Shown in pieces: positions 1 through 64,000 of a DNA stretch of 64,000 nt. The position numbers and the translations under genes were made by a program. The notes below the pieces were generated by a model. It saw only the letters and a program-made list of their open reading frames with translations, was not told where the DNA came from and ran no database searches. Origin of the DNA: Microthyrium microscopicum (Eukaryota); assembly GCA_010405405.1 (NCBI GenBank), contig MU004231.1, forward strand, positions 2,557,860-2,621,859, written 5' to 3'. Every line of letters starts with the position of its first letter. Position 1 is the stretch's first letter.

Positions 1-484
1 TGTCAGCGGCAATGAATCAAGCCGCAAAAAGCAGAAAGTAGGCGATAAATCGAATCTGAAGGCTCCAATGGCTCCAAACCGAAAGGTATCTGCTTTGAAA
101 GGAGCAGGTTCCGGTAGCGAAAGTGAGAGCGGCCCACGAGGTCTCCATCGTATGAAGTCTAGCAAAGGTCCATCGCCTTCTGGCTCGCGAGCGCAAAGCC
201 CGGCTGGTCGCGCTAACGCTAGTCGGTCTGGTAGTCCAGCAGGTAAGTTCCTCACTGAGTAGATATCTTCAAGCACCATATACTAATTGAGCTTAGTGTC
301 CGGCTTGCCAAGTTCGGAAGAAATCATCGCAGCAATACCTGTTGGCACTGGCATCAAAGTCGGCGAGCTCTCGGCGTTGTTCAAGAAACGCGTTGCGCCC
401 TCGGATTTTTCGGCTTTTATACAGCTTGTGCGCTCTGTCGCCAATTGGGATAAGAAGTCGCAACTTGTCACCCGCAAATCATAG
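1..484 (+). CDS. TFG1: Transcription factor TFIIF large (alpha) subunit, 3' part only (gene starts before the window)
   Basis: Ser/Gly/Arg-rich region (GSRAQSP...SRSGSPA) spliced via intron 243-296 (GTAAGT...TACTAAT...TAG) to a C-terminal PSSEEIIAAIP..GI...EL..LFKKR...FIQLVR..V segment. This resembles the C-terminus I recall for Pezizomycotina TFIIF-alpha. Stop at 482-484. Confidence 0.65.
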
Positions 485-1956
485 ATACCCATTGAAATCG
501 CCATATACGGTTACCGCTTTCGACACCTTTTATCATTTCCATGCGTTTGTAGTGCAATCTTAGCGGTGGTTGAGCGACAACTTCTCCAAGAACAATTGAG
601 TCCTGTCTGCTCAATAGGATAGGCCAAAGGGACGGGTCACTCACAACACGGTGCTGGCCAAGACATTGGAATTCCATTACATGATCTGCTCTTAGCTGGA
701 GCACTACCTGGATAAGATGTATTGACCAGGTTGAAATGTAGTTTGAGTATCAACATATGCAAGACAATCACCATTGCCGCTGTCACCATGATCCTGAATA
801 TCAAATGCTGCAGTCGCACACCGTATTTCTTCCTCCTTGTTATGCTTTAGCGCTGCTGAATTCTCGACATAACTCAACTCTCCCATTGACAGATCTCTAC
901 ATCAAATGCTTCAGAGCTATCAAACATTACTGTCTTAGAACTATTGCACTATTGCCCGTTATATCAAACCTCCTACACTAACCACCCACTCAATGCATCT
1001 CCACGTCCTCCCAAAAACGAATCCCTCGCTCCCCCTCGAACCGAAGCGACGTTCAGTTCAGCGCCAAATTCCATATCACCTCGCCTAACCACAGCATAAA
1101 CGCACCTAACCGCCCCGACAAGCGCAGCCGCTGCCTTAACACGCGTAACCTCACTGCCATTCTAATTGGCCATATACCAACGCCACGCACCCCAGCCTTG
1201 CAGCACCAACGGGCCAATCAAAATCCTTGTACGCTTCAAGCTGTCAAATGCTCGTTCGCGGCCTGTTCTGTGGCCGTCTGCATGCTAGCGCAGGGCAAGT
1301 AGGGCCGAAAGGTAGGAACTGGCGAGGGTGGGTTGGCGTTTTGGGTTGGCGGTTAGAATATTCTTACTACTGCAAAAATCTAGTGCATGGGGGTGATCAA
1401 TGTTCATGATGGGGAAGGACAGTGCAGGCGTGGGATCGTCAGGGCCGAGACGGGTGAGAGCGGAGAAATTGATATGGGGCTGAAGAGGTGATCGGTATCT
1501 TCCATGAGCATTGAAGTGGTGTGTAGATTATCTGATCATTGTGATTGTGGACTCAATGGCGTTTAGAAGACTGTGGTAAGGCTGGAAGGATTGTGTTGTC
1601 ACGTCCGAATGCACAGCAAATGTTCTGAAAAGCAGAATGAGAGTAGTAATTATATTTTGCATAAGGACCTTGATTAAGTCTCGTATGAAGTGATAAGCTA
1701 TGTATAATATGCAAGTGATGCAATTGAGCCCATCCTGTGGAAACTCTTTTAGACAAATAGGAAATATGCGCCATGTATTTGCGCGTAGCAAGGACAATTC
1801 GTCCTGGTATTGTAGTATTCCCAAAATCCCAATCCGCTCCATGGTCCGTTGCGCTCAGTTGGGGTATCATTAGATGTTTGATCATAAAGAAAAATAGAAA
1901 ATGCCATCACACCGTTATTCCTCACAGTCACACAGTCCGCTCGCTGTAGCTCGCGA

Positions 1957-4644
1957 TCACCCTCGTTCAGCAAATTTGCTCAACCCAATAACCATCTTTG
2001 CGCTAATGCGCACGCCAAACTCAAGTAACCAGAGCGCCGTCTTGAAGCCTGCGCCCAGTACGCTGAGAATTCCGCGTGTGATACGTGGTAGGTCGTCCAT
2101 GTCGGTGAGATGCTCGATGCCCATGATCGCGTTTGCGCGCGTCCAATCGATGGCTTTCTTGTTGCCGCCTTTTGCGTTTCCTCTCACTAGCTTTACCAAC
2201 GAAACCGTGCTCATTGCTGCCTTTTTCTTCTCAGCTTCTGACACGCTGTTGCTGGAGGAATTGTTGGAGTTGTTGGAGAAGAAGCCCTTGCGGACCTTCG
2301 CCAGCATTAGTGATGGTGGTGGCGCGGCAAAGAAGAGACCTGGGTCTGCAGGCCGTTGGGACTCGGCGATGGCGACGGCAAGGATGGTGGAAACGCATAC
2401 GTCAAGCAGATACAAGTTTCCGAGGGCTTGGATGCCTGGTCCATCAATGTGCAGGATTTCTTCGGTGAAGTCGAGTTTTGCGAGGAGACCGCTTTTCTTG
2501 TTGGCGGGTGCTGCGGCATTGTTGAAGCTGTAGGCGGTGGGAGACATGGCATTGAGAGGAGGAGAGCCGTTGGCGGCGAGATGCGCAAAGGGGTTCATTA
2601 AGCTGATGGAGGCGTGTTTGCGGGATTTAGTGTTAGAGGAGATAGAGGCGAGCGCGGCCTTGACATCACCTTCTATGGCGACGGTGAATACACCGAGAGA
2701 AGGGTGGTTGAGCTCGTATTTGCCAGTGCGCGCGCAGCTGCGAAGCCAGGTGAGGGTACATGATTCACGCTCAGTGGCAGCTCGGACTGCTCGTTCAGCG
2801 AGACGGGCGGCGGCAGGAGACTCGGCTTTAGGATCAGTGACTGAAAGAGCATGGGCTTGGGCACTTTTTGATGCGTGTTCAAGGGCGTGAAGAGTGGCAA
2901 GGACTGGTGTCACTGTTGTGATCTGAGTCGCTGGCTCAGCGGATGGCATCTCTGGCGAGTGTCGGCTGGCTTTTGTCGCTGATGGTGCCGGTGGTTTGCT
3001 GATAAGCATGTGCGAGATGGGGAGTAGATCATCTTTGGGTAGAGGCTCGTCTTGGGTCTCCGATGCGTGATGGCGAAAGATAAGAGCTTCGGATGGCTCA
3101 TCGTCTTCATCTGCAGATGGATGGGCTTGAGCTAGGCTGTAGAATACTTCCTCTTCAGATGGACCAAAAGTGATCTTGCTCTGACGCTTTGCCTTGGAAG
3201 CTTGCTTGAACATCTTGAGATTGAAAGGGCCGCTGAGCGGAGCAGTGATTTGACCATTGGCAGCAGTCCAAAGATTCCCGAGTTGTCCCATGGTTGAGAT
3301 CTCACCGAGGCGGGGAGATGATGCAGTAGAGGTGGAAGACGAAGCAGAGGATGAGCTTACAGCATGATCATGCTTTATTCTTGCAAAAGGGGGTACGGGA
3401 GCGACCCGTTGTGGGTGATAACTTTGTTGCTGAAGAGGCACTGAGTGATCATATGTCGGAAACATGGACTGAATTGACTTTTCCATGACATTGGATGGGA
3501 GAGCTTTTTCTGGCGCATAGAAAGATTCAGGAGAATGAATTTCGTTCACAGTATTGGACCTGCTCAACACTGGACTTTCGTGGAGGGTTGCGGAGTCAGT
3601 AGAGGGGCGTCGACCTCTTGAGTATCTATCAGCAAATGGATCTTGCTGGATATGTGATGCGCGAGAAGAGATTGCACTTGGTGGAGTGGGAATGGTCTGG
3701 TTTGAGCGAACGGATGCTCTGGATGCACTTCTTGGGGGTGGTGGCGGTGGAAGAGGTAATGGGTTCTCTTCAATATCTGCCGATGGACGACGAGGCGGTG
3801 GTGGAGGTGGTGTGTATGATTGTAGTCTTTGCTGTTGCACGTACGAGCGCGTTCTAGAGTCATCAAACTTGGATCCAGGGCGAGATCCTGCAATAGATCC
3901 ATAAATAGAAGGGTTGGTCACGGGGCTATCGATGGTTTGAAGCAGAGTTGAGAATGTGGAGCTTGCGTGTGACGATGCGGCCGAGTATCCGCCTGATGTT
4001 CTCGTTGTGGAACTGGACATGCGACCATAGCCTTTAGTTGAAGATGAGCGCCGGGGTCTGGGTCTTGCTGGTGTACGAGATATGGATCGCTTCAGCTCCT
4101 CAGCGTCAATTGGTGGCGCCGGCAATGGATCGGTCTTTATCACTTCAGGATTGAATTCTGGAGGTTGGACGGATGTCCATGTTTGACGTGGCACTGAGTA
4201 AGTCGATTCTCGTGGCTGTTGTGGATGAACAGAATTCCTTGGAGGAGTTGAATGTTGTTCGGATTGTCTCCATGCCTGTGGCTGGGGGATTGGCTCCTGT
4301 GGTAGTTGTGGTACAGTCTCTATTCTTGGTAGTTGATTATTTTTCTCCAGAGAAGTTGATCTAGGTGGTAGAGGCAGTGAAGCAACAGGTGCTGGTTTTG
4401 GCGCTGTGAAGGTCTCAACTTCTTGTCGCTGTTCCTGAATTTCGACTGGCTTCTGTTCCATTGGTGGCACTGGAGCTGTTCTTGTTCTTGATGGACCTCT
4501 TCTCGCGACCGGCGCGGTTCTTTCTCTTGCAAATTGCCTAGTAGGTCGTACCTCTAGCGATTTCTTGATCAACTCATCCATCTCCTGTCTCCTTCTCTCC
4601 ACATCCGACACTGGCGGGAAAATATGAAGTGCCGGCGCAGTCAT
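1957..4644 (-). CDS. Conserved-looking fungal hypothetical protein, 895 aa: Pro/Ser-rich disordered N-half, folded C-half ending in a hydrophobic/amphipathic helix
   Basis: Uninterrupted 895-codon ORF from ATG 4644; PPPPPR motifs; SMFPTYD..VPL.QQ.Y.P segment; C-terminal LPRITRGILSVLGAGFKTALWLLEFGVRISAKMVIGL. Function not assignable. Confidence 0.8.
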   Translation of the reverse strand: MTAPALHIFPPVSDVERRRQEMDELIKKSLEVRPTRQFARERTAPVARRGPSRTRTAPVPPMEQKPVEIQEQRQEVETFTAPKPAPVASLPLPPRSTSLEKNNQLPRIETVPQLPQEPIPQPQAWRQSEQHSTPPRNSVHPQQPRESTYSVPRQTWTSVQPPEFNPEVIKTDPLPAPPIDAEELKRSISRTPARPRPRRSSSTKGYGRMSSSTTRTSGGYSAASSHASSTFSTLLQTIDSPVTNPSIYGSIAGSRPGSKFDDSRTRSYVQQQRLQSYTPPPPPPRRPSADIEENPLPLPPPPPPRSASRASVRSNQTIPTPPSAISSRASHIQQDPFADRYSRGRRPSTDSATLHESPVLSRSNTVNEIHSPESFYAPEKALPSNVMEKSIQSMFPTYDHSVPLQQQSYHPQRVAPVPPFARIKHDHAVSSSSASSSTSTASSPRLGEISTMGQLGNLWTAANGQITAPLSGPFNLKMFKQASKAKRQSKITFGPSEEEVFYSLAQAHPSADEDDEPSEALIFRHHASETQDEPLPKDDLLPISHMLISKPPAPSATKASRHSPEMPSAEPATQITTVTPVLATLHALEHASKSAQAHALSVTDPKAESPAAARLAERAVRAATERESCTLTWLRSCARTGKYELNHPSLGVFTVAIEGDVKAALASISSNTKSRKHASISLMNPFAHLAANGSPPLNAMSPTAYSFNNAAAPANKKSGLLAKLDFTEEILHIDGPGIQALGNLYLLDVCVSTILAVAIAESQRPADPGLFFAAPPPSLMLAKVRKGFFSNNSNNSSSNSVSEAEKKKAAMSTVSLVKLVRGNAKGGNKKAIDWTRANAIMGIEHLTDMDDLPRITRGILSVLGAGFKTALWLLEFGVRISAKMVIGLSKFAERG

Positions 4645-6133
4645 TCTTGCGGCCGAATATTAAAAGTCTTCAATTGAAAGTTGTGTATGGTTGTCCAGAT
4701 AATGGTGATTGAGTTACAGAACGTACTAGGGGGTAGGACGGGATATATTAAAGGCAACCCAAATCTATACTGGACCGTAAAGGAAAGTGGAAACGATTAC
4801 AAAGAACCAACGTGCTGGGGGACATGACGAAGTATTAAAGTTATCGATTGAAAAGCAGAAGGTACCATGTCGTTTCGACCATCCGTTTACCGCCCTCTTG
4901 CCGACGGCAGAACAGTCTTTTGCACAAGGCGCCCGAGCGACGGGAACCACCTCGACAGACGACAGGCACGCCCACAAGGTTCAACATGAACATCGAAACA
5001 GTAGAAGCTCAAAGCGGCCTGTTTGGTGGCCAATGACAGACATGCGCAAGCAAAAGTTGACAATGTGATGGACGTTGGATTTTGGGTTGTGATTGGACCG
5101 TCACCATGCAACTTTTTAAGCGCTGGAGTTGCGCCCAGCCTTCGCACCCTCTCTCTTGTGTCCATCCTGACAAAAGTTCGCAGGCGCTGGTTCATTTTGG
5201 ACAGCGGTTGCAAATAGACCCGTTTCATTCGTGGATAACACTCTTTTCATGGCCCATGTCATGACAGAACGCCATAATCGTGGGCTGCCACCGCAGTAGT
5301 GGCAAAGTGACAGCTACCAGCCCAGAGCGATGTCGAATAGCCCTGAGAGTTTGCAGCCCAGTCTCGTGCCTAGGGTGAGTATGTGAAGCTACTGAAAAGG
5401 AGGTACAAATTAGAGGTAAATAACGCTGGTTCAGGAAACAATAGTGTGTTTCTCGTCGCATTCGGCTGACAGGCCTGGATCTACAACGAACTCTTGAGTC
5501 TTGACCAACATCTATCTTACCAATGAACGACAAGGTATATTCTTAGTACCGCGTATTCCGAAAGAGACTTGATGAATGAGTGTGGCGCATGGGATTTGCG
5601 GCGATCAATGTTGGTATCTTGAACAGGTAAAGAGCATAATTAGCAACCAATTCAGGCATTGGTCGAGTTGATCCAATGAAGGGGAGGGAATCTCTGCGGA
5701 CAGTTGGCTTGCATGAGCTAAGGATCATGAGGAAGAGCTGAGGAAGGCAATGCAGTAGGATGCAGGTATGGCTCTTCAAGTCGGGGTACCTATGTTTGCC
5801 TTGCTGCGCATCTGATAATCCAACGGTGATGTGAGTTGGGATGATATGGGAGCTAAGAGTGATGTTTGAAGAGATGAACCAGAGAAAAGTCGCAGTTTCG
5901 TGGAGCCGCATCGAAGATGGAAGGAGCGCTTGGGCCCAGCGGCTCCTTCCCTCCCGTACCCAGTTTCATACAGGGGCAAGATCTTATCGTTATCGCATCT
6001 ACCATGCTTCGTCATATCTTTTCTGCTCGTGGGCTTCAAAACCTGGAGAAATATCATTATGCGCCCGCACAGCGCCTAGACCTACAAAGTGACCCCACTT
6101 GAAACAACGTCTTGTATAACCTTCTTTTACAGC

Positions 6134-7625
6134 ATGCCTACCGAACTAGAAGAAGTTTGTCTCCAGAGTCCTACCCTGACCCATCTTGTAACCCGCCCGC
6201 TGACACATCTTGTAGCTCGTCGAGTTCCTCCACCATGGCAACACTACTATACGCCAGCTGGGTATATCTGACTCTATTGCATGAATTCGACAATCCAGAC
6301 TGACCCGACATTATGGAAAAGCCGCTGAGAACCTTGTGGGATATTCTCATGCACAGCCTTCTATATTCAAAGCAGACAACTTGACTCCGATCAAGGACCT
6401 CAAGCTTCTAATTCGAGATCATCCTGTAAGTAAACCCACTCGTTTTTCGTTATGCAAAGCGGCGAGGAGTGTTGGTGGCTCTCCAACATCTACTCTTGCA
6501 AGGCAGAGACCATTGTTCCGCCGTCTATGATCTATGGAGGTGGCAAACAGTCCCGTTTTGTCAATCATGGGCACTGCGGTCATGCCGTCCTATTCCACTT
6601 TTCTACTACTTGAAGAGCAACATCGCCAGGAGCCGACTGAATTCATACTCTGTCCTTTCACCATACCAACACTGCTGACAAACCATGCCCAGCCAATCGC
6701 CAAAAATGCCCTCACAATCCTCATCAACCTCTCCAGCGATCCCCTCATACTCACCACCCTCGCCACCGACGAAACCTTCCTCCACGACCTCCTAACTCGC
6801 GTCACCGATGCCACCATCCCTACAGCTCTCGAACTCACTCAGCTAATAGCCAATCTCTCGAAACACAAAGACTTCCAAAAAGTCCTCACCACAAACCTTC
6901 CCGCCCGTCCATCCCTCAAGACCACCAGCACCCTCGCAATCGACCACCTCCTCACCGTTTTCCTCCTAGGCGAAGGAAGCAGATACAATGCGAACTGCGA
7001 TTATGCCTACCTCGCCTACGCCTTCGCCGACCTAGCACACCACCCTGCCGCCCGCACATACCTAACCACACCCAGAGCGGATGACCATAATCTCATGCCG
7101 CTGAGCAAAATACTAGTCTTCACAGACCACGCAGACGACATACGGAGACGCGGCGTCGCGAATACGATCAAGAATGTTTGTTTCCAAGTATCAGCACACC
7201 CATCCCTCCTTGCGCCTGTAGACCAGGGCGGCGCAAATCTCCTCCCATTCATACTACTACCACTCATGGGCGCCGAGGAGTACGCAGACGACGAAATGGA
7301 AGCCATGCTGGATGAATGCCAACTCCTCCCGCCAGACAAGGAGCGTGAGAAGGACGCAGATATATTGGTCACACATCTGGATACGTTGCTGCTGCTGACG
7401 ACGACGCGGAAGGGAAGGGAGGAGATGAGGAGGGTTCAGGTGTATCCCATTGTCCGGGAGTGTCATATGGCGGTGGATGATGAGGGGGTGAGAGATGCAT
7501 GTGATCGATTAGTACAGGTTTTGGCCAGAGATGAGCAGGAAGGTGAGGAGAAAGGGGAGCTGGAAAGTGGGTTTGTGGATGTCGAGGAAGAGGACGAGGA
7601 TATGCAGATACAGGACGTGATATAG
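6134..7625 (+). CDS. HGH1: HGH1 / FAM203 family (DUF383+DUF384) eEF2 chaperone, 4 exons
   Basis: Spliced model MPTELEE|LVEFLHHGNTTIRQLA|AENLVGYS...LKLLIRDHP|PIAKNALTILINLS with introns 6155-6215, 6262-6321 and 6426-6692. Conserved RRRGVANTIKNVCF, LLPFILLPLMG.EEY, LLLLTTTR.GRE.MR...VYPIVRECH and C.RLVQVL motifs; acidic tail. Confidence 0.93.
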
Positions 7626-7757
7626 ACGTAAAAAAGTATTTCGTTTATCAAGGCCAATGATAGCCAGCTGTTTCATTACTAGACTTTGTCCACTTCATTC
7701 AAGGCTGAAATTCGTAGGCCAAAGATATACATAATCTCTTCGTGAGCACTTCGACGC

Positions 7758-9796
7758 TTATTTCTTGGTCTTTGTCTTCTTCTTGGGCCGCTCAGGAAGT
7801 TCCTCCGGCTCATCGTCATCCACATCCATCGGCTCGGCATCCGCACCCGAGCCTTCATCATCACTTCCGCCCTCGCTTACATGATCTGAATCATACTCTT
7901 CTGCAACATCAGAGTCTGAGCCAGCATCAAAGTCGTCATCTATACTCTCATCGTCTTCGTCAGCCGAGCCGCGGTCTGCGCCAGGAGCGTCGTCGTCGCT
8001 GCTGGCGAGATCAGGATCGTGTAGTGCCTTCGATAGCATGGCGCTGGTCTATTGCATTTATAAGTAAAGAGACTTTTTTAGGGGAAGAGGTAGTGGTCTT
8101 ACCTCATCGGCCATTTCGTTGATGACTTTGATACCTTTAGCCTTGAAGAATTCTTCAAGCATTGTTTGCTCCTCTCTGCTCAAACTATTAGGGACGATCT
8201 AGATGGGAGGCGGGGTGGGACTTACCGGTTGATACTACTGAACTGATAGTCGGGCATCGAATTCTTCATGGAGACAGTGAGATCAAACGTTCTACTAGCC
8301 GTAAGAGCTCCACCGACCCGCGAAAGAGTCACACCCTGCACATTGTCGAATGATATATACGTCGCTGGCTTCGGCACAAACAGCAAACTTCGGTCAAGCG
8401 GGTACAAGAAACCCTCATTTGCCTTGATCGAGCACTTGACACCAGCCTGGCTATGCCGAGATGAAAAGTGCTTCGACTGGCCTGTAATCTTCTTTCCCGA
8501 TAGACCCTTGAACACGTTGGCAATGACTTGATGTTGTGGGCCCTCGTAGTGAGACTGTAGACGGTTGTTGTACTGTTCCTTGAGCTTGTCATCCGTCATG
8601 TTGAGATCTAGAGTGACCTCTTCGTCATTCTTGAATTGCATGACTAGGAAAGGATATCGGGTTTGGCCCTGACGGACGGGCGGGTCGAGACCCATGCAAA
8701 TGAGCTGATGGACGTCGTCGGGTTTCGGGAGGACAAAGAATTTCTTGATGGCGTCGTATTGGATACGGTAGCTGTATGTTTTGCCACGTAAGCGGAAGGA
8801 GCTTTCGTATAAATCAATGTCGAAGCGACCACGAGGTGTGAGATGGAGAACTTCAAGGAAGGTTGCGAATGTGTCGCCGGCAACTTCACCAATCTCAGCC
8901 TTCTCAACGAGGGTCTCGTAGAAGACGTTGGCGGCGTTCTGGTCCTCGCCTGCCTCGTCACCGTTCTCTGCTTCTTCGTCCTCATCGCCTCGGCTGGCAA
9001 CACCGGGTATGTAGAAACGCATTTCGACTAATTGATCAATGGCACCAGCAGATTTGTGACCATCCTTTGTGGTGTTACCTATTGAGCCATTGACTCCATT
9101 GGCACCATTAGCATCTTTGCCCTCTCCTGGCAGTTGAATCTCCACAGCGACTTCGTTCTTTCCGGCAAGATTGGTATTGAGAATCTCGTTGTAGGGTATT
9201 TCAAAGGCAGGTCGACTTGCGACGTTGAAGGACAATTCCTGCTTTCCAAACTCGACTTTGCCCCAGTTCCATCCACGAAGAGCGTGTTCTTTATTCTCAA
9301 AAGGAACATTGTACCAGTTCTTGAAGAGCTTTGTGACCTTTTCTAGGTCTTCTTGAGCGAAGCCATCCAGTTGGATGATGCCATTGGCACGTGAATATAT
9401 CCTCAACTCATAGCCACGAGAGGCTTTGCTCCATTGCGCATTTGTGATTTGTTGACTGTCTAGGGTCTTGGTCTCTTTTTCGCCTTGTTCTTTCCAAGCA
9501 AGACCAGCGTCAGCGAAACGGCATCGTCCAGGATTCTTGGAGAGGTCGAGATGGATGTTGTCGAAGGTTTCACTACGAAAGTTAGTTTTTTTGTTCGCAG
9601 GCGCTTTGCCTGTGCCCATCGACATGTTGACGTTGCAAGTGACAAGAAAACAACAGGCCAAAGTGAGGTTGAAGTTGTATTGGGTAAAGAAACTCGAGCG
9701 ACGCAGTGGCGCTCGCGGTTCTGATGGAACACAGAGTTGACAGGAGTCGCAAGCTACAGGATTGAAGTAGAAGAGCTGGAAAACTTACGTAGCCAT
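7758..9796 (-). CDS. POB3: FACT complex small subunit (SSRP1 homologue), 4 exons
   Basis: ATG 9796; introns 9573-9788, 8176-8225 and 8049-8102. Motifs LRGWNWG, LVEMRFYIPG, LTPRGRFDID, LDPPVRQGQTRYPFLV and VKCSIKANEG.LYPL; acidic C-terminus and basic NLS (RPKKKTKTKK). Confidence 0.96.
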
Positions 9797-10355
9797 ATGT
9801 AAGAGATGACAATCGAATTGATGGCAAGCGGCAGCGGATAGTTGAGTTGTTGAAGGGGTGAAGTTTGTGTGAGGCGGATTGTCGCATTCGACGATCAAGG
9901 ATGCTCAGCTTCGAGAAGGACGCGCTCTGGCGCCGCCTGGCACTTTCCTAGCTTGGCAAAAGACGCGCTTCGATCTCATGGATGATAGTTGTTCCAGCTC
10001 CGTGCCAAGACTCTAGTGGTGCCACTACGTTAGCCACAGCCACGTGCGGCGGGGCAGCTTGAGCCACGATACTTCGGACGGATCTAATCCCTGCCAGTAT
10101 CTAATCCATGCATCTTCCGCAAACATCCATTGATCAGTTGCAATTCCATTTTGCGTCACACCCAACAGGAAAATTCTTAACATTTTTCACTTCTTCCTTG
10201 ACTTCACAGAAGTGATCTACTAGCTGGACTGCAATCTCGTCGATCTAACATTCTTATAGTCACCCTCATATTCATTGCCGATGGATTTGAGTCTTGACTT
10301 CCTTCAAGTATGATCATGACTCCACGGTCTCAACCACAACTTGTTCCATGTGACA

Positions 10356-12320
10356 ATGGCTTCTGCTCGTCTTGTCTCCAAAGGGGGCAGGCTTCAGCAG
10401 CCTGTTTGCAATACCCGTAACAATCTCTTATCAGTCAATGGAAGTCAAAGACGATACAAGGCTGATGCTGTAGCCGAGCGAGCTACACCGACTAATCACG
10501 TTCCCCCTTCAAACCAAAACCAACGAATGCGTGCCAAAATGGTAGAAAGAGAATTCTTTGAATCTGTACTTGGCGCTTCGGCCACAAAGCGAGATGCAAA
10601 AACATTTCTCTCGCGGTTTACTGCAAAGCCTAGCAAAGAGAAACCAGCATCAGCAGCTACCGAAGAACGTGGCTTCCATGCCAAGATCAATCTAGGAAAT
10701 TTATATACACCCACCAAGGCAATCGCAAACAGTCCTGTGTTTACCCAGCAACCGTCGGAAGACTTTCCTAATAGGACAGATGGTCTCCTTCATACGTCGA
10801 TAGTAAAGATCAGTGACCTTCGCAACATCGACGATGAAACCTTGAATGGGATAGCAACAACTCTTGTTCAGCTTGGTAGACTTGGTGTCCGATTAGTAAT
10901 TGTCTTGGAGGGTTCGCCCGATGGGATCCGGGAGGACACCCAGGATTTACTTCAGCAGGCTAGGAGAGTAGTTGATGTGCTGCACCAAACAAGCGAGCAC
11001 GGAGCCAGACTTGTTGACCACTCATTTGCTTTCCTTAATGGATCAGAAACTGGAAATGGTGCCATTTCAGGCTACGGGAATCTGGAATTTCAACTCAAAG
11101 ATCTATTGCTATCACCGCTTACAGAAGGAATCATTACTGTAATTCCACCGCTTGCCCAGACTTGTGGGTCACGAGTGGAGAAAGTAGAGGCAAACTATAT
11201 CATTGCTGCGTTGACAAAGTACTTTGCCGATCAAAACAGCGTTAAAGAACCTACTCAAGGGATCAAGACCATTCTGGACAGGATAGTGTTCCTGGATCCC
11301 ATTGGAGGCATGCCCAATCCCAAAACAGACGGCAATGCTCATGTTTTTGTCAATCTGGCTCAGGATTACTCAGAAATTCGCGAAGATTTGGAGACAACGT
11401 CTACTGGTGCAATGACACCCGACACTTCACACCAACATCTGGAGAATCTTGAATGTATTCAAAAATGCTTGGCTATCCTGCCATCTACGGCTTCGGCTCT
11501 GATTGCAACTCCATTAGAAGTTGCCAAATCATCTAGCAAATCATCCTCTATATCTACCACTGGAGTCTTCACTAGACCAAAACGAAATGCTCTAATACAC
11601 AACATCCTCACAGACAAACCATTAGTGTCCGCCTCACTACCGCTTGCTCGACTTTACGATGCCGCTCAATTAGACGCAGGTCAACGGTCAAGCTCAACCT
11701 TTTTCAAAAACGGCATGCCCCTTACTATTGTTCCTGACCCACGAGTCGCGATATGGTCGGATCCTGGCGTAGACAAAAATACCTTGGAGCTAGACAATGA
11801 TCCCCGAGTAGACTGGCCGAAGCTCGTTCATCTAATCGAAGATTCATTTGGACGCCCGTTAAACGCCGAACACTATCTAAAGCGCATCCAAAATCGAGTC
11901 GCTGGAATTATCATCGCAGGCGACTATGAAGGCGGCGCTATCCTTACATGGGAGCAACCTACTGGTCGGCCAGGCAGACCAACAGTCCCCTATCTGGACA
12001 AATTTGCGGTTCTACGTCGCTGTCAAGGCTCTGGTGGCGTTGCAGATATCTTGTTCAACGCCATGGTCAATAGATGTTTTCCAGAAGGCGTGGTATGGAG
12101 GAGTCGTCAAACCAACCCAGTCAATAAGTGGTATTTTGAACGGGCTACGGCGACCTGGAAAATACCGGAGAGCAATTGGACGATGTTCTGGACTGGAAAT
12201 GAAGTTGATTTTGGTGCGAAAGGGATGGTCCCGGAAGATGTAAAGGAGCGATGGCTGGATTATGTTGCGGTTTGCTCACATATTGCTCCTAGTTGGGCGG
12301 ATCAAAAACCACCAGATTAA
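10356..12320 (+). CDS. ARG2: Mitochondrial amino-acid N-acetyltransferase (N-acetylglutamate synthase; Neurospora arg-14 type)
   Basis: Intronless ORF with an Arg-rich presequence and REFF.SVL.ASATKRDAK.FLSRF. C-terminal DUF619/GNAT domain with YLDKFAV, WRSR.TNPVNKWYFERA and WTMFWT. Confidence 0.93.
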   Translation: MASARLVSKGGRLQQPVCNTRNNLLSVNGSQRRYKADAVAERATPTNHVPPSNQNQRMRAKMVEREFFESVLGASATKRDAKTFLSRFTAKPSKEKPASAATEERGFHAKINLGNLYTPTKAIANSPVFTQQPSEDFPNRTDGLLHTSIVKISDLRNIDDETLNGIATTLVQLGRLGVRLVIVLEGSPDGIREDTQDLLQQARRVVDVLHQTSEHGARLVDHSFAFLNGSETGNGAISGYGNLEFQLKDLLLSPLTEGIITVIPPLAQTCGSRVEKVEANYIIAALTKYFADQNSVKEPTQGIKTILDRIVFLDPIGGMPNPKTDGNAHVFVNLAQDYSEIREDLETTSTGAMTPDTSHQHLENLECIQKCLAILPSTASALIATPLEVAKSSSKSSSISTTGVFTRPKRNALIHNILTDKPLVSASLPLARLYDAAQLDAGQRSSSTFFKNGMPLTIVPDPRVAIWSDPGVDKNTLELDNDPRVDWPKLVHLIEDSFGRPLNAEHYLKRIQNRVAGIIIAGDYEGGAILTWEQPTGRPGRPTVPYLDKFAVLRRCQGSGGVADILFNAMVNRCFPEGVVWRSRQTNPVNKWYFERATATWKIPESNWTMFWTGNEVDFGAKGMVPEDVKERWLDYVAVCSHIAPSWADQKPPD

Positions 12321-12507
12321 GTGTAATGGATTCATTATGTTGTTATTTATTTACAGACTTCAAGATGATGCGAGGCATACTCCCATAAGCGGCAATGGCT
12401 ACCACCAATGCTACTAGCCAGATGCTGCTTCAATTACCATCACACTCGATTGAACGATCAAGGCTAAGCGCCAGTGGCACATAACGCACTCGCTGCTGAA
12501 TTCCTCG

Positions 12508-14643
12508 TTAATCCAGTCGATCCAATGCAATGGAAACCATACTGGGGTTCTTTCTCGTCCATGGCAAAGCCACCTGGTGGGAAAGCACCTTTCGAACATA
12601 CAGTCTTATCTGGCTCCAGTAACATAATAACGTCGCCGCGACGAATAAAGGTCCAGTAGCGGCTACCCAGACCCAAATACTCAATCGAGTACCTAACTCT
12701 CGGAAGTTCATACCGAAGAAACTAGTACTAAACGACAAGGGTAGAAACAGGAATGCAAGAACTGTAAGCCGTGTTGTAGATTCGGCTTGTAATGCCGCTT
12801 TCTGCATCTCTTTCAGTGATGCAGTGGTTCGAATGTCTTTGATAGATTCCCAGTGTGTGCTCAGATTTGCCTCCGCCTTTGCAATCAGCGACTCGTAGTC
12901 GTGAAGTAGCGAGTTCGCGGCTTGCTCTGCTTGAGACACTTGTTTGAGGTAGAAGGAGTCTTTGCTGCCACTACCTTGTGATGTTGTGGGGATTGACATG
13001 GCGGAGCTCTCACGTCGTAAAGGATCGGAATTATCATGAAGGCGGTCTCGCACTGATCTCCATCGCGTTCCACCTCTCCGTTTAATCCAGTCGATTACGA
13101 TGCGGTAATGTTGGATATGCTCTCGTAAAATTCCTCGGTGGTATGCGAAGTTATGGGCGACATAGTCGGGGTCGCCGTGCTGGTTCCAATGTGCTATATC
13201 TGCTTCCAGATTTGATCTCATAAAGTTTAGAAACTGATTCTCAGCACACGCGGAGAAGGCAAACAGTTCATGCAAGGAATAGAAAGCGTCTGCCTTCATG
13301 ATATCCGGATCCAAAAATCTCCCATAGAGTTTGGTTGGTAGCAGAGACATGCTTTGAAGGTAGGCATCAGGACCAGAGCGATCATGCGACTGCAAATCGG
13401 ACGCGTCCAAGTTCAAAAAACACATCCTAGACTCGGTCTGGATAGTAGGATAGAACATGTCGCCAAAGGGATTATGTGAGGCCTCAAACCATGGTCCAGG
13501 TGGGCCATCTGCAAGACTTCTCCCAGCGTCGAGAAGTATGATTGCTGAATGCAACTGTTAGTAAGATAGTTCTGAGTAGAGAAAGTGGTTTTTAAGTAGA
13601 AGAAATAGTTTTAAGAAACAACCTTCGAGAACGTACCTAGCCATCCTTTTCCTCTTTTCATTACGCTGATTGTTATATCTTGCTCTATTGAGTAATGTCT
13701 ATCATCATGGAATGAGTATTTTCTGACAATGGACTCTCCTATTAAGTCTGGCTTTGCCCCTAGAGATTGAAAGTGACGAAGCAGAGCTTTCTTTCCCTCA
13801 ACTCTGTTCTTTGTTGTTGGGTTTGGTCTTCCTAAGGTGTTGACTGGAAGTCTAAGAATGTTCTGAGATGCTGAAGGAAGTGCTGGTAAATCATAATGAT
13901 CTGTTATGGTTCCAAAAGTAAGCTGTCTTCGAAAGATCTCTGGCTCGACTCTATATTTCGAGCCAACTAGGTTCGCCCAATGCGCGGAAGGATAGCCGCA
14001 CAGGAATAGTAGCTGGCCGCATTCGTTCTGTGGTAAAGGATGGTTGGCAAAGGCTTCGAGGCCAGTGATAGAGTCAAATTTTGTCACTCTGCGGATGTCT
14101 AGAGGCGCGTAAGATAGGTCGTGAATTACTGCGAACGCATGCGGAGTCCTCGGCTGAGCTAATGATCGGCCAGGTCTGCTATTCAGAAAGAGAGAAAGAT
14201 ATCTGTAATGAAGGCCTGGATGGAGGCTTCGATCTTTTGACCTGTTGGAGAAGCGAGTGACAGCCGATGCGTAGTTCCTGGAACTGGTCAGTATAAGATA
14301 CTATCAGTGCTAAGAATCTCTCAACGCCTAAATGGTCCTGTCGGTGTGAAAGCATAAGGTGTACGCCATCGCATTCGGTGGTTACCACAGCACTATATCA
14401 GAAGCGCTTTCTATGGGAGCCATCGAATATGTTCGCAGCCACTACTAATTTTGGCATAATTCCAAGGTCATCAAGAACTTTCTTTGGATATGGGAACTCT
14501 TACTTTGGTTGGTGTTTCTCTTGTCGTTCTTGCGTACTACTACTGCCTTTCTGAGTACTGCTGTGGCCTTCTGAAGGAGTCGACTCGTGTGCCGACTCGG
14601 GACCTGCAGGTACTCCCGAGATTATAGGTAATGGTGAGGACAT
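12508..14643 (-). CDS. CorA-like (2-TM-GxN) membrane protein of the divergent fungal type, about 605 aa, 3 exons
   Basis: Exons 14643-14504, 14277-13637 and 13544-12508 join in frame with canonical GT-AG introns. C-terminal long stalk helix, TM1 LTVLAFLFLPLSFSTSFF-GMN-FRELG, TM2 IWVWVAATGPLFVAATLLCYW. N-terminal part has LLFLCGYPS..W...VG.KY.VEPE.FRRQL. Exon 1 is the least certain part. Confidence 0.85.
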
Positions 14644-15418
14644 TGCATAGTGATAGGCTGATAGCCTGATAAAATGATAATCAATGCACGCTTAGCGATC
14701 TCAAAGTTTGATAACGGGAATGAAAGCGACCTCCTTCGAGGCCAAGTAGTCGGGTCCTGTATATTCAAGCAAATCAGCTAGGAGGCTATACAGTCCAGCC
14801 TAGACAAAAGTTGAAAAAGCTTGTCATTTATCTTTGTGGCGCTGAAGCGCCGTCATAGCCTGCAATGTTGCATGAATGGTTCGCGACTAATCGCAGCACG
14901 CCTGGCTCAGCCTCAGCCTGACGGTGCTCACATATTGCGGAATAGGCGTACTGCATATAGTGTACATCAATACCATGAAAGCCATGCAGGATGAAATCCA
15001 GGGAGCTAAGCAGAGCATCCAATCAAAAACCGTGTCTTCACGCTGTCTGAACCTTTTCGAATTGGAATACGATGTTGTCAACTCAGCCTTTGTACGATAG
15101 CTCCATATCGTACATCATTAAAAGCGCAGACATGATGCTGCTGCTTCACTGTTTGCGGCATTGCTTCCACTCCTCCAATTCTTGATAAAACTCGTATGGC
15201 AGTATGGCGGATGTACCAGTCTTTGAAGCATTTCGGCATCAATATCACCACAAGTGTAAATAACGGTACAACTTCCCGGTAAGAAATCACATTTCCCAGT
15301 CCCATTCAGTTTCATAGGACTACTGAGCGGGTAGAAGATCAGCTCGTGGATACACAAACATCAAAAGGAGACAAGGTAAGGAAGCGGTTTATGGTGATTG
15401 CATCGTCTAGTAGTGATT

Positions 15419-18400
15419 TTACTGCGCCCAATTTGGAATGAAAGTGACAAGATCGTCTGGTCCTATCTTGCGGCCATGCTTCTTTGTGAGCCATTCAAGG
15501 TATGCTTTAGCTTTTTTCAAGCTACGGGAGGCCTCGGTGTCGAAACCAAGTTGACCTTGAGCATTCGAGAGCTTAAGTAGCGATTGTGCAATTTGTGCGG
15601 CATAGTCCTTTTTCTCTCCGTATATCTCCAAGCCTTTCTGAAACATCAGGCTATTACATGTCATTAGCATTGTACTGTGGAAGTAACCGCGCTATCTAAG
15701 CTTACCAGGCGTCCGAAGTTTGCTCTAGCTCCATATAGGCCAGGCCAATCTTATAATAGAGTGCGGCCACTCGATAATGCTGGGTACCTAGCGTCGTACA
15801 ATACTGAGCGAGTGCTTTGAGATAAAGGTCAAGACTTTCATCAATTCTCCTCTGACAACCTCTGACCTTTCCTAGCAGCAACAAGCCTAATCCCGGTCTA
15901 AAAGGTGATTAGTGAGCATTTGGGATTGGATGGGATGATTTACTTGAATGATTCCGTGTCCATAGGCCCAAATGTCTTCTCTCGATACTCAAGATATGGC
16001 TCCAGCACATCTGAAGCTTCTTGGTATCGTCCGAGACTGCAGAGACACATGCCTTTGTTCAGATATCCCCAGTCTGGGTAATGATCCGAGTGCTCGTAGT
16101 AACACTTGATAGCTGCTTCATGTTGTTCAATGGCGTCCTCAAACCGTCCAGCTCCGATATATGCTTCTCCCAGCTCGTTGTAGGCTTGCGCCCTTCTCCA
16201 GCTAAACTCCTCATTGTCTACAAATAGTTGCAGGCTCTTCTCCGCGTGCACAATGGCTGTGTCTGGTTGATTCATGATAGTCGCGATCTGGGCCAGGCAG
16301 CCCTCATTCTGCGCATTGGTGACATAAGTTGATTTTGCATCTCTCTCGCAGATCTTTTCAGCTGCTTGAAAGTATGGAATACTATCTGGAATGTTGCCTC
16401 TCTCGAAGTAGTACCTAGAAACGTCAGTCACTAAACATTTACCCAAATCAGTTCAACTTACCTTCCGAAATCCATGGAAAGCCGGGCAATATTATAGACG
16501 ACATGATCCAATGTCTTCAACATGTCACTTTCTCCATAGATACGAAGCATACTGGCAACGTGTGGCACTGTTGGCTCACATTTCTTTAGACGTTCCACGC
16601 TATGGTCAAACATGCTGAAAGGCCAAGTAATATATAAGAGACTCTGAACGCCATTGAACACAGCTTTGAAGGTATCGACATCCATTCGTGCTCTTGATGT
16701 ATCTTGAACAATACGATGGATTATCAGCTCCTTACGCTCCCTGTTGCGCTTGAGCAGAGACGACTTTGTCAACTCTGTTCTCGCTGCAACAAACTCCGCC
16801 GTATCTTGTGGATAATCTTTGATCCGGTCAATTTCTTCGACGTTGGCCATGTTCAATAGAAGTTCTTCTGGTATTTGATCGGGGTCAAGGAATGATATGA
16901 CGTAGAGCAGGGCCAGTGCCTGCGGAGACAAGTCCTCAAAGGCCCAAACGGTGTAGAGATTCTTTTGCACTGACATGACACCATCTTTGTAAAAGTCGGA
17001 CCGAACTGTCTCACGCTCGTATAGGTCCAAAAACTCAACGAAGTCGAGGTCACGGCGCTGTATGGTGCCTGCGATTTGAGTGATTGCTAGTGGAAGTCCA
17101 CTTAGCTTCGCTGCAATTGCCTCTGATGGTTCGACATCCGAGTTCTCATGGTATCCAGTGAGCTGTCGAAGCAGTGTGCCAGCTTCATTCGAGCCAAAAG
17201 GATCCAGGTCAATTCCACCAGCAACTGAAACATGTGATCTTGTTTTGGCTAAAGGATCTCGACTGGTGACGAGTATAGAACCATTTCCAGAGACAGGCCA
17301 GAAGTCGCGAAGAACAGAGAGATCATCAGCGTTATCAAACACAATCAACCATGTCGGAGCTGGTAACGTTGGATCGTCTGGATTCTTGGATCCTTCTTGA
17401 ATCTGTCTGACAGGGGAAGAGAGCCACTCAAGAACTAAGTCTTTGCTGACAACCTGGTCTGTAGCTTCTTCCTCGAGTCCGAGGCTCCCTGAAATCTCAG
17501 TGTATGACTGTGCTAATTTTCCTACCTCACTAGCTTGGAGGAAGAATACTGCGTCAAATTGCTTTTGAGCTTGAAATGCGAATTCGACTGCAATCTGTGT
17601 CTTCCCAAGCCCACCGGCTCCGCAGAGAGCAAATGTTTTGATACCAGCTAAGGTTTCTGTTTGAGACTTTTGGGGAATCAATTTCTCTGCAAGCAGTTCC
17701 AGCGTGTCCTGACGTCCGAAAAAGTCCTGGTTGCGATTGTGCGGCTTCATGAGGTACAATGGAAGATTAAACATCTTCTCATCTCCAGTCAGATCGGAGT
17801 TGAGAGGGATGATTTCGTAGCTTGCGTCAGACTGTACGCCCAGTGTGGCATCTCCAGTATTTCCAGGACTTACGGTTCGATGGACCAAGTCTCAAAGAAG
17901 GTTAGACGAGCGAAAACAGTTCAGCATAAACTTACCATTCTCGCTGGCGGTTATGGTCCATTCCTGAAGGCTTGCTTGCTCTAGAAATGTTAAAGACATG
18001 CTCATTTAAGCAGTCTCTTGCAAGCTTACCGTCGCCCGAAGCACTGAGAATAGTTGAGTTCTTTTCTACGATTGCAAAGAAGGCTCCCAATTTTTCCGTG
18101 AACGCGCTTGTCGAGCTAAGACTGCAGAGATTGTGATGATCAGAATCCACCTTGGTTACTTGCTCTTTGGGCAATCCTGTACGCCCAAATTGTTCATCAA
18201 CAAGCTGTAGCACACAATTAGCCAATCCTAGAGGGTGACTCTCTGGCGCCAAAAACATGAAGCCGAATAGACGACCATCTTTGCTGAGTGTAATATCTGC
18301 CATGATACTTCTTGACGGGATAATGCTTTAGTTCTCATCTTATTCGAATATGTTGTGATTAGTTGACCAACTGCATGATAATCAGAGCATCCTGTCTTCA

Positions 18401-19316
18401 AGAAGGCTGTGGCAGTCGCTCCAAGCTAGAGCATGAGGGCATGGAAACTGTAACTGAAAGCTTGACATACTAATTCTTTTCTGCTCACCATCATTTTTGT
18501 CTCTATCTTGGTGGTTTTCCCTTCAACGGCCGACAGTATCGGGACTGGTGTTCTAGACTCTTTGAAAGTTTGACATATCCGTGCTATAACAGAAACCTGA
18601 CCTGCGGCTTTGTTAATGTTATCCTTGGAAAGGTCCGTTGCGGCGCGAAGGAGAGCCGAGATTTTGAACCAAGTTTGTGGTTGTTCGTAGGTCAAATGGG
18701 GGCAGCCTAGAAAGACAATGCCGGATAGAATGCTGATGACTTTATCATAGTTAAGCTTGTAGTATTCCGCGTGTAGAGTCCCTATTGTCTGATATATATT
18801 AGCTTTAAGACCAATGTCAACAGATTGACAGACTCGTTTGGCAACAACGCCTCCGATTCCATGGCATATAAAAACCAAAGGCCTTCTCAAGAACTGCCCT
18901 CAGTTAGTATGTAGGTATATAACGTTGATGGACGGTGTTTCATTCCTTTGGATCGTCTTTTGCTGTGGAAATGATGAGCTCAAGTAGATTATCTCCACAC
19001 CTAGCCAGCTGTTCCCACGAGAAATTACTGCCCGAATTGGAAGCATACTGGTATTCCAAAACCAACGGCTTGTTGACTAAATTTGGCAGTACTGTATTGA
19101 GCCAGCAGTCGGATCCATCTTTCCATGAGGAGACACTGCTTTGTGTACCAACATCTGGAACAACAATCACACTGAACACAGGTTTACTTTATTAACCATT
19201 AACTAGTTTGAATGAAGGACTTACGTTGTGGCATGAAAATCCAAATACGTTGCTGCAGTCTTATGAACTGGACATAACTTCGCGTGTATGTTGAAATAGG
19301 ATGCAAGTCCAGCCAT
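15419..19316 (-). CDS. Fungal NLR-like STAND protein: degenerate SesB-like alpha/beta-hydrolase + NB-ARC + TPR, about 1079 aa, 10 exons
   Basis: Exons 19316-19225, 19171-18946, 18893-18834, 18788-18471, 18204-18030, 17980-17936, 17890-16462, 16414-15944, 15897-15706 and 15650-15419 sum to 3240 nt in frame. Motifs: RPLVFICHGIGG, GIVFLGCPH, VDSDHHNLC, RNQDFFGR, Walker A GAGGLGKT, Walker B WLIVFDNAD, GSILVTSR, GLPLAI, LIIHRIVQD and TPR-like helices. The intron 2 donor is non-canonical (see findings). Confidence 0.88.
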
Positions 19317-19934
19317 AGTGTGTTGATTTGGATTTCCTCGACCTAGAATTGGATTGAGTGTGCTCGAATACCTTTGCGCTACCACTGGAGTATGCGATAG
19401 CGGATCGTATATCAACGGCTTGCGATATGTGGTAACACTATCATACTCATCGAGTGGTGAAATCTGCCTTGTTCCTTCGCACTAGGTCAATTTGGCCTTA
19501 CGAAGTAGGTTGAATGGATAAATTAGCGCGACATGCGTCAAGGCAGGTTTCTTATCTCTTTCCCCTCGATCTTTAAAGGAGCCTTGCAAGCTGTATACCT
19601 TGAAATTGATGTCGGTTCGATGCAGTGATGCGTGCTTTGAGTCTGAGCCCCGCCCTGCTGCATGAGTCTCTTGGGTGGTGGTAAGCGAAATCAGCCTTGC
19701 AGAAGGGTACAGACATACGACAGATCTTGGTTTATGAGTTGCAGGGGCAGCCATCGCCGCAGATGGGAGTGTCATTCGATCGGTCAACCTAGAGAGCTTT
19801 AATCACAGAAAATGGGTATCATGACACAGCTGTATTTTCTCTGCAAATAATCTGTTTTGGAAGAATTTCTTGATGCACTATATCAATTCCTATTTGAAGT
19901 ACTGAATGTATATAGTACATCGTGCACATTAGTT

Positions 19935-20764
19935 TCAGTATATCAGTAGCGAGCTATTACCCAGTGTCTTCGCCAATGCCAATATCTCTCCAGCGAGCAG
20001 TGTTGTTCCACTCGATGTAATCGGTTTTGATGGTTTCACATAACCTGTTGGTAGCTTCTCCTGGCCCATCCACTCCTCTACTGCTTTGCGAGGCGCGCTA
20101 TAGCTTGCACTGCTTCCTGCTGGTGGTGATCCCAGCGCCTGCAGTAGCAATGCCGATTCGCCATATGCCAATGTCGTTGCCTGCACTCCCAATGCTTTGG
20201 CACCACCCTTCTTGCTTTCGGCTTCACGGCGCGCGCGACTCTTGGCCAGTGTAGCAACTGTCAACGCTCCACTTGGTCCAGCATCAGCCAGAAGGGCGGC
20301 GAGGAGGGCTGGCTGGACGCTGTGGTTGTCGCCTTGGGATGCGTCGTTTCGGACGAGTGAGGCATCGTGCTCGATGATATCGTGCTTGCTGAGATCGGCG
20401 AGCATGATGGCAGTCGCACCTTTGGGAGCCACTTGGTTTGCACCTTGGGCGAGGGTTTTGGCGAATGATGGATCGATGTTGTAGAGTTCGATTACTGCCG
20501 CTGCGAGCATGTCTGCGGTGATGTTTTGGCCATTGCGGGGACTACGACGTAGATTAGTTTTTGAGACTCAGCTGAGGTTGGAAATGGGACATACAGAACG
20601 CCGACATTTGCGGCGGTGTTTAGAGCTGGGCAGGGACTTCTTGAATCGCTGGCTGCTGCAGCTTTCCAGACCTGTTCGTGGCCTGGTGGAGCTTGAGGAT
20701 AGCCGTTTGCGACTTTGACTGCTACGAGCGATAGAGACAGTAGGAGTTGGCTGGAATACATCAT
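19935..20764 (-). CDS. Secreted heme-thiolate peroxidase / short unspecific peroxygenase (Peroxidase_2 family), 2 exons
   Basis: Signal peptide MMYSSQLLLSLSLVAVKVANG; proximal RSPCPALN; intron 20542-20594; LPRNG.NIT; distal IEHDASL.R.D; acid-base Glu in AYGESALLL. Confidence 0.92.
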
Positions 20765-21421
20765 GTTCGACGAAAAAGAGAACGAAATGCCCCTAAAGTC
20801 CTGGGTAGAAAAGTGTATATGCAATGAGTGTAGTAGTATAACCTGGGAGTGTGCTAAACGTTTCACCTCAACCTATATAGGAAAGATTGAAAGCCATGAC
20901 GAGCAAGTTCTCGGCCATGGCATTCCAAATAGCAGGATTCTAATCGGTTGCATCATAAGTTGTTAAGCGATATTCAATTAAAGTTATTTCTAATAGTGAT
21001 GGTCCGGTTGGTGCCATGGTTCAGGGCTCTGACCATCTCGATATTAAGATTAAGATTTAGCGTGTATACAGTTTAAGATATACTCCTCTGACACCGTCGA
21101 TCATCGTCATGGGTAATTTGAAATACCATTCTTGTGGGTGGTATTTGCTTTACACAATGTTTGAGTGGTTGGCGACGGCCTTGTCTTTGCACGAGGCTAT
21201 ATCACAGGCTATGTAGACTGAAAGATGTAACGATGGGGCTCAGAGCTCCAGGATAGGTATTATGCAAAACATACATCAAGTGAATTTGGAGCTTGAAAGG
21301 CTCTCGAGTATATATGCATGCCTGGTAGCCAGATCTGCTGGACAATTTGGAGATAGAGCGTACTTAGTACATCACTGACTACGAGCGTCTCCTATAGGCC
21401 TCCACACAGTTGCTGAGGACA

Positions 21422-21711
21422 CTATTTGCCTAGTCGAGCATCATAGTTGATTCGCCAACGCAACTTTTTGTTCTCTGCCTCGATCGCTGCTAGCTCTAGG
21501 CGCGCGAATGTTGAACTGATCATTTGTGCGTCATGCCCCATGAGTCTGTCAAACACCGATAAGATGTGTAATCCAGCTAGCACTCCAATTATGGCCAACC
21601 CACCCAAATGTGAGACCCGAACGAACCTATCGTATTGCTCGATCTAGAAAGTTATTGGCTTAAGCAGCACGCTCTAATCACCAGTAACTCAACACGTACC
21701 TCGTCTGCCAT
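21422..21711 (-). CDS. Putative small (77 aa) protein with one hydrophobic segment and a short coiled coil, 2 exons
   Basis: ATG GCA GAC GAG, then a 56-nt intron 21644-21699 (GTACGT...TTTCTAG), then in-frame IEQYDRFVRVSHLGGLAIIGVLAGLHILSVFDRLMG...LELAAIEAENKKLRWRINYDARLGK*. The branch point is weak. Confidence 0.45.
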
Positions 21712-22641
21712 TCTATAGTGTAATATTGAAGATCCGAACAATTGTACGATGAGATGGCATGCAAGATCTAGGAAAGTGACACAAATGATGTATGGATATG
21801 CTGAAAGGTAAGTCTAAGAGGGAGCAAATAAAACACTTGAAATCCCATTTGCTTAGGTATTTATGTACATCGTCCTTTTACACTTCTGAACAGTTTTGGT
21901 ATCCAAAACTTATCAAGCCTCTCACTATCTAGGTTCTTTCCCAACATAAATGATGTGATGGGTAGATATGTAGCGAATTTTGGCAAGTAGTACGAGTAGC
22001 AATCTAGATTTTGGTAGAGTTGCAAATACTCGGTCCTGGGTCCCTTCTAGTATGAAATACTGCACCGTCTGAATTTCTTGGAAGGGGATTCTGCTTTGTC
22101 CCTAGGATTATTACTTCATTCCTGTGGTAGAGATGAATCCTAGGGACGGACCTGGCATGATGGAAGAATACCTGGCTGAGGATATATCAGAACAGTATGC
22201 TCTCTTCGGGGATATTATCACAGGATTTCTCCTTGATCTGAAGCCTTCTCCTCGCGAAGCGGATGAGGAGCTGGATTGATCATCACACTCGAGGGCTCTA
22301 GATGAGCTAGATGACAGGATGGCTATATCAGAATTGCGCTACTTGAAACGCAGCAGTATGCTTCAAACCTACAACTGTGATTGTGGACTACCTGTCAACA
22401 TGGCGATGAAGCTGTTGTGAAATTCATGCTCGTAGTAATGACTAGACGAGGGATAGAAGAAACGGATGATTACATTGATATCAACACTTCCCATCCTGTA
22501 GAGGTGAATTATTAGTCTATAGCGCTAGGCAATGCTTATGTCCAACTGCTTGCCCGGCTAATGTACAGTTTATAAGTGACCGTCAAAGCAAATAACACCT
22601 TTTTGCTATGCTTTAAACAAAACCTGAAGAAGCCTCAAAGG

Positions 22642-25600
22642 CTATGAGCTCGCGCTCTGGTCTTCCAAGAACACGGGTATCCCATACACCACAAGCGCTG
22701 CACCATTTAGATACCGCAAGTAACACTCCTCACGGCCAAGCCGCACCGCCTCTACCAAGCTCACTCGCTCCGTAGTTTTCACACCGCCTTTCGTTATCGC
22801 TCCTCGTCCTGCCCTCGAAGAAGTGGACGTTGCTTGTGATGATACAACACTTCTCGACTTCTCAGTATCATAGTTGCGCCGCTTGCCCTTGATACCAATC
22901 AACTTTTGCGTACCAGCACCAGGTCGCCACAGACCCCACGCCTCACCAGCTTTGACGCTTGCGCGATCGCAATCGCGGTCCGTCACATCCCACAGTGTGC
23001 CCACGACAGCAGGCGCGCCAGCCGCGAGGTAGCTAAGCACCATACCAGTGGCCTCGTAGTCGGGGCCATGAGTCTTGAGAGCGGCGGAAGAGCAGCCCAT
23101 GAGCCAAGTGGTAGGACACGAAGTCAGTGAACGCACACTGCGGGGCGAAATGAATTGGCCCCCGGATCCGTGGCCGAAGTAGAGGAAAAGTGATTCGTTG
23201 GCGAGCATGTCGGCGAAACCGGAATCGGCAGGCGCTGTGGTTGAGTGGACCCATTGAGGCTTGAGTGTGGATAAAAGGGGCTCGAAGATGGTTTGTGTTT
23301 TCTGAAGATCGCCTGATGGGTTTAAAAGGGAGAATCCGGAGCTTTTGGAGATGGTATGGCCTATGTTGGTGCCGGTTTTCATAGCGAGGATGCGAGTACG
23401 AAGACAGGAGAGCGAGGGAAGGCGCGATACATTGGTGCGTGCCAGACAAGGAAGCGATTCCCAAGGAAAAGCATGAAGCTCCTTGTCCATTATGAGAATG
23501 GTGTGCTCCTGTCCAGTGGATTCAGGGGTAATGGAGGCCGAGTGGTATGCTTTCAACGCATCGAGCGTGTCAATAACAAGCGAGTCAAAATCGACTTCAT
23601 CATAGGCGTTGCTCTCTCCTTTGAACTGGAGAATGTCAACAATATAGTACAGTAAATCAATCAAACTTTCGTCAATATCACAGTTTTCGTCACGGGGGTC
23701 TGGAAGGCCAGTAAAGAGTTCAAAGACTCGTGAATCCAGTGCAACAGCTTTGGGTTGTCGTTTGCCTTGCCGCGATGGCAAGTGTCGGTTGAGACTGACC
23801 CAAAGCGCTTTTTGAAATCGAGCAAGTAGCAATGGCTGGCGCTTTTGAGGAGAGAACACTCCTCGGAATCCGCCTAGCCATATCTTCTCAATGTTCAAAA
23901 CTAATTCGTGGATACGATTGTCCAGAGCCTCTCGATCAGCCCACCATCTCTTCTTCGATTCTCGGTCTTCTGAGTAGTTGTAGCCATGTGTGCTCTCAAA
24001 AGAATCCTGGATAATATCCCCGAGCTCGCCTTTGACTTCTTCAAATCCGAAATCCTCATCTATAGTCTGACTATGTGAGCTAAGTGGAATGTGAAGTACA
24101 AATGGTGTCTCGCCAGCACGGAGTCGAGTAACATAAAGCACGTCCTTCAAGGAGCTGAGCTTGATTGAGAAAGCGGTCCACGGCTGGGGAATAACGTCGA
24201 CGTAGTCCTCCTGGAACTTCGCGACAGTTATGACTTTAGGTATGTTTGCCATGTCCTCTTCCGTGAAGATGTACGATGGCCAAGCGCTTTGCTCCTCTTT
24301 GGGTATGTTCTCCGCATATAGCGAAATTGCTTGTGTTCTTTGCATCGCATTGATGCTAGGCATATCTATAACTTATTAGAATCGTATTGTACTTTCAGGA
24401 CCTTACAATGGCTTACCAAGTAACAAAGCCGCTTCGGTTGGATGAACAACGCATCCATTGTTGACCTGTGAAGCGGAAACAAAGACAGCAACGCCCGCCA
24501 TTATACTACCAAGTTCAGTGAACTCTGCGATAGAAGCTGTACGAATGGCGACTGGTTGTATAACAGCTAGAGCATCTTGAGTTTCCGCCAGTGATGATGC
24601 CAGTTCCACACTATCAGAGGGTTTAATGGATTTGCCTTTGGCTACTTTTCGAACAGTTCGTGTTTTTGCGACTGCATTATTCATTGTTGCGGATGCCTTT
24701 GTTGAACTTGAAAGAATGTCCTTTGTTTCAATCATGGACAATGCTGGTATAGAGATAGTAGACTCGGGGAGCATGCCAAGAGCACAATCTGAAGCAATAG
24801 ACTTCATGATGTGCTGGAGATTCAAGCGAATGGCAGCGAACTTTTGGCGAAAGGAAAAGTACGTTGACTCCTTAGCTTCTTCCAGTTCAGCAAGACAGTC
24901 TGAAGCTTCGGAAAGCCTATCCCGCGAAATCAAAGTTATAGCTTTGTCGATCAGCAGGCTTGATCTCAATGACTTCAATGGTGCACTTTCTGTGATTACT
25001 GGTCCTTGGGCTGCGGGTTTCGATCCCTTCAAAGTAGCTGTTTTTGGGGCGGGCTTCTTCTTTGTTGCAGTCACTGGGACTGTTCGTGGCGCTCCTCGGG
25101 CCTTTCGGGCTGTTTTGGCTGGGGCAACCTTCTCGTCTAGCTTCAAGTCCGACATTTTGGCAGCCAGGTCATCTTCGGCGGGTAGTGGAGTTGGCTTTCC
25201 AATAGGGGCTGATGTGGCCATTCCTTCCACTGATTTGATGGCAGAATCGATTGCTTCCAGCTCATCATCAACTTCTCCTCGGGCTTTCCACATTCGTGAA
25301 ATACTTTGATGATGGCGAACAAGTTCCATGCAAGGCTGAATATTTTCTGCCAATTCAACAGCTTGTTCAAGATGACGTTGACCGTCCTCTATTTTTCCAT
25401 CCGCAATCTTTTGCTCAGCCAACAAGCTCAAGTTGAATAGCTGTGATTTTGGAACGCAAAGCGTATTGACTATTTTCTCTGCACTGTCAACCCAGTAAAA
25501 TGCTTCTGCGTAAGCCCCGTGGTGTTTGTATATTTCGAAAAGATTGTAGTATGTACGAAGCAAGGCGGGAACCAGGTGCCACAATTTGGCTCCTTTGAGA

Positions 25601-28600
25601 GCATCGTGCGTTAGTTGTTTGGACCACTGATTGTTAGATTTGGTTGAGACATCCAGGGTACTGTCAACAAAGGAGTCGGAGCCTCGTTGGGGAACATGGC
25701 TTGGGGTAGAGTTCTCTATTATGGCCCAGTTGCGCTGCAATAGTTTGACGGCACATTTGGCATCTCGTAAGGCCCATGCAGCAAAGCCAGTCTGAAGCTT
25801 CAGCTTCGAAGCGATCAAAAGCGCATGGCTTAGGAGCTGATTGGTCTTTAAGGTAGAATTTACTTTTGATGTCTTTTCAATCGCAAGCCCAGGGCCCTGG
25901 TCCGAAATGCTTTTTACCGTATTGAGACATTCTTCACATTTGGAAGTGGCACCAATCGCAAGGAAATATTCAGCATAAGCGAGGAGATGCCTAACTTGTG
26001 TCTCCCCTGCTATTCCATGGTTTGTGATGATCGACTTGGCTCTAGCAAGGGTCAGGCCAGCACTTCCAGAATACCCTGCTCGAAGGTATTGCAAACTGAT
26101 GGAAGAAAAAGTATCGATCAGGGGGACAATACTACCCTCTCCTTGGCTAGACAGCACTGTTTGTAGAAGAGATAGAACTTTGAGCCTCGACTCGGACATG
26201 CAATTCGTTTCGAGAAAGTCGGCGAGTAGTTCGAGTTGCCGTAGGAATTCTGATGGTTGATCAACTCTGTCGTGAAGATTTTCAGGTGATTCTTGAACCA
26301 GTTTTCCCCAAATGGCAACAGACTGCTCAATCTGGGATATTGGGAAAGTGGATTTTGAAAGTGCTTGATAAACAGCGATGCTTGCTTGTTGGTGCTCGAC
26401 AAATCCAAGAAGCAGTTTGTCTTTGCTGCCAGCGCAAGCTTCCTCATTCTCGATGCATCCGGAAGACATTGCAGCAAGATCGGTTTCCAACACAGAGGGA
26501 AAGACGTGCGAAAATCGGGTGAGTAGTAAGATTATGCGCTGTCGGCGAATTGGATATCGTTTAGCGTCGTATATGTCAAAAATTGCGCGAAAGATGCGAG
26601 AAATGTAGTCAACCTGTTCCAAACCTCGAAATCGACCTGGAATAGCCAGCTCTTTGCAATATAAAAACAGTTGGCGCTCCAACAGAAGTACTCGAATGTC
26701 TTCGTCGAGGCGGGCATTGTCAAAAAAGCTCATAACTCTGCTTTCTCGCGCTTCGGTCTTCCAAATGAGATAGTGCAAGTTGTCTATACACTGTCTCAGC
26801 TTGGCGCTTTCTTCCAGAAGCCAAAATTGTTCATAAGTCACAGACCCAGCCAATTGAGTCAATGATGTTATCGAGTTATATTGAAGATGCTCGGATATCG
26901 CCTCCTCCAGATACTTCCTGGACTGATCGAAGTTGCCATAATGCTCGTAGTATTGAGCAAGGCCGAGGAGTTTGCTTGCAAGTGAGCCAAGCTGACGAGT
27001 TTCCAAGCTCTGATCCTGAAGTGCAGTAACGCTGCGTTTGGACGCGTCTAATTTCTCGGTGGTGGATGAAGCTCCGTCTGCGCTGGGTTTACGATGGAAT
27101 GCCCAGTACAGGCTAGATGCTTTTATTGCGACGTTGTCAGTGTTATAGCTGTCTGAACGACAATCTTCCAGAGTCGATGCCAAACTAAGTGAGTCCTGAA
27201 GTGCACTATCGAAATCTTTCCAGGCTAGTCCTCCATCTTTGAGCCCGGTTTTGCAACATAGAAACACAGAATCGCTGAATGATGGTGCTGCTGCTCGGGC
27301 CTTTGAAAGCTTCTCGCTGCGCCGTAAAGCTTGTTTTGGATCATCGATGGTGGTTTGATCTGGACCTACATAACGTAGTAGATATCGCAGACAGGCAAAC
27401 ACTCCATCTCGGCAAGCAGCTAAAATGTCGTTATGTGGCTGATCAATGGCTTCTCCGTGCATCTCTGATTGCAGTCGAGAAATCAGAGTACGTCGATATC
27501 CCGCGACTTCGAGTAAGAGTGCATCAATATCGCTGCTTTCTCCTCTAAGGGCCTGACCCATTGCACCATGTGCTTCGGCCATCGTCGGCAACAGCTCGTC
27601 AGAGACCTCAGCAGCAAGAAGAGCAAGTCTTGACACGCGGACTTTGCCGATTGCATCGCTGATAATAGTTGCGTTTCCACTTGGGATGGCTTCTTTATAT
27701 TTTTTCATCCAAAGGATTGCCACATCATATTTCGAAGCGTCCTGGGCGATAGAACTCATCAATCGGCAAATAGAGCTCCAGAATGGCTCGACTGTAGTAC
27801 TCGAGGTTTTGCACTTTGCATCAGCAACAGCCAAAGTGAGACTGGATATTGTCTGAGATGCGGATTCTAATACCAAATTCGGCGATCTCGTTGACCGTCG
27901 TGAAAATGCCGACAGACATTTGAAAATGGGTCTCCAAAAGTCTTTTCCGATATCCAGAGTCTGACAGCACGCGTGACACGACATTATCCGTGCTCGGTAT
28001 ATTAGGCTTTGCAATTGCAACGCCACCTCTGCTGAGACGTGTTCTTCGGCGGTCTCGTCGGCGTCTGTGGATATACTGGGACACAACGACAATATGAGCG
28101 CATAGAGCAACTCGAACTGACGTATGGCCTTTGATTTGTCGGTAGTCGTCTCGTGTTGCCGCAAGGTGATTTGCAACGGAGAGCTGTTGTTACTCAAATC
28201 GATATGCTTCGCAAGTGCATGGACTTCAGGCTTACGTTTTCGTGCTGCAATCAGTTTCATCACGCATTCTTGATATTTGCTGACGACTCCGAGTAGTTGG
28301 CCTTCATGTTGAGCTGCCGACCCAAAGTCGAGAAGATCGGCCAATAACTCTTTCTGTATCTGTCCTTCTTTGGATCCCTTGGCAATTTGTTCCGCCTTTT
28401 GCGCCTGTATTGGTTTCTTTCCCGAAGCGGACACCGCATCCAGTCTTCTCTTTAGTCCTCGTAACTCTTTTGCCGCAATGTTGTCCAACCCTAAAGTTAT
28501 GCACTTGCCAACAAAAGACAGCGTTCCATTCTCAGTCTGTAGATCTAATGTGCCCGGTGCATCTTGCTTCTTGGATCGCCGCATGTATTCAAACGCAATA

Positions 28601-29184
28601 TGAGCACACTCTGCGACAGAAGTAGCCCCAGCTGGTATTTGGCGCTTCCCACCATTCGTCGTCGATGTTTGTCGAGATAAGGTGCGCTTATCTGGCGAAT
28701 TAGGGGAACGGGAGGTAAGGGGGCGCGAATTCGTTCGGGCATGTTTTGCAGCTTGTTTCTGGGAAACAGTCTTTGCGGGTGAGCTCTCTTGGTTGTTGTT
28801 GACGCGAACCGTTGCCTGCATCTGCTTGACGGTGTCGGACAGCGTTCTGAGCGCGATATTGATGGTCTCGATCGCGACTCCATATTTCTCAGTTGTAGAC
28901 AGCGGAGACGGTTCTTCCACAAGTACCTTGATCGGCACCTGAGCTCTCGAGCTCGTAGTGTTTGCTCTCGATCGAGTAGAAGCTTTTGTTGTGGCGCTTC
29001 GCGCAGATGATATGGGTTTCCGACTATCAGCGGCTTTTCTAATGGTTTGCTCGGAGGCAGAGTCGGAGTCCGAAGATATAAATCCCAAAAGTTGTTTCAA
29101 GGTAGTGAGTGTCGCAGTTGAGCATGTGGTAGTGGATGACATTGCCTGTACGACGGAGGTATTATCAGCTCTCGAAGGAGCCAT
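22642..29184 (-). CDS. ESP1: Separase (peptidase C50; ESP1/cut1/bimB), 2 exons
   Basis: 1593-aa and 573-aa ORFs joined in frame by intron 24366-24416. Motifs WW..RE.LD, FPWESLPCL...VSRLPSL and LLNPSGDL..TQ; catalytic LYFGHGSG and LMGCSS; VVGTLWDVTD.D.D. Confidence 0.96.
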
Positions 29185-29628
29185 TTTTGGATGATATGTA
29201 AAGGAGGAAATAAAGTAGTAGGGATTCAGGCATTAGACATTACTCAGAGTTGAGACCCATGGTGTGTTCTTGCATGGACATGATGTTGTCGAAACTTTTA
29301 TTTACTAACACGGCGCGAGGTTACCAATAACCGCGCTTACCGCGCACAAGCGCTGCGAGCGAAATATCGTGGAAGGTGCAAACCAATGGAAGGAAATAAC
29401 CTTACTCTTATTTTAACTTCACACCTCAAAGAGCTTGAATAGATGGGTATCATGAATTAAATATTTACGAAAGAAAATGTGGTTTATGACGGCGCTTTCA
29501 AACGCTCTTCTGGCATAAAATAGCTCAGACTGGGGGACCAGGCCCTTTTCCACATATGCAAACCCAACTCCAAGTTCATATCTCACAAATGTTCAGAGAT
29601 CGAATATGCTCAGCACTTCATTGTTCAT

Positions 29629-30563
29629 TTATTTCTTCCGAGACTTCTTCGGTGGAGGTGGAAATTGCATTCGAGGAACCGTGTCGCCTTGAAGGGTGTT
29701 GAAGGCTTTGGTTCTTGGAGTCGTTGGTGATAGCGGGAATTTGCCGCCGTATGAAGTGCCAGGCGTCTCTGGGATGGGTACCATTTCCCATTGTGGCTCA
29801 TGTGGATCCTTCCCTTTGCTTTTCTCCCCATAACTCTCTTCATCGCCCTTGTGCTCGGAGGGTGGAAAGAACATCGAATGTAGCGCGAGTAAAATGTGAA
29901 TCGAGTACAATGCACTAGAAAGAACGAAGTTAGCCGGGTAAAAGACGGATGATCAAGATTGACCTACACAAATATCGTGGTAACGGCAAGAGCTGACTTC
30001 GCCTGCATACAATACCCAATGTTCGAGGGAATGGCGGCAACGCTGCAGCTTTTCGTGATGTACCATGGGGGGCCATGCACTTGAAGTTTTGGATCGATCG
30101 TATCTGATCCGAGTTGGCCCGCCAAACTGTAGGCGTAAAGTCCCAGCCCGAGTCCATGAGCCGCTATCGATAATGGAGGATAGAGGACTTTCATGACAGC
30201 AGCGATGCTCTTCACAAGAAGGATGAAGACAGTCAATACGGAAATGGTGAGGTTGAATTTTGTCAAACTATAATTTCAGTCAGCTCATTGTAAGTCAAAA
30301 CAGGCAAATCAGTCGTACTGTGAGCTCCAAACAAGAGGAGTAACCATGGCTTTCCCATTCACCAGGTCATAAATTGGCTGGGAGGGTGAGCTGTTGAAGC
30401 CATTGATAAAACCATCGAGCCATAACTTGTCCCGATACGTGTCTGGGTCTGCAATTCCAAAGAGGGTGAGAATGGCGACTGTCAGTGGCAGTTCGAATAC
30501 CATGAGGCCCAAAATAACCTTTGGGAACCTCCATCTCTTCATATTCAGCGAGAATTTTGGCAT
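29629..30563 (-). CDS. Fungal integral membrane protein (about 4 TM) of unknown function, 3 exons
   Basis: Introns 30268-30318 and 29915-29967 join three ORF pieces in frame; hydrophobic helices; PWYITKSC..A......YC.QAK loop; C-terminal P.TPRT.AFNTL motif. Confidence 0.8.
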
Positions 30564-32644
30564 TTTGGTAGAAGTAAGCGGCTAGGTGGTCATCAGGACT
30601 CTTGGCAGGACTTTGGAGGTTTGGACGCTGTCTCTGCTATGAGAGCTCTGCTGAGTTCACGATCGTAGTCCTCGCAAGACGGAGGCGAAGCAAGAAAGGC
30701 GTTTCAGAGAGCAGATCCGTTGCGGAATAGTTGGTGAGTTAAAGGTCGATGAAAAGATGAGGAGAGAGGAGTCGTCTCCAGCGCATAAAGGGCGCGAAGT
30801 CCATTGTCAGCGGGTAGAGGCGTGATTCGTGAAGCGGGCCCGCCTGGGGGATGCAGAATCATCGAGACTCGAGCTGGGATTGCTCAGAGTTCGGGCGCTT
30901 ACAGCTGGAGGTGGTCGCGGCGACATGGAACACGACCAATGATAGCTGATTTGCCAGGGTATATAGCCAACGCCTGTGCAGAAATGCGGGAGTGGCGTAA
31001 GAACCAACTGGGAATTGGAGGTCTGTATCGTTTCTGGTTGGTCAGTGTCTGAGCCATCTTGGAAACATTGTTGGTGGGACAGACTGGCGATAAAAAGCTG
31101 CGAAAGCCTCAGGAGTCAGGCTTCAACAATAATGAACCCCCAAACCTCAGTGCTCTTCGATCCAACGTTTTACCTGCACAGAAAACTAGGCATTTTGGAT
31201 GGATCTGGATGGTTGATGTCGCGAAATCCGATCTGGTTGTGCTTGGATCACTTGGCACAACTCAAGATTGACCCTCGCTTCGTCCTTAACCTCACTCCAT
31301 CCTCTCAAGCAACGAATGTGCATCGCTTTGTCTAGGCCTAACCATCTGCTCATTGAACAGACGTTCAATCGATCGTTTGTCTATTCTTGCTACCGCTGAA
31401 GCAGACACAATCTTTTTTCAAAAACTAGCGGAATGACTTACAAAGTCCCATCGTCTATCTCCTGCCAATGTCACCGAGAAGAAGTAGGTCATCATCAACG
31501 ACCTGTACGGCCTCGCATTGTAGTGCCTATTAGCTACAATGTTTGCGGAATGGCTTAGCGATATTGCTGGAGCTGATATTCTTTTGCTGTCTGATGCCAG
31601 AGATCATTTTTTAAAAGTTTCCCTCATACAGAATGCCGTCACTTAGGTATTGCCAGGTCAAACTTCAAAGGCGTTCCGTGAGTCTGCAGATCCCAACCAT
31701 TTGACCTTACGGAGGACAAAGCATTCCAAAGTACCTAGATAATATGCTTTACATGAGCAGGTCACCCATAGAAACTTGCATTACCATTCGAAAAGCAACG
31801 TCTGCAAGCCTTCCAGTCAATACGCATCAATGTATCAAACCTTTATACTTTTGCTACCCTCCGGCTATCAAGCATCCTAACTTTGGTTTAAATGCCGACC
31901 CCTTAAAATTCGAGACATTGTAGCAGCCAGCCAAATGGTACAAACCATCCATAATCTTGTGGAATCCAAAACTTGCACTTTCGCTGACGGGACATAGAGC
32001 AGCTTGACAAAATTCAACATCTTCTTTCATTTCCCTTGCTTGATATCGTTTCAAGTGCGAAATCGTGTAGCCATTTCCGCCAACAACTGGTGTCCTATCG
32101 ATTTTTTCCTCGTTCATGCGCTACGAAGGCAGACAGAACCATTTTGGTTCGCCGCTTGATGCGTGGATATACATTATTCGCAGGTTCAGGGTGTTCAGTT
32201 CAGATGATTCGGCGTCAAGGCAATAATATACAACCTGAGATAAAATTCGAAGGGAGACCATGCATGAAGCGGGCCGATTTCTTACGATCCGCGAGGCGCC
32301 ATACCTCTTCACTATCTCCACATTGGTCTATCATGACCTGTGGCTTTTTTGGCCCCCAAAATATCGCTTCAACATGCGCCTCAACCAGAGTGGATTGGAC
32401 TCCGACTCACTGCCATCTGGATGGTGTCAACGCGATGGATCGATAAGTATGTAGTTAATAGTCTAGTTTTTCGCTCTTCAGCATCTGACCTGGATTGCAC
32501 TTTTCTTTCTTTCTCCTCCCCAAACTATATTCGCATTTTTCCTGTAAAACTCATTATCTATTCGTTCACTGTGGGTGGTCTAGTTCCCGAAACACTGCCA
32601 GTCGGCGTCCTATCTTCTCTGAATCTTCAGTCATCTCATCGATC

Positions 32645-34577
32645 ATGGTAGACTATACCAGAGTCCCAGGCGGGCAAGACAACATCTACACGGCAAATAT
32701 GCCATCAAACGAAACGCTGATGGGCAAGGGTAGCCCCAATGAAAAATCGATATTTTCGACAGCTCAAGTGCCTCCCCTACCCGCTATCCAAAGAGGACGA
32801 TTCGCTCGCGTGCTAGATTTTGCGAATCGATTCTGGCTCACTGAATTAGTTGCTTGTGTTGTTTCCTGGATCGCTCTCATATGCATGGCAGTACTTCTCA
32901 GTTTTCTCAATGGAAAATCTGCTTCTGGTTACCTTGGAAAATGGGCCACACCAGTGCTTGGTTTTCTTGGAACGATTGTTCGGACCTCGCTCATGATGCC
33001 TGTTGCTGGAGCTTTAGGTCAACTAAAATGGGACATGTTTCGAGGCAAGAAGTCTTCTGCGCTTGATACTATGGAATCCTTCAACGATGCGACTCGAGGT
33101 CCCAGTGGCGCTCTCAAACTAGCGTGGCGACTGAAATTCAAGTAAGGAAACAGTCCGGAAGATAAGATCTGTGCTGACTATTTCTTACAGGAGATTTGCC
33201 GTGCTAGGTGCCCTCGTCTCAGTTCTCTCTTTATCGAATGATGCTCTGGTTCAAAGATCACTGGAGACTGTCAGTCAAACTTCCACGATACCGCCGTCTC
33301 AATCTCAAGGTGTTCCTCCGGCTGTTGTATACAGAACTAATAATTACGATTCTATCACATTGTTCAACACGGGTAAAGTGCTGCCCGCCTCGACCCTCCA
33401 GACTCAGTTCTTCTACGCCATATCATCACAAACGAAAGGGGATCTTGGTCTATTCAACCAAGAACTTTGGCAATGCACCACAGGCAATTGCACGTACCCA
33501 ACATATCAGACTTTGACAACCGATTATCAGTGTATTGATCTGTCCAGTAAATTACCAAACCCGCTGCCAACTATTGTCAAGCATCCTTCGGACTCCACTG
33601 TGGTCCTTAATACTAATGGTGGAATCATCACCTCTCAGAGCATCTTCACCGATCCCGACCAAACACTGTATTCAGCTCCCTTGGGCAAATTGATCACTCG
33701 CTGGCTAGTCCTGGCAAGAAACTTTGGATCAGGCAGTGACAATGCAGTGGTTGCCACCGAGTGCTCAATTTACTGGGCAGTTTCGACATATCAGAATTCC
33801 TCTGTTACGCTCGGAGCATTCTCCGAAACCCGCACAAATCCGATCACCAAGTACACAACCATTACAAACACCAAGACAAAGACAGCTGCAAGTTATAACA
33901 TCACTGCCGATCCGTGCTATTCCCAAGATGGCAAGACCATAGCGAGCAGTGATAGCAGTTGTACATACTCGATTGATGCCAATGCTCATGAAGCACTGCA
34001 AAACTATTTCAATCTGGCATATATTTCCTTCAATGGCAACGCAAGCATCATCAGCGGCAGTCTCTCAGATGCAGGCGATGCTACGTTCGGCTACGACAGC
34101 GCTTTCCTACTCTCTCTACTGCCCGATCTTAATGGTTCCAATCGCGGCCAAACGGTTGCCTCCCTCGCCAATATCGCAGGCCGAGGAGCCGCTTTGCTCA
34201 ACACCAAGATTCGAGTCGCTCCGCAATTCGCCGCCGATGGCACGGCTACACATGGTTTAGTCAACGGAAAGGCCATGCTAATGCTCGCGGTATACAAAGC
34301 CGTTCCATATGCACTGGTTGGACCCGGTGTCTTGGTGCTTCTCAGCACGATCTTTTTCCTGGCTACTGCATTCTTTAGTCGAAATCAGCAAAAATGGAAG
34401 AATTCTCAGATGGCTCTCTTTTTCCACGGTCTTACACCGGAGGACATCGCTCGTGTCTCACACATCTCGTCCTTCGGGGATATGAAGGATGCTGCCAAAC
34501 AAATAGACGTAAAGATTGTGGACACTGCTTATGGAGAAAAGCTCATGTCAAAGGAGCTGATTGCGCGGGATTCTTGA
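32645..34577 (+). CDS. DUF3176-like fungal membrane protein, 2 exons
   Basis: ATG 32645; intron 33142-33190. Motifs W..EL.AC..S, PVAGALGQLKW..F, F.DATRGP.GAL.L and CTTGNCTYPTYQTL....QC.D; C-terminal TM followed by WKNS.MAL.FHGL. Confidence 0.85.
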
Positions 34578-34638
34578 TTGGTCGTTTTCTCAATTTCAGC
34601 TCACATCTTCTGTTTCATGTATTTAGCTATTACCCTTT

Positions 34639-34682
34639 CCCTTGACGCGATGCTTCTTCTCCCTTGACGCAATGCTTCTTCT
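34639..34682. repeat. 22-bp tandem duplication between two convergent genes
   Basis: cccttgacgcgatgcttcttct followed directly by cccttgacgcaatgcttcttct (1 mismatch). Confidence 0.9.
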
Positions 34683-34822
34683 GTAACCTTTGAATTCCAA
34701 TTTTGTGTACACGACACAGCGCAATCACCATCTATGTTTAGTTGCCCACCATGCACGAGCTGTATCTTCAGTTGACTTCCAATCGATAGGAAAAGTTAGC
34801 ATGTTGCCATGAACTCCGCTGG

Positions 34823-35868
34823 CTACCACCACTTCTCGCAAAGAACCTGCTCTTTTTCTAGTCCATCTTGTCCTTGCAAAAATTCCACAAACTGATCAGT
34901 CATGTCAGGCGGCCCACAAACATAGCACACAGTACTCTCCTTCTTATCCCCCAAAGCAGATAGTAAGTCCTCATGACGAATTCTTCGAGGGGCTATTATT
35001 GCACCATGTTGAGATAATGCCTCCGCATATTTATAATTCGATGAAAACAGCTTCAGTCTCAATTTGCCTTTCCCTGATCCCGATGTACGAGCAATATCAA
35101 CCAAATCATCCAAGAAAAGTGCAGTGACTCGCCCTTCGTCCGGAATTGTTGGGGGCGCCTTGACGCTATATAGAAAATTCACATTTGGAGGCATCGTATC
35201 TGTTAGGCCTAGATGCCGTATCATCGCCATTAACGGATTGATGCCCACGCCCCCGGCAATGAACACTACGTTCTGAATGTCGGATTCCTTTCGCGGGGCT
35301 GTGGTGAAATACTCTGGCGGCCAAACAAAGCTTCCTCCGACTCGAATTCTCAGTGGCTGTCCTACGATTTCTTTCTCGGGTTTCCAGAGCCACTCTGCTG
35401 CAGGGTTCTCTGGCGAAGCTTGAATGGCTAGATCGACGGATGGACCGTCCTCGCCGCAAGTGTCCAGGTTCGCGAGCAAAGGTGACGATGTGATAGTAAA
35501 CCCACCTGGCTTGGGAAGTCCATGAATATGTACATCAAGCCATTGCCCAGGGAGGAACTAATAAGAAATTGTAGGATCAGCATCCATACACGCGATACGT
35601 AGGTATTTTAATACAGACTTACGCTGATCGTTTGTCTGGATGCCAGGCGGTAAGTTCGTATACTTTGATTAACGTTTTCCACGGCCTTAATTGTCACATC
35701 GTGGAGTTCTGATCTACGAGGCTGTGATGCTGTACGCTCGTCATGGCCAGTCTTTGGCGCCGTTGCCATTGCTCGAAACGAGTGTATCAAGCGTATGGGG
35801 GAGCCGTGTCCGCGGATGATTAGAGTGAATGAAGTTGAATTACAGTAACGAACGCCACCTCTTATCAT
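34823..35868 (-). CDS. FNR-family oxidoreductase NAD-binding domain protein (OXNAD1-like), probably mitochondrial, 2 exons
   Basis: Intron 35558-35622; motifs FLPGQWLDV, GGFTITSSP, IRVGGSFVWPP, VFIAGGVGINPLMAM, YVCGPP.MTD and C-terminal EKWW. Start is ATG 35868 (Arg-rich presequence) or ATG 35769. Confidence 0.88.
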
Positions 35869-36283
35869 GATAACAACAGTTCCAGGGAACTGACTGTGGA
35901 TAAACAATATCTGGCCGTTGCCACATTGTAGTTGGATGCGTGCATGTCACATTGTCATCCGGGTAGTTTACTCTATTAAGTGGATTCGCTAGGGCGGGCC
36001 GACCCGTACGAGATACTGGGGGAACTTAAAGATAGTGAACCAATTTAGAGAGCATTAATACAATCAGCAAGATCTATCATCTTTCAAAAACTGAGTCATA
36101 TTTTGGGCGAGTGTCCAACATGGAAAGTGTTTGCAATTCTTATGTAGCACTAATATAAACAAGCGAGCTCTTTCTTGTGGGGCATCACAATCATGAAAAT
36201 ATCCTATACAGCTATCGCGACAATTGTTTGATCAATATCAAAGAGTGTATTTCTAGCACTTACTCGTATCATGATCTCGTAAC

Positions 36284-37274
36284 TCAAAGCAGGAACCAAG
36301 CAATAAGACCAGCGCCGACCATTTCCCAGGTAGCCTTCTTAACCACTGTCGCTGCACTTCTTGTTGTTTGAGCAATGGCTGGCGCAGTCGCTGTTGAGCC
36401 GATTTGTCCTGGCGCTCCCGCTGGCGTTCCAGGCACTCCTGGTTGTTGTGGAGTAACGCCTCCGCTCGGTACGACATTGTTTGCTGCCTTTGCAGCTGCC
36501 GCTTTATACGTGTCGACAGTCTGCCCAGTGGGACTGAACACAGGTTAGCAACCTGTACATGCTGGCTGGTATGAATGACTTACGGATTGATGACACCAAC
36601 CATGCCGTCTTGACAGTGTCTGCCTTGGGGACAGTAGAACCACATGGGTTGAGTGTCCCGCACGGGTACGGTGTACGTTATTTGTCCTTGCGCTTCAGTT
36701 GGCATGAATCCTGAAAAGAATGCTCGCCCAGCTGTGTTCACTTCTGGTTGACAAGGTGTCTCGAATGTAGATGATGCTACTGAATGGTTCTATCCAAGCT
36801 TTAGTACTTGATCGACTCTGCAAACAGTTCATAGCTTACCCTTGAATAAAATTGAAACTGTACAAAATCACCAGGCTTGGCAGTCAAAGTGTTCGGCGAG
36901 AACACTAAGTCATTGTTCGCCGAACCGACCTTGACCACCCATACCGGTTGCGATCCTGGAGCTCCTGGCGCAAGAGCTGGCGCAACATTGCCAGGTTGAC
37001 CAACAGCTGGTGTTGAGTTTTGGGGTTGACCGGCAAGCGCAGGAGCTGCTGAAGCTACCGGTGCTGCGCCAGCAGCTTGGGGGCGTATCGTTATTACTTG
37101 AGCCGCTCCTCCTGCTGGTGCTTGTGTTGCTTGAATGACGCCTGGTTGTGTTGCTGCTGGCGCCTGGGCAGCTTGTCCGGCAACATTTATTGAGATGGCG
37201 GCTGGCTTCGCAGCTTGAGCCACGACACCACTTATGAGAGACAGTGAAAGTGGTAAAACGGTGTTGAGATGCAT
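36284..37274 (-). CDS. Secreted, probably GPI-anchored cupredoxin-domain protein, 3 exons
   Basis: Signal peptide; Ala/Gln/Pro-rich linker; V.VG....LVFSP....AKPGD.VQFQF..RNHSV..S.FETPC.P; WFYCPQGRHCQDGMVGVINP (His...Cys-His-Met type-1 Cu ligand set); hydrophobic C-terminus. Introns 36790-36839 and 36534-36583. Confidence 0.88.
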
Positions 37275-38174
37275 TATGACGGTGGCGTGGTTGTGTATCC
37301 TGTGGTAATATTCACAAAGTGTGCGACAGCTCACGCTGCTAAGAAGATAGGTAGATTGCCAGAATCCGTGAAGAAGGTAGTCAGTACTTCAGCGAGAGAA
37401 ATCAAATTACGACCAGAAAAAAATTAGCAGGTATGGTTACAATGACAGAAGTCCAGCTGAACGAGGGCAGACCACGATGCAATGCTCCCATGAGGCAAAG
37501 CAATGGGTGACTTGCAACATCCGGGAGCTGGTACATCTCGATTCCGGTTGTTGTTTCGGGCAAAAGATCCGATCATGGAATCTTGTTGGTGCTGTTGAGA
37601 ACAAGTTTCTTGCCTAGACGGGTCTGCGGACTGTTGCGTCTCAAGTCTGTCGGATGAATGGTCAAAAGCCAAGCTAGAGTAATTTTTGCTTGACAAAGTT
37701 GATTGATTCTTCAGAGCGAGTTGTCTTGCAGTGGTAATATTGATTTATTCACGGCTCCCTCAAAGCTCATTTTCCTCATCCTATTCAAAAGCAAATTCAA
37801 GAGCCGTTGAGTTGTAAAATCTTTGGTGAAGATCGCAGGTCAGGATGTTTCTGGAAGGGCATCTAGCATGACCGGGGGTCTTCAAGTCATCATGCATGGA
37901 GGTTTCAGATCCTTCTTCTCACCCAGTTGCGCATCTTCAGCCACCCCAATGCTCGAAACACATATTCTCTCCCGATGAAGCCAAACCTTTTTGGCATACT
38001 GCCTTTAAGGTTTCGAGGGACTTCCGGGAAGATATAGCTAAGCAGGCATCGGATGGTGTCATAACCGGGAGCAGTCGATGCCACAGCAGCCATTTCAAGG
38101 CTAGAGACTCCATGATTTCCGGTGTCGTGTCGCTTATCATTTATGATTGATGTGATGATACTGCGCGTGAGATT

Positions 38175-38783
38175 TCAAAAATCCAGAATCAATTGCGGAG
38201 CTGCTTTCTCCAAATCTTCAACCTGTAGCCAAGTACCAGTCGCATCTCCACGGCCCTCAGCCTTGCTACTACTCTCATGACGGCTTCGAGCTAGCGCTTC
38301 TTGAACGAACACTTTCATGTACATTTCCAATACGCCCATGGCTTCCTTGCCAACTCGCATGCTTTTGTCATCAAGACTTTGATGCAGTATCTTTGCAAGG
38401 AGAGGCCGCGGTATAGAATGTTCAAGTTCATCAAGAGCTGCTCCAGGATTAGCACATGCTGCTGCTCGGGCGGTCGTGGACTGCCGTCGAGGAGTCGAAG
38501 GTCCAGCTCGAGATTGTGTAGTCGCTCTTCGGTTGGTGGTTGTAGAGGTGTCGATATCATCTTCCACATCGCTTCCGTAATCTTCATTATCTTCATCTTC
38601 GTCCGAGTCGTTGATGGTCACTGCTGATGTCTTGCGATTGACCTTTGGCGCGGCCTTTGTTGAGGTTTTCTTTACAGGGCCTGACTTTTGGCCTTTGGGT
38701 GCGGAGTCTCCAGACGATACTCTGGTAGGAGGCTTGAATGGAAGCCGTCGCGGGCCGTCTCCATTAGATCGAACTGGCGGCAT
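38175..38783 (-). CDS. MHF2: CENP-X / MHF2 histone-fold protein with a disordered N-terminal extension
   Basis: C-terminal IPRPLLAKILH...MRVGKEAMGVLEMYMKVFVQEALARS...LQVEDLEKAAPQLILDF matches the CENP-X fold, including the characteristic PQL.LDF end. Confidence 0.88.
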   Translation of the reverse strand: MPPVRSNGDGPRRLPFKPPTRVSSGDSAPKGQKSGPVKKTSTKAAPKVNRKTSAVTINDSDEDEDNEDYGSDVEDDIDTSTTTNRRATTQSRAGPSTPRRQSTTARAAACANPGAALDELEHSIPRPLLAKILHQSLDDKSMRVGKEAMGVLEMYMKVFVQEALARSRHESSSKAEGRGDATGTWLQVEDLEKAAPQLILDF

Positions 38784-38878
38784 ATTGAACGACTAGAGTA
38801 TCCGACTGCTGATGTTTGGTCTGATACGATGTTAACTGTTTCCTGAAGCTTGTGATTGCAGTTTGGAAGAGCTTAGAG

Positions 38879-38912
38879 CGCGACGCGTTATTGGAAAGCG
38901 CGCAGTCACGTG
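38879..38912. promoter_or_regulatory. MCB-like ACGCGT, extra CGCG and a CACGTG upstream of CENP-X
   Basis: cgcgACGCGTtattggaaagcgcgcagtCACGTG, about 100-130 bp upstream of the ATG. Function inferred from the known MBF consensus only. Confidence 0.4.
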
Positions 38913-40400
38913 TGGTCAGATGCACCTTCCTCTTATCTTCTTGTGTTCTCGTCAACGGTCACGACTTCTCTCAGTCTAACGACTCTTGCTATATTTTTTT
39001 TTGCATGTGTTGATTCATCATCCATACTGCATCAACTCATCACTTTTGCAACTTATAGTGCGGCTTCTTTCCCATCATTGAGAGTAAGGCCGATATGCCA
39101 TTCTAGGGCAAGCATCAAACGAGGACTTCTGAGCTGTTGCGCGCTCGTGCTCCAGAAGTTTATCCATCGTTGTCCTTCTCAAAACAAAAGTTGGATCTCG
39201 ATCGGTGTGACTTGAGCATATGTATATCAGATCATAATAGGCCTTTTGCGTCATCATTTTCTACAAATTCTGAAACCACACCATCTGAGTTGGCAAGATG
39301 GACCGCGAAGGGCGCAGGTTTGTTGTCTGCTAAGCTTTTGGAGCCCTCTGCTTGGCTGATTCTCTTTAATTGAAGCAAACGGCTAAATCTGGGGCAGGGG
39401 CAATCCCTCGGGGGAAAAGGGACGGCTACACTACAATCGAGATGCAATTTCCCATAATTCAACGTCCGTAATTGAGTTTACTGTGATCACTGCCGGATGC
39501 ATGGAAGGTCGCCATTTAACCCTCTTGCCGTCTGGACAAATACTGGGACGGAGCTTAGTTCATGCAAGGCACTGACTATACAGAGAAATAAGGTCATTTC
39601 ACTTGACGGTGGTAGGTTTCAGCGTTGGTAATAACTATCATTTTGTCCACTCGTACTACATACCGGCATACTGTATAACTGCTTCAACAGTTGTTACCAG
39701 CTGCCCGTGGAGCAAGTAAAGAAAAGGCATGTGCTTGAACACTTCTTGTGGCTGGTAAAGTGTCTCGTGTAACTCCAAATGCGGGCAGATGTGGCAAGAT
39801 CTTCCAAGTTTAAGTATTTGTGATGCTGATTTGGGTTTGGGAAAGAGGCTGGTCAGAATGCTATGCTGGACAAGGGCAAACGAAGAAGTATTTGGCGAAC
39901 TAAATAATAATAGGTTTTCAACTTTGGAAGGTTCCCAGGACGGTTCATTCCCGGGTCATGTTAAGGAGAGCCTCTCTTTGATTGCTCTTATATGAGCCAT
40001 CATCGACCTTCCCGCCTCTAGTTCACTTCACCGTTACCATCCACAAAAGAGATATCAATATCCTGACGCCGATCTGAGTGGCTCCCCTGCATATTCACCT
40101 GTGCCTCTTTCTGTTAATTTTGTCTTCATCTTGATCCGACAAAGGTGTTGTTGTTGCAACTTGCAAACTGGGGAGGAAACCACGACTTTGTCCACCCACC
40201 ACCACCACCAAGAAAGGCAGTCGCTACACACCTGCCAACCCAACGTTACTTCCCATTCAACGTTACCACGCAATAACCCTCTTCTCCCCGTACTGCCTTT
40301 GAGAGCCTGCATTCCCCTCTCAACAACATCAACCATCTTACAACAACCGACTCTTGTTCTTCTATTAATCACTAATTCCAACATCCTCAACACCATCAAA

Positions 40401-41341
40401 ATGCGCTTCGCACTGGTTGTGTCCGCATTGGCACTAGCTGTTACAGCTACTCCTCAAGGCGTCACGCAGTACATTGCACCCCCAGGCAACGCACCAGCAG
40501 GATGCAAAAAGTCCATGGACGGCAAATACGAGCTGTCAGTCGAGCCGTTAGGTCCAAAGACCAAGAGAATGTCCTTCGATGCGGTATGACATGCATGTTC
40601 GGTTTCGTTTCAAGCATTGTAGCTAACTTGTGCTCCTAGCAAAAAATGCTTCAAGTCAATCTGATTAAGGGTACATTGACTGATGACCTTGCTCGCACCG
40701 GATACATCGCAGACAACTACCAATTCCAGTTCGACGGCCCTCCTCAGGTAAGAAGCATACATGTACTGCAAAGAGTTGCCTACTGACTGTGATACCAGGC
40801 TGGCGCTCTCTACACCGGTGGCTGGACTCTCTGTAACAATGGCTCTCTCGCCCTCGGTTCCTCCACCGTCTTCTACCAATGCCTAAGTGGCTCCTTCTAC
40901 AACCTCTACGATCGCTGGTGGGCAAGTCAGTGCAATCCTATTAATATTGTCGCGCATGCCGTCGCCGGTCCCGAAGTTTCCTCGGTCAGCTTGTCTAGTG
41001 ATGCTTCTCTCATCCCCGCGTCTTCAGGAAGTCCATCCTCCTCAGGCGGCGCCGCCAAAGCAACAAGCGATGCAATGGGTGGAATGACCATGAGTGGTGG
41101 AAGTATGGAACCCACAGCCGACAGCTCACTTCTGTCCGCTTCTGCTACCACTTCTGGCACTTCGGCAACTGGTCTCAATCGATCGATCTCGCCTTCAGCT
41201 TCCGTGACTACAGCTCCAAAGGCATCTGCAGTAAAGGCGAGCGCAGCAAGCGCGACCTCCAACGGGGCCGTTCCGGCTCAAGGTAGCGGGGCCTCAAAAG
41301 CTGCGCTATTACTGGGCTTATTCGGTATGATGGTCGCATAA
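40401..41341 (+). CDS. PIR/Cis3-like cell-wall protein with Ser/Thr/Ala-rich stalk and GPI-like tail, 3 exons
   Basis: Signal peptide; KR site; introns 40584-40639 and 40748-40798; G.LTD...[52 protein letters not shown].....QC.PI (PIR C-terminal domain); hydrophobic C-terminus. Confidence 0.88.
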
Positions 41342-41975
41342 AATGATGTTCGAGTTTAGGATTCTTCTTGTATTACGTATGGCTTATAGAATGTGTCCAT
41401 AGCAAGGGGGTTTCATTGATTGTTCATTTTCTACCATGAGCGTAGACTAATTCAGTTTACGATATACAGCTGACTGGCTTAGTTGAATCAAGCTAGATTT
41501 TCACTTCAAGTGGTGCCTTTCGGGTTTGTGAGTCGTGACGATTCCCCTCTTAGTCAACAGTGATATAGGTATCAAATATATTAGAAAGTTTGAACACTGT
41601 CCAACAGCTGGGCCGTCATGAGGCTCTTGAGCAGACTGTCAACTGTCAACGCACTATACTCTACATCAGGATTTCATACCGTCTTAAGGCTGTCATTGCT
41701 TGAGTGCCTTGCACTAGTTATGCAAGAGGTTGATCATACAGAAGCTGATTGGATGCGGTTGCTGTGAGGCTGAAGGAGCTTCCCCATGAAATTTGGACCC
41801 TCTAGAATCTTCGCTTGGTGGGGCCACCAATGTTTAAAGCTCCTCTCCCTTTTCAGACCCTTTGAGCCCACCGAACTTTGTTTGTTTCTACGCATGCTAT
41901 TTCGATACACATAATCGCATACATCCCTTCATTTCATCTTCATAGCAGAGCGAACCGAAGGTAATAACGACGAAG

Positions 41976-43224
41976 ATGTCCTCCGATTCAGCTTCGAAGC
42001 GACCGCGTGTCTTTTTCGACATCACAATTGGCAAGGCAGATGCTGGTCGCATTGTCTTCGAGCTTTACAATGATAGTATGCGCTTTTCCCAGCTATGATG
42101 GACGTTTTCAAAAGCTTGCATTACGCTGACTCAAATATCTCTAGTTGTTCCAAAGACTGCCGAAAACTTTCGAGCGCTGTGCACTGGTGAGAAGGGAAAA
42201 GGCACAAACGAGGAAGGCAAACCGTTGCACTACAAAGGCTCCATATTCCATCGAATAATCAAAGACTTTATGTGCCAGGGTGGAGACTTTACAAAGTTTA
42301 ATGGCACTGGAGGAGAGTCGATCTATGGCGAAAAGTTTGAGGATGAGAATTTTGAGAAAAAGCATACGAAGCCATTCCTTTTGTCTATGGCCAATGCTGG
42401 CCCAGGTTGGTATTCTTGATCGATCGTCGTAGAGTGAGAACTGACTGGGACGGTATGTAGGCACCAACGGCTCCCAATTCTTCATCACAACTGTGTCCAC
42501 CCCACATCTCGACAACAAACACGTCGTCTTTGGCGAAGTGCTCAACGGCAAGGCCCTTGTTCGGACGATCGAAGCTTCCGAGACCGATTCATCCGACAAG
42601 CCCAAAGATGATATAACTATCGCAGACTGCGGCGAATTGACAGGCGACGACTATGAGCAAGCGACCAAGAAGACAGTGGATGCATTTGGCGACAAATATG
42701 AAGAGTTCCCACAAGATTTCGCGGATGAGATCTCGGCAACAGATGCTCTCAAGATTGCCACCGAGCTCAAGGAGATGGGCAACAAGGCCTTTCAAAGCAA
42801 AGACCCCAAGACTGCGCTCAACAAGTACCAAAAAGCCTTGCGATATCTGACGGAGACCAACGATCCGACCCAGGGAGAACCAGAGTCGCTTGGTCAGGAC
42901 ATGAACACTCTCAAATTTACTCTATACAACAACTCTGCGCTCATGCAGATTAAGACGAATGATTATAATGGTGCTATCAAGAACGCTTCTGCTGCACTCA
43001 ATGTCACAGGTGCTTCACCAGAGCAGAAAGGTAAAGCGTATTACCGACGAGCATTGGCACGTGGAGCAAAGAAGTCGGATGATGAGGCATTGGCAGATTT
43101 GGATGAGGCTCTCAAATTGGTGCCAAATGATGCTGGTGTTAAGACTGAGCATGCGAGTGTCAAGAAGCGGCTGGCCGAGTTCAAGAAGAAGGAGAAGGCT
43201 GCTTACTCCAAATTCTTCTCTTGA
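41976..43224 (+). CDS. CPR6: Cyclophilin-40 type peptidyl-prolyl isomerase (PPIase + TPR), 3 exons
   Basis: Introns 42076-42144 and 42406-42460; motifs [40 protein letters not shown] and [21 protein letters not shown] region LKEMGNKAF...KAYYRRA; ends AAYSKFFS. Confidence 0.95.
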
Positions 43225-43838
43225 TTGATGAATCGAGTCGAATGCCGTTGGTCTCAAAACCACAAAGTGGACAAAAGACGGCGTGAACCCAGTATCTTTT
43301 CAGCCTGGCGAAAGGTGTTTACGTGTGTCTTTTGCTGAGTTATTTTGAATAGTCGAACCGAGTTAGACAACCATTGAGATCTAATAACGAAAGCAGTATT
43401 TCAAAACTTTCGGGACGAACGCTCTTAGATGTTGAGGAGAAAGTAGTAGTGATAATGTAGCGAATCATTACCGTAACACCTGCGCGACCGGCGTCTTTAC
43501 GTAGACCCGCAGATGCTCAACAATATGCTCGAATGTCAAATAAGCATTCGTGCTTCGCACAAGATCGGTCGATCAAAACTTCTATTTGGAATTATCAAGA
43601 GCTACTAGTGAAACAACACCATGAATACTTTTGTACAAAAGGAACTGCTGCAACCGCAAGTTCAAAAATCAATGACGAAGATATTACATCACAGACCCAG
43701 ATCGACTCTCAAGATCTATTTGAACCATTTCAGCATACCGCAGTTTTGACATATGATTCTCTTAACTTTTGAGTCCGGGGTCAACAACTTTTCTTGGATA
43801 TTAGACAAGTCGCGCCATAGACAACTGGCGCCAAAAAC

Positions 43839-44909
43839 ATGTCCAGATACGTTGCTTTTGACGATCCATCGGTCGAACCAGATGTCCCCTCTGAATCAAC
43901 CAAAATCAACGAACTCCAATCAATTATTCAATCTACTCAGTACAAAAACTTTGCCCAGCATCGCCATTGCTTCCGCGGCACCCATGTCAAAACCCAAGCC
44001 GTCGTCAAGGGCGTTCTCACCATCAAGCCTAACCTGCCAGAAGAGCTCGCTCAAGGTCTCGCCTCACCTCAGAATGCATTGCAGCCTCATCCAATAGCGA
44101 TTCGTTTCGCCAATGAGCCTTCTTTCCTGCAAGATGACAAAAGCCCCGGGCCGAGAGGAATGGGAATGAAGGTCTTCAACGTCCTCGGAGATTATTTGGA
44201 GGGTCCCGGCCAGGAAACTCATACGCAAGATCTCACTTTCAACAATGCGCCAATGTTAGAATTGGGCGATGTCAACCGATGTTTGGAGATATTCCGTATT
44301 CGCGAACGGAACTTTCTGCAGCCAGAAAAGATTGACGGTGAACTAAAGAAGCGATCAGATTACCAGGTGCAAAAGGCCCCCATGGAGTTACCCAACCATC
44401 ATTTCCTTGCCTATACAATGTATTCGCAATCTGCGTACCGATGGGGGCCATACATAGCAAAGTACGCGCTATTTCCGGTTAAGCAGTCACAAAAGGATCT
44501 CGCCGAGTCGCACAAGATTACGGACAAGAGCGATTTTGACCAGCATTCCACCTGGCTGCGAGAGCACTTTGAGACCATGAGCGCGGAATATGATCTTCGT
44601 GTCCAGTTATGTGAGAACCTAGAACAGCAGTCCGTTGAGGACACAACGATGGAGTGGGACGAAAAGAAGTATCCATTCCAGACTGTTGGGACCGTCACCA
44701 TCCCGGCACAAGATAGTTTTACTGCTGCAAGAAGAGTATTCTGGGAGGAGAGGATGAGATTGAATGTTTGGTGGGGTTTGGAAACTATGAGACCATTGGG
44801 AAGTGTCAATCGGTTGAGGAAGGAGGTATATGCTGCGAGCAGGACTGTCAGGGAGAATATGAATGTACTGAGAACGACGGATATCAAGACCTTGGATGAG
44901 ATTCCTTGA
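43839..44909 (+). CDS. Small catalase-related heme protein, 356 aa, intronless
   Basis: Distal His in FRGTHVK; IRFAN; PGPRGMGMKV; QDLTFNN; YSQSAYRWG; proximal RPLGSVNRLRKEVY. Shorter than typical monofunctional catalases. Confidence 0.88.
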   Translation: MSRYVAFDDPSVEPDVPSESTKINELQSIIQSTQYKNFAQHRHCFRGTHVKTQAVVKGVLTIKPNLPEELAQGLASPQNALQPHPIAIRFANEPSFLQDDKSPGPRGMGMKVFNVLGDYLEGPGQETHTQDLTFNNAPMLELGDVNRCLEIFRIRERNFLQPEKIDGELKKRSDYQVQKAPMELPNHHFLAYTMYSQSAYRWGPYIAKYALFPVKQSQKDLAESHKITDKSDFDQHSTWLREHFETMSAEYDLRVQLCENLEQQSVEDTTMEWDEKKYPFQTVGTVTIPAQDSFTAARRVFWEERMRLNVWWGLETMRPLGSVNRLRKEVYAASRTVRENMNVLRTTDIKTLDEIP

Positions 44910-45069
44910 CCTGTTCTATCCAGAAGGAGGTATAAAATCCGAATGGATACACCATAGACGACTAATATACAGGTCTCAGCAATAGAACCCAAGTAATGAC
45001 CCTTCATAAAATACACAGGACCTATATGTTCAAGAAGAAACTATGGCCAGTCATGACCCCAGTATCCGT

Positions 45070-45381
45070 AGGTCGCAGAGACAAAAACATGCTCAAAATA
45101 CTGGACGAGAATTGTACAAAACCTTAAATCATCTCAAAATAAAAGCAAAAAGTTTACCACATACCTCAGGTATGTGGTTATGAAAACCAGATGAGCTGGT
45201 TTTACAAATCATTTTTAGCCTTAACGCGGTTCGAACCTGTGGGTTCAGAATATCTCTTCGTTTAGCACGGGTTGGACTACTCCCTTGAATTTACACATCG
45301 GGTTAGCTCCATCAGCTCTTTCGAGATTCGAGGGATGGGAAACCGTCTTCTGCGACCTTGATTTTTATCCTAAAAGGATAA
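45070..45381. other. Hairpin-rich intergenic element with imperfect terminal inverted repeat (candidate structured ncRNA or MITE-like relic)
   Basis: Arms 45070-45082 and 45345-45358 are complementary; further hairpins at 45156-45178, 45183-45203, 45225-45241, 45332-45349 and 45365-45381. Confidence 0.35.
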
Positions 45382-45959
45382 CAGTAAATCTCAGAGTACT
45401 TGAATATATACAACACGCAGATACCATAAATCTATCATGAGCCATATTTCAATATTCCTTAACCAACCATGATTAAACCCTTGAGTGCATAAATAAAATT
45501 GAAGAGAGGTGAAATGTAAATATAATTTTGGTATATAAGCACAATTATATTGACGAACTACAGAGCAATTTTCCGGGAAGGAGGCTTTACATGAGCTGTG
45601 ATTTTAAATACGTCTAAGGGTTGAGTCAAACTCGTACCATGAAGAAGATGAGACCAAATGAATTTATGTCATGATGAATTGTCAGGCTCTGAGTAGAGAG
45701 GTGGTTCAGACAAGGCTGAACACAAGGCTGTACTCTGATATGATTGGCTAAATTACGACACCAGGGGCCGCGCATCTGCACTTTCACGCTCGAAAGCTCT
45801 CCCAAGCAACTTCCCAATTCTAAACAACGAACCCACCACAAAAACAGCTTCCCACAGCTTCCCAATTTAAAATCTCCATGCTCAAGCTAATACTCACCGC
45901 TCGCTAATTCCTCCCAAATCAACCTTTCACACTAAAGCCGCTCTCCTCTTCTCACCGTC

Positions 45960-47403
45960 ATGTCCGTCAACACGCGTCTCGTGAACGCGCCAATCGTTCT
46001 CGACAATGGTAGCGGTACCATTCGCGCCGGATTTGCAGGCGAAGATGTCCCCAAATGCTACTTCCCAGCCTACGTTGGCCGGCCGAAACACGTACGAGCT
46101 ATGGCCGGTGCCATGGAAGGCGACATTCTAGTAGGCGCACGCGCGCAAGGTGAAGTGCGTGGGCTGCTTAAGATTAGCTATCCGCTGGAGCACGGAATAG
46201 TCACAGACTGGGACGACATGGAGCGCATATGGCAATACGTGTATGCTGAAGGACTAAAGACACTGAGTGAAGATGTATGATCCCACCCCTTGCTGTAAAA
46301 ATCCTGTTGGTTAGGAAGAGAAAGCTAATGGCTGAAATATAGCATCCAGTGTTATTAACAGAACCACCACTAAATCCACGGAGTAATCGAGAAACGGCGG
46401 CGCAGATACTGTTCGAGACGTTTAATGTACCGGCTCTGTACACATCGATCCAAGCCGTTCTATCATTATATGCATCTGGACGCACGACGGGAATTGTGCT
46501 GGATGCTGGAGATGGGGTGTCGCATGCGGTACCCGTGTACAATGGTTTTGCGATACAAAACAGCATTCGGCGAATAGACGTGGCGGGACGCGATGTTACA
46601 GAGAACCTACAGAAGCACTTGCGGCGAGCTGGCTACGTATTCCACACAAGCGCAGAGAAGGAGATTGTGCGCATAATGAAGGAGAAGATTAGCTATGTCG
46701 CGCTGGATCCGATCAAGGAAGAAAAGGACTTCAACTCGAGGTCAGCGAGAACAGAGGAGCTCAAGATTGAGTATCCGCTACCTGATGGAAAGACGATAAA
46801 GGTAAAGACCTCTCAAACCGGCGTTGTTGGCGAGTAGCGCAGGTTTACTAACGTGGTTGATTACAGCTCGGTCAGGAACGCTTCTGGGCACCTGAAATCC
46901 TCTTCAATCCTGAACTCATCGGCCTCGAATACCCTGGCGTTCACCAAATAGTCGTCGACTCTATTCACCGTACAGACATGGACCTGCGAAAGAGCTTATT
47001 TGGCAGCATCGTGCTGTCTGGTGGCTCCACGTTGACCAAGGGCTTCGGTGACCGACTGCTGCACGAGCTGCAGCGATTGGCAGTCAAGGATATGAAGATT
47101 AAGATTTTTGCGCCGCCCGAGCGGAAGTACACGACGTGGACAGGCGGCAGCATTCTGGCGGGCTTGAGCACATTCAAAAAGGTACGTCTCTCTTTTCACG
47201 ATAAATTTTGGCACTACTGTACGAGTGCTTTTGCTGCAGTTTGTTGTCATCAACTATACCTGGTCTGGAAGCTATGTCGATCGTTTTAAGCCAAGAAATG
47301 GAAGATGAGAAAATATCATACACTAACAAAGCTATTGCAGATGTGGGTCGACAAGGATGAGTGGCAGGAAAATCCAGATATTATTCATACGAAATTTGCA
47401 TAG
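45960..47403 (+). CDS. ARP1: Actin-related protein 1 (centractin, dynactin filament), 4 exons
   Basis: Motifs [59 protein letters not shown] and [18 protein letters not shown]; introns 46275-46342, 46802-46866 and 47182-47340. Confidence 0.95.
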
Positions 47404-49137
47404 CGAGCATTCAGAAAAGGACATGTTAGCACGACTGATACCCCGATTGAAATTGCATTGTTGGAAGTTTACTTGGTGAAATTTGCCTGCTTGTTCAGAA
47501 ATTTCAAGCGGTGGCGAATTTTTGTTGAACAGTGACGAGGTAATTGTGTAATACTAGTACATCACACAACAACACGAAGCGTATGAATGAGTGGAAATAA
47601 GGCAACAGGTTTCAGCAACGGACAAAAAGAAGCCGAATGGAATTGTCAAGAATGGCATGGGTTAGAGTAGAGTAGCAAGGGAATATGCATCATAGCGGCC
47701 CGGTGAGGAGAGAGACAGCTTTGAGCTAGAAATGTCCAGTCGCAAGCTCGCAACCAAAGTCCTGGTAGCCTCAAGTTGATGGACTGGCATCAAAGGGCAT
47801 GCGAATGTATGTACCTTGATCGAAGCAAGGAATAAATACCAGCCCTTGGAAGCACTGGCGAGAAAGGCACAGAGATCGCAGAAGATGAATAATGGAAATT
47901 ACGATTGCTGCACAGCTGGTTGACACCGTGTGAGTGATCATCGATCTGATTTGTGTGACTTTAGAAGTTGCAACACCCAGCTCACGATGCAGTAAGTGAC
48001 ACTTGAAAAAATTTCAGGGCTGTGATTGAGTGGAGAGAACTAGGCTGAACAGTTGCAAATTGACGGTACTCGGTGTACCTACACTCATGCGATGGAAGAA
48101 TGGATTCAAGGATTCATGGATTTATGGATGCGCAGGAGAAAACGTGCGCGCAAGCAATCGAGCACGAAATTTACGCCATTAATATGAGATGAAGATTATT
48201 TGGTAGTGTACCTGGGAAGGAGGTTTCAAGTGTGACGAGAATTGTGAATGATGCAGCGTGTCAATGCAACAATTTGGGTGAGAATAATGCTAGCTGGTTA
48301 AGCGGTGAATATAGCAAAGAGGTCAAACGAGCCGAAAAAGGAGAAATGGAAGCATCGTGAAGATTTTGGAAGAGCCGGAGCCATGTCAGGCGGGCAGCAA
48401 AATGTCACGATAGAAAGTCAAATGGCGGCGAGACGATTCAAGGAGGTGCAGTCGAGCGTCTTGAGCCCTCTCGTGATGAATTGACTGGAGATGGCGGAGT
48501 CCGACGCAGGGACAACACTGTACTCTGGAGTAAAAGCGTAAAAGATGCCTGGTTGAGCAATTGGCATTACCCCCTCGAAACATGCTTGGGGAATAGTGCT
48601 TTGTCATTGGAAACAGAGACTTTCTTCGAGGTAGTAAGGCGATTGGATATTCTGGGGTAGCGGTAGTTTTTATTACCCCCGAGAAATCCAGTTGCAGGCT
48701 AGACGACGCTTCATTGTGTCGTGACTGGCACAAGCCCCAGCCTTGTGACCGCACCAAATGTCGCCCTGACCAATTTTACATCCAGACAAGCCAGATCATG
48801 GCACCGAATGCCCGTCATTATTAACTAGAATTTTCTCTCGTGGCAACGCCATTTCTCATCTGTCTCATCAATCTGTCCATTGTCTCTTTCTGCTATATAA
48901 ACAGCCTTTCCGAGTTCCCCTGGTGTCCTGACTTTCAATAACCATACAACAACTCAGATCAATAATCTACCTTACCAGTCTTTGTCACTTCTATCTAGCC
49001 AAATCAAGCGCTTATAGCCGCCTCTTCTGCTGCACACTATTTATATCCCACCAGCCTTGTTGAGCCTCACCCCAGCAAATCTTCAACCAACCACACTATC
49101 AACACCTACCCCAACAACTCTCATCACCAATATCAAA

Positions 49138-49605
49138 ATGGTTTCCTCAACCTACCGCATCACTGAGCCACACCCATCTGTCCCCACCACCCACTACATC
49201 CACTCTGGTCGCGGCGGTGCCGGCAACATCTCTCACATTGACCCCAAAGGTGTAACATCGGCCCAAGATGCCACCGGCCCAGCCTCACGCACCAAGCTCA
49301 ACTCTCAACACGCCAACCACTACATATCCGGCCGTGGAGGAGCAGGCAACATCCACACCAACGAGCGTCCAATCTTCTCCTTCGACGAAGAGCTCGACCG
49401 CCAGCGCCGCATGATGGAGCACCAAGCACCAGTCTACCACGTTGGCCGCGGAGGAGCAGGCAACTACGCCAGCGAGACAGCAGGATCTCTTGCACGTCGA
49501 GGATCTAGCGGCACTGATGCTAGTGCTTCTTCGCGAGACAGTGTACGGCACTCTGTGGAAGCTACATGGTCGCGTCTACGCGGCTCATTCGCCAAACCAC
49601 AATAG
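49138..49605 (+). CDS. DUF3602 / Par32-like protein with three GRGGAGN motifs
   Basis: ATG 49138 in AAAATGG context; SGRGGAGNI twice and VGRGGAGNY; TATAAA at about 48896-48901 upstream. Confidence 0.85.
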   Translation: MVSSTYRITEPHPSVPTTHYIHSGRGGAGNISHIDPKGVTSAQDATGPASRTKLNSQHANHYISGRGGAGNIHTNERPIFSFDEELDRQRRMMEHQAPVYHVGRGGAGNYASETAGSLARRGSSGTDASASSRDSVRHSVEATWSRLRGSFAKPQ

Positions 49606-50924
49606 ACAACGCAGGACATTACACACAGCATTACCACGGCGTTCTTTATTGATGAGTTGATTTGCAAAAAGTTTTTACGGGACGGCATATTTGTACCTTT
49701 ACACACCAAGCATTGCAGGAAAAACAACATATCAATCAGCGAGGAGTTTATTTTCACAACAGTCAGGCCTTCTCGGACAGAGCCATTTCTTCACAGCATT
49801 GAAACAACCAGCAGCGGAGGATGATACCCACTGGTGAGGGCGCCCTATACAGGGACTCTACATAGTAACTAAATAATTCAAAACATTTACTCAAAACATC
49901 TTTTCTTAAATTGTGAAAATTGTGCAACTTGTGTGTCATACATTGGTGAATATCCAATCTCACAAGTCCATGGAAAACGTGGTCGGCTACGAGCGGCTGA
50001 ATGACCAGGGTCTTTTGATGTACCCCGGATCTTGTTAGCGCTGAGGCGTTTCAATATGTGTTATGCCCAATGTAGAAGGTACATGCAGTTTGATGCGTCT
50101 GATGTTCATCATTTTTCACGGCGACCCTGAACATCATTGAAGAAGGTAATGATCTTCTTGCTATTTTAAAAATTCCATACCATCATTTCGATTTCTATCA
50201 GGTGGTTCTATCCGAGTTACTTTGCACTTGTCACGGATTTTGGTTACATCCCTCTCCAGGGACAAAATGAGTGAGCCATCTGGATGGAGTTCCCATCCAT
50301 TACGATGGCTGGCATAACACTTCTTGAAGATTGACTGCTTTAATTACCATCGTATTCCAGAATCTAATGTAGATCTTACGACGCTGATGAGAATTAAAGC
50401 AGGCGCTCTCTGAGAACCATTATGGCAGCCGTCGTCATCGATGGCAACAGTCTTCGAAACGGCTCACTTATATTGTCCCGAAGAGATCCTCCATTGTCGT
50501 CTAGAAAATTCTCAAGAGGTACTTTGAACAACAAGAAAGTATGTGTTATAGTCCACCAGGGGTATGTTCTCATAATACATATTGAATCGAAACACGTCCT
50601 GCGATAGTGATTCGAGTCTTATCATCACTCTGGTCCCAATCTTACGCAATATTCGCAATAGATCTTTCCAAGTCAATTCAGCTCTTGATCTTCGACTTTG
50701 CCAATCAAAAGGAAAGTACACACACGATTCGGTGATTTGCAAGTCTTATATTTGTTCAAAGTATAAACAATTTGGATACTATCGTTACTTCGTACCAATA
50801 CCGTCTGGTTATCGCAAAACGCCCCTAAAAGAGCGTTGATATGCTGCCGTTTAAAACCCCGTCCAGAGACGCCGTCAAGCACAACACAGAAATTCAAAAG
50901 CAACACTGGCACCATATGTCACCA

Positions 50925-52806
50925 TCATAGTTCTCTCAACCTTACGAAACAGTTCTTCGGCCGATGCGTCAATATATCAATCGCCTCAAACCCACCAAGC
51001 TCCTCTCCAACATCCAACAGCTCAAATCGCCAAACTACCAACACCATCATCATCTCCATTGTCATATATGCCAACTTGCGTCCATAGCACCCACGAGGTC
51101 CGGCTCCAAATGCTAAAAACGGTCCAGCATTCTCATCAAACTTCCCCTCTGCATCCAGCCACCGCTCTGGTCGAAATAGACATACATCATCCGCGGCCCA
51201 TGGGGCAGTCTCACGCTTGCCTTGCGTAGTGCGGTTCATACCTAGTGCAAGCGGAGTCGCAGGCTGTACCATCCCAGGGCCATTGTTTAGTATGAATACT
51301 GTGGTGTTTTTGGGAATCACGTGGCCGAGGATAGTCACTTCAGCTGTCGTGGAGCGTGAGAGTATGGGTGCTACGGTACCGAGGCGTAGAGCCTCGCGCA
51401 TCACGGCGGAGAGGTAGGTGATCTGTGATGCGCTGATGGTGATTTCGGTGGCACTGGGCGGGCGATGCTCTGCTAGTGCTGAGGGAAAGGCTTTGTGGAG
51501 AGCAGCGCGGAGAGTGCTTTGGACGGTGGGGTTTGCGGTGAGATATTTTAGCATCCAGGTGAATGCGGTACTGCTGGTGTCGTGTCCGGCGACTAGAAAG
51601 CCGAATATCTGAGATTGTTAGTATTGCGTGAAGGCAATGGAACGGAGAGGATTACTTCGTCGAAGATGACTCGGGAGTAGTAGTTGGGAGGTCGACCTTG
51701 TTTAGCTGCATTTGAGTGTTCCCGATGGAGTATATAGTCGATGGCACAAGTGATCTTTGGCTGGGCTTCAGGATCGTTCAGATCAAGCCTCTCGACTGTC
51801 TTGTCTAGCTGGTCCTTGATGAAGTCCTCCTTGATACGATGCGCTTTGCGCTGAGCCGGTAGACATGAAATGAGCCAGTGAGTTGGGCGGGGGAACGGTG
51901 AAGAAGCTACCCAGCCTAATCGCTCCGTCATGGTCAAGACGGCCTGAAGCGTCGGTGGTAGGTCGGAGGATCGCCACTCAGCGAAAGTGGCTGTATTGCC
52001 TGATAGAGAAACTTGTCTCACAGCTTGTAAGCTCTCCCTTGCCGTATGTGATGCTCCTTTACCGCCGGCTGGGCCGAATGTAAAAGCCCACAGGCCATCA
52101 AGCGCTGTATGACATACATCGGTGGCCACAGCAAATGGGAGGCCATTGGACAACTGTGTCTTCCGTTCCCATAGACCAACCAGTTCAGACAGCGCATGAT
52201 AGACTTGTGGCGCTGCGATGTTGTTGAGAAAGCTTGGAGACATCAGGCCATTCACGAGATAGCGATTTGCTTTCCAAACTTCATTAGTCGTTTGATTCAG
52301 GTGATGATCCGGCAAGAGACCGTCAAAAAGCTCAGGTCCGAATTGGCCACGATCAAATTCTCGTGGTGTTCGACGGGCCATTATATCATATGCTTCCTGG
52401 AAATCGGTGAGAATAACCTTGTAAAAGTTAGGATGTTGAACCTCTCGACTATCTACCTAACTTTGTAGCTTACAAGAGATTTGGAGAAAGGAGCTGGGAA
52501 CAGCTGAATTATTGGTGATCCTATTCTTTCAGCTTCATATCGAAACCAATCGTACAGTTGATTCGTTTTGCGTCTATATCTCAACATTGGGATGGTATCC
52601 CCAAAGAGCGACCTAGTCACATTTTTGGTGTGAGGTATTCCAGGAAGTGGTTTAGGAAGAAGCTTGACATATAACAATATAGCTAAGAATCCAACGGATA
52701 TGAAGGGAAGTAGATTGTGGTCGAGCGAAGCCCCGTTGGCCTTGGATGCCTCTGGCCTGTTACTAGTGATGTTCATTCTAGTGATATTCATTCTAGCGTG
52801 TAGCAT
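50925..52806 (-). CDS. Cytochrome P450, 3 exons
   Basis: N-terminal TM then LPKPLPGIP; introns 52418-52473 and 51609-51655; I-helix AGHDT, K-helix EALR, FRPERW, heme motif FGAGPRGCYG. Exact start (52806, 52791 or 52776) is uncertain. Confidence 0.93.
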
Positions 52807-54974
52807 CTTTTCTCGTTTCCGCTTCAGTCAAGATGCTCGGGCAAAAGCATCGATTTATAGTACTCTTTCAAGTTGACCGGTTCCCAAGAACTAGATGGGT
52901 CTTTTGAAGAATTTGCGTATGGCCTGATCAGAGACGATAGAAAATAGATAAATGTTGACGATGTGCGACACGAACTTCGAGTCTCTGATTCATTATCCCA
53001 AGTCATTCTGCGTTATGCTGAATCCTGACATTCTGGGCTTTGCTTTTCGTGGCTACACCGGTGAGAAGATGTGGATGGCTTAGAACTTTGAGTGGCTGTT
53101 TTCATATCACAAGGTAAACGGAGACCTACAGGAGCAGAGGATCGCCGTTGTTAGCTGACCCAAGTCAGGCCACTTCTTCGATAGTTACAGATATAGACAA
53201 CTTTACAGCTTCTAGAAGTATGTCGTACTCGTACGTTAGCCAGAAGTGTGCAACATCAGGCCACATGTTATGACTTACCGCGATTGGAGCCCTGCTTAGT
53301 GCAATCATTGACTTGCGTGCCAGATCGTGCAACTGCTAGGTTAAGCGACAGTTACACCAGTATATCAAGAATGATGATAATAGATAAGACTTCAGACGTT
53401 CTACTGTATATTTTGAAGTAGGAGCCAGTGAGCGATGAATTGACCAAGGTACTAAAGAGGAAGAATAAGGTGCGCATAGACTCAAGAGGAATGTTTGCTT
53501 CGTTACTCTTGGAATCGAGTGGCTGTCTGGTTTTTGATATGCTGTTCTTGGTCTTGTGAGCCAGTTGACATTTCATAGCTTGCGGATAATTTCCCTTGAA
53601 TTCCTGTCAGGATGTGAAGGTGTGTCAATCAGTTCATAAATTACACCCCGAACGAGAGCTCACCTGTGGCAGCGTGCTGATGGGAAAGATAAAGATCGAT
53701 CGAGCAGGAATAGCAGTATACAATCCCATGCTATAAATGCTGTTTAGCTGCAGGGATGTAGGCAATATAGGTTGCGCAGAGAAGGCGTTGTGATTCTCGA
53801 CCTCTCAGCCTTGTAAACTGAATGGCGGGGATGGTATTGTGTATATTCTGCACCTTGTGAAGGCTCTGGTCCGCAGGTTGTGTGATAGACATGTAAATTG
53901 GAGGCCATGGATCACTACCTACACTAATCAGTTGATAAACAATGATTGGAACGTCTTCATGTCGCTAGCTTGAGACACCGGTTGGACCTTGATCTCTTCT
54001 GCTGGTTGGTCCGGTTCGTGGATGGGATACTGGAGAGAATCGCATGTTCATGACCTGTTGGAGCCAGTCAACGGGCCGGCAAAATGACTGGCGTGCCCCT
54101 ATCAAGATCTATTGCTTCCACCAACGTTGCTAAACAAAAGGTGCTAGAGTTCCCATCGCATTCGATAAAAGATCAAGGAACTAATGAAGCCTTTGATAAG
54201 CAAGCATTCAATCACAAAGCGTGATAGACTAGAGCCATGAAAGTTGAGGCAGGCTGGTCAGTCATTTTGTCTAAAATCAGTTGCCAGCGCTTCACTCAGT
54301 ATCGAAATTAATCGACGTCTGATTGAAGTCCCAGAGTGAACGGGAGCAATGGAGAGAAAACGTGGCTCTGACCGTTGCTCTATTCACTTACGATACCGTT
54401 TGCTATAGGAATAGTAGCTTTAAATAATCTGACAGCAGTGATGGAGTTATGTAGGAGCGGCGCAATTGTGGAGTGAGCTTTTGACTTTGAAAGTAAAAAG
54501 AATAAAGCCTTAACGCTATTCCTGCCAATTTGCCATCAGATGACCATCATACATTGATGAGACACAAAAATGCTGTGTAGCACCCTCTGCGATAGTCGAA
54601 ATGGAGAGAAGAAGTTGAAGTTGATCAGGCAGGCAGGGGTGAGGAGCCTTGGGACATCTGGAGCTAAGCTTATCTGGCTATAGCATGACGCTAGCGCAAA
54701 CGCGTCTAACCGGAGCTGGAACATTATTTTACCGCGACATAGCGCGCTTATTGAACATCGCCTTTCCTAAGGAGCCAGGAGCCTCCATTCCAACATTTGA
54801 ACGACTTCACTTTTGCATCTCCCATTCAATTCGTCACCGCATAATCCTCTTTGCTTGACATTCCCATCACCACATCCCAATCTAACCGCGTCGTCAATCC
54901 AAAACTCAACCTTCTACTCCCTCGAGAAACCTTACAACCTCGTTCACAGCTTGACAAGCACCCAACCGCGCGTT

Positions 54975-57900
54975 ATGAGCAATTTCATTGACTCCCGAGC
55001 TGATGTGGGCTCTGACGAAGAGAGTGAGGTTGACTCTGAGACTGGTGAACACACTCGACGCAATGGCAATGGAAAGGCTCGGGACGACGTAGACTCAAGC
55101 GAAGAAGAAGAATCTGACGACGAGGAGGCTGCGCGTGCAGTGAGCTTTTCTCCATCGTTTCACCAGTTCTTTACTAACTTTGGCAGGTACGCGACGGTTT
55201 CATAGTTGAAGATGACGATGACGATGTCGAAATTGAATCGCGACAAGATCGGAAGAAACGTCGCCGCGAAGAACGAGAGCGAGATCTGGAACTGGACGTT
55301 GAAGATCTTGAAGTCATTGGTGTACAAGACGCCGATGATGGCCAGGTATGTACAAGATTACCAAGAGCTGCTCATGTGCTTACATATCTCTAGCCCAAAT
55401 TCAAACGACTCAAGCAAGGTCATCGTGACCGACCATCCGCACTTGAAATTTCGGACGATGAAGCGGAACCAGAGGAAGTCATGGGTGTTGATGAGTTTGA
55501 TGGTTTCATTGAAGAAGATGAGTTCTCGGATGATGATCGCGAAAAAATCCGCGAGGAACGTGAAGTCGGACGACCAGGGCGAAAGCCTTTTTCTGTGGCT
55601 GGACTAAGATCTGGCTTTGACGAGCGCGCCATGGAAGATTACAATCTTGCTTTTGGAGATACTACAGAGTACGAATGGGCGTTGGCTCTGGAGGAGCGCG
55701 CAGAGGAAGAAGATCGCGAAGAGAAACCGTTGGAACTCAAGGACATATTCGAGCCAGCGCAGCTTAAGGCGAAACTTCTTACAGATGAAGACATGGCTAT
55801 CCGCGACTTGGATGTTCCAGAACGACTTCAACTCGCTTGGAAACATGTCAAATTTATAGAACGCAGTCCGGAAGAGACGGCACGCCTGCTTGATGAGGAA
55901 GCGCAGTGGATTGCACGACTGTTGCTTCCGAAGAAGCGACTTGAGGAGTTCCTCCACGACCCTTTTGAAACCGCCATCATCGAAGTGCTCAAGTTCTTCC
56001 ACAACGACAAGTTCGAAGTCCCCTTCATCTGGCAACAGCGCCGAGATTTCATCATCCATGAATATCCTCCGAATGCTGACGGTAAAACCCCCCCACCTGA
56101 ACGACTCCTGGCACAGACAGATCTTTGGGAAATATTCGAACTCGACTTGCGGTTCAAAGCCTTGGTTGAGAAACGAGATGCCTTGACTTCTTCTTGTGAA
56201 GAGCTTAAGGCACATGCCAATATTAATGACACTTTGATTGACGATCTGCTCACAAAGGCTTCGAGCGCAGAAGAGGTTCAGGATCTGCAGGACTATTTAC
56301 ATTTCCAATACTCCGCACAGTTAAAAGATGTCGCTGCAATCACCTCGACCACTAATGGGACCACTAGACGGCCTCTGGGTGGAACTGTCAATTGGGAAGC
56401 CATTCGAAGCGGGCCTGCTTATAGCTTTGTTCGAGCAGTGGGCATGACTACAGATGACTTTGCTCGGAACGTCGTTGGAGTAGACACTCGGGTCTATGCC
56501 GAAGATGCCACCGACCGGCCGGACGATTTAGCTGACAGTCTTGTTAGTGGCCGCTACAACACTGGGACTGGGCTATTGGGTCATGCCAAGGTAATGTTCG
56601 TTGAAGAGCTGGCCACTAATCCTCGATTGCGTCAATATATGCGCAAGTCGTTTTACGAAAATTGCGTCGTCGATTGTCAACGTACTGAGAAAGGCGCGAT
56701 CGAAATCACTGAGGATCATCGATACTACGAATTCAAGTATCTTCGAAACATTGAATTCAGCTCTTTGGCTCGTAAGCCGGAGAGCTTCTTGCGGATGCTA
56801 CGCGCTGAACAAGAAGGCCTGCTCGAAATCAAGTTCCGGATCCTGAATTCCAGCCGTTTCCGTCAGCGTCTCTATGCTCACATTGAATCCGATAGCGTCA
56901 GTGAGATTGCTGAGCATTGGAATAGACTCCGACAAGAATGGGTTGACTCGGCTCTTGACAAACTGGAGAAAATCATCAGCCGTGGTGTTAAGGAAGCGCT
57001 GAAAACCGAATGCGAAAACACGCTCGCTCGTGCCTGTCGAGACAAGTATACCGAGAAATTGGACGTCACACCTTATAAACCAAAAGACCTGGAACTTGGA
57101 TCCGAACCTAGTGTCCTGGCTCTTTCCAATGGTCAGGGTGTGCCTGGACGGGATGCTGTGGTTTATGTTTTCTTGGACGAACTCGGTAAGATAATCTTTG
57201 AACCATTGCTAAGACTGTCTTGTAAGCTGCCACTAACTCTGATTAGGTCATCTACTTGAGTACGGCAAGTTTGACGAACTCCGAAGCGCAAAGGACGTCG
57301 ACAAATTCATACCGCAAGGTGCTGACAATGGAAAACTGCTTGATATCATCAACAAACGTCGACCTGACGTGATTGCAATTTCTGGATTCACCCCCGAAAC
57401 TCGAAAATTGCAGAAAGAGATTGATGAGATTCTCGATAAACACAAGGATGAAGAGGATGCCAAAAATCGCAATGGCAACGCTGATTCAGATGACGATGAC
57501 GACAAATTTGTCAAACCGGAGGTTGTAATGGTCAATGACGAAGTTGCCCGACTATATTACAACACTGAACGAGCTCAGATCCAGTTTCCACAGCTTACAT
57601 CCATCGGCCGATATTGCGTTGCACTCGCTCGATATCTTCGCAGTCCCCTCTTGGAATACGCTACTCTGGGTGCTGATATTTCCTCTATCAAGTTTGACCC
57701 TAATCAAGATCTTGTGCCAGCAGATAAACTCGCAAAGCATCTCGAATATGCAATGGTTGACATGGTCAATCTTGTCGGCGTGAACCTTGAGGAAGCCTTG
57801 GACAATCCTTACATAGCCAACTTGATGCCATATGTTTGTGGTCTCGGTCCTCGCAAAGCTGCTCGCGTGCTTGAAGTCATTGGTCAAAATGGCGGAGTGG

Positions 57901-59447
57901 TACAATCACGACAAGAGCTCGTTGGAGATATGGAGTCCAATCTCGCTCAAGCTATGGGTCCAGTTGTGTATTACAATGCTGCTAGCTTCGTTTATCTCAC
58001 CTATCAACCAGATGAAAAGGATTCCGATCCTTTGGACAACACTCGTATCCACCCAGAGGACTATGATATCGCCAAGAAAATTGCGGCAGATGCACTCAAC
58101 TTGGACGAAGAAGACATCGCCTATGACCGCCGCAACGGCGGCCCTAGTGCCGAAGTTCGACGTCTCATTGCCGATCGCCAGGAAGATGCATTACAGGACC
58201 TTCATCTCGAAAATTATGCCGACGAATTGGACCAGAAACTCAACCAGAAGAAACGAGCTACGCTTGAGACGATTCGTGCTGAATTGGTCAATCGTTACGA
58301 AGAGCTTCGCCGCGAATTTGTTCCCATGCAGCACGACGACATTTTCACCATGCTGACTGGCGAGACCAAAGAAACTCTAGCCGACAGTATGATACTGCCC
58401 GTCAAGATCAAGCGGATACACCGCGATCACATAGAAGTGCGCTTGGACTGCGGTGTTGATGGTATTGTCAGTGACAACGCATACAGTGTCAATGTGAGCG
58501 GTGATCTTCACGTGAAGGATTATTACACGCGAGATCAAATTCTTCCTGCTAAGCTGTTGTTCATCAATCGCAAAACCATGGCTGCGCAACTAAGTTTCAA
58601 TGAGGATATGTTGAAGCGACCATACCTGAAGCCGCAATCCGACAAATTAGCTGGTCAATGGGACAAGGCTGAAGAAGAACGGGACGCACGCCAGCAATTG
58701 AAGGAAAAGGAGTCCAAGGCAGGCCGACCACATCGTGTCATCAAGCATCCACTCTTCCGACCATTCAATACCCAGCAAGCAGTAGAATATCTAGGATCCA
58801 AGAATGCTGGAGATGTTGTCATTCGCCCATCTTCTCGCGGCATAGACCATCTGGCTATCACCTGGAAGGTCGCAGACAATGTGTTCAAGCACTTTGATGT
58901 GTTGGAACTCGACAAAGAAAGCGAGTATGCCCTGGGCAAGATTCTCAGAATCGAAGGCAAATACAACTATGTCGATCTCGACGATTTGATTGTCAACCAT
59001 GTGGAAGCCATGGCCAAGAAAGTCAACGAAATGACCAACGATGCTCGCTTCCAAAAAGGGTCCCGCAACCAAACTGGTAAGTTGGATTCTCAATTCTTTT
59101 CTTATCATCAGTGTCTAATATGTTCTACAGAGCAATGGCTAGCTACATATACAGAGGCCAATCCACGGCGAAGCATGTACGCTTTCTGCATCAACAAACA
59201 ATTCCCCGGCTATTTCGACCTCTGCTTCAAAGAAGGTCAAGGTAAGCGCTTACATTTCTTTTTCTAAGCGACCATATTCTAACAGATTTCAGGTGCACCC
59301 CCAGTCACTTGGTCCGTTGAGGTGGTGCCCAATGGCTTTAGGATGAATAATGCTTCCTATCCGAATATGGATGCGCTGAAGAACGGTTTCAAGCTGATCA
59401 TGATCACCAAGGCGAGCAAGGCGCAACAAAACCAAAGCCGTCGATAG
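54975..59447 (+). CDS. SPT6: Transcription elongation factor / histone chaperone Spt6, 6 exons
   Basis: Acidic N-terminus; motifs LKDIFEP, IR..DVPERLQ, EVPFIWQQRRD, YVCGLGPRKA and LDNTRIHPEDY; S1 domain; tandem SH2 (RVIKHPLF, IRPSSRG.DHLAITWKV). Introns 55140-55186, 55346-55393, 57186-57246, 59077-59130 and 59242-59292. Confidence 0.96.
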
Positions 59448-59795
59448 TCAACCGTTGCGCGCCGGAATATGAGTTGGCTACTAGTTTCGTAATTTGATCG
59501 GCCATAAATTCATGTGAAAAGCATTGTTGGGTGTTTAGGTCCGGTTGATTCATTGGTGATGGCATCCGGGGTAGGATAGATTTCATAAATGAAATAATGC
59601 TTTCTCCAACTTGCTTTTGTGTATTACATGTGATTATTGGGTCAGACGCATAAACCTCTCAAAGAATTGATGGGCATAAATGATTCATTTGCTACACTAT
59701 CTGGCGTACAGAGGACATGCAATTACCCTCCCAACGCCAAAAAATCAAAAACCACTCCATGCCTACAAAACACAACTCTACCATGCTACGATACC

Positions 59796-60589
59796 CTAGT
59801 TGTTAAGTATCGTCCGCACCAAGTCTACGACACACATTTGTTAGCTCTTCCATACCTCTCTTTTCGCTTGAGGAATACATACCAGTATAGCAGATCTCAC
59901 CACTGCTTGTATCCACAGCTTTGAGTAACTCATCCACTTCATCATCACTCATCTTCTCGCCCAAATTCGTCAGAATATAGCGCAATTGACCCACGCCGAT
60001 GAAACCTGTCATATCCTTGTCGAACACTTGAAAGCCGCGCGAGTATTCTTCTGGTTCGCCAGGTTCGCGGAATCCGCCGGGGCGGTTGAGGATGCGCATG
60101 AATGTGTCAAAGTCGACTGGTCTCTTTATTAGCAACAATATTACCCCCCTAAAAACAGACTCGCTGGGTTGAGGAGACTCTTACATTCTTTACCCACGCC
60201 TTTATCCAAGTCCGCAATTTCCGCAAGCGTAGGGTTTTGCCCGCAAGCGCGTAGCAAATCACCGAGCGTGTCAACAGGAACACGGCCTGATCCGCGCTTG
60301 TCGAACAGAGAGAATGCCTCTTTGTAGTTTGTTGATGCCTGGGAAGCGAGATGAGCGTCAAGATCAGGGAAGGACGATACGATTGGGGGAGGGGCTTTGA
60401 CGGCTAAAGATGTGGAGGAGGGGGAAGAGAATTTGGAGATGATGGTGCTGGTGGTTATGCTAGAAAGGGGAGGCATTGTGCTGGTTGTTTGGGGATCGCG
60501 CGACTTGCGGAGCGAGAGTACGGTGGGTTGAGAGTGTGTGTACAGCGTGGAGGATTGCGGTCAGAGGGAAAAGGAGAGAGATGTACCAT
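59796..60589 (-). CDS. MLC1: Myosin essential light chain (Cdc4/Mlc1 EF-hand protein), 4 exons
   Basis: ATG-only first coding exon at 60587-60589; introns 60339-60586, 60117-60184 and 59825-59882; ASTNYKEAFSLFDKRG, LLRACGQNPTLAEI and GFQVFDKDMTGFIGVGQLRYILTNLGEKM. Confidence 0.92.
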
Positions 60590-61510
60590 TGTGATTGTTG
60601 TGTGAGGTGTGTTTATGTTGTTGAGATGTATGTCGGGAGTATCGGAAATGGAGTTGAAGTAGTGTAACGGTGGCGAGGGGATCTAGGGAGTTGTAGAGAG
60701 GAGGTTTGTTGATGCGAAGGGAAGCGGGAGATTTGGTGGTTGTTGAGAAAGTCAAATTGAGGGAAGGCGCGAATTGGGGCCAACAGGGATGTTTTGGTTG
60801 CTGCTCTTTCCTTGGTTGGTTACCATGTCACAAGCCACACACACCTGGGCAAACATCGCGGGGCACTAGCCACTTGTTCTTTCTCCACTTCTTTGAATTT
60901 CAGCACTTTCGCGTTCAATTGTGAGTGTCAAAACGAAAGCAATTCAATTTTTAAGGCTTGTCAAGATATGAATTTTGATTCGAGGCAAGATAATCAACTA
61001 CTCTTACTATTGCCTCCCCCGAAAATTCTTTCATCCTCATCACAATGCTTGGGGAATCCCGTACTCATAAAACCACAATCAAAATGCTTCCAATATCTCC
61101 GGTGCTAACACAATGCCTCACAACAAAAGTCTAATACATGCAAACCTCATCCGAACAAACGATATTGGGAATCTTGAAGAAAAAGAGAGCGAGAGTAGAA
61201 AAGATGCCAAGTGCATCACCTGATTGTAACGACAGATGTGTCCGCAGACTAACACATTATCGTCCTCTCCATAAAAAGACCCCTGGCGACACCAGCCGAT
61301 GACTCGTAGGCGCTGAACATCGTGAAACCGCGCCAATTCCTCGTAGCGCATTCATTAAGCATACTTCTTCAATTCTTCACGTCATTTCGTGGTTGGAAAT
61401 GAACTCGCTGACGGAACCAGGGCTCATGCTGTTATATAGCTGGATGCGTCACTAACATCACGCTGGATATATCTTTTCGACTTGATCAAGCCAGTTGCGC
61501 TCAAGTCATC

Positions 61511-63672
61511 TCAGATTGGCCGAACATTGAGGGTCAATTTTGCATTGCGACTGAGCGCAGCCTGCAAATCTTGATCCGTCTCCATTTGATAAAGTTGGTT
61601 GTCTGCCTCATCTTTCCAGCAGATCTCCAGATTTCCACTGTCATTGGGGCCCACCAGGCCAGGCTCCAGGCGTCTGCGCTCCAGGAGCTTTTTATAAAGA
61701 TCGTCAAATCTGAAATCCGGTGGCATACGAATAATGACGCAGTTTTCAGGACCAAAGAACACCTTGATTTTGATCAGGGTCGCAGGAGATCCTCCATTTC
61801 CAGCACCAAAACCTTGCGGCTGATTGAGCATGTTCATTGGAGGTGGTGATCCAGCGCTAGAAATTGTCCTTGAATGTGTTTGTCGTGGCCCGTTGTTTTG
61901 ATATCCATTCATGCCTGGGTAGCCACCTGATTGTTGTGATTGACCTCCCGAGAATCCTGATGATGATGGTGGAGTGAGAGTGGCAGGTTGCGTGGGGATT
62001 GGATTTTGCGAGCCGGAGGACATGCGATATGCTTCTCCAGAATCGGGTTCAATTTCATAATCTCCTTCTCTTGGTGCGAAAAATTTGCAGACCAAGAAAT
62101 CCGAAGTTATGTGTTGGCCGAGTTTGAGTAGATTCCGAATGTACTCATCCAGATTTGCTCTTCGCCCGTTGGAAATATTGTCCGTGACGTATGTGACAGG
62201 TCCAGGCATATATGGTAGCGATCGTTCTACTCCTGGCACATTTCCGGCCTCGCGGGGATATGCTTGAATAAGGTTGATCTGGAGGTCGTAGAAATCTTGA
62301 TATAGTCTTTGAAGTTCCCAGTGGCGGCCATCTTCCATCTCCACTTCCACTATAAACCAGAAAACATCATCGGCGAAGCAGTATCGGGGAACGGACGCGC
62401 GAACGGCAGAGAGCAGGTTTTCGTTTCGGAAAGTCTGGGGTCCATACAGCGGGCCATTACGAGGAGGCTAGAAATGATTATTAGTACTTCTCGCGTTTCG
62501 GAAGTTGCATTCAGACTGACCTGGAGTCCATAACCACTTCCATTGACACCTTGCGATTGTTGAGACTTCTCTTGCTGTGACTGTCCAGATCCATTCAAAC
62601 TCATTCGTTCCATGCCTTGTTGCATGCCTTGTGCGCCAGGTTCCAGTTTGCCTAGAGCTATGCTTCCATTCTTGTAATCTGCTGCCATTTTTTTCCATTC
62701 TTCAACCTTTGGAACACCGGCTCTTCGAACAGCCTCTTGTGGGTCTTCCACTGCTTTGTTGGAGCCCATATCTCTGATTTCGATGAAGGACACTGGAATC
62801 AATCCTGGACCCCCCAATCTTGTAATCGGTTTTGCGACGAACCATTCAGGATTGGATTGCGCAATCACAATTATCGCTTCTCCTTCTTTCGCATCCAACT
62901 CATCAGGTCTCTCCGCCTTGAAATCATACATAACAACACCGTAAACCATGGCACCAGCATTTCGCAGTGATTTTGACATTCTCATAGGGTTTGGGGGAGT
63001 TGCTGCAGCACCTGCTCCTCCTCCGTACCCTGAATCGTGGGTGCCGACCGGTATGAATTGATCAGACTTTTGCGATCCACCACTATTTCGCGCTTGTTTT
63101 CCGACAATTTCAAAATATTGAGCAGGTACCAGACCTCTTGTTCCTTGCAGGGGATTGCAAGCTTCGTACCAAGTTGGATCGTCTTCGCGCTCTACAACGT
63201 GTAAAAAGTCGCCTTGTGAGAAGCTGAGATAGCGGGCGTCGGGTGCGGAGTAGTCGTATAGAGCTTTGATGACCTAGGGCATTCAAAGAGAAAGTGTTAG
63301 CTGAGTGTGCTTGGGATGTTTGGAAAGAGTTTGGGGAGATTGCGGGAGGGGTGGCGTTCGTGAGCGAACGGGCCAAGAGGCAATGGGTGTTTGCGAGGGT
63401 GAAGTGGCGGACAACAATAGACAACAATAGGACGCACCTTTTTGGGAGGGACGATTGCAATGGCATCTTTAGGCGGAACGGAGGCATGTGAGGATTTGGA
63501 TTCGCCTTTGTCACTCTTCATAGACATGCGAAACTGAGATGATTGTTAGCAGAGTTCTTCAATGTTCTGCAAGGCGCTGAAGGCAGGCACGCGGGTGGGC
63601 GGCAAAAGCCAAAGCCAGAGGCAGAAGCGCGGGCGAGGAAGCTGCAAAGGGCCGAGTTCGTACCTTTACCAT
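61511..63672 (-). CDS. BEM1: Polarity scaffold Bem1/Scd2 (SH3-SH3-PX-PB1), 4 exons
   Basis: ATG 63672; introns 63534-63663, 63274-63437 and 62468-62520. SH3-1 VIKALYDY...LSFSQGDF; SH3-2 YGVVMYDFKAERPDEL...WFVAKPITRLGGPGLIP; PX RLYQDFYDLQI...LPYMPGP; C-terminal PB1 IKIKVFF. Confidence 0.95.
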
Positions 63673-64000
63673 GGCTGAAGAGGAGTGGTGGAGACGCAAA
63701 GTGCGACTCCAAATTGACGAGAGGCTACTCTAGGGTATGGACGAACAAAGCTGTAGTTTGATAGATGCGCGAGTGATGAGAGCGACGACTTGGAAGTGAC
63801 GAGGATCTTTGGGATTTTGTTGGAGTTGTTGTTGTAATTGATGGACGGAACCGGGGCGGAGAGTGGGGAGGTCGGCGATTATAAAGTGCAGGAGCGTATG
63901 CCGAATTGATGTTAGTAGTAGTAGTTGTCGGGAAATTCGAGGTCAGAGTATAAAGTTTGGAAGGTTGGATTCTGGGCTGGGACCTGGGTTGAGGAATGGA

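Follow-up and report, generated by a model that had tools for sequence, protein, structure and literature searches.

The stretch of DNA analyzed here, referred to as the window, comprises 64,000 nucleotides of contig MU004231.1 of Microthyrium microscopicum. Two neighbouring genes of the window, both read from the minus strand, are described: one encodes an NLR with a hydrolase-type head, an NB-ARC module and TPR repeats, and the other encodes a CorA-like membrane protein (Table 1). The tandem arrangement given in a preliminary description of this DNA, in which the NLR gene ends 775 bp upstream of a co-oriented CorA-like gene, was confirmed. The same description had placed the pair between ARG2 and separase; both genes do flank it, and the statement is slightly simplified only because a Peroxidase_2 gene separates the NLR gene from separase.

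Table 1. Features of the NLR and CorA-like genes and of their surroundings in the window.
Feature	Position	Strand	Basis or remark
NLR gene, 1094 aa	15419..19316	minus	database protein P0047, BT63DRAFT_421538, 100% match
NLR start and stop	ATG at 19316, stop 15419-15421	minus	nine exons
NLR exons (stop included)	19316-19225, 19171-18946, 18893-18471, 18204-18030, 17980-17936, 17890-16459, 16411-15944, 15897-15706, 15650-15419	minus	
Non-canonical GA..AG intron of NLR, 52 nt	18894..18945	minus	joint 18893/18946, CT..TC on plus strand, contig depth 167
N-terminal alpha/beta-hydrolase-like head (SesB-like / DUF676-type), degenerate, about residues 32-305	18030..19171	minus	alignment to relatives and AF2 model
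Nucleophile elbow HGIGG, His117-Gly121	18849..18863	minus	Gly118 in place of catalytic Ser of GxSxG; relatives HSLGG
Exon with NB-ARC and DUF7779 (winged-helix part of NB-ARC module)	16459..17890	minus	Pfam NB-ARC E 1e-6, DUF7779 E 1e-31
Walker A / P-loop GAGGLGKT, residues 411-418, intact	17598..17621	minus	read from sequence
TPR sensor region, last three exons, about residues 790-1094	15419..16411	minus	Pfam TPR_12, TPR_1, TPR_2, TPR_10
Spacer, NLR stop to CorA-like ATG, exactly 775 bp	14644..15418	.	coordinates; covered by contig of run X1
CorA-like gene, 605 aa	12508..14643	minus	database protein P0001, BT63DRAFT_154624, 100% match
CorA-like start and stop	ATG at 14643, stop 12508-12510	minus	three exons
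CorA-like exons (stop included)	14643-14504, 14277-13637, 13544-12508	minus	
Membrane part: end of stalk/TM1 helix (to residue 537), loop, TM2 (550-585)	12571..12783	minus	AF2 model and Pfam CorA
GMN signature Gly538-Met539-Asn540 in FGMNF (residues 537-541), end of first membrane helix	12706..12714	minus	read from sequence
ARG2-type N-acetylglutamate synthase	10356-12320	plus	flank
Peroxidase_2 gene	19935-20764		between NLR and separase
Separase (Peptidase_C50)	22642-29232	minus	flank

The NLR exons add up to 3285 nt, that is, 1094 codons and the stop. Both genes are intact. All introns, eight in the NLR gene and two in the CorA-like gene, were bridged by contigs of run X1. GT..AG boundaries on the gene strand were found at all 10 predicted introns of both genes except the NLR intron 18894-18945; this 52-nt GA..AG intron holds an in-frame TGA at which the NLR would otherwise end prematurely, and the annotated protein P0047 omits the intron. 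One contig of run X1 extends from 17890 to 14503, across the spacer; a two-gene contig of this kind does not show a single transcript.

Residues 374-773 of the NLR model align with tomato NRC3 (9ria_C; Z 19.2, rmsd 3.3, 312 residues), and within the Walker A motif G414, G416 and K417 are invariant among 40 relatives. The TPR region resembles TPR proteins structurally (Z 20-28). The protein thus has the features by which a fungal STAND NLR is recognized, an NB-ARC with an intact Walker A and C-terminal superstructure-forming repeats (TPR).

The window head aligns over its length with the heads of the 40 relatives, which matched Abhydrolase_6 (19/40), DUF676 (PF05057; 13/40) and PGAP1 (11/40). 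In the same profile search the head of the window NLR matched no Pfam hydrolase family, these three included. In its AF2 model, where pLDDT is mostly 85-93, strand 112-117 leads into the elbow and then into helix 120-129 as part of a beta-alpha-beta series. The earlier view that this domain is catalytically dead was borne out at the motif level, by the HGIGG elbow with Gly118 for Ser and by the lack of a Pfam hydrolase match.

As modelled with AF2 (pLDDT 87, pTM 0.82), the CorA-like protein has strands within 94-265, forming an N-terminal alpha/beta cytoplasmic domain, a long stalk helix (454-537) and helices 550-568 and 570-585. The top Foldseek matches were all T. maritima CorA (about 500 columns, prob 1.0, E 1e-6), and the match takes in the long stalk helix and the two C-terminal membrane helices. 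Pfam CorA (PF01544) covers residues 465-564 only, with E 4e-9 and a score exceeding the gathering threshold; a phmmer comparison with PDB CorA gave E 0.17. The model predicts that the protein has the CorA fold in full, GMN included. The preliminary description had called it a divergent CorA-like protein with an intact GMN and two transmembrane helices. The FGMNF motif and the two C-terminal helices of the model were recovered as described, and the term divergent is apt with respect to canonical CorA as represented in Pfam and PDB, to which the sequence similarity is marginal.

The CorA-like protein belongs to a family of 971 representatives at E<=1e-30. Its best 150 library matches all fit the family's own N-terminal profile, and GMN is present in 79 of 90 aligned members. 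The family is patchy and expanded, with hundreds of divergent lineages. Over the same three nearest pairs, the CorA-like proteins diverge faster than the NB-ARC region (36-41% vs 45-49% identity). We conclude that the window protein evolves fast and comes from a large fungal family of CorA fold, which has a conserved N-terminal domain of its own. In some members a further upstream module is carried or lies next door, either a trypsin-like extension or WHD and ankyrin; the trypsin-like domains in or near some members are a lead, and only a lead, towards proteolytic activation of the CorA-like protein.

To examine the recurrence of the pair in other fungi, a metagenome scan was seeded with the CorA-like family alignment only. 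It returned 26 loci, of which nine were informative: family loci flanked by no less than 3 kb on one side or both. The immediate neighbour was an NB-ARC NLR in six of the nine (L001, L002, L009, L010, L013, L014); in two more the NLR lay non-adjacent but within 10 kb (at 5.3 kb in L016 and at 9.6 kb in L012), and in the ninth, L003, it was absent from the flanks. Among the weak non-family loci of the scan (n=9, 92 kb) NLR matches were found in none.

Pairing was also found in five named fungi besides the window, from four classes. The two genes are adjacent by consecutive accessions in Cladophialophora immunda (OQU94534.1, OQU94535.1) and Lophiotrema nucula (KAF2120273.1, KAF2120274.1). In Letrouitia sp. 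and Aspergillus mulundensis they are fused, NLR first and CorA second, in a single gene model, and in Diplogelasinospora grovesii both proteins are assigned to contigs of equal size, 95,678 bp. These pairs came from a comparison of two hit lists with each other, a procedure biased towards positives, the neighbours being visible for a minority of the named family members. In Xanthoria mediterranea, model P0169 continues downstream into a different membrane protein.

The surroundings of the pair vary. Co-oriented, divergent and convergent arrangements were all seen, and the flanking genes in the metagenome loci include OPT with glutamine synthetase, TRAPPC10 with a peptidase M20, a rhodopsin, an amidase, and MUS81 with Rad10, unlike the ARG2 and peroxidase genes flanking the pair in the window. 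In L014 a HET-domain gene also lies beside the pair. Fungal genomes are reported to hold a mean of 46 NLRs, 20% of them NB-ARC (PMC4986451). The binomial probability of at least six adjacent loci out of nine ranges from 5e-15 (p = 0.002) to 1e-6 (p = 0.05). The NLR and CorA-like trees share clades (Mantel r 0.87; 0.79 without L014, p 1e-4).

The preliminary description had proposed recurrent adjacency and a comparison of trees as checks on its idea of a functional pair. Both came out in its favour, with homologues linked in six of the nine informative loci and in the five named fungi, and with congruent gene trees. These findings identify the NLR and CorA-like genes as a conserved, co-inherited two-gene module of Pezizomycotina. 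The linkage is not universal, as L003, with no NLR, L012 and L016, with a non-adjacent one, and P0169, with a different neighbour, make clear; these cases count against a coupling of the two genes. That the adjacency has no function, reflecting chance or the passive conservation of an old neighbourhood, is extremely improbable: the window pair alone is one observation and fungal genomes do hold conserved micro-synteny, but an immediate NLR neighbour in six of nine loci stands against an expectation well under 5%, the flanks are not conserved, the relative orientation changes and four classes are spanned.

The nucleophile elbow could be read in nine of the linked heads. Gly occupies the nucleophile position in seven of them (window, L001, L002, L010, L013, L016 and L. 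nucula), and Ser is kept in two, L009 and A. mulundensis, both with HSLGG, which is probably retained in the D. grovesii NLR as well. Some members of the family may therefore have a head that is still enzymatic. Other residues of the elbow drift too (QGLGG, SGLGG, HGLSG), and the His of the putative triad is retained in the window NLR and most relatives. Loss of the catalytic Ser would be explained by a dedicated gene partner.

Taken together, it is very likely that the two genes are functionally coupled, and the pair is probably a receptor-plus-channel module for cell death or self-defence. A literature search found no published description of a fungal NLR–CorA-like pair. The recurrent linkage, the congruent trees and the mostly lost head nucleophile partly support the earlier proposal of an NLR-CorA two-component module; its direction, with the channel as executioner, we infer. 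That the channel is the output of the NLR in cell death, immunity or allorecognition is a serious possibility, which we place a little short of probable. A separate output would be needed because Gly stands in for the nucleophile in seven of the nine readable linked heads and because the partner is channel-like, not housekeeping-like; the latter is suggested, at the sequence level, by its faster divergence than the NB-ARC region and by its family of 971 representatives. Against a channel output, an ordinary cation transporter would equally show the complete CorA fold and the conserved GMN, and in the characterized systems of a fungal NLR with a non-amyloid partner (PLP-1/SEC-9, Bcvic1/Bcvic2) the partner is monitored and is not an effector, which by analogy could hold here.

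As a tentative mechanism, which may be right but for which we claim less, the activated NLR oligomer would dock via its dead hydrolase-fold heads on a dedicated CorA-family channel and open it, cation flux being the death or alarm signal. The TPR domain would sense a ligand or perturbation, and the NB-ARC switch would swap nucleotide and then oligomerise. The clustered non-catalytic heads would serve as adaptors engaging the cytoplasmic funnel of the CorA-like oligomer, presumed a pentamer by analogy with CorA. The channel would thereby be forced open or deregulated, and divalent-cation flux or depolarisation would lead to cell arrest or death, in immunity or allorecognition.

A relay by amyloid templating of the HET-S type was also considered and was ruled out, because the two proteins have no sequence motif in common: BLASTP of P0047 against P0001 gave a best E of 5.3, with nothing at the termini. 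The N-terminus of the NLR is a full-size domain, and the preliminary description had seen no amyloid motif in the NLR.

Tight linkage and congruent trees suit equally well a guard or allorecognition pair, in which the TPR domain would bind the CorA-like protein and the NLR would monitor it as a guardee, decoy or polymorphic ligand, with death caused by the head or by something else. By analogy with PLP-1/SEC-9 and Bcvic1/Bcvic2, the NLR would fire on an altered or foreign-allele CorA-like protein. PLP-1 (patatin, NB-ARC, TPR) is reported to bind incompatible SEC-9 physically, and a guard model was proposed (PMC12881547). Bcvic1 (PF05057 serine esterase, NACHT, ANK) adjoins the syntaxin gene Bcvic2, both controlling incompatibility (bioRxiv 10.1101/2022.04.03.486892), and PF05057, its head type, is the profile matched by 13 of the 40 relatives of the window NLR. 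In Morchella importuna, the two vegetative-incompatibility candidates include mimpvic32, a polymorphic gene with a CorA domain (PMC8940278); it may or may not belong to the CorA-like family, and its candidate partner is described in that report without an NLR domain. We consider a guard pair somewhat unlikely. The known guardees are SNAREs, of which SEC-9 is reportedly called essential in the title of a paper, whereas the CorA-like protein outpaces the NB-ARC of its NLR in divergence and has hundreds of divergent lineages. Killing by PLP-1 is reported to require its catalytic head (PMC12881547), but seven of the nine readable linked heads here have no nucleophile, leaving these NLRs without evident killing activity.

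Alternatively, the hydrolase-type head could act as an enzymatic relay, in the Ser members or maybe via another residue elsewhere, and gate the CorA-like channel through a small molecule or lipid that it makes or removes. The three NLRs with a certain or probable HSLGG and the widely retained His would suit such an activity, and a ligand-gated CorA effector has a precedent in the SAM-AMP gating of a CRISPR-associated CorA (PMC10600005). This is made improbable by the Gly in most linked heads and the drift of their elbows, by the window head, which fits no hydrolase profile, and by the CorA-like protein, in which a ligand-binding domain was not identified.

It is quite improbable that the pair serves housekeeping, with the CorA-like protein as a cation transporter and the STAND ATPase as its dedicated regulator or chaperone, unconnected with cell death. 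The complete fold, the conserved GMN and the bridging of every intron of both genes by run X1 contigs would be compatible with this, but a hydrolase-type head with NB-ARC and TPR is an architecture of the fungal NLR repertoire as surveyed in PMC4986451 and PMC9815663, the CorA-like family is patchy, fast-evolving and expanded, a HET-domain gene lies beside the pair at L014, and similarity to canonical CorA is marginal at the sequence level.

Outputs or partners are known for few of the numerous fungal NLRs: HeLo/HELL pores (amyloid relay), gasdermins (proteases) and SNAREs (monitored). The hydrolase-headed (SesB-like) class is reported to make up about 13-14% of ascomycete NLRs, among the largest classes (PMC9815663). 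For a subclade of SesB-like NLRs, the conserved gene partner provides a concrete testable hypothesis, and a CorA-fold channel would be a new protein class for the fungal cell-death and immunity repertoire. The pair would join plant resistosome ion-flux signalling, prokaryotic CorA defence effectors and fungal allorecognition, including the unexplained Morchella CorA-domain candidate. If docking and opening of the channel were true, the pair would be the first in eukaryotes to couple an NLR to an ion-channel effector and a fungal counterpart of plant resistosome channels and type III CRISPR CorA effectors, and the CorA-like family would serve immunity generally as an output module, coupling to proteases and ankyrin-type sensors as well. 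The annotation of this large fungal family as Mg2+ transporters, usual until now, may be a misreading. A CorA-type gene expansion in a lichen fungus was read as nutritional adaptation (PMC3897900), for genes that may or may not belong to the CorA-like family.

Several known systems resemble the pair in part. In NWD2/HET-S and PNT1/HELLP, as here, an NLR gene is clustered with the gene of a membrane-acting protein, in a unit thought to be kept for co-inheritance (PMC12881547, PMC9815663). A short amyloid motif at the N-terminus of their NLRs recurs in the effector C-terminus, whereas the window NLR has a full-size head and no motif in common with its partner, which is of CorA fold and not HeLo/HELL.

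PLP-1/SEC-9 (HET-Z) and Bcvic1/Bcvic2 resemble the window pair in that an NLR, NB-ARC/TPR or serine-esterase-headed, has a partner gene at its side; plp-1 and sec-9 are said to be adjacent, and in the present pair the adjacency is conserved across lineages. The Bcvic1 and Bcvic2 genes were reported to be adjacent (bioRxiv 10.1101/2022.04.03.486892). The partner in both is a SNARE, and the patatin head of PLP-1 is reported as catalytically required (PMC12881547); in the window the partner is a divergent CorA-like protein and the head is of alpha/beta-hydrolase type, not patatin, most linked heads having no nucleophile.

The HET-Q1/HET-Q2 gasdermin/protease clusters also join a membrane executioner with its activator (PMC12881547), recalling the trypsin-like domain in or near some CorA-like members; the CorA-like protein is without the gasdermin fold. 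Morchella mimpvic32 is likewise a polymorphic CorA-domain gene genetically linked to vegetative incompatibility, but it encodes 765-773 aa, and the second candidate gene lies 13 genes away and is described with no recognized domain (PMC8940278).

In type III CRISPR systems a CorA-family membrane effector is activated by SAM-AMP (PMC10600005, PMC12255297). A CorA-family membrane protein is there, as proposed here, the output of an immune sensor; that system is prokaryotic, gated by a nucleotide made by Cas10 and without STAND/NLR, and a signal-making enzyme is not evident in the window pair. With the canonical Mg2+ channels CorA, Alr1, Mnr2 and Mrs2 the window protein shares the overall fold (that of T. 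maritima CorA), the GMN and the two C-terminal membrane helices, but it stands in a separate fungal family with its own N-terminal domain, in a comparison made with Pfam CorA and PDB CorA.

Plant resistosomes act as Ca2+ channels. The window NB-ARC is structurally near that of tomato NRC3, and the proposed coupling of an NLR to cation flux as a death signal would be common to the pair and to the plant CNL resistosomes (ZAR1, NRC). In plants the channel is formed by the NLR's own N-terminal helices, whereas here a separate, dedicated channel gene would provide it.

The positions, strand and spacer given for the NLR gene and the CorA-like gene in the preliminary description were confirmed in the sequence of M. 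microscopicum (Dothideomycetes, Microthyriales), and the corresponding database proteins, P0047 and P0001, come from one contig of 4,495,203 bp. The same description placed the pair between the ARG2 and separase genes: both flanks are present, but a peroxidase gene that it did not mention intervenes. No second NLR was found elsewhere within the 64-kb window.

Features of the NLR/CorA-like pair in the window, in metagenome loci (L numbers) and in named fungi
Source	Feature	Position	Strand or orientation	Details
Window	NLR gene (BT63DRAFT_421538, P0047)	ATG 19316, stop 15419-15421	-	9 exons, 1094 aa, database protein 100% identical
Window	GA..AG intron, NLR gene	18894-18945	-	52 nt
Window	In-frame TGA, NLR gene	18937-18939		
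Window	Long intron, NLR gene	18205-18470		266 nt
Window	CorA-like gene (BT63DRAFT_154624, P0001)	ATG 14643, stop 12508-12510	-	3 exons, 605 aa, database protein 100% identical
Window	Long intron, CorA-like gene	14278-14503		226 nt
Window	NLR/CorA-like spacer	14644-15418		775 bp
Window	ARG2-type N-acetylglutamate synthase gene (flank)	10356-12320	+	Downstream of pair
Window	Peroxidase_2 (heme-thiolate peroxidase) gene (flank)	19935-20764	-	Two exons; upstream of NLR, before separase
Window	Separase gene	22642-29232	-	Beyond Peroxidase_2 gene
L001	NLR directly upstream of CorA-like gene		Co-oriented, like window	Flanks: oligopeptide transporter, glutamine synthetase
L009	NLR directly upstream of CorA-like gene		Co-oriented, like window	Flank: amidase
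L002	NLR immediate neighbour of CorA-like gene		Divergent	Flank: rhodopsin-type gene
L010	NLR immediate neighbour of CorA-like gene		Convergent	Flanks: TRAPPC10, peptidase M20
L010	Peptidase M20 gene	10613-12121		
L013	NLR immediate neighbour of CorA-like gene		Convergent	
L014	CorA-like gene, directly downstream NB-ARC gene, then HET-domain gene	3391-9562		NB-ARC gene of other clade, without DUF7779
L016	NLR 5.3 kb from CorA-like gene			Peptidase M20 gene between; flanks: MUS81, Rad10, GST
L016	Peptidase M20 gene	14937-16241		
L012	NB-ARC fragment 9.6 kb from CorA-like gene	Locus edge		tblastn only
L003	CorA-like gene			No NLR
Cladophialophora immunda (Eurotiomycetes)	NLR OQU94534.1, CorA-like OQU94535.1			One contig
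Lophiotrema nucula (Dothideomycetes, Pleosporales)	KAF2120273.1, KAF2120274.1			One contig
Letrouitia sp. (Lecanoromycetes)	Partial gene model			NB-ARC/TPR straight into CorA-like protein of same family
Aspergillus mulundensis (Eurotiomycetes, Eurotiales)	DSM5745_01288, 1808-aa model			Complete NLR, then CorA-like protein
Diplogelasinospora grovesii (Sordariomycetes)	NLR and CorA-like protein			Each from contig of 95,678 bp

One public sequencing run, X1, covers the stretch: it contains 90% of the words sampled there, and its kind is unrecorded, RNA being a guess. The X1 contigs bridged all ten predicted introns of the two genes, nine with GT..AG borders on the gene strand and one with GA..AG, which is the pattern expected of spliced transcripts. 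The GA..AG intron was bridged by a contig with a depth of 167; the in-frame TGA of the NLR gene falls inside this intron, which is also omitted from the annotated protein. A pseudogene was ruled out, because the contig joins 18893 to 18946 across the TGA.

One X1 contig (14503-17890) covers NLR exons, their stop codon, the spacer and exon 1 of the CorA-like gene, and another (12400-14277) extends from the CorA-like gene past 12400 toward the convergent ARG2 gene. Since these contigs cross gene boundaries, the transcribed regions of the neighbours abut or overlap; a contig across two genes is not equivalent to a single transcript, and co-transcription of the NLR and the CorA-like gene is only a candidate. 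Each gene has one unusually long intron, the rest being 45-92 nt long, and the long introns were also covered unspliced by X1 contigs of lower depth (record 3, depth 27.7; bin depth 22.9).

Pfam analysis of the NLR identified NB-ARC, DUF7779 and TPR repeats, and the Walker A motif GAGGLGKT is intact. In the full-length model (pLDDT 83.5), 312 residues of the segment 374-773 superpose on the tomato NRC3 NB-ARC (9ria_C; Z 19.2, rmsd 3.3). The C-terminal third of the model resembles TPR proteins (Z 20-28), and TPR matches filled the structure-search list.

The NLR head (approximately residues 32-305) aligns to the heads of 40 relatives, in which the profiles Abhydrolase_6 (19/40), DUF676 (13/40) and PGAP1-like (11/40) were recognised; the window head gave no match to any of the three. 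Its nucleophile elbow reads HGIGG, most relatives having HSLGG, and a Gly at the elbow is common to its closest relatives (HGLGG, HGFGG, HGNGG). Among the nine readable heads of linked NLRs, which exclude the C. immunda model (elbow segment absent) and the Letrouitia model (head absent), the nucleophile is Gly in seven (window, L001, L002, L010, L013, L016 and L. nucula) and Ser in two (L009 and A. mulundensis). The probable NLR partner of D. grovesii is also Ser-type. At motif level, the window head agrees with the earlier view that the hydrolase domain looks catalytically dead.

In the CorA-like protein, Pfam recognised CorA over residues 465-564 only (E 4e-9), and phmmer against solved structures retrieved CorA for the membrane part at E 0.17. 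A confident AlphaFold2 model was built on 90 relatives (pLDDT 87, pTM 0.82). Its best Foldseek matches were all Thermotoga maritima CorA, over approximately 500 columns (E 1e-6, probability 1.0; TM by target 0.43-0.55), so that the model shows the CorA organisation in full, with an alpha/beta domain on the cytoplasmic side, a long stalk helix and a second membrane helix. The stalk helix ends in FGMNF (residues 537-541), and the GMN is retained in 79 of the 90 aligned family members.

A profile of 11 relatives was compared with 1.84 billion representatives and gave 7884 matches at E<=1e-3, of which 2916 reach E<=1e-10 and 971 reach E<=1e-30; among the best 150 of the 7884, the majority cover the profile nearly full length, including the family's own N-terminal domain. 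A word-index search with the family alignment (A1) yielded at least two matches, in a list crowded by unrelated candidates. The nearest relatives of the CorA-like protein show 36-45% identity only. For the nearest three pairs, the same in both genes, identity is 36-41% in the CorA-like protein versus 45-49% in the NB-ARC region, so that the partner evolves at a higher rate than the NB-ARC region of the NLR it is paired with.

JGI metagenome contigs were scanned with the CorA-like alignment alone; the patterns were taken from its membrane part, and tblastn confirmed every match. The scan yielded 26 loci, 17 of them (L001-L017) with a family member; all 26 were searched with the NLR protein, and Pfam was run on open frames. 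Nine of the 17 family loci were informative, having at least 3 kb of flank on at least one side. The eight contigs left out (L004-L008, L011, L015, L017; 1.2-3.1 kb) were too short for linkage; one of them, L005, showed a weak match to the TPR tail of the NLR (E 5e-4).

An NB-ARC NLR was the immediate neighbour of the CorA-like gene in six of the nine informative loci. The nine other loci, weak and outside the family (L018-L026, 92 kb), gave no NLR match; they are a weak control, since they may not all be fungal. According to PMC4986451, NLRs average 46 per genome in the 122 strains having any, NB-ARC accounting for 20%; at this density the chance of an NB-ARC NLR as direct neighbour is well below 1%. 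Even at a background of 5%, the binomial probability of at least six NLR neighbours in nine loci is 1e-6.

The pairs in named genomes came from cross-matching two match lists and are biased toward positives. Of the named relatives closest to the window NLR, three in all, linkage was shown for the two whose neighbours were visible, the third being from Xylariaceae sp. FL1272; the neighbours are unseen for most other named family members (Alternaria, Mollisiaceae, Neonectria, Xanthoria, A. ochraceoroseus and several lichen fungi). Both genes are intact in the window, and their pairing is conserved in Dothideomycetes, Eurotiomycetes, Lecanoromycetes and, probably, Sordariomycetes. The preliminary description had proposed looking for recurrent adjacency in other genomes, and it was found, in the six metagenome loci and in further named fungi.

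The flanking genes vary by locus and co-oriented, divergent and convergent arrangements are all present, showing that the pair is not a frozen neighbourhood. The related loci L010 and L016 both have a peptidase M20 gene close to the pair, on different sides of the NLR, which suggests an inversion keeping the three genes close.

For 12 pairs, a tree of the NB-ARC region was compared with one of the C-terminal part of the CorA-like protein, a comparison also proposed earlier, and the two were congruent. Both group the window with C. immunda and L001, then L. nucula; Letrouitia with L002; and L010 with L013 and L016, L014 standing apart. The patristic distances of the two trees gave a Mantel r of 0.87 (p 1e-4; 0.79 without L014), and orthologues of the same species would correlate as well. 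In both trees the Eurotiomycete C. immunda joins Microthyrium and L001, which leaves the Dothideomycete L. nucula outside the group (SH-aLRT 98 for the NLR, 86 for the partner), as would be expected had the two genes been inherited, or moved, together. This placement could be due to old paralogy or to transfer of the pair as a unit.

Some database proteins of the CorA-like family are joined to other modules. P0288 (Apiospora kogelbergensis, 994 aa) is CorA-like over residues 30-519 and continues, with no intervening NACHT, into GPIID_WHD and ankyrin repeats. Probably it includes a portion of a NACHT/ANK-type NLR, by fusion or by merging, and if so would represent a second NLR class adjoining the family. 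P0307, P0331 (Whalleya microplaca) and P0333 (Polycauliona sp.) carry N-terminal extensions of 400-700 aa. Those of P0307 and P0331 contain His, Asp and Ser motifs in chymotrypsin order, and P0333 aligns over the His region only. The nearest named Atlas clusters of the P0307 extension included Peptidase_S64 (15%) and Nal1_C/Trypsin (scores 0.89-0.92), and Pfam found nothing in the three extensions even at E up to 5. From the Atlas neighbours and the motifs, the P0307 and P0331 extensions may be trypsin-like, which is a lead only. All four proteins could be true fusions or merged gene models. In P0169 (Xanthoria mediterranea, 1014 aa), the CorA-like member is merged into a different downstream multi-helix membrane protein, with no NLR downstream.

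The NLR and the CorA-like gene are very probably functionally coupled. As the most likely mechanism we tentatively propose, at somewhat less than an even chance, that the CorA-like channel is the output of the NLR and under its control: an NLR with a head unable to catalyse would need another output, and its only constant neighbour resembles a channel. A complex prediction for the cytoplasmic part of the CorA-like protein (36-520) and the NLR head (28-310), made with alignments unused and no controls, gave a score of 0.00.

The main rival, which we consider less likely, casts the channel as the monitored partner in a guard or allorecognition system; the fast divergence of the partner is unlike that of an essential guardee. 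An amyloid relay of the HET-S templating type is excluded, since BLASTP of the two window proteins shows no motif common to both, in line with the earlier remark that no amyloid motif was seen.

The earlier remark that no described fungal NLR-CorA system was known still holds for the literature searched, which did not extend to subscription journals or to the supplementary tables of neighbours in PMC9815663; the papers retrieved on CorA and heterokaryon incompatibility do not deal with such a pair. CorA is absent from the available parts of the NLR papers PMC4986451, PMC12881547 and PMC12258605, where the string 'cora' belongs to 'coral'. It is also absent from the main text of PMC9815663 as available, in which the analysis of NLR neighbours is restricted to proteins of 200-400 aa; the supplementary neighbour tables could contain such pairs unnamed.

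By analogy, the characterised NLRs beside a non-amyloid partner, PLP-1/SEC-9 and Bcvic1/Bcvic2, would favour the channel as monitored partner and point away from its being an effector. PLP-1, which has patatin, NB-ARC and TPR domains, is reported in PMC12881547 to bind incompatible SEC-9 and to kill via its own active head. The Botrytis NLR Bcvic1 combines a serine-esterase head (PF05057) with NACHT and ankyrin repeats; it adjoins the syntaxin gene Bcvic2, both together controlling incompatibility (bioRxiv 10.1101/2022.04.03.486892). In Morchella importuna, a CorA-domain gene is one of the two polymorphic candidates linked to vegetative incompatibility (PMC8940278); this candidate fits a channel acting as effector and a channel under guard alike.
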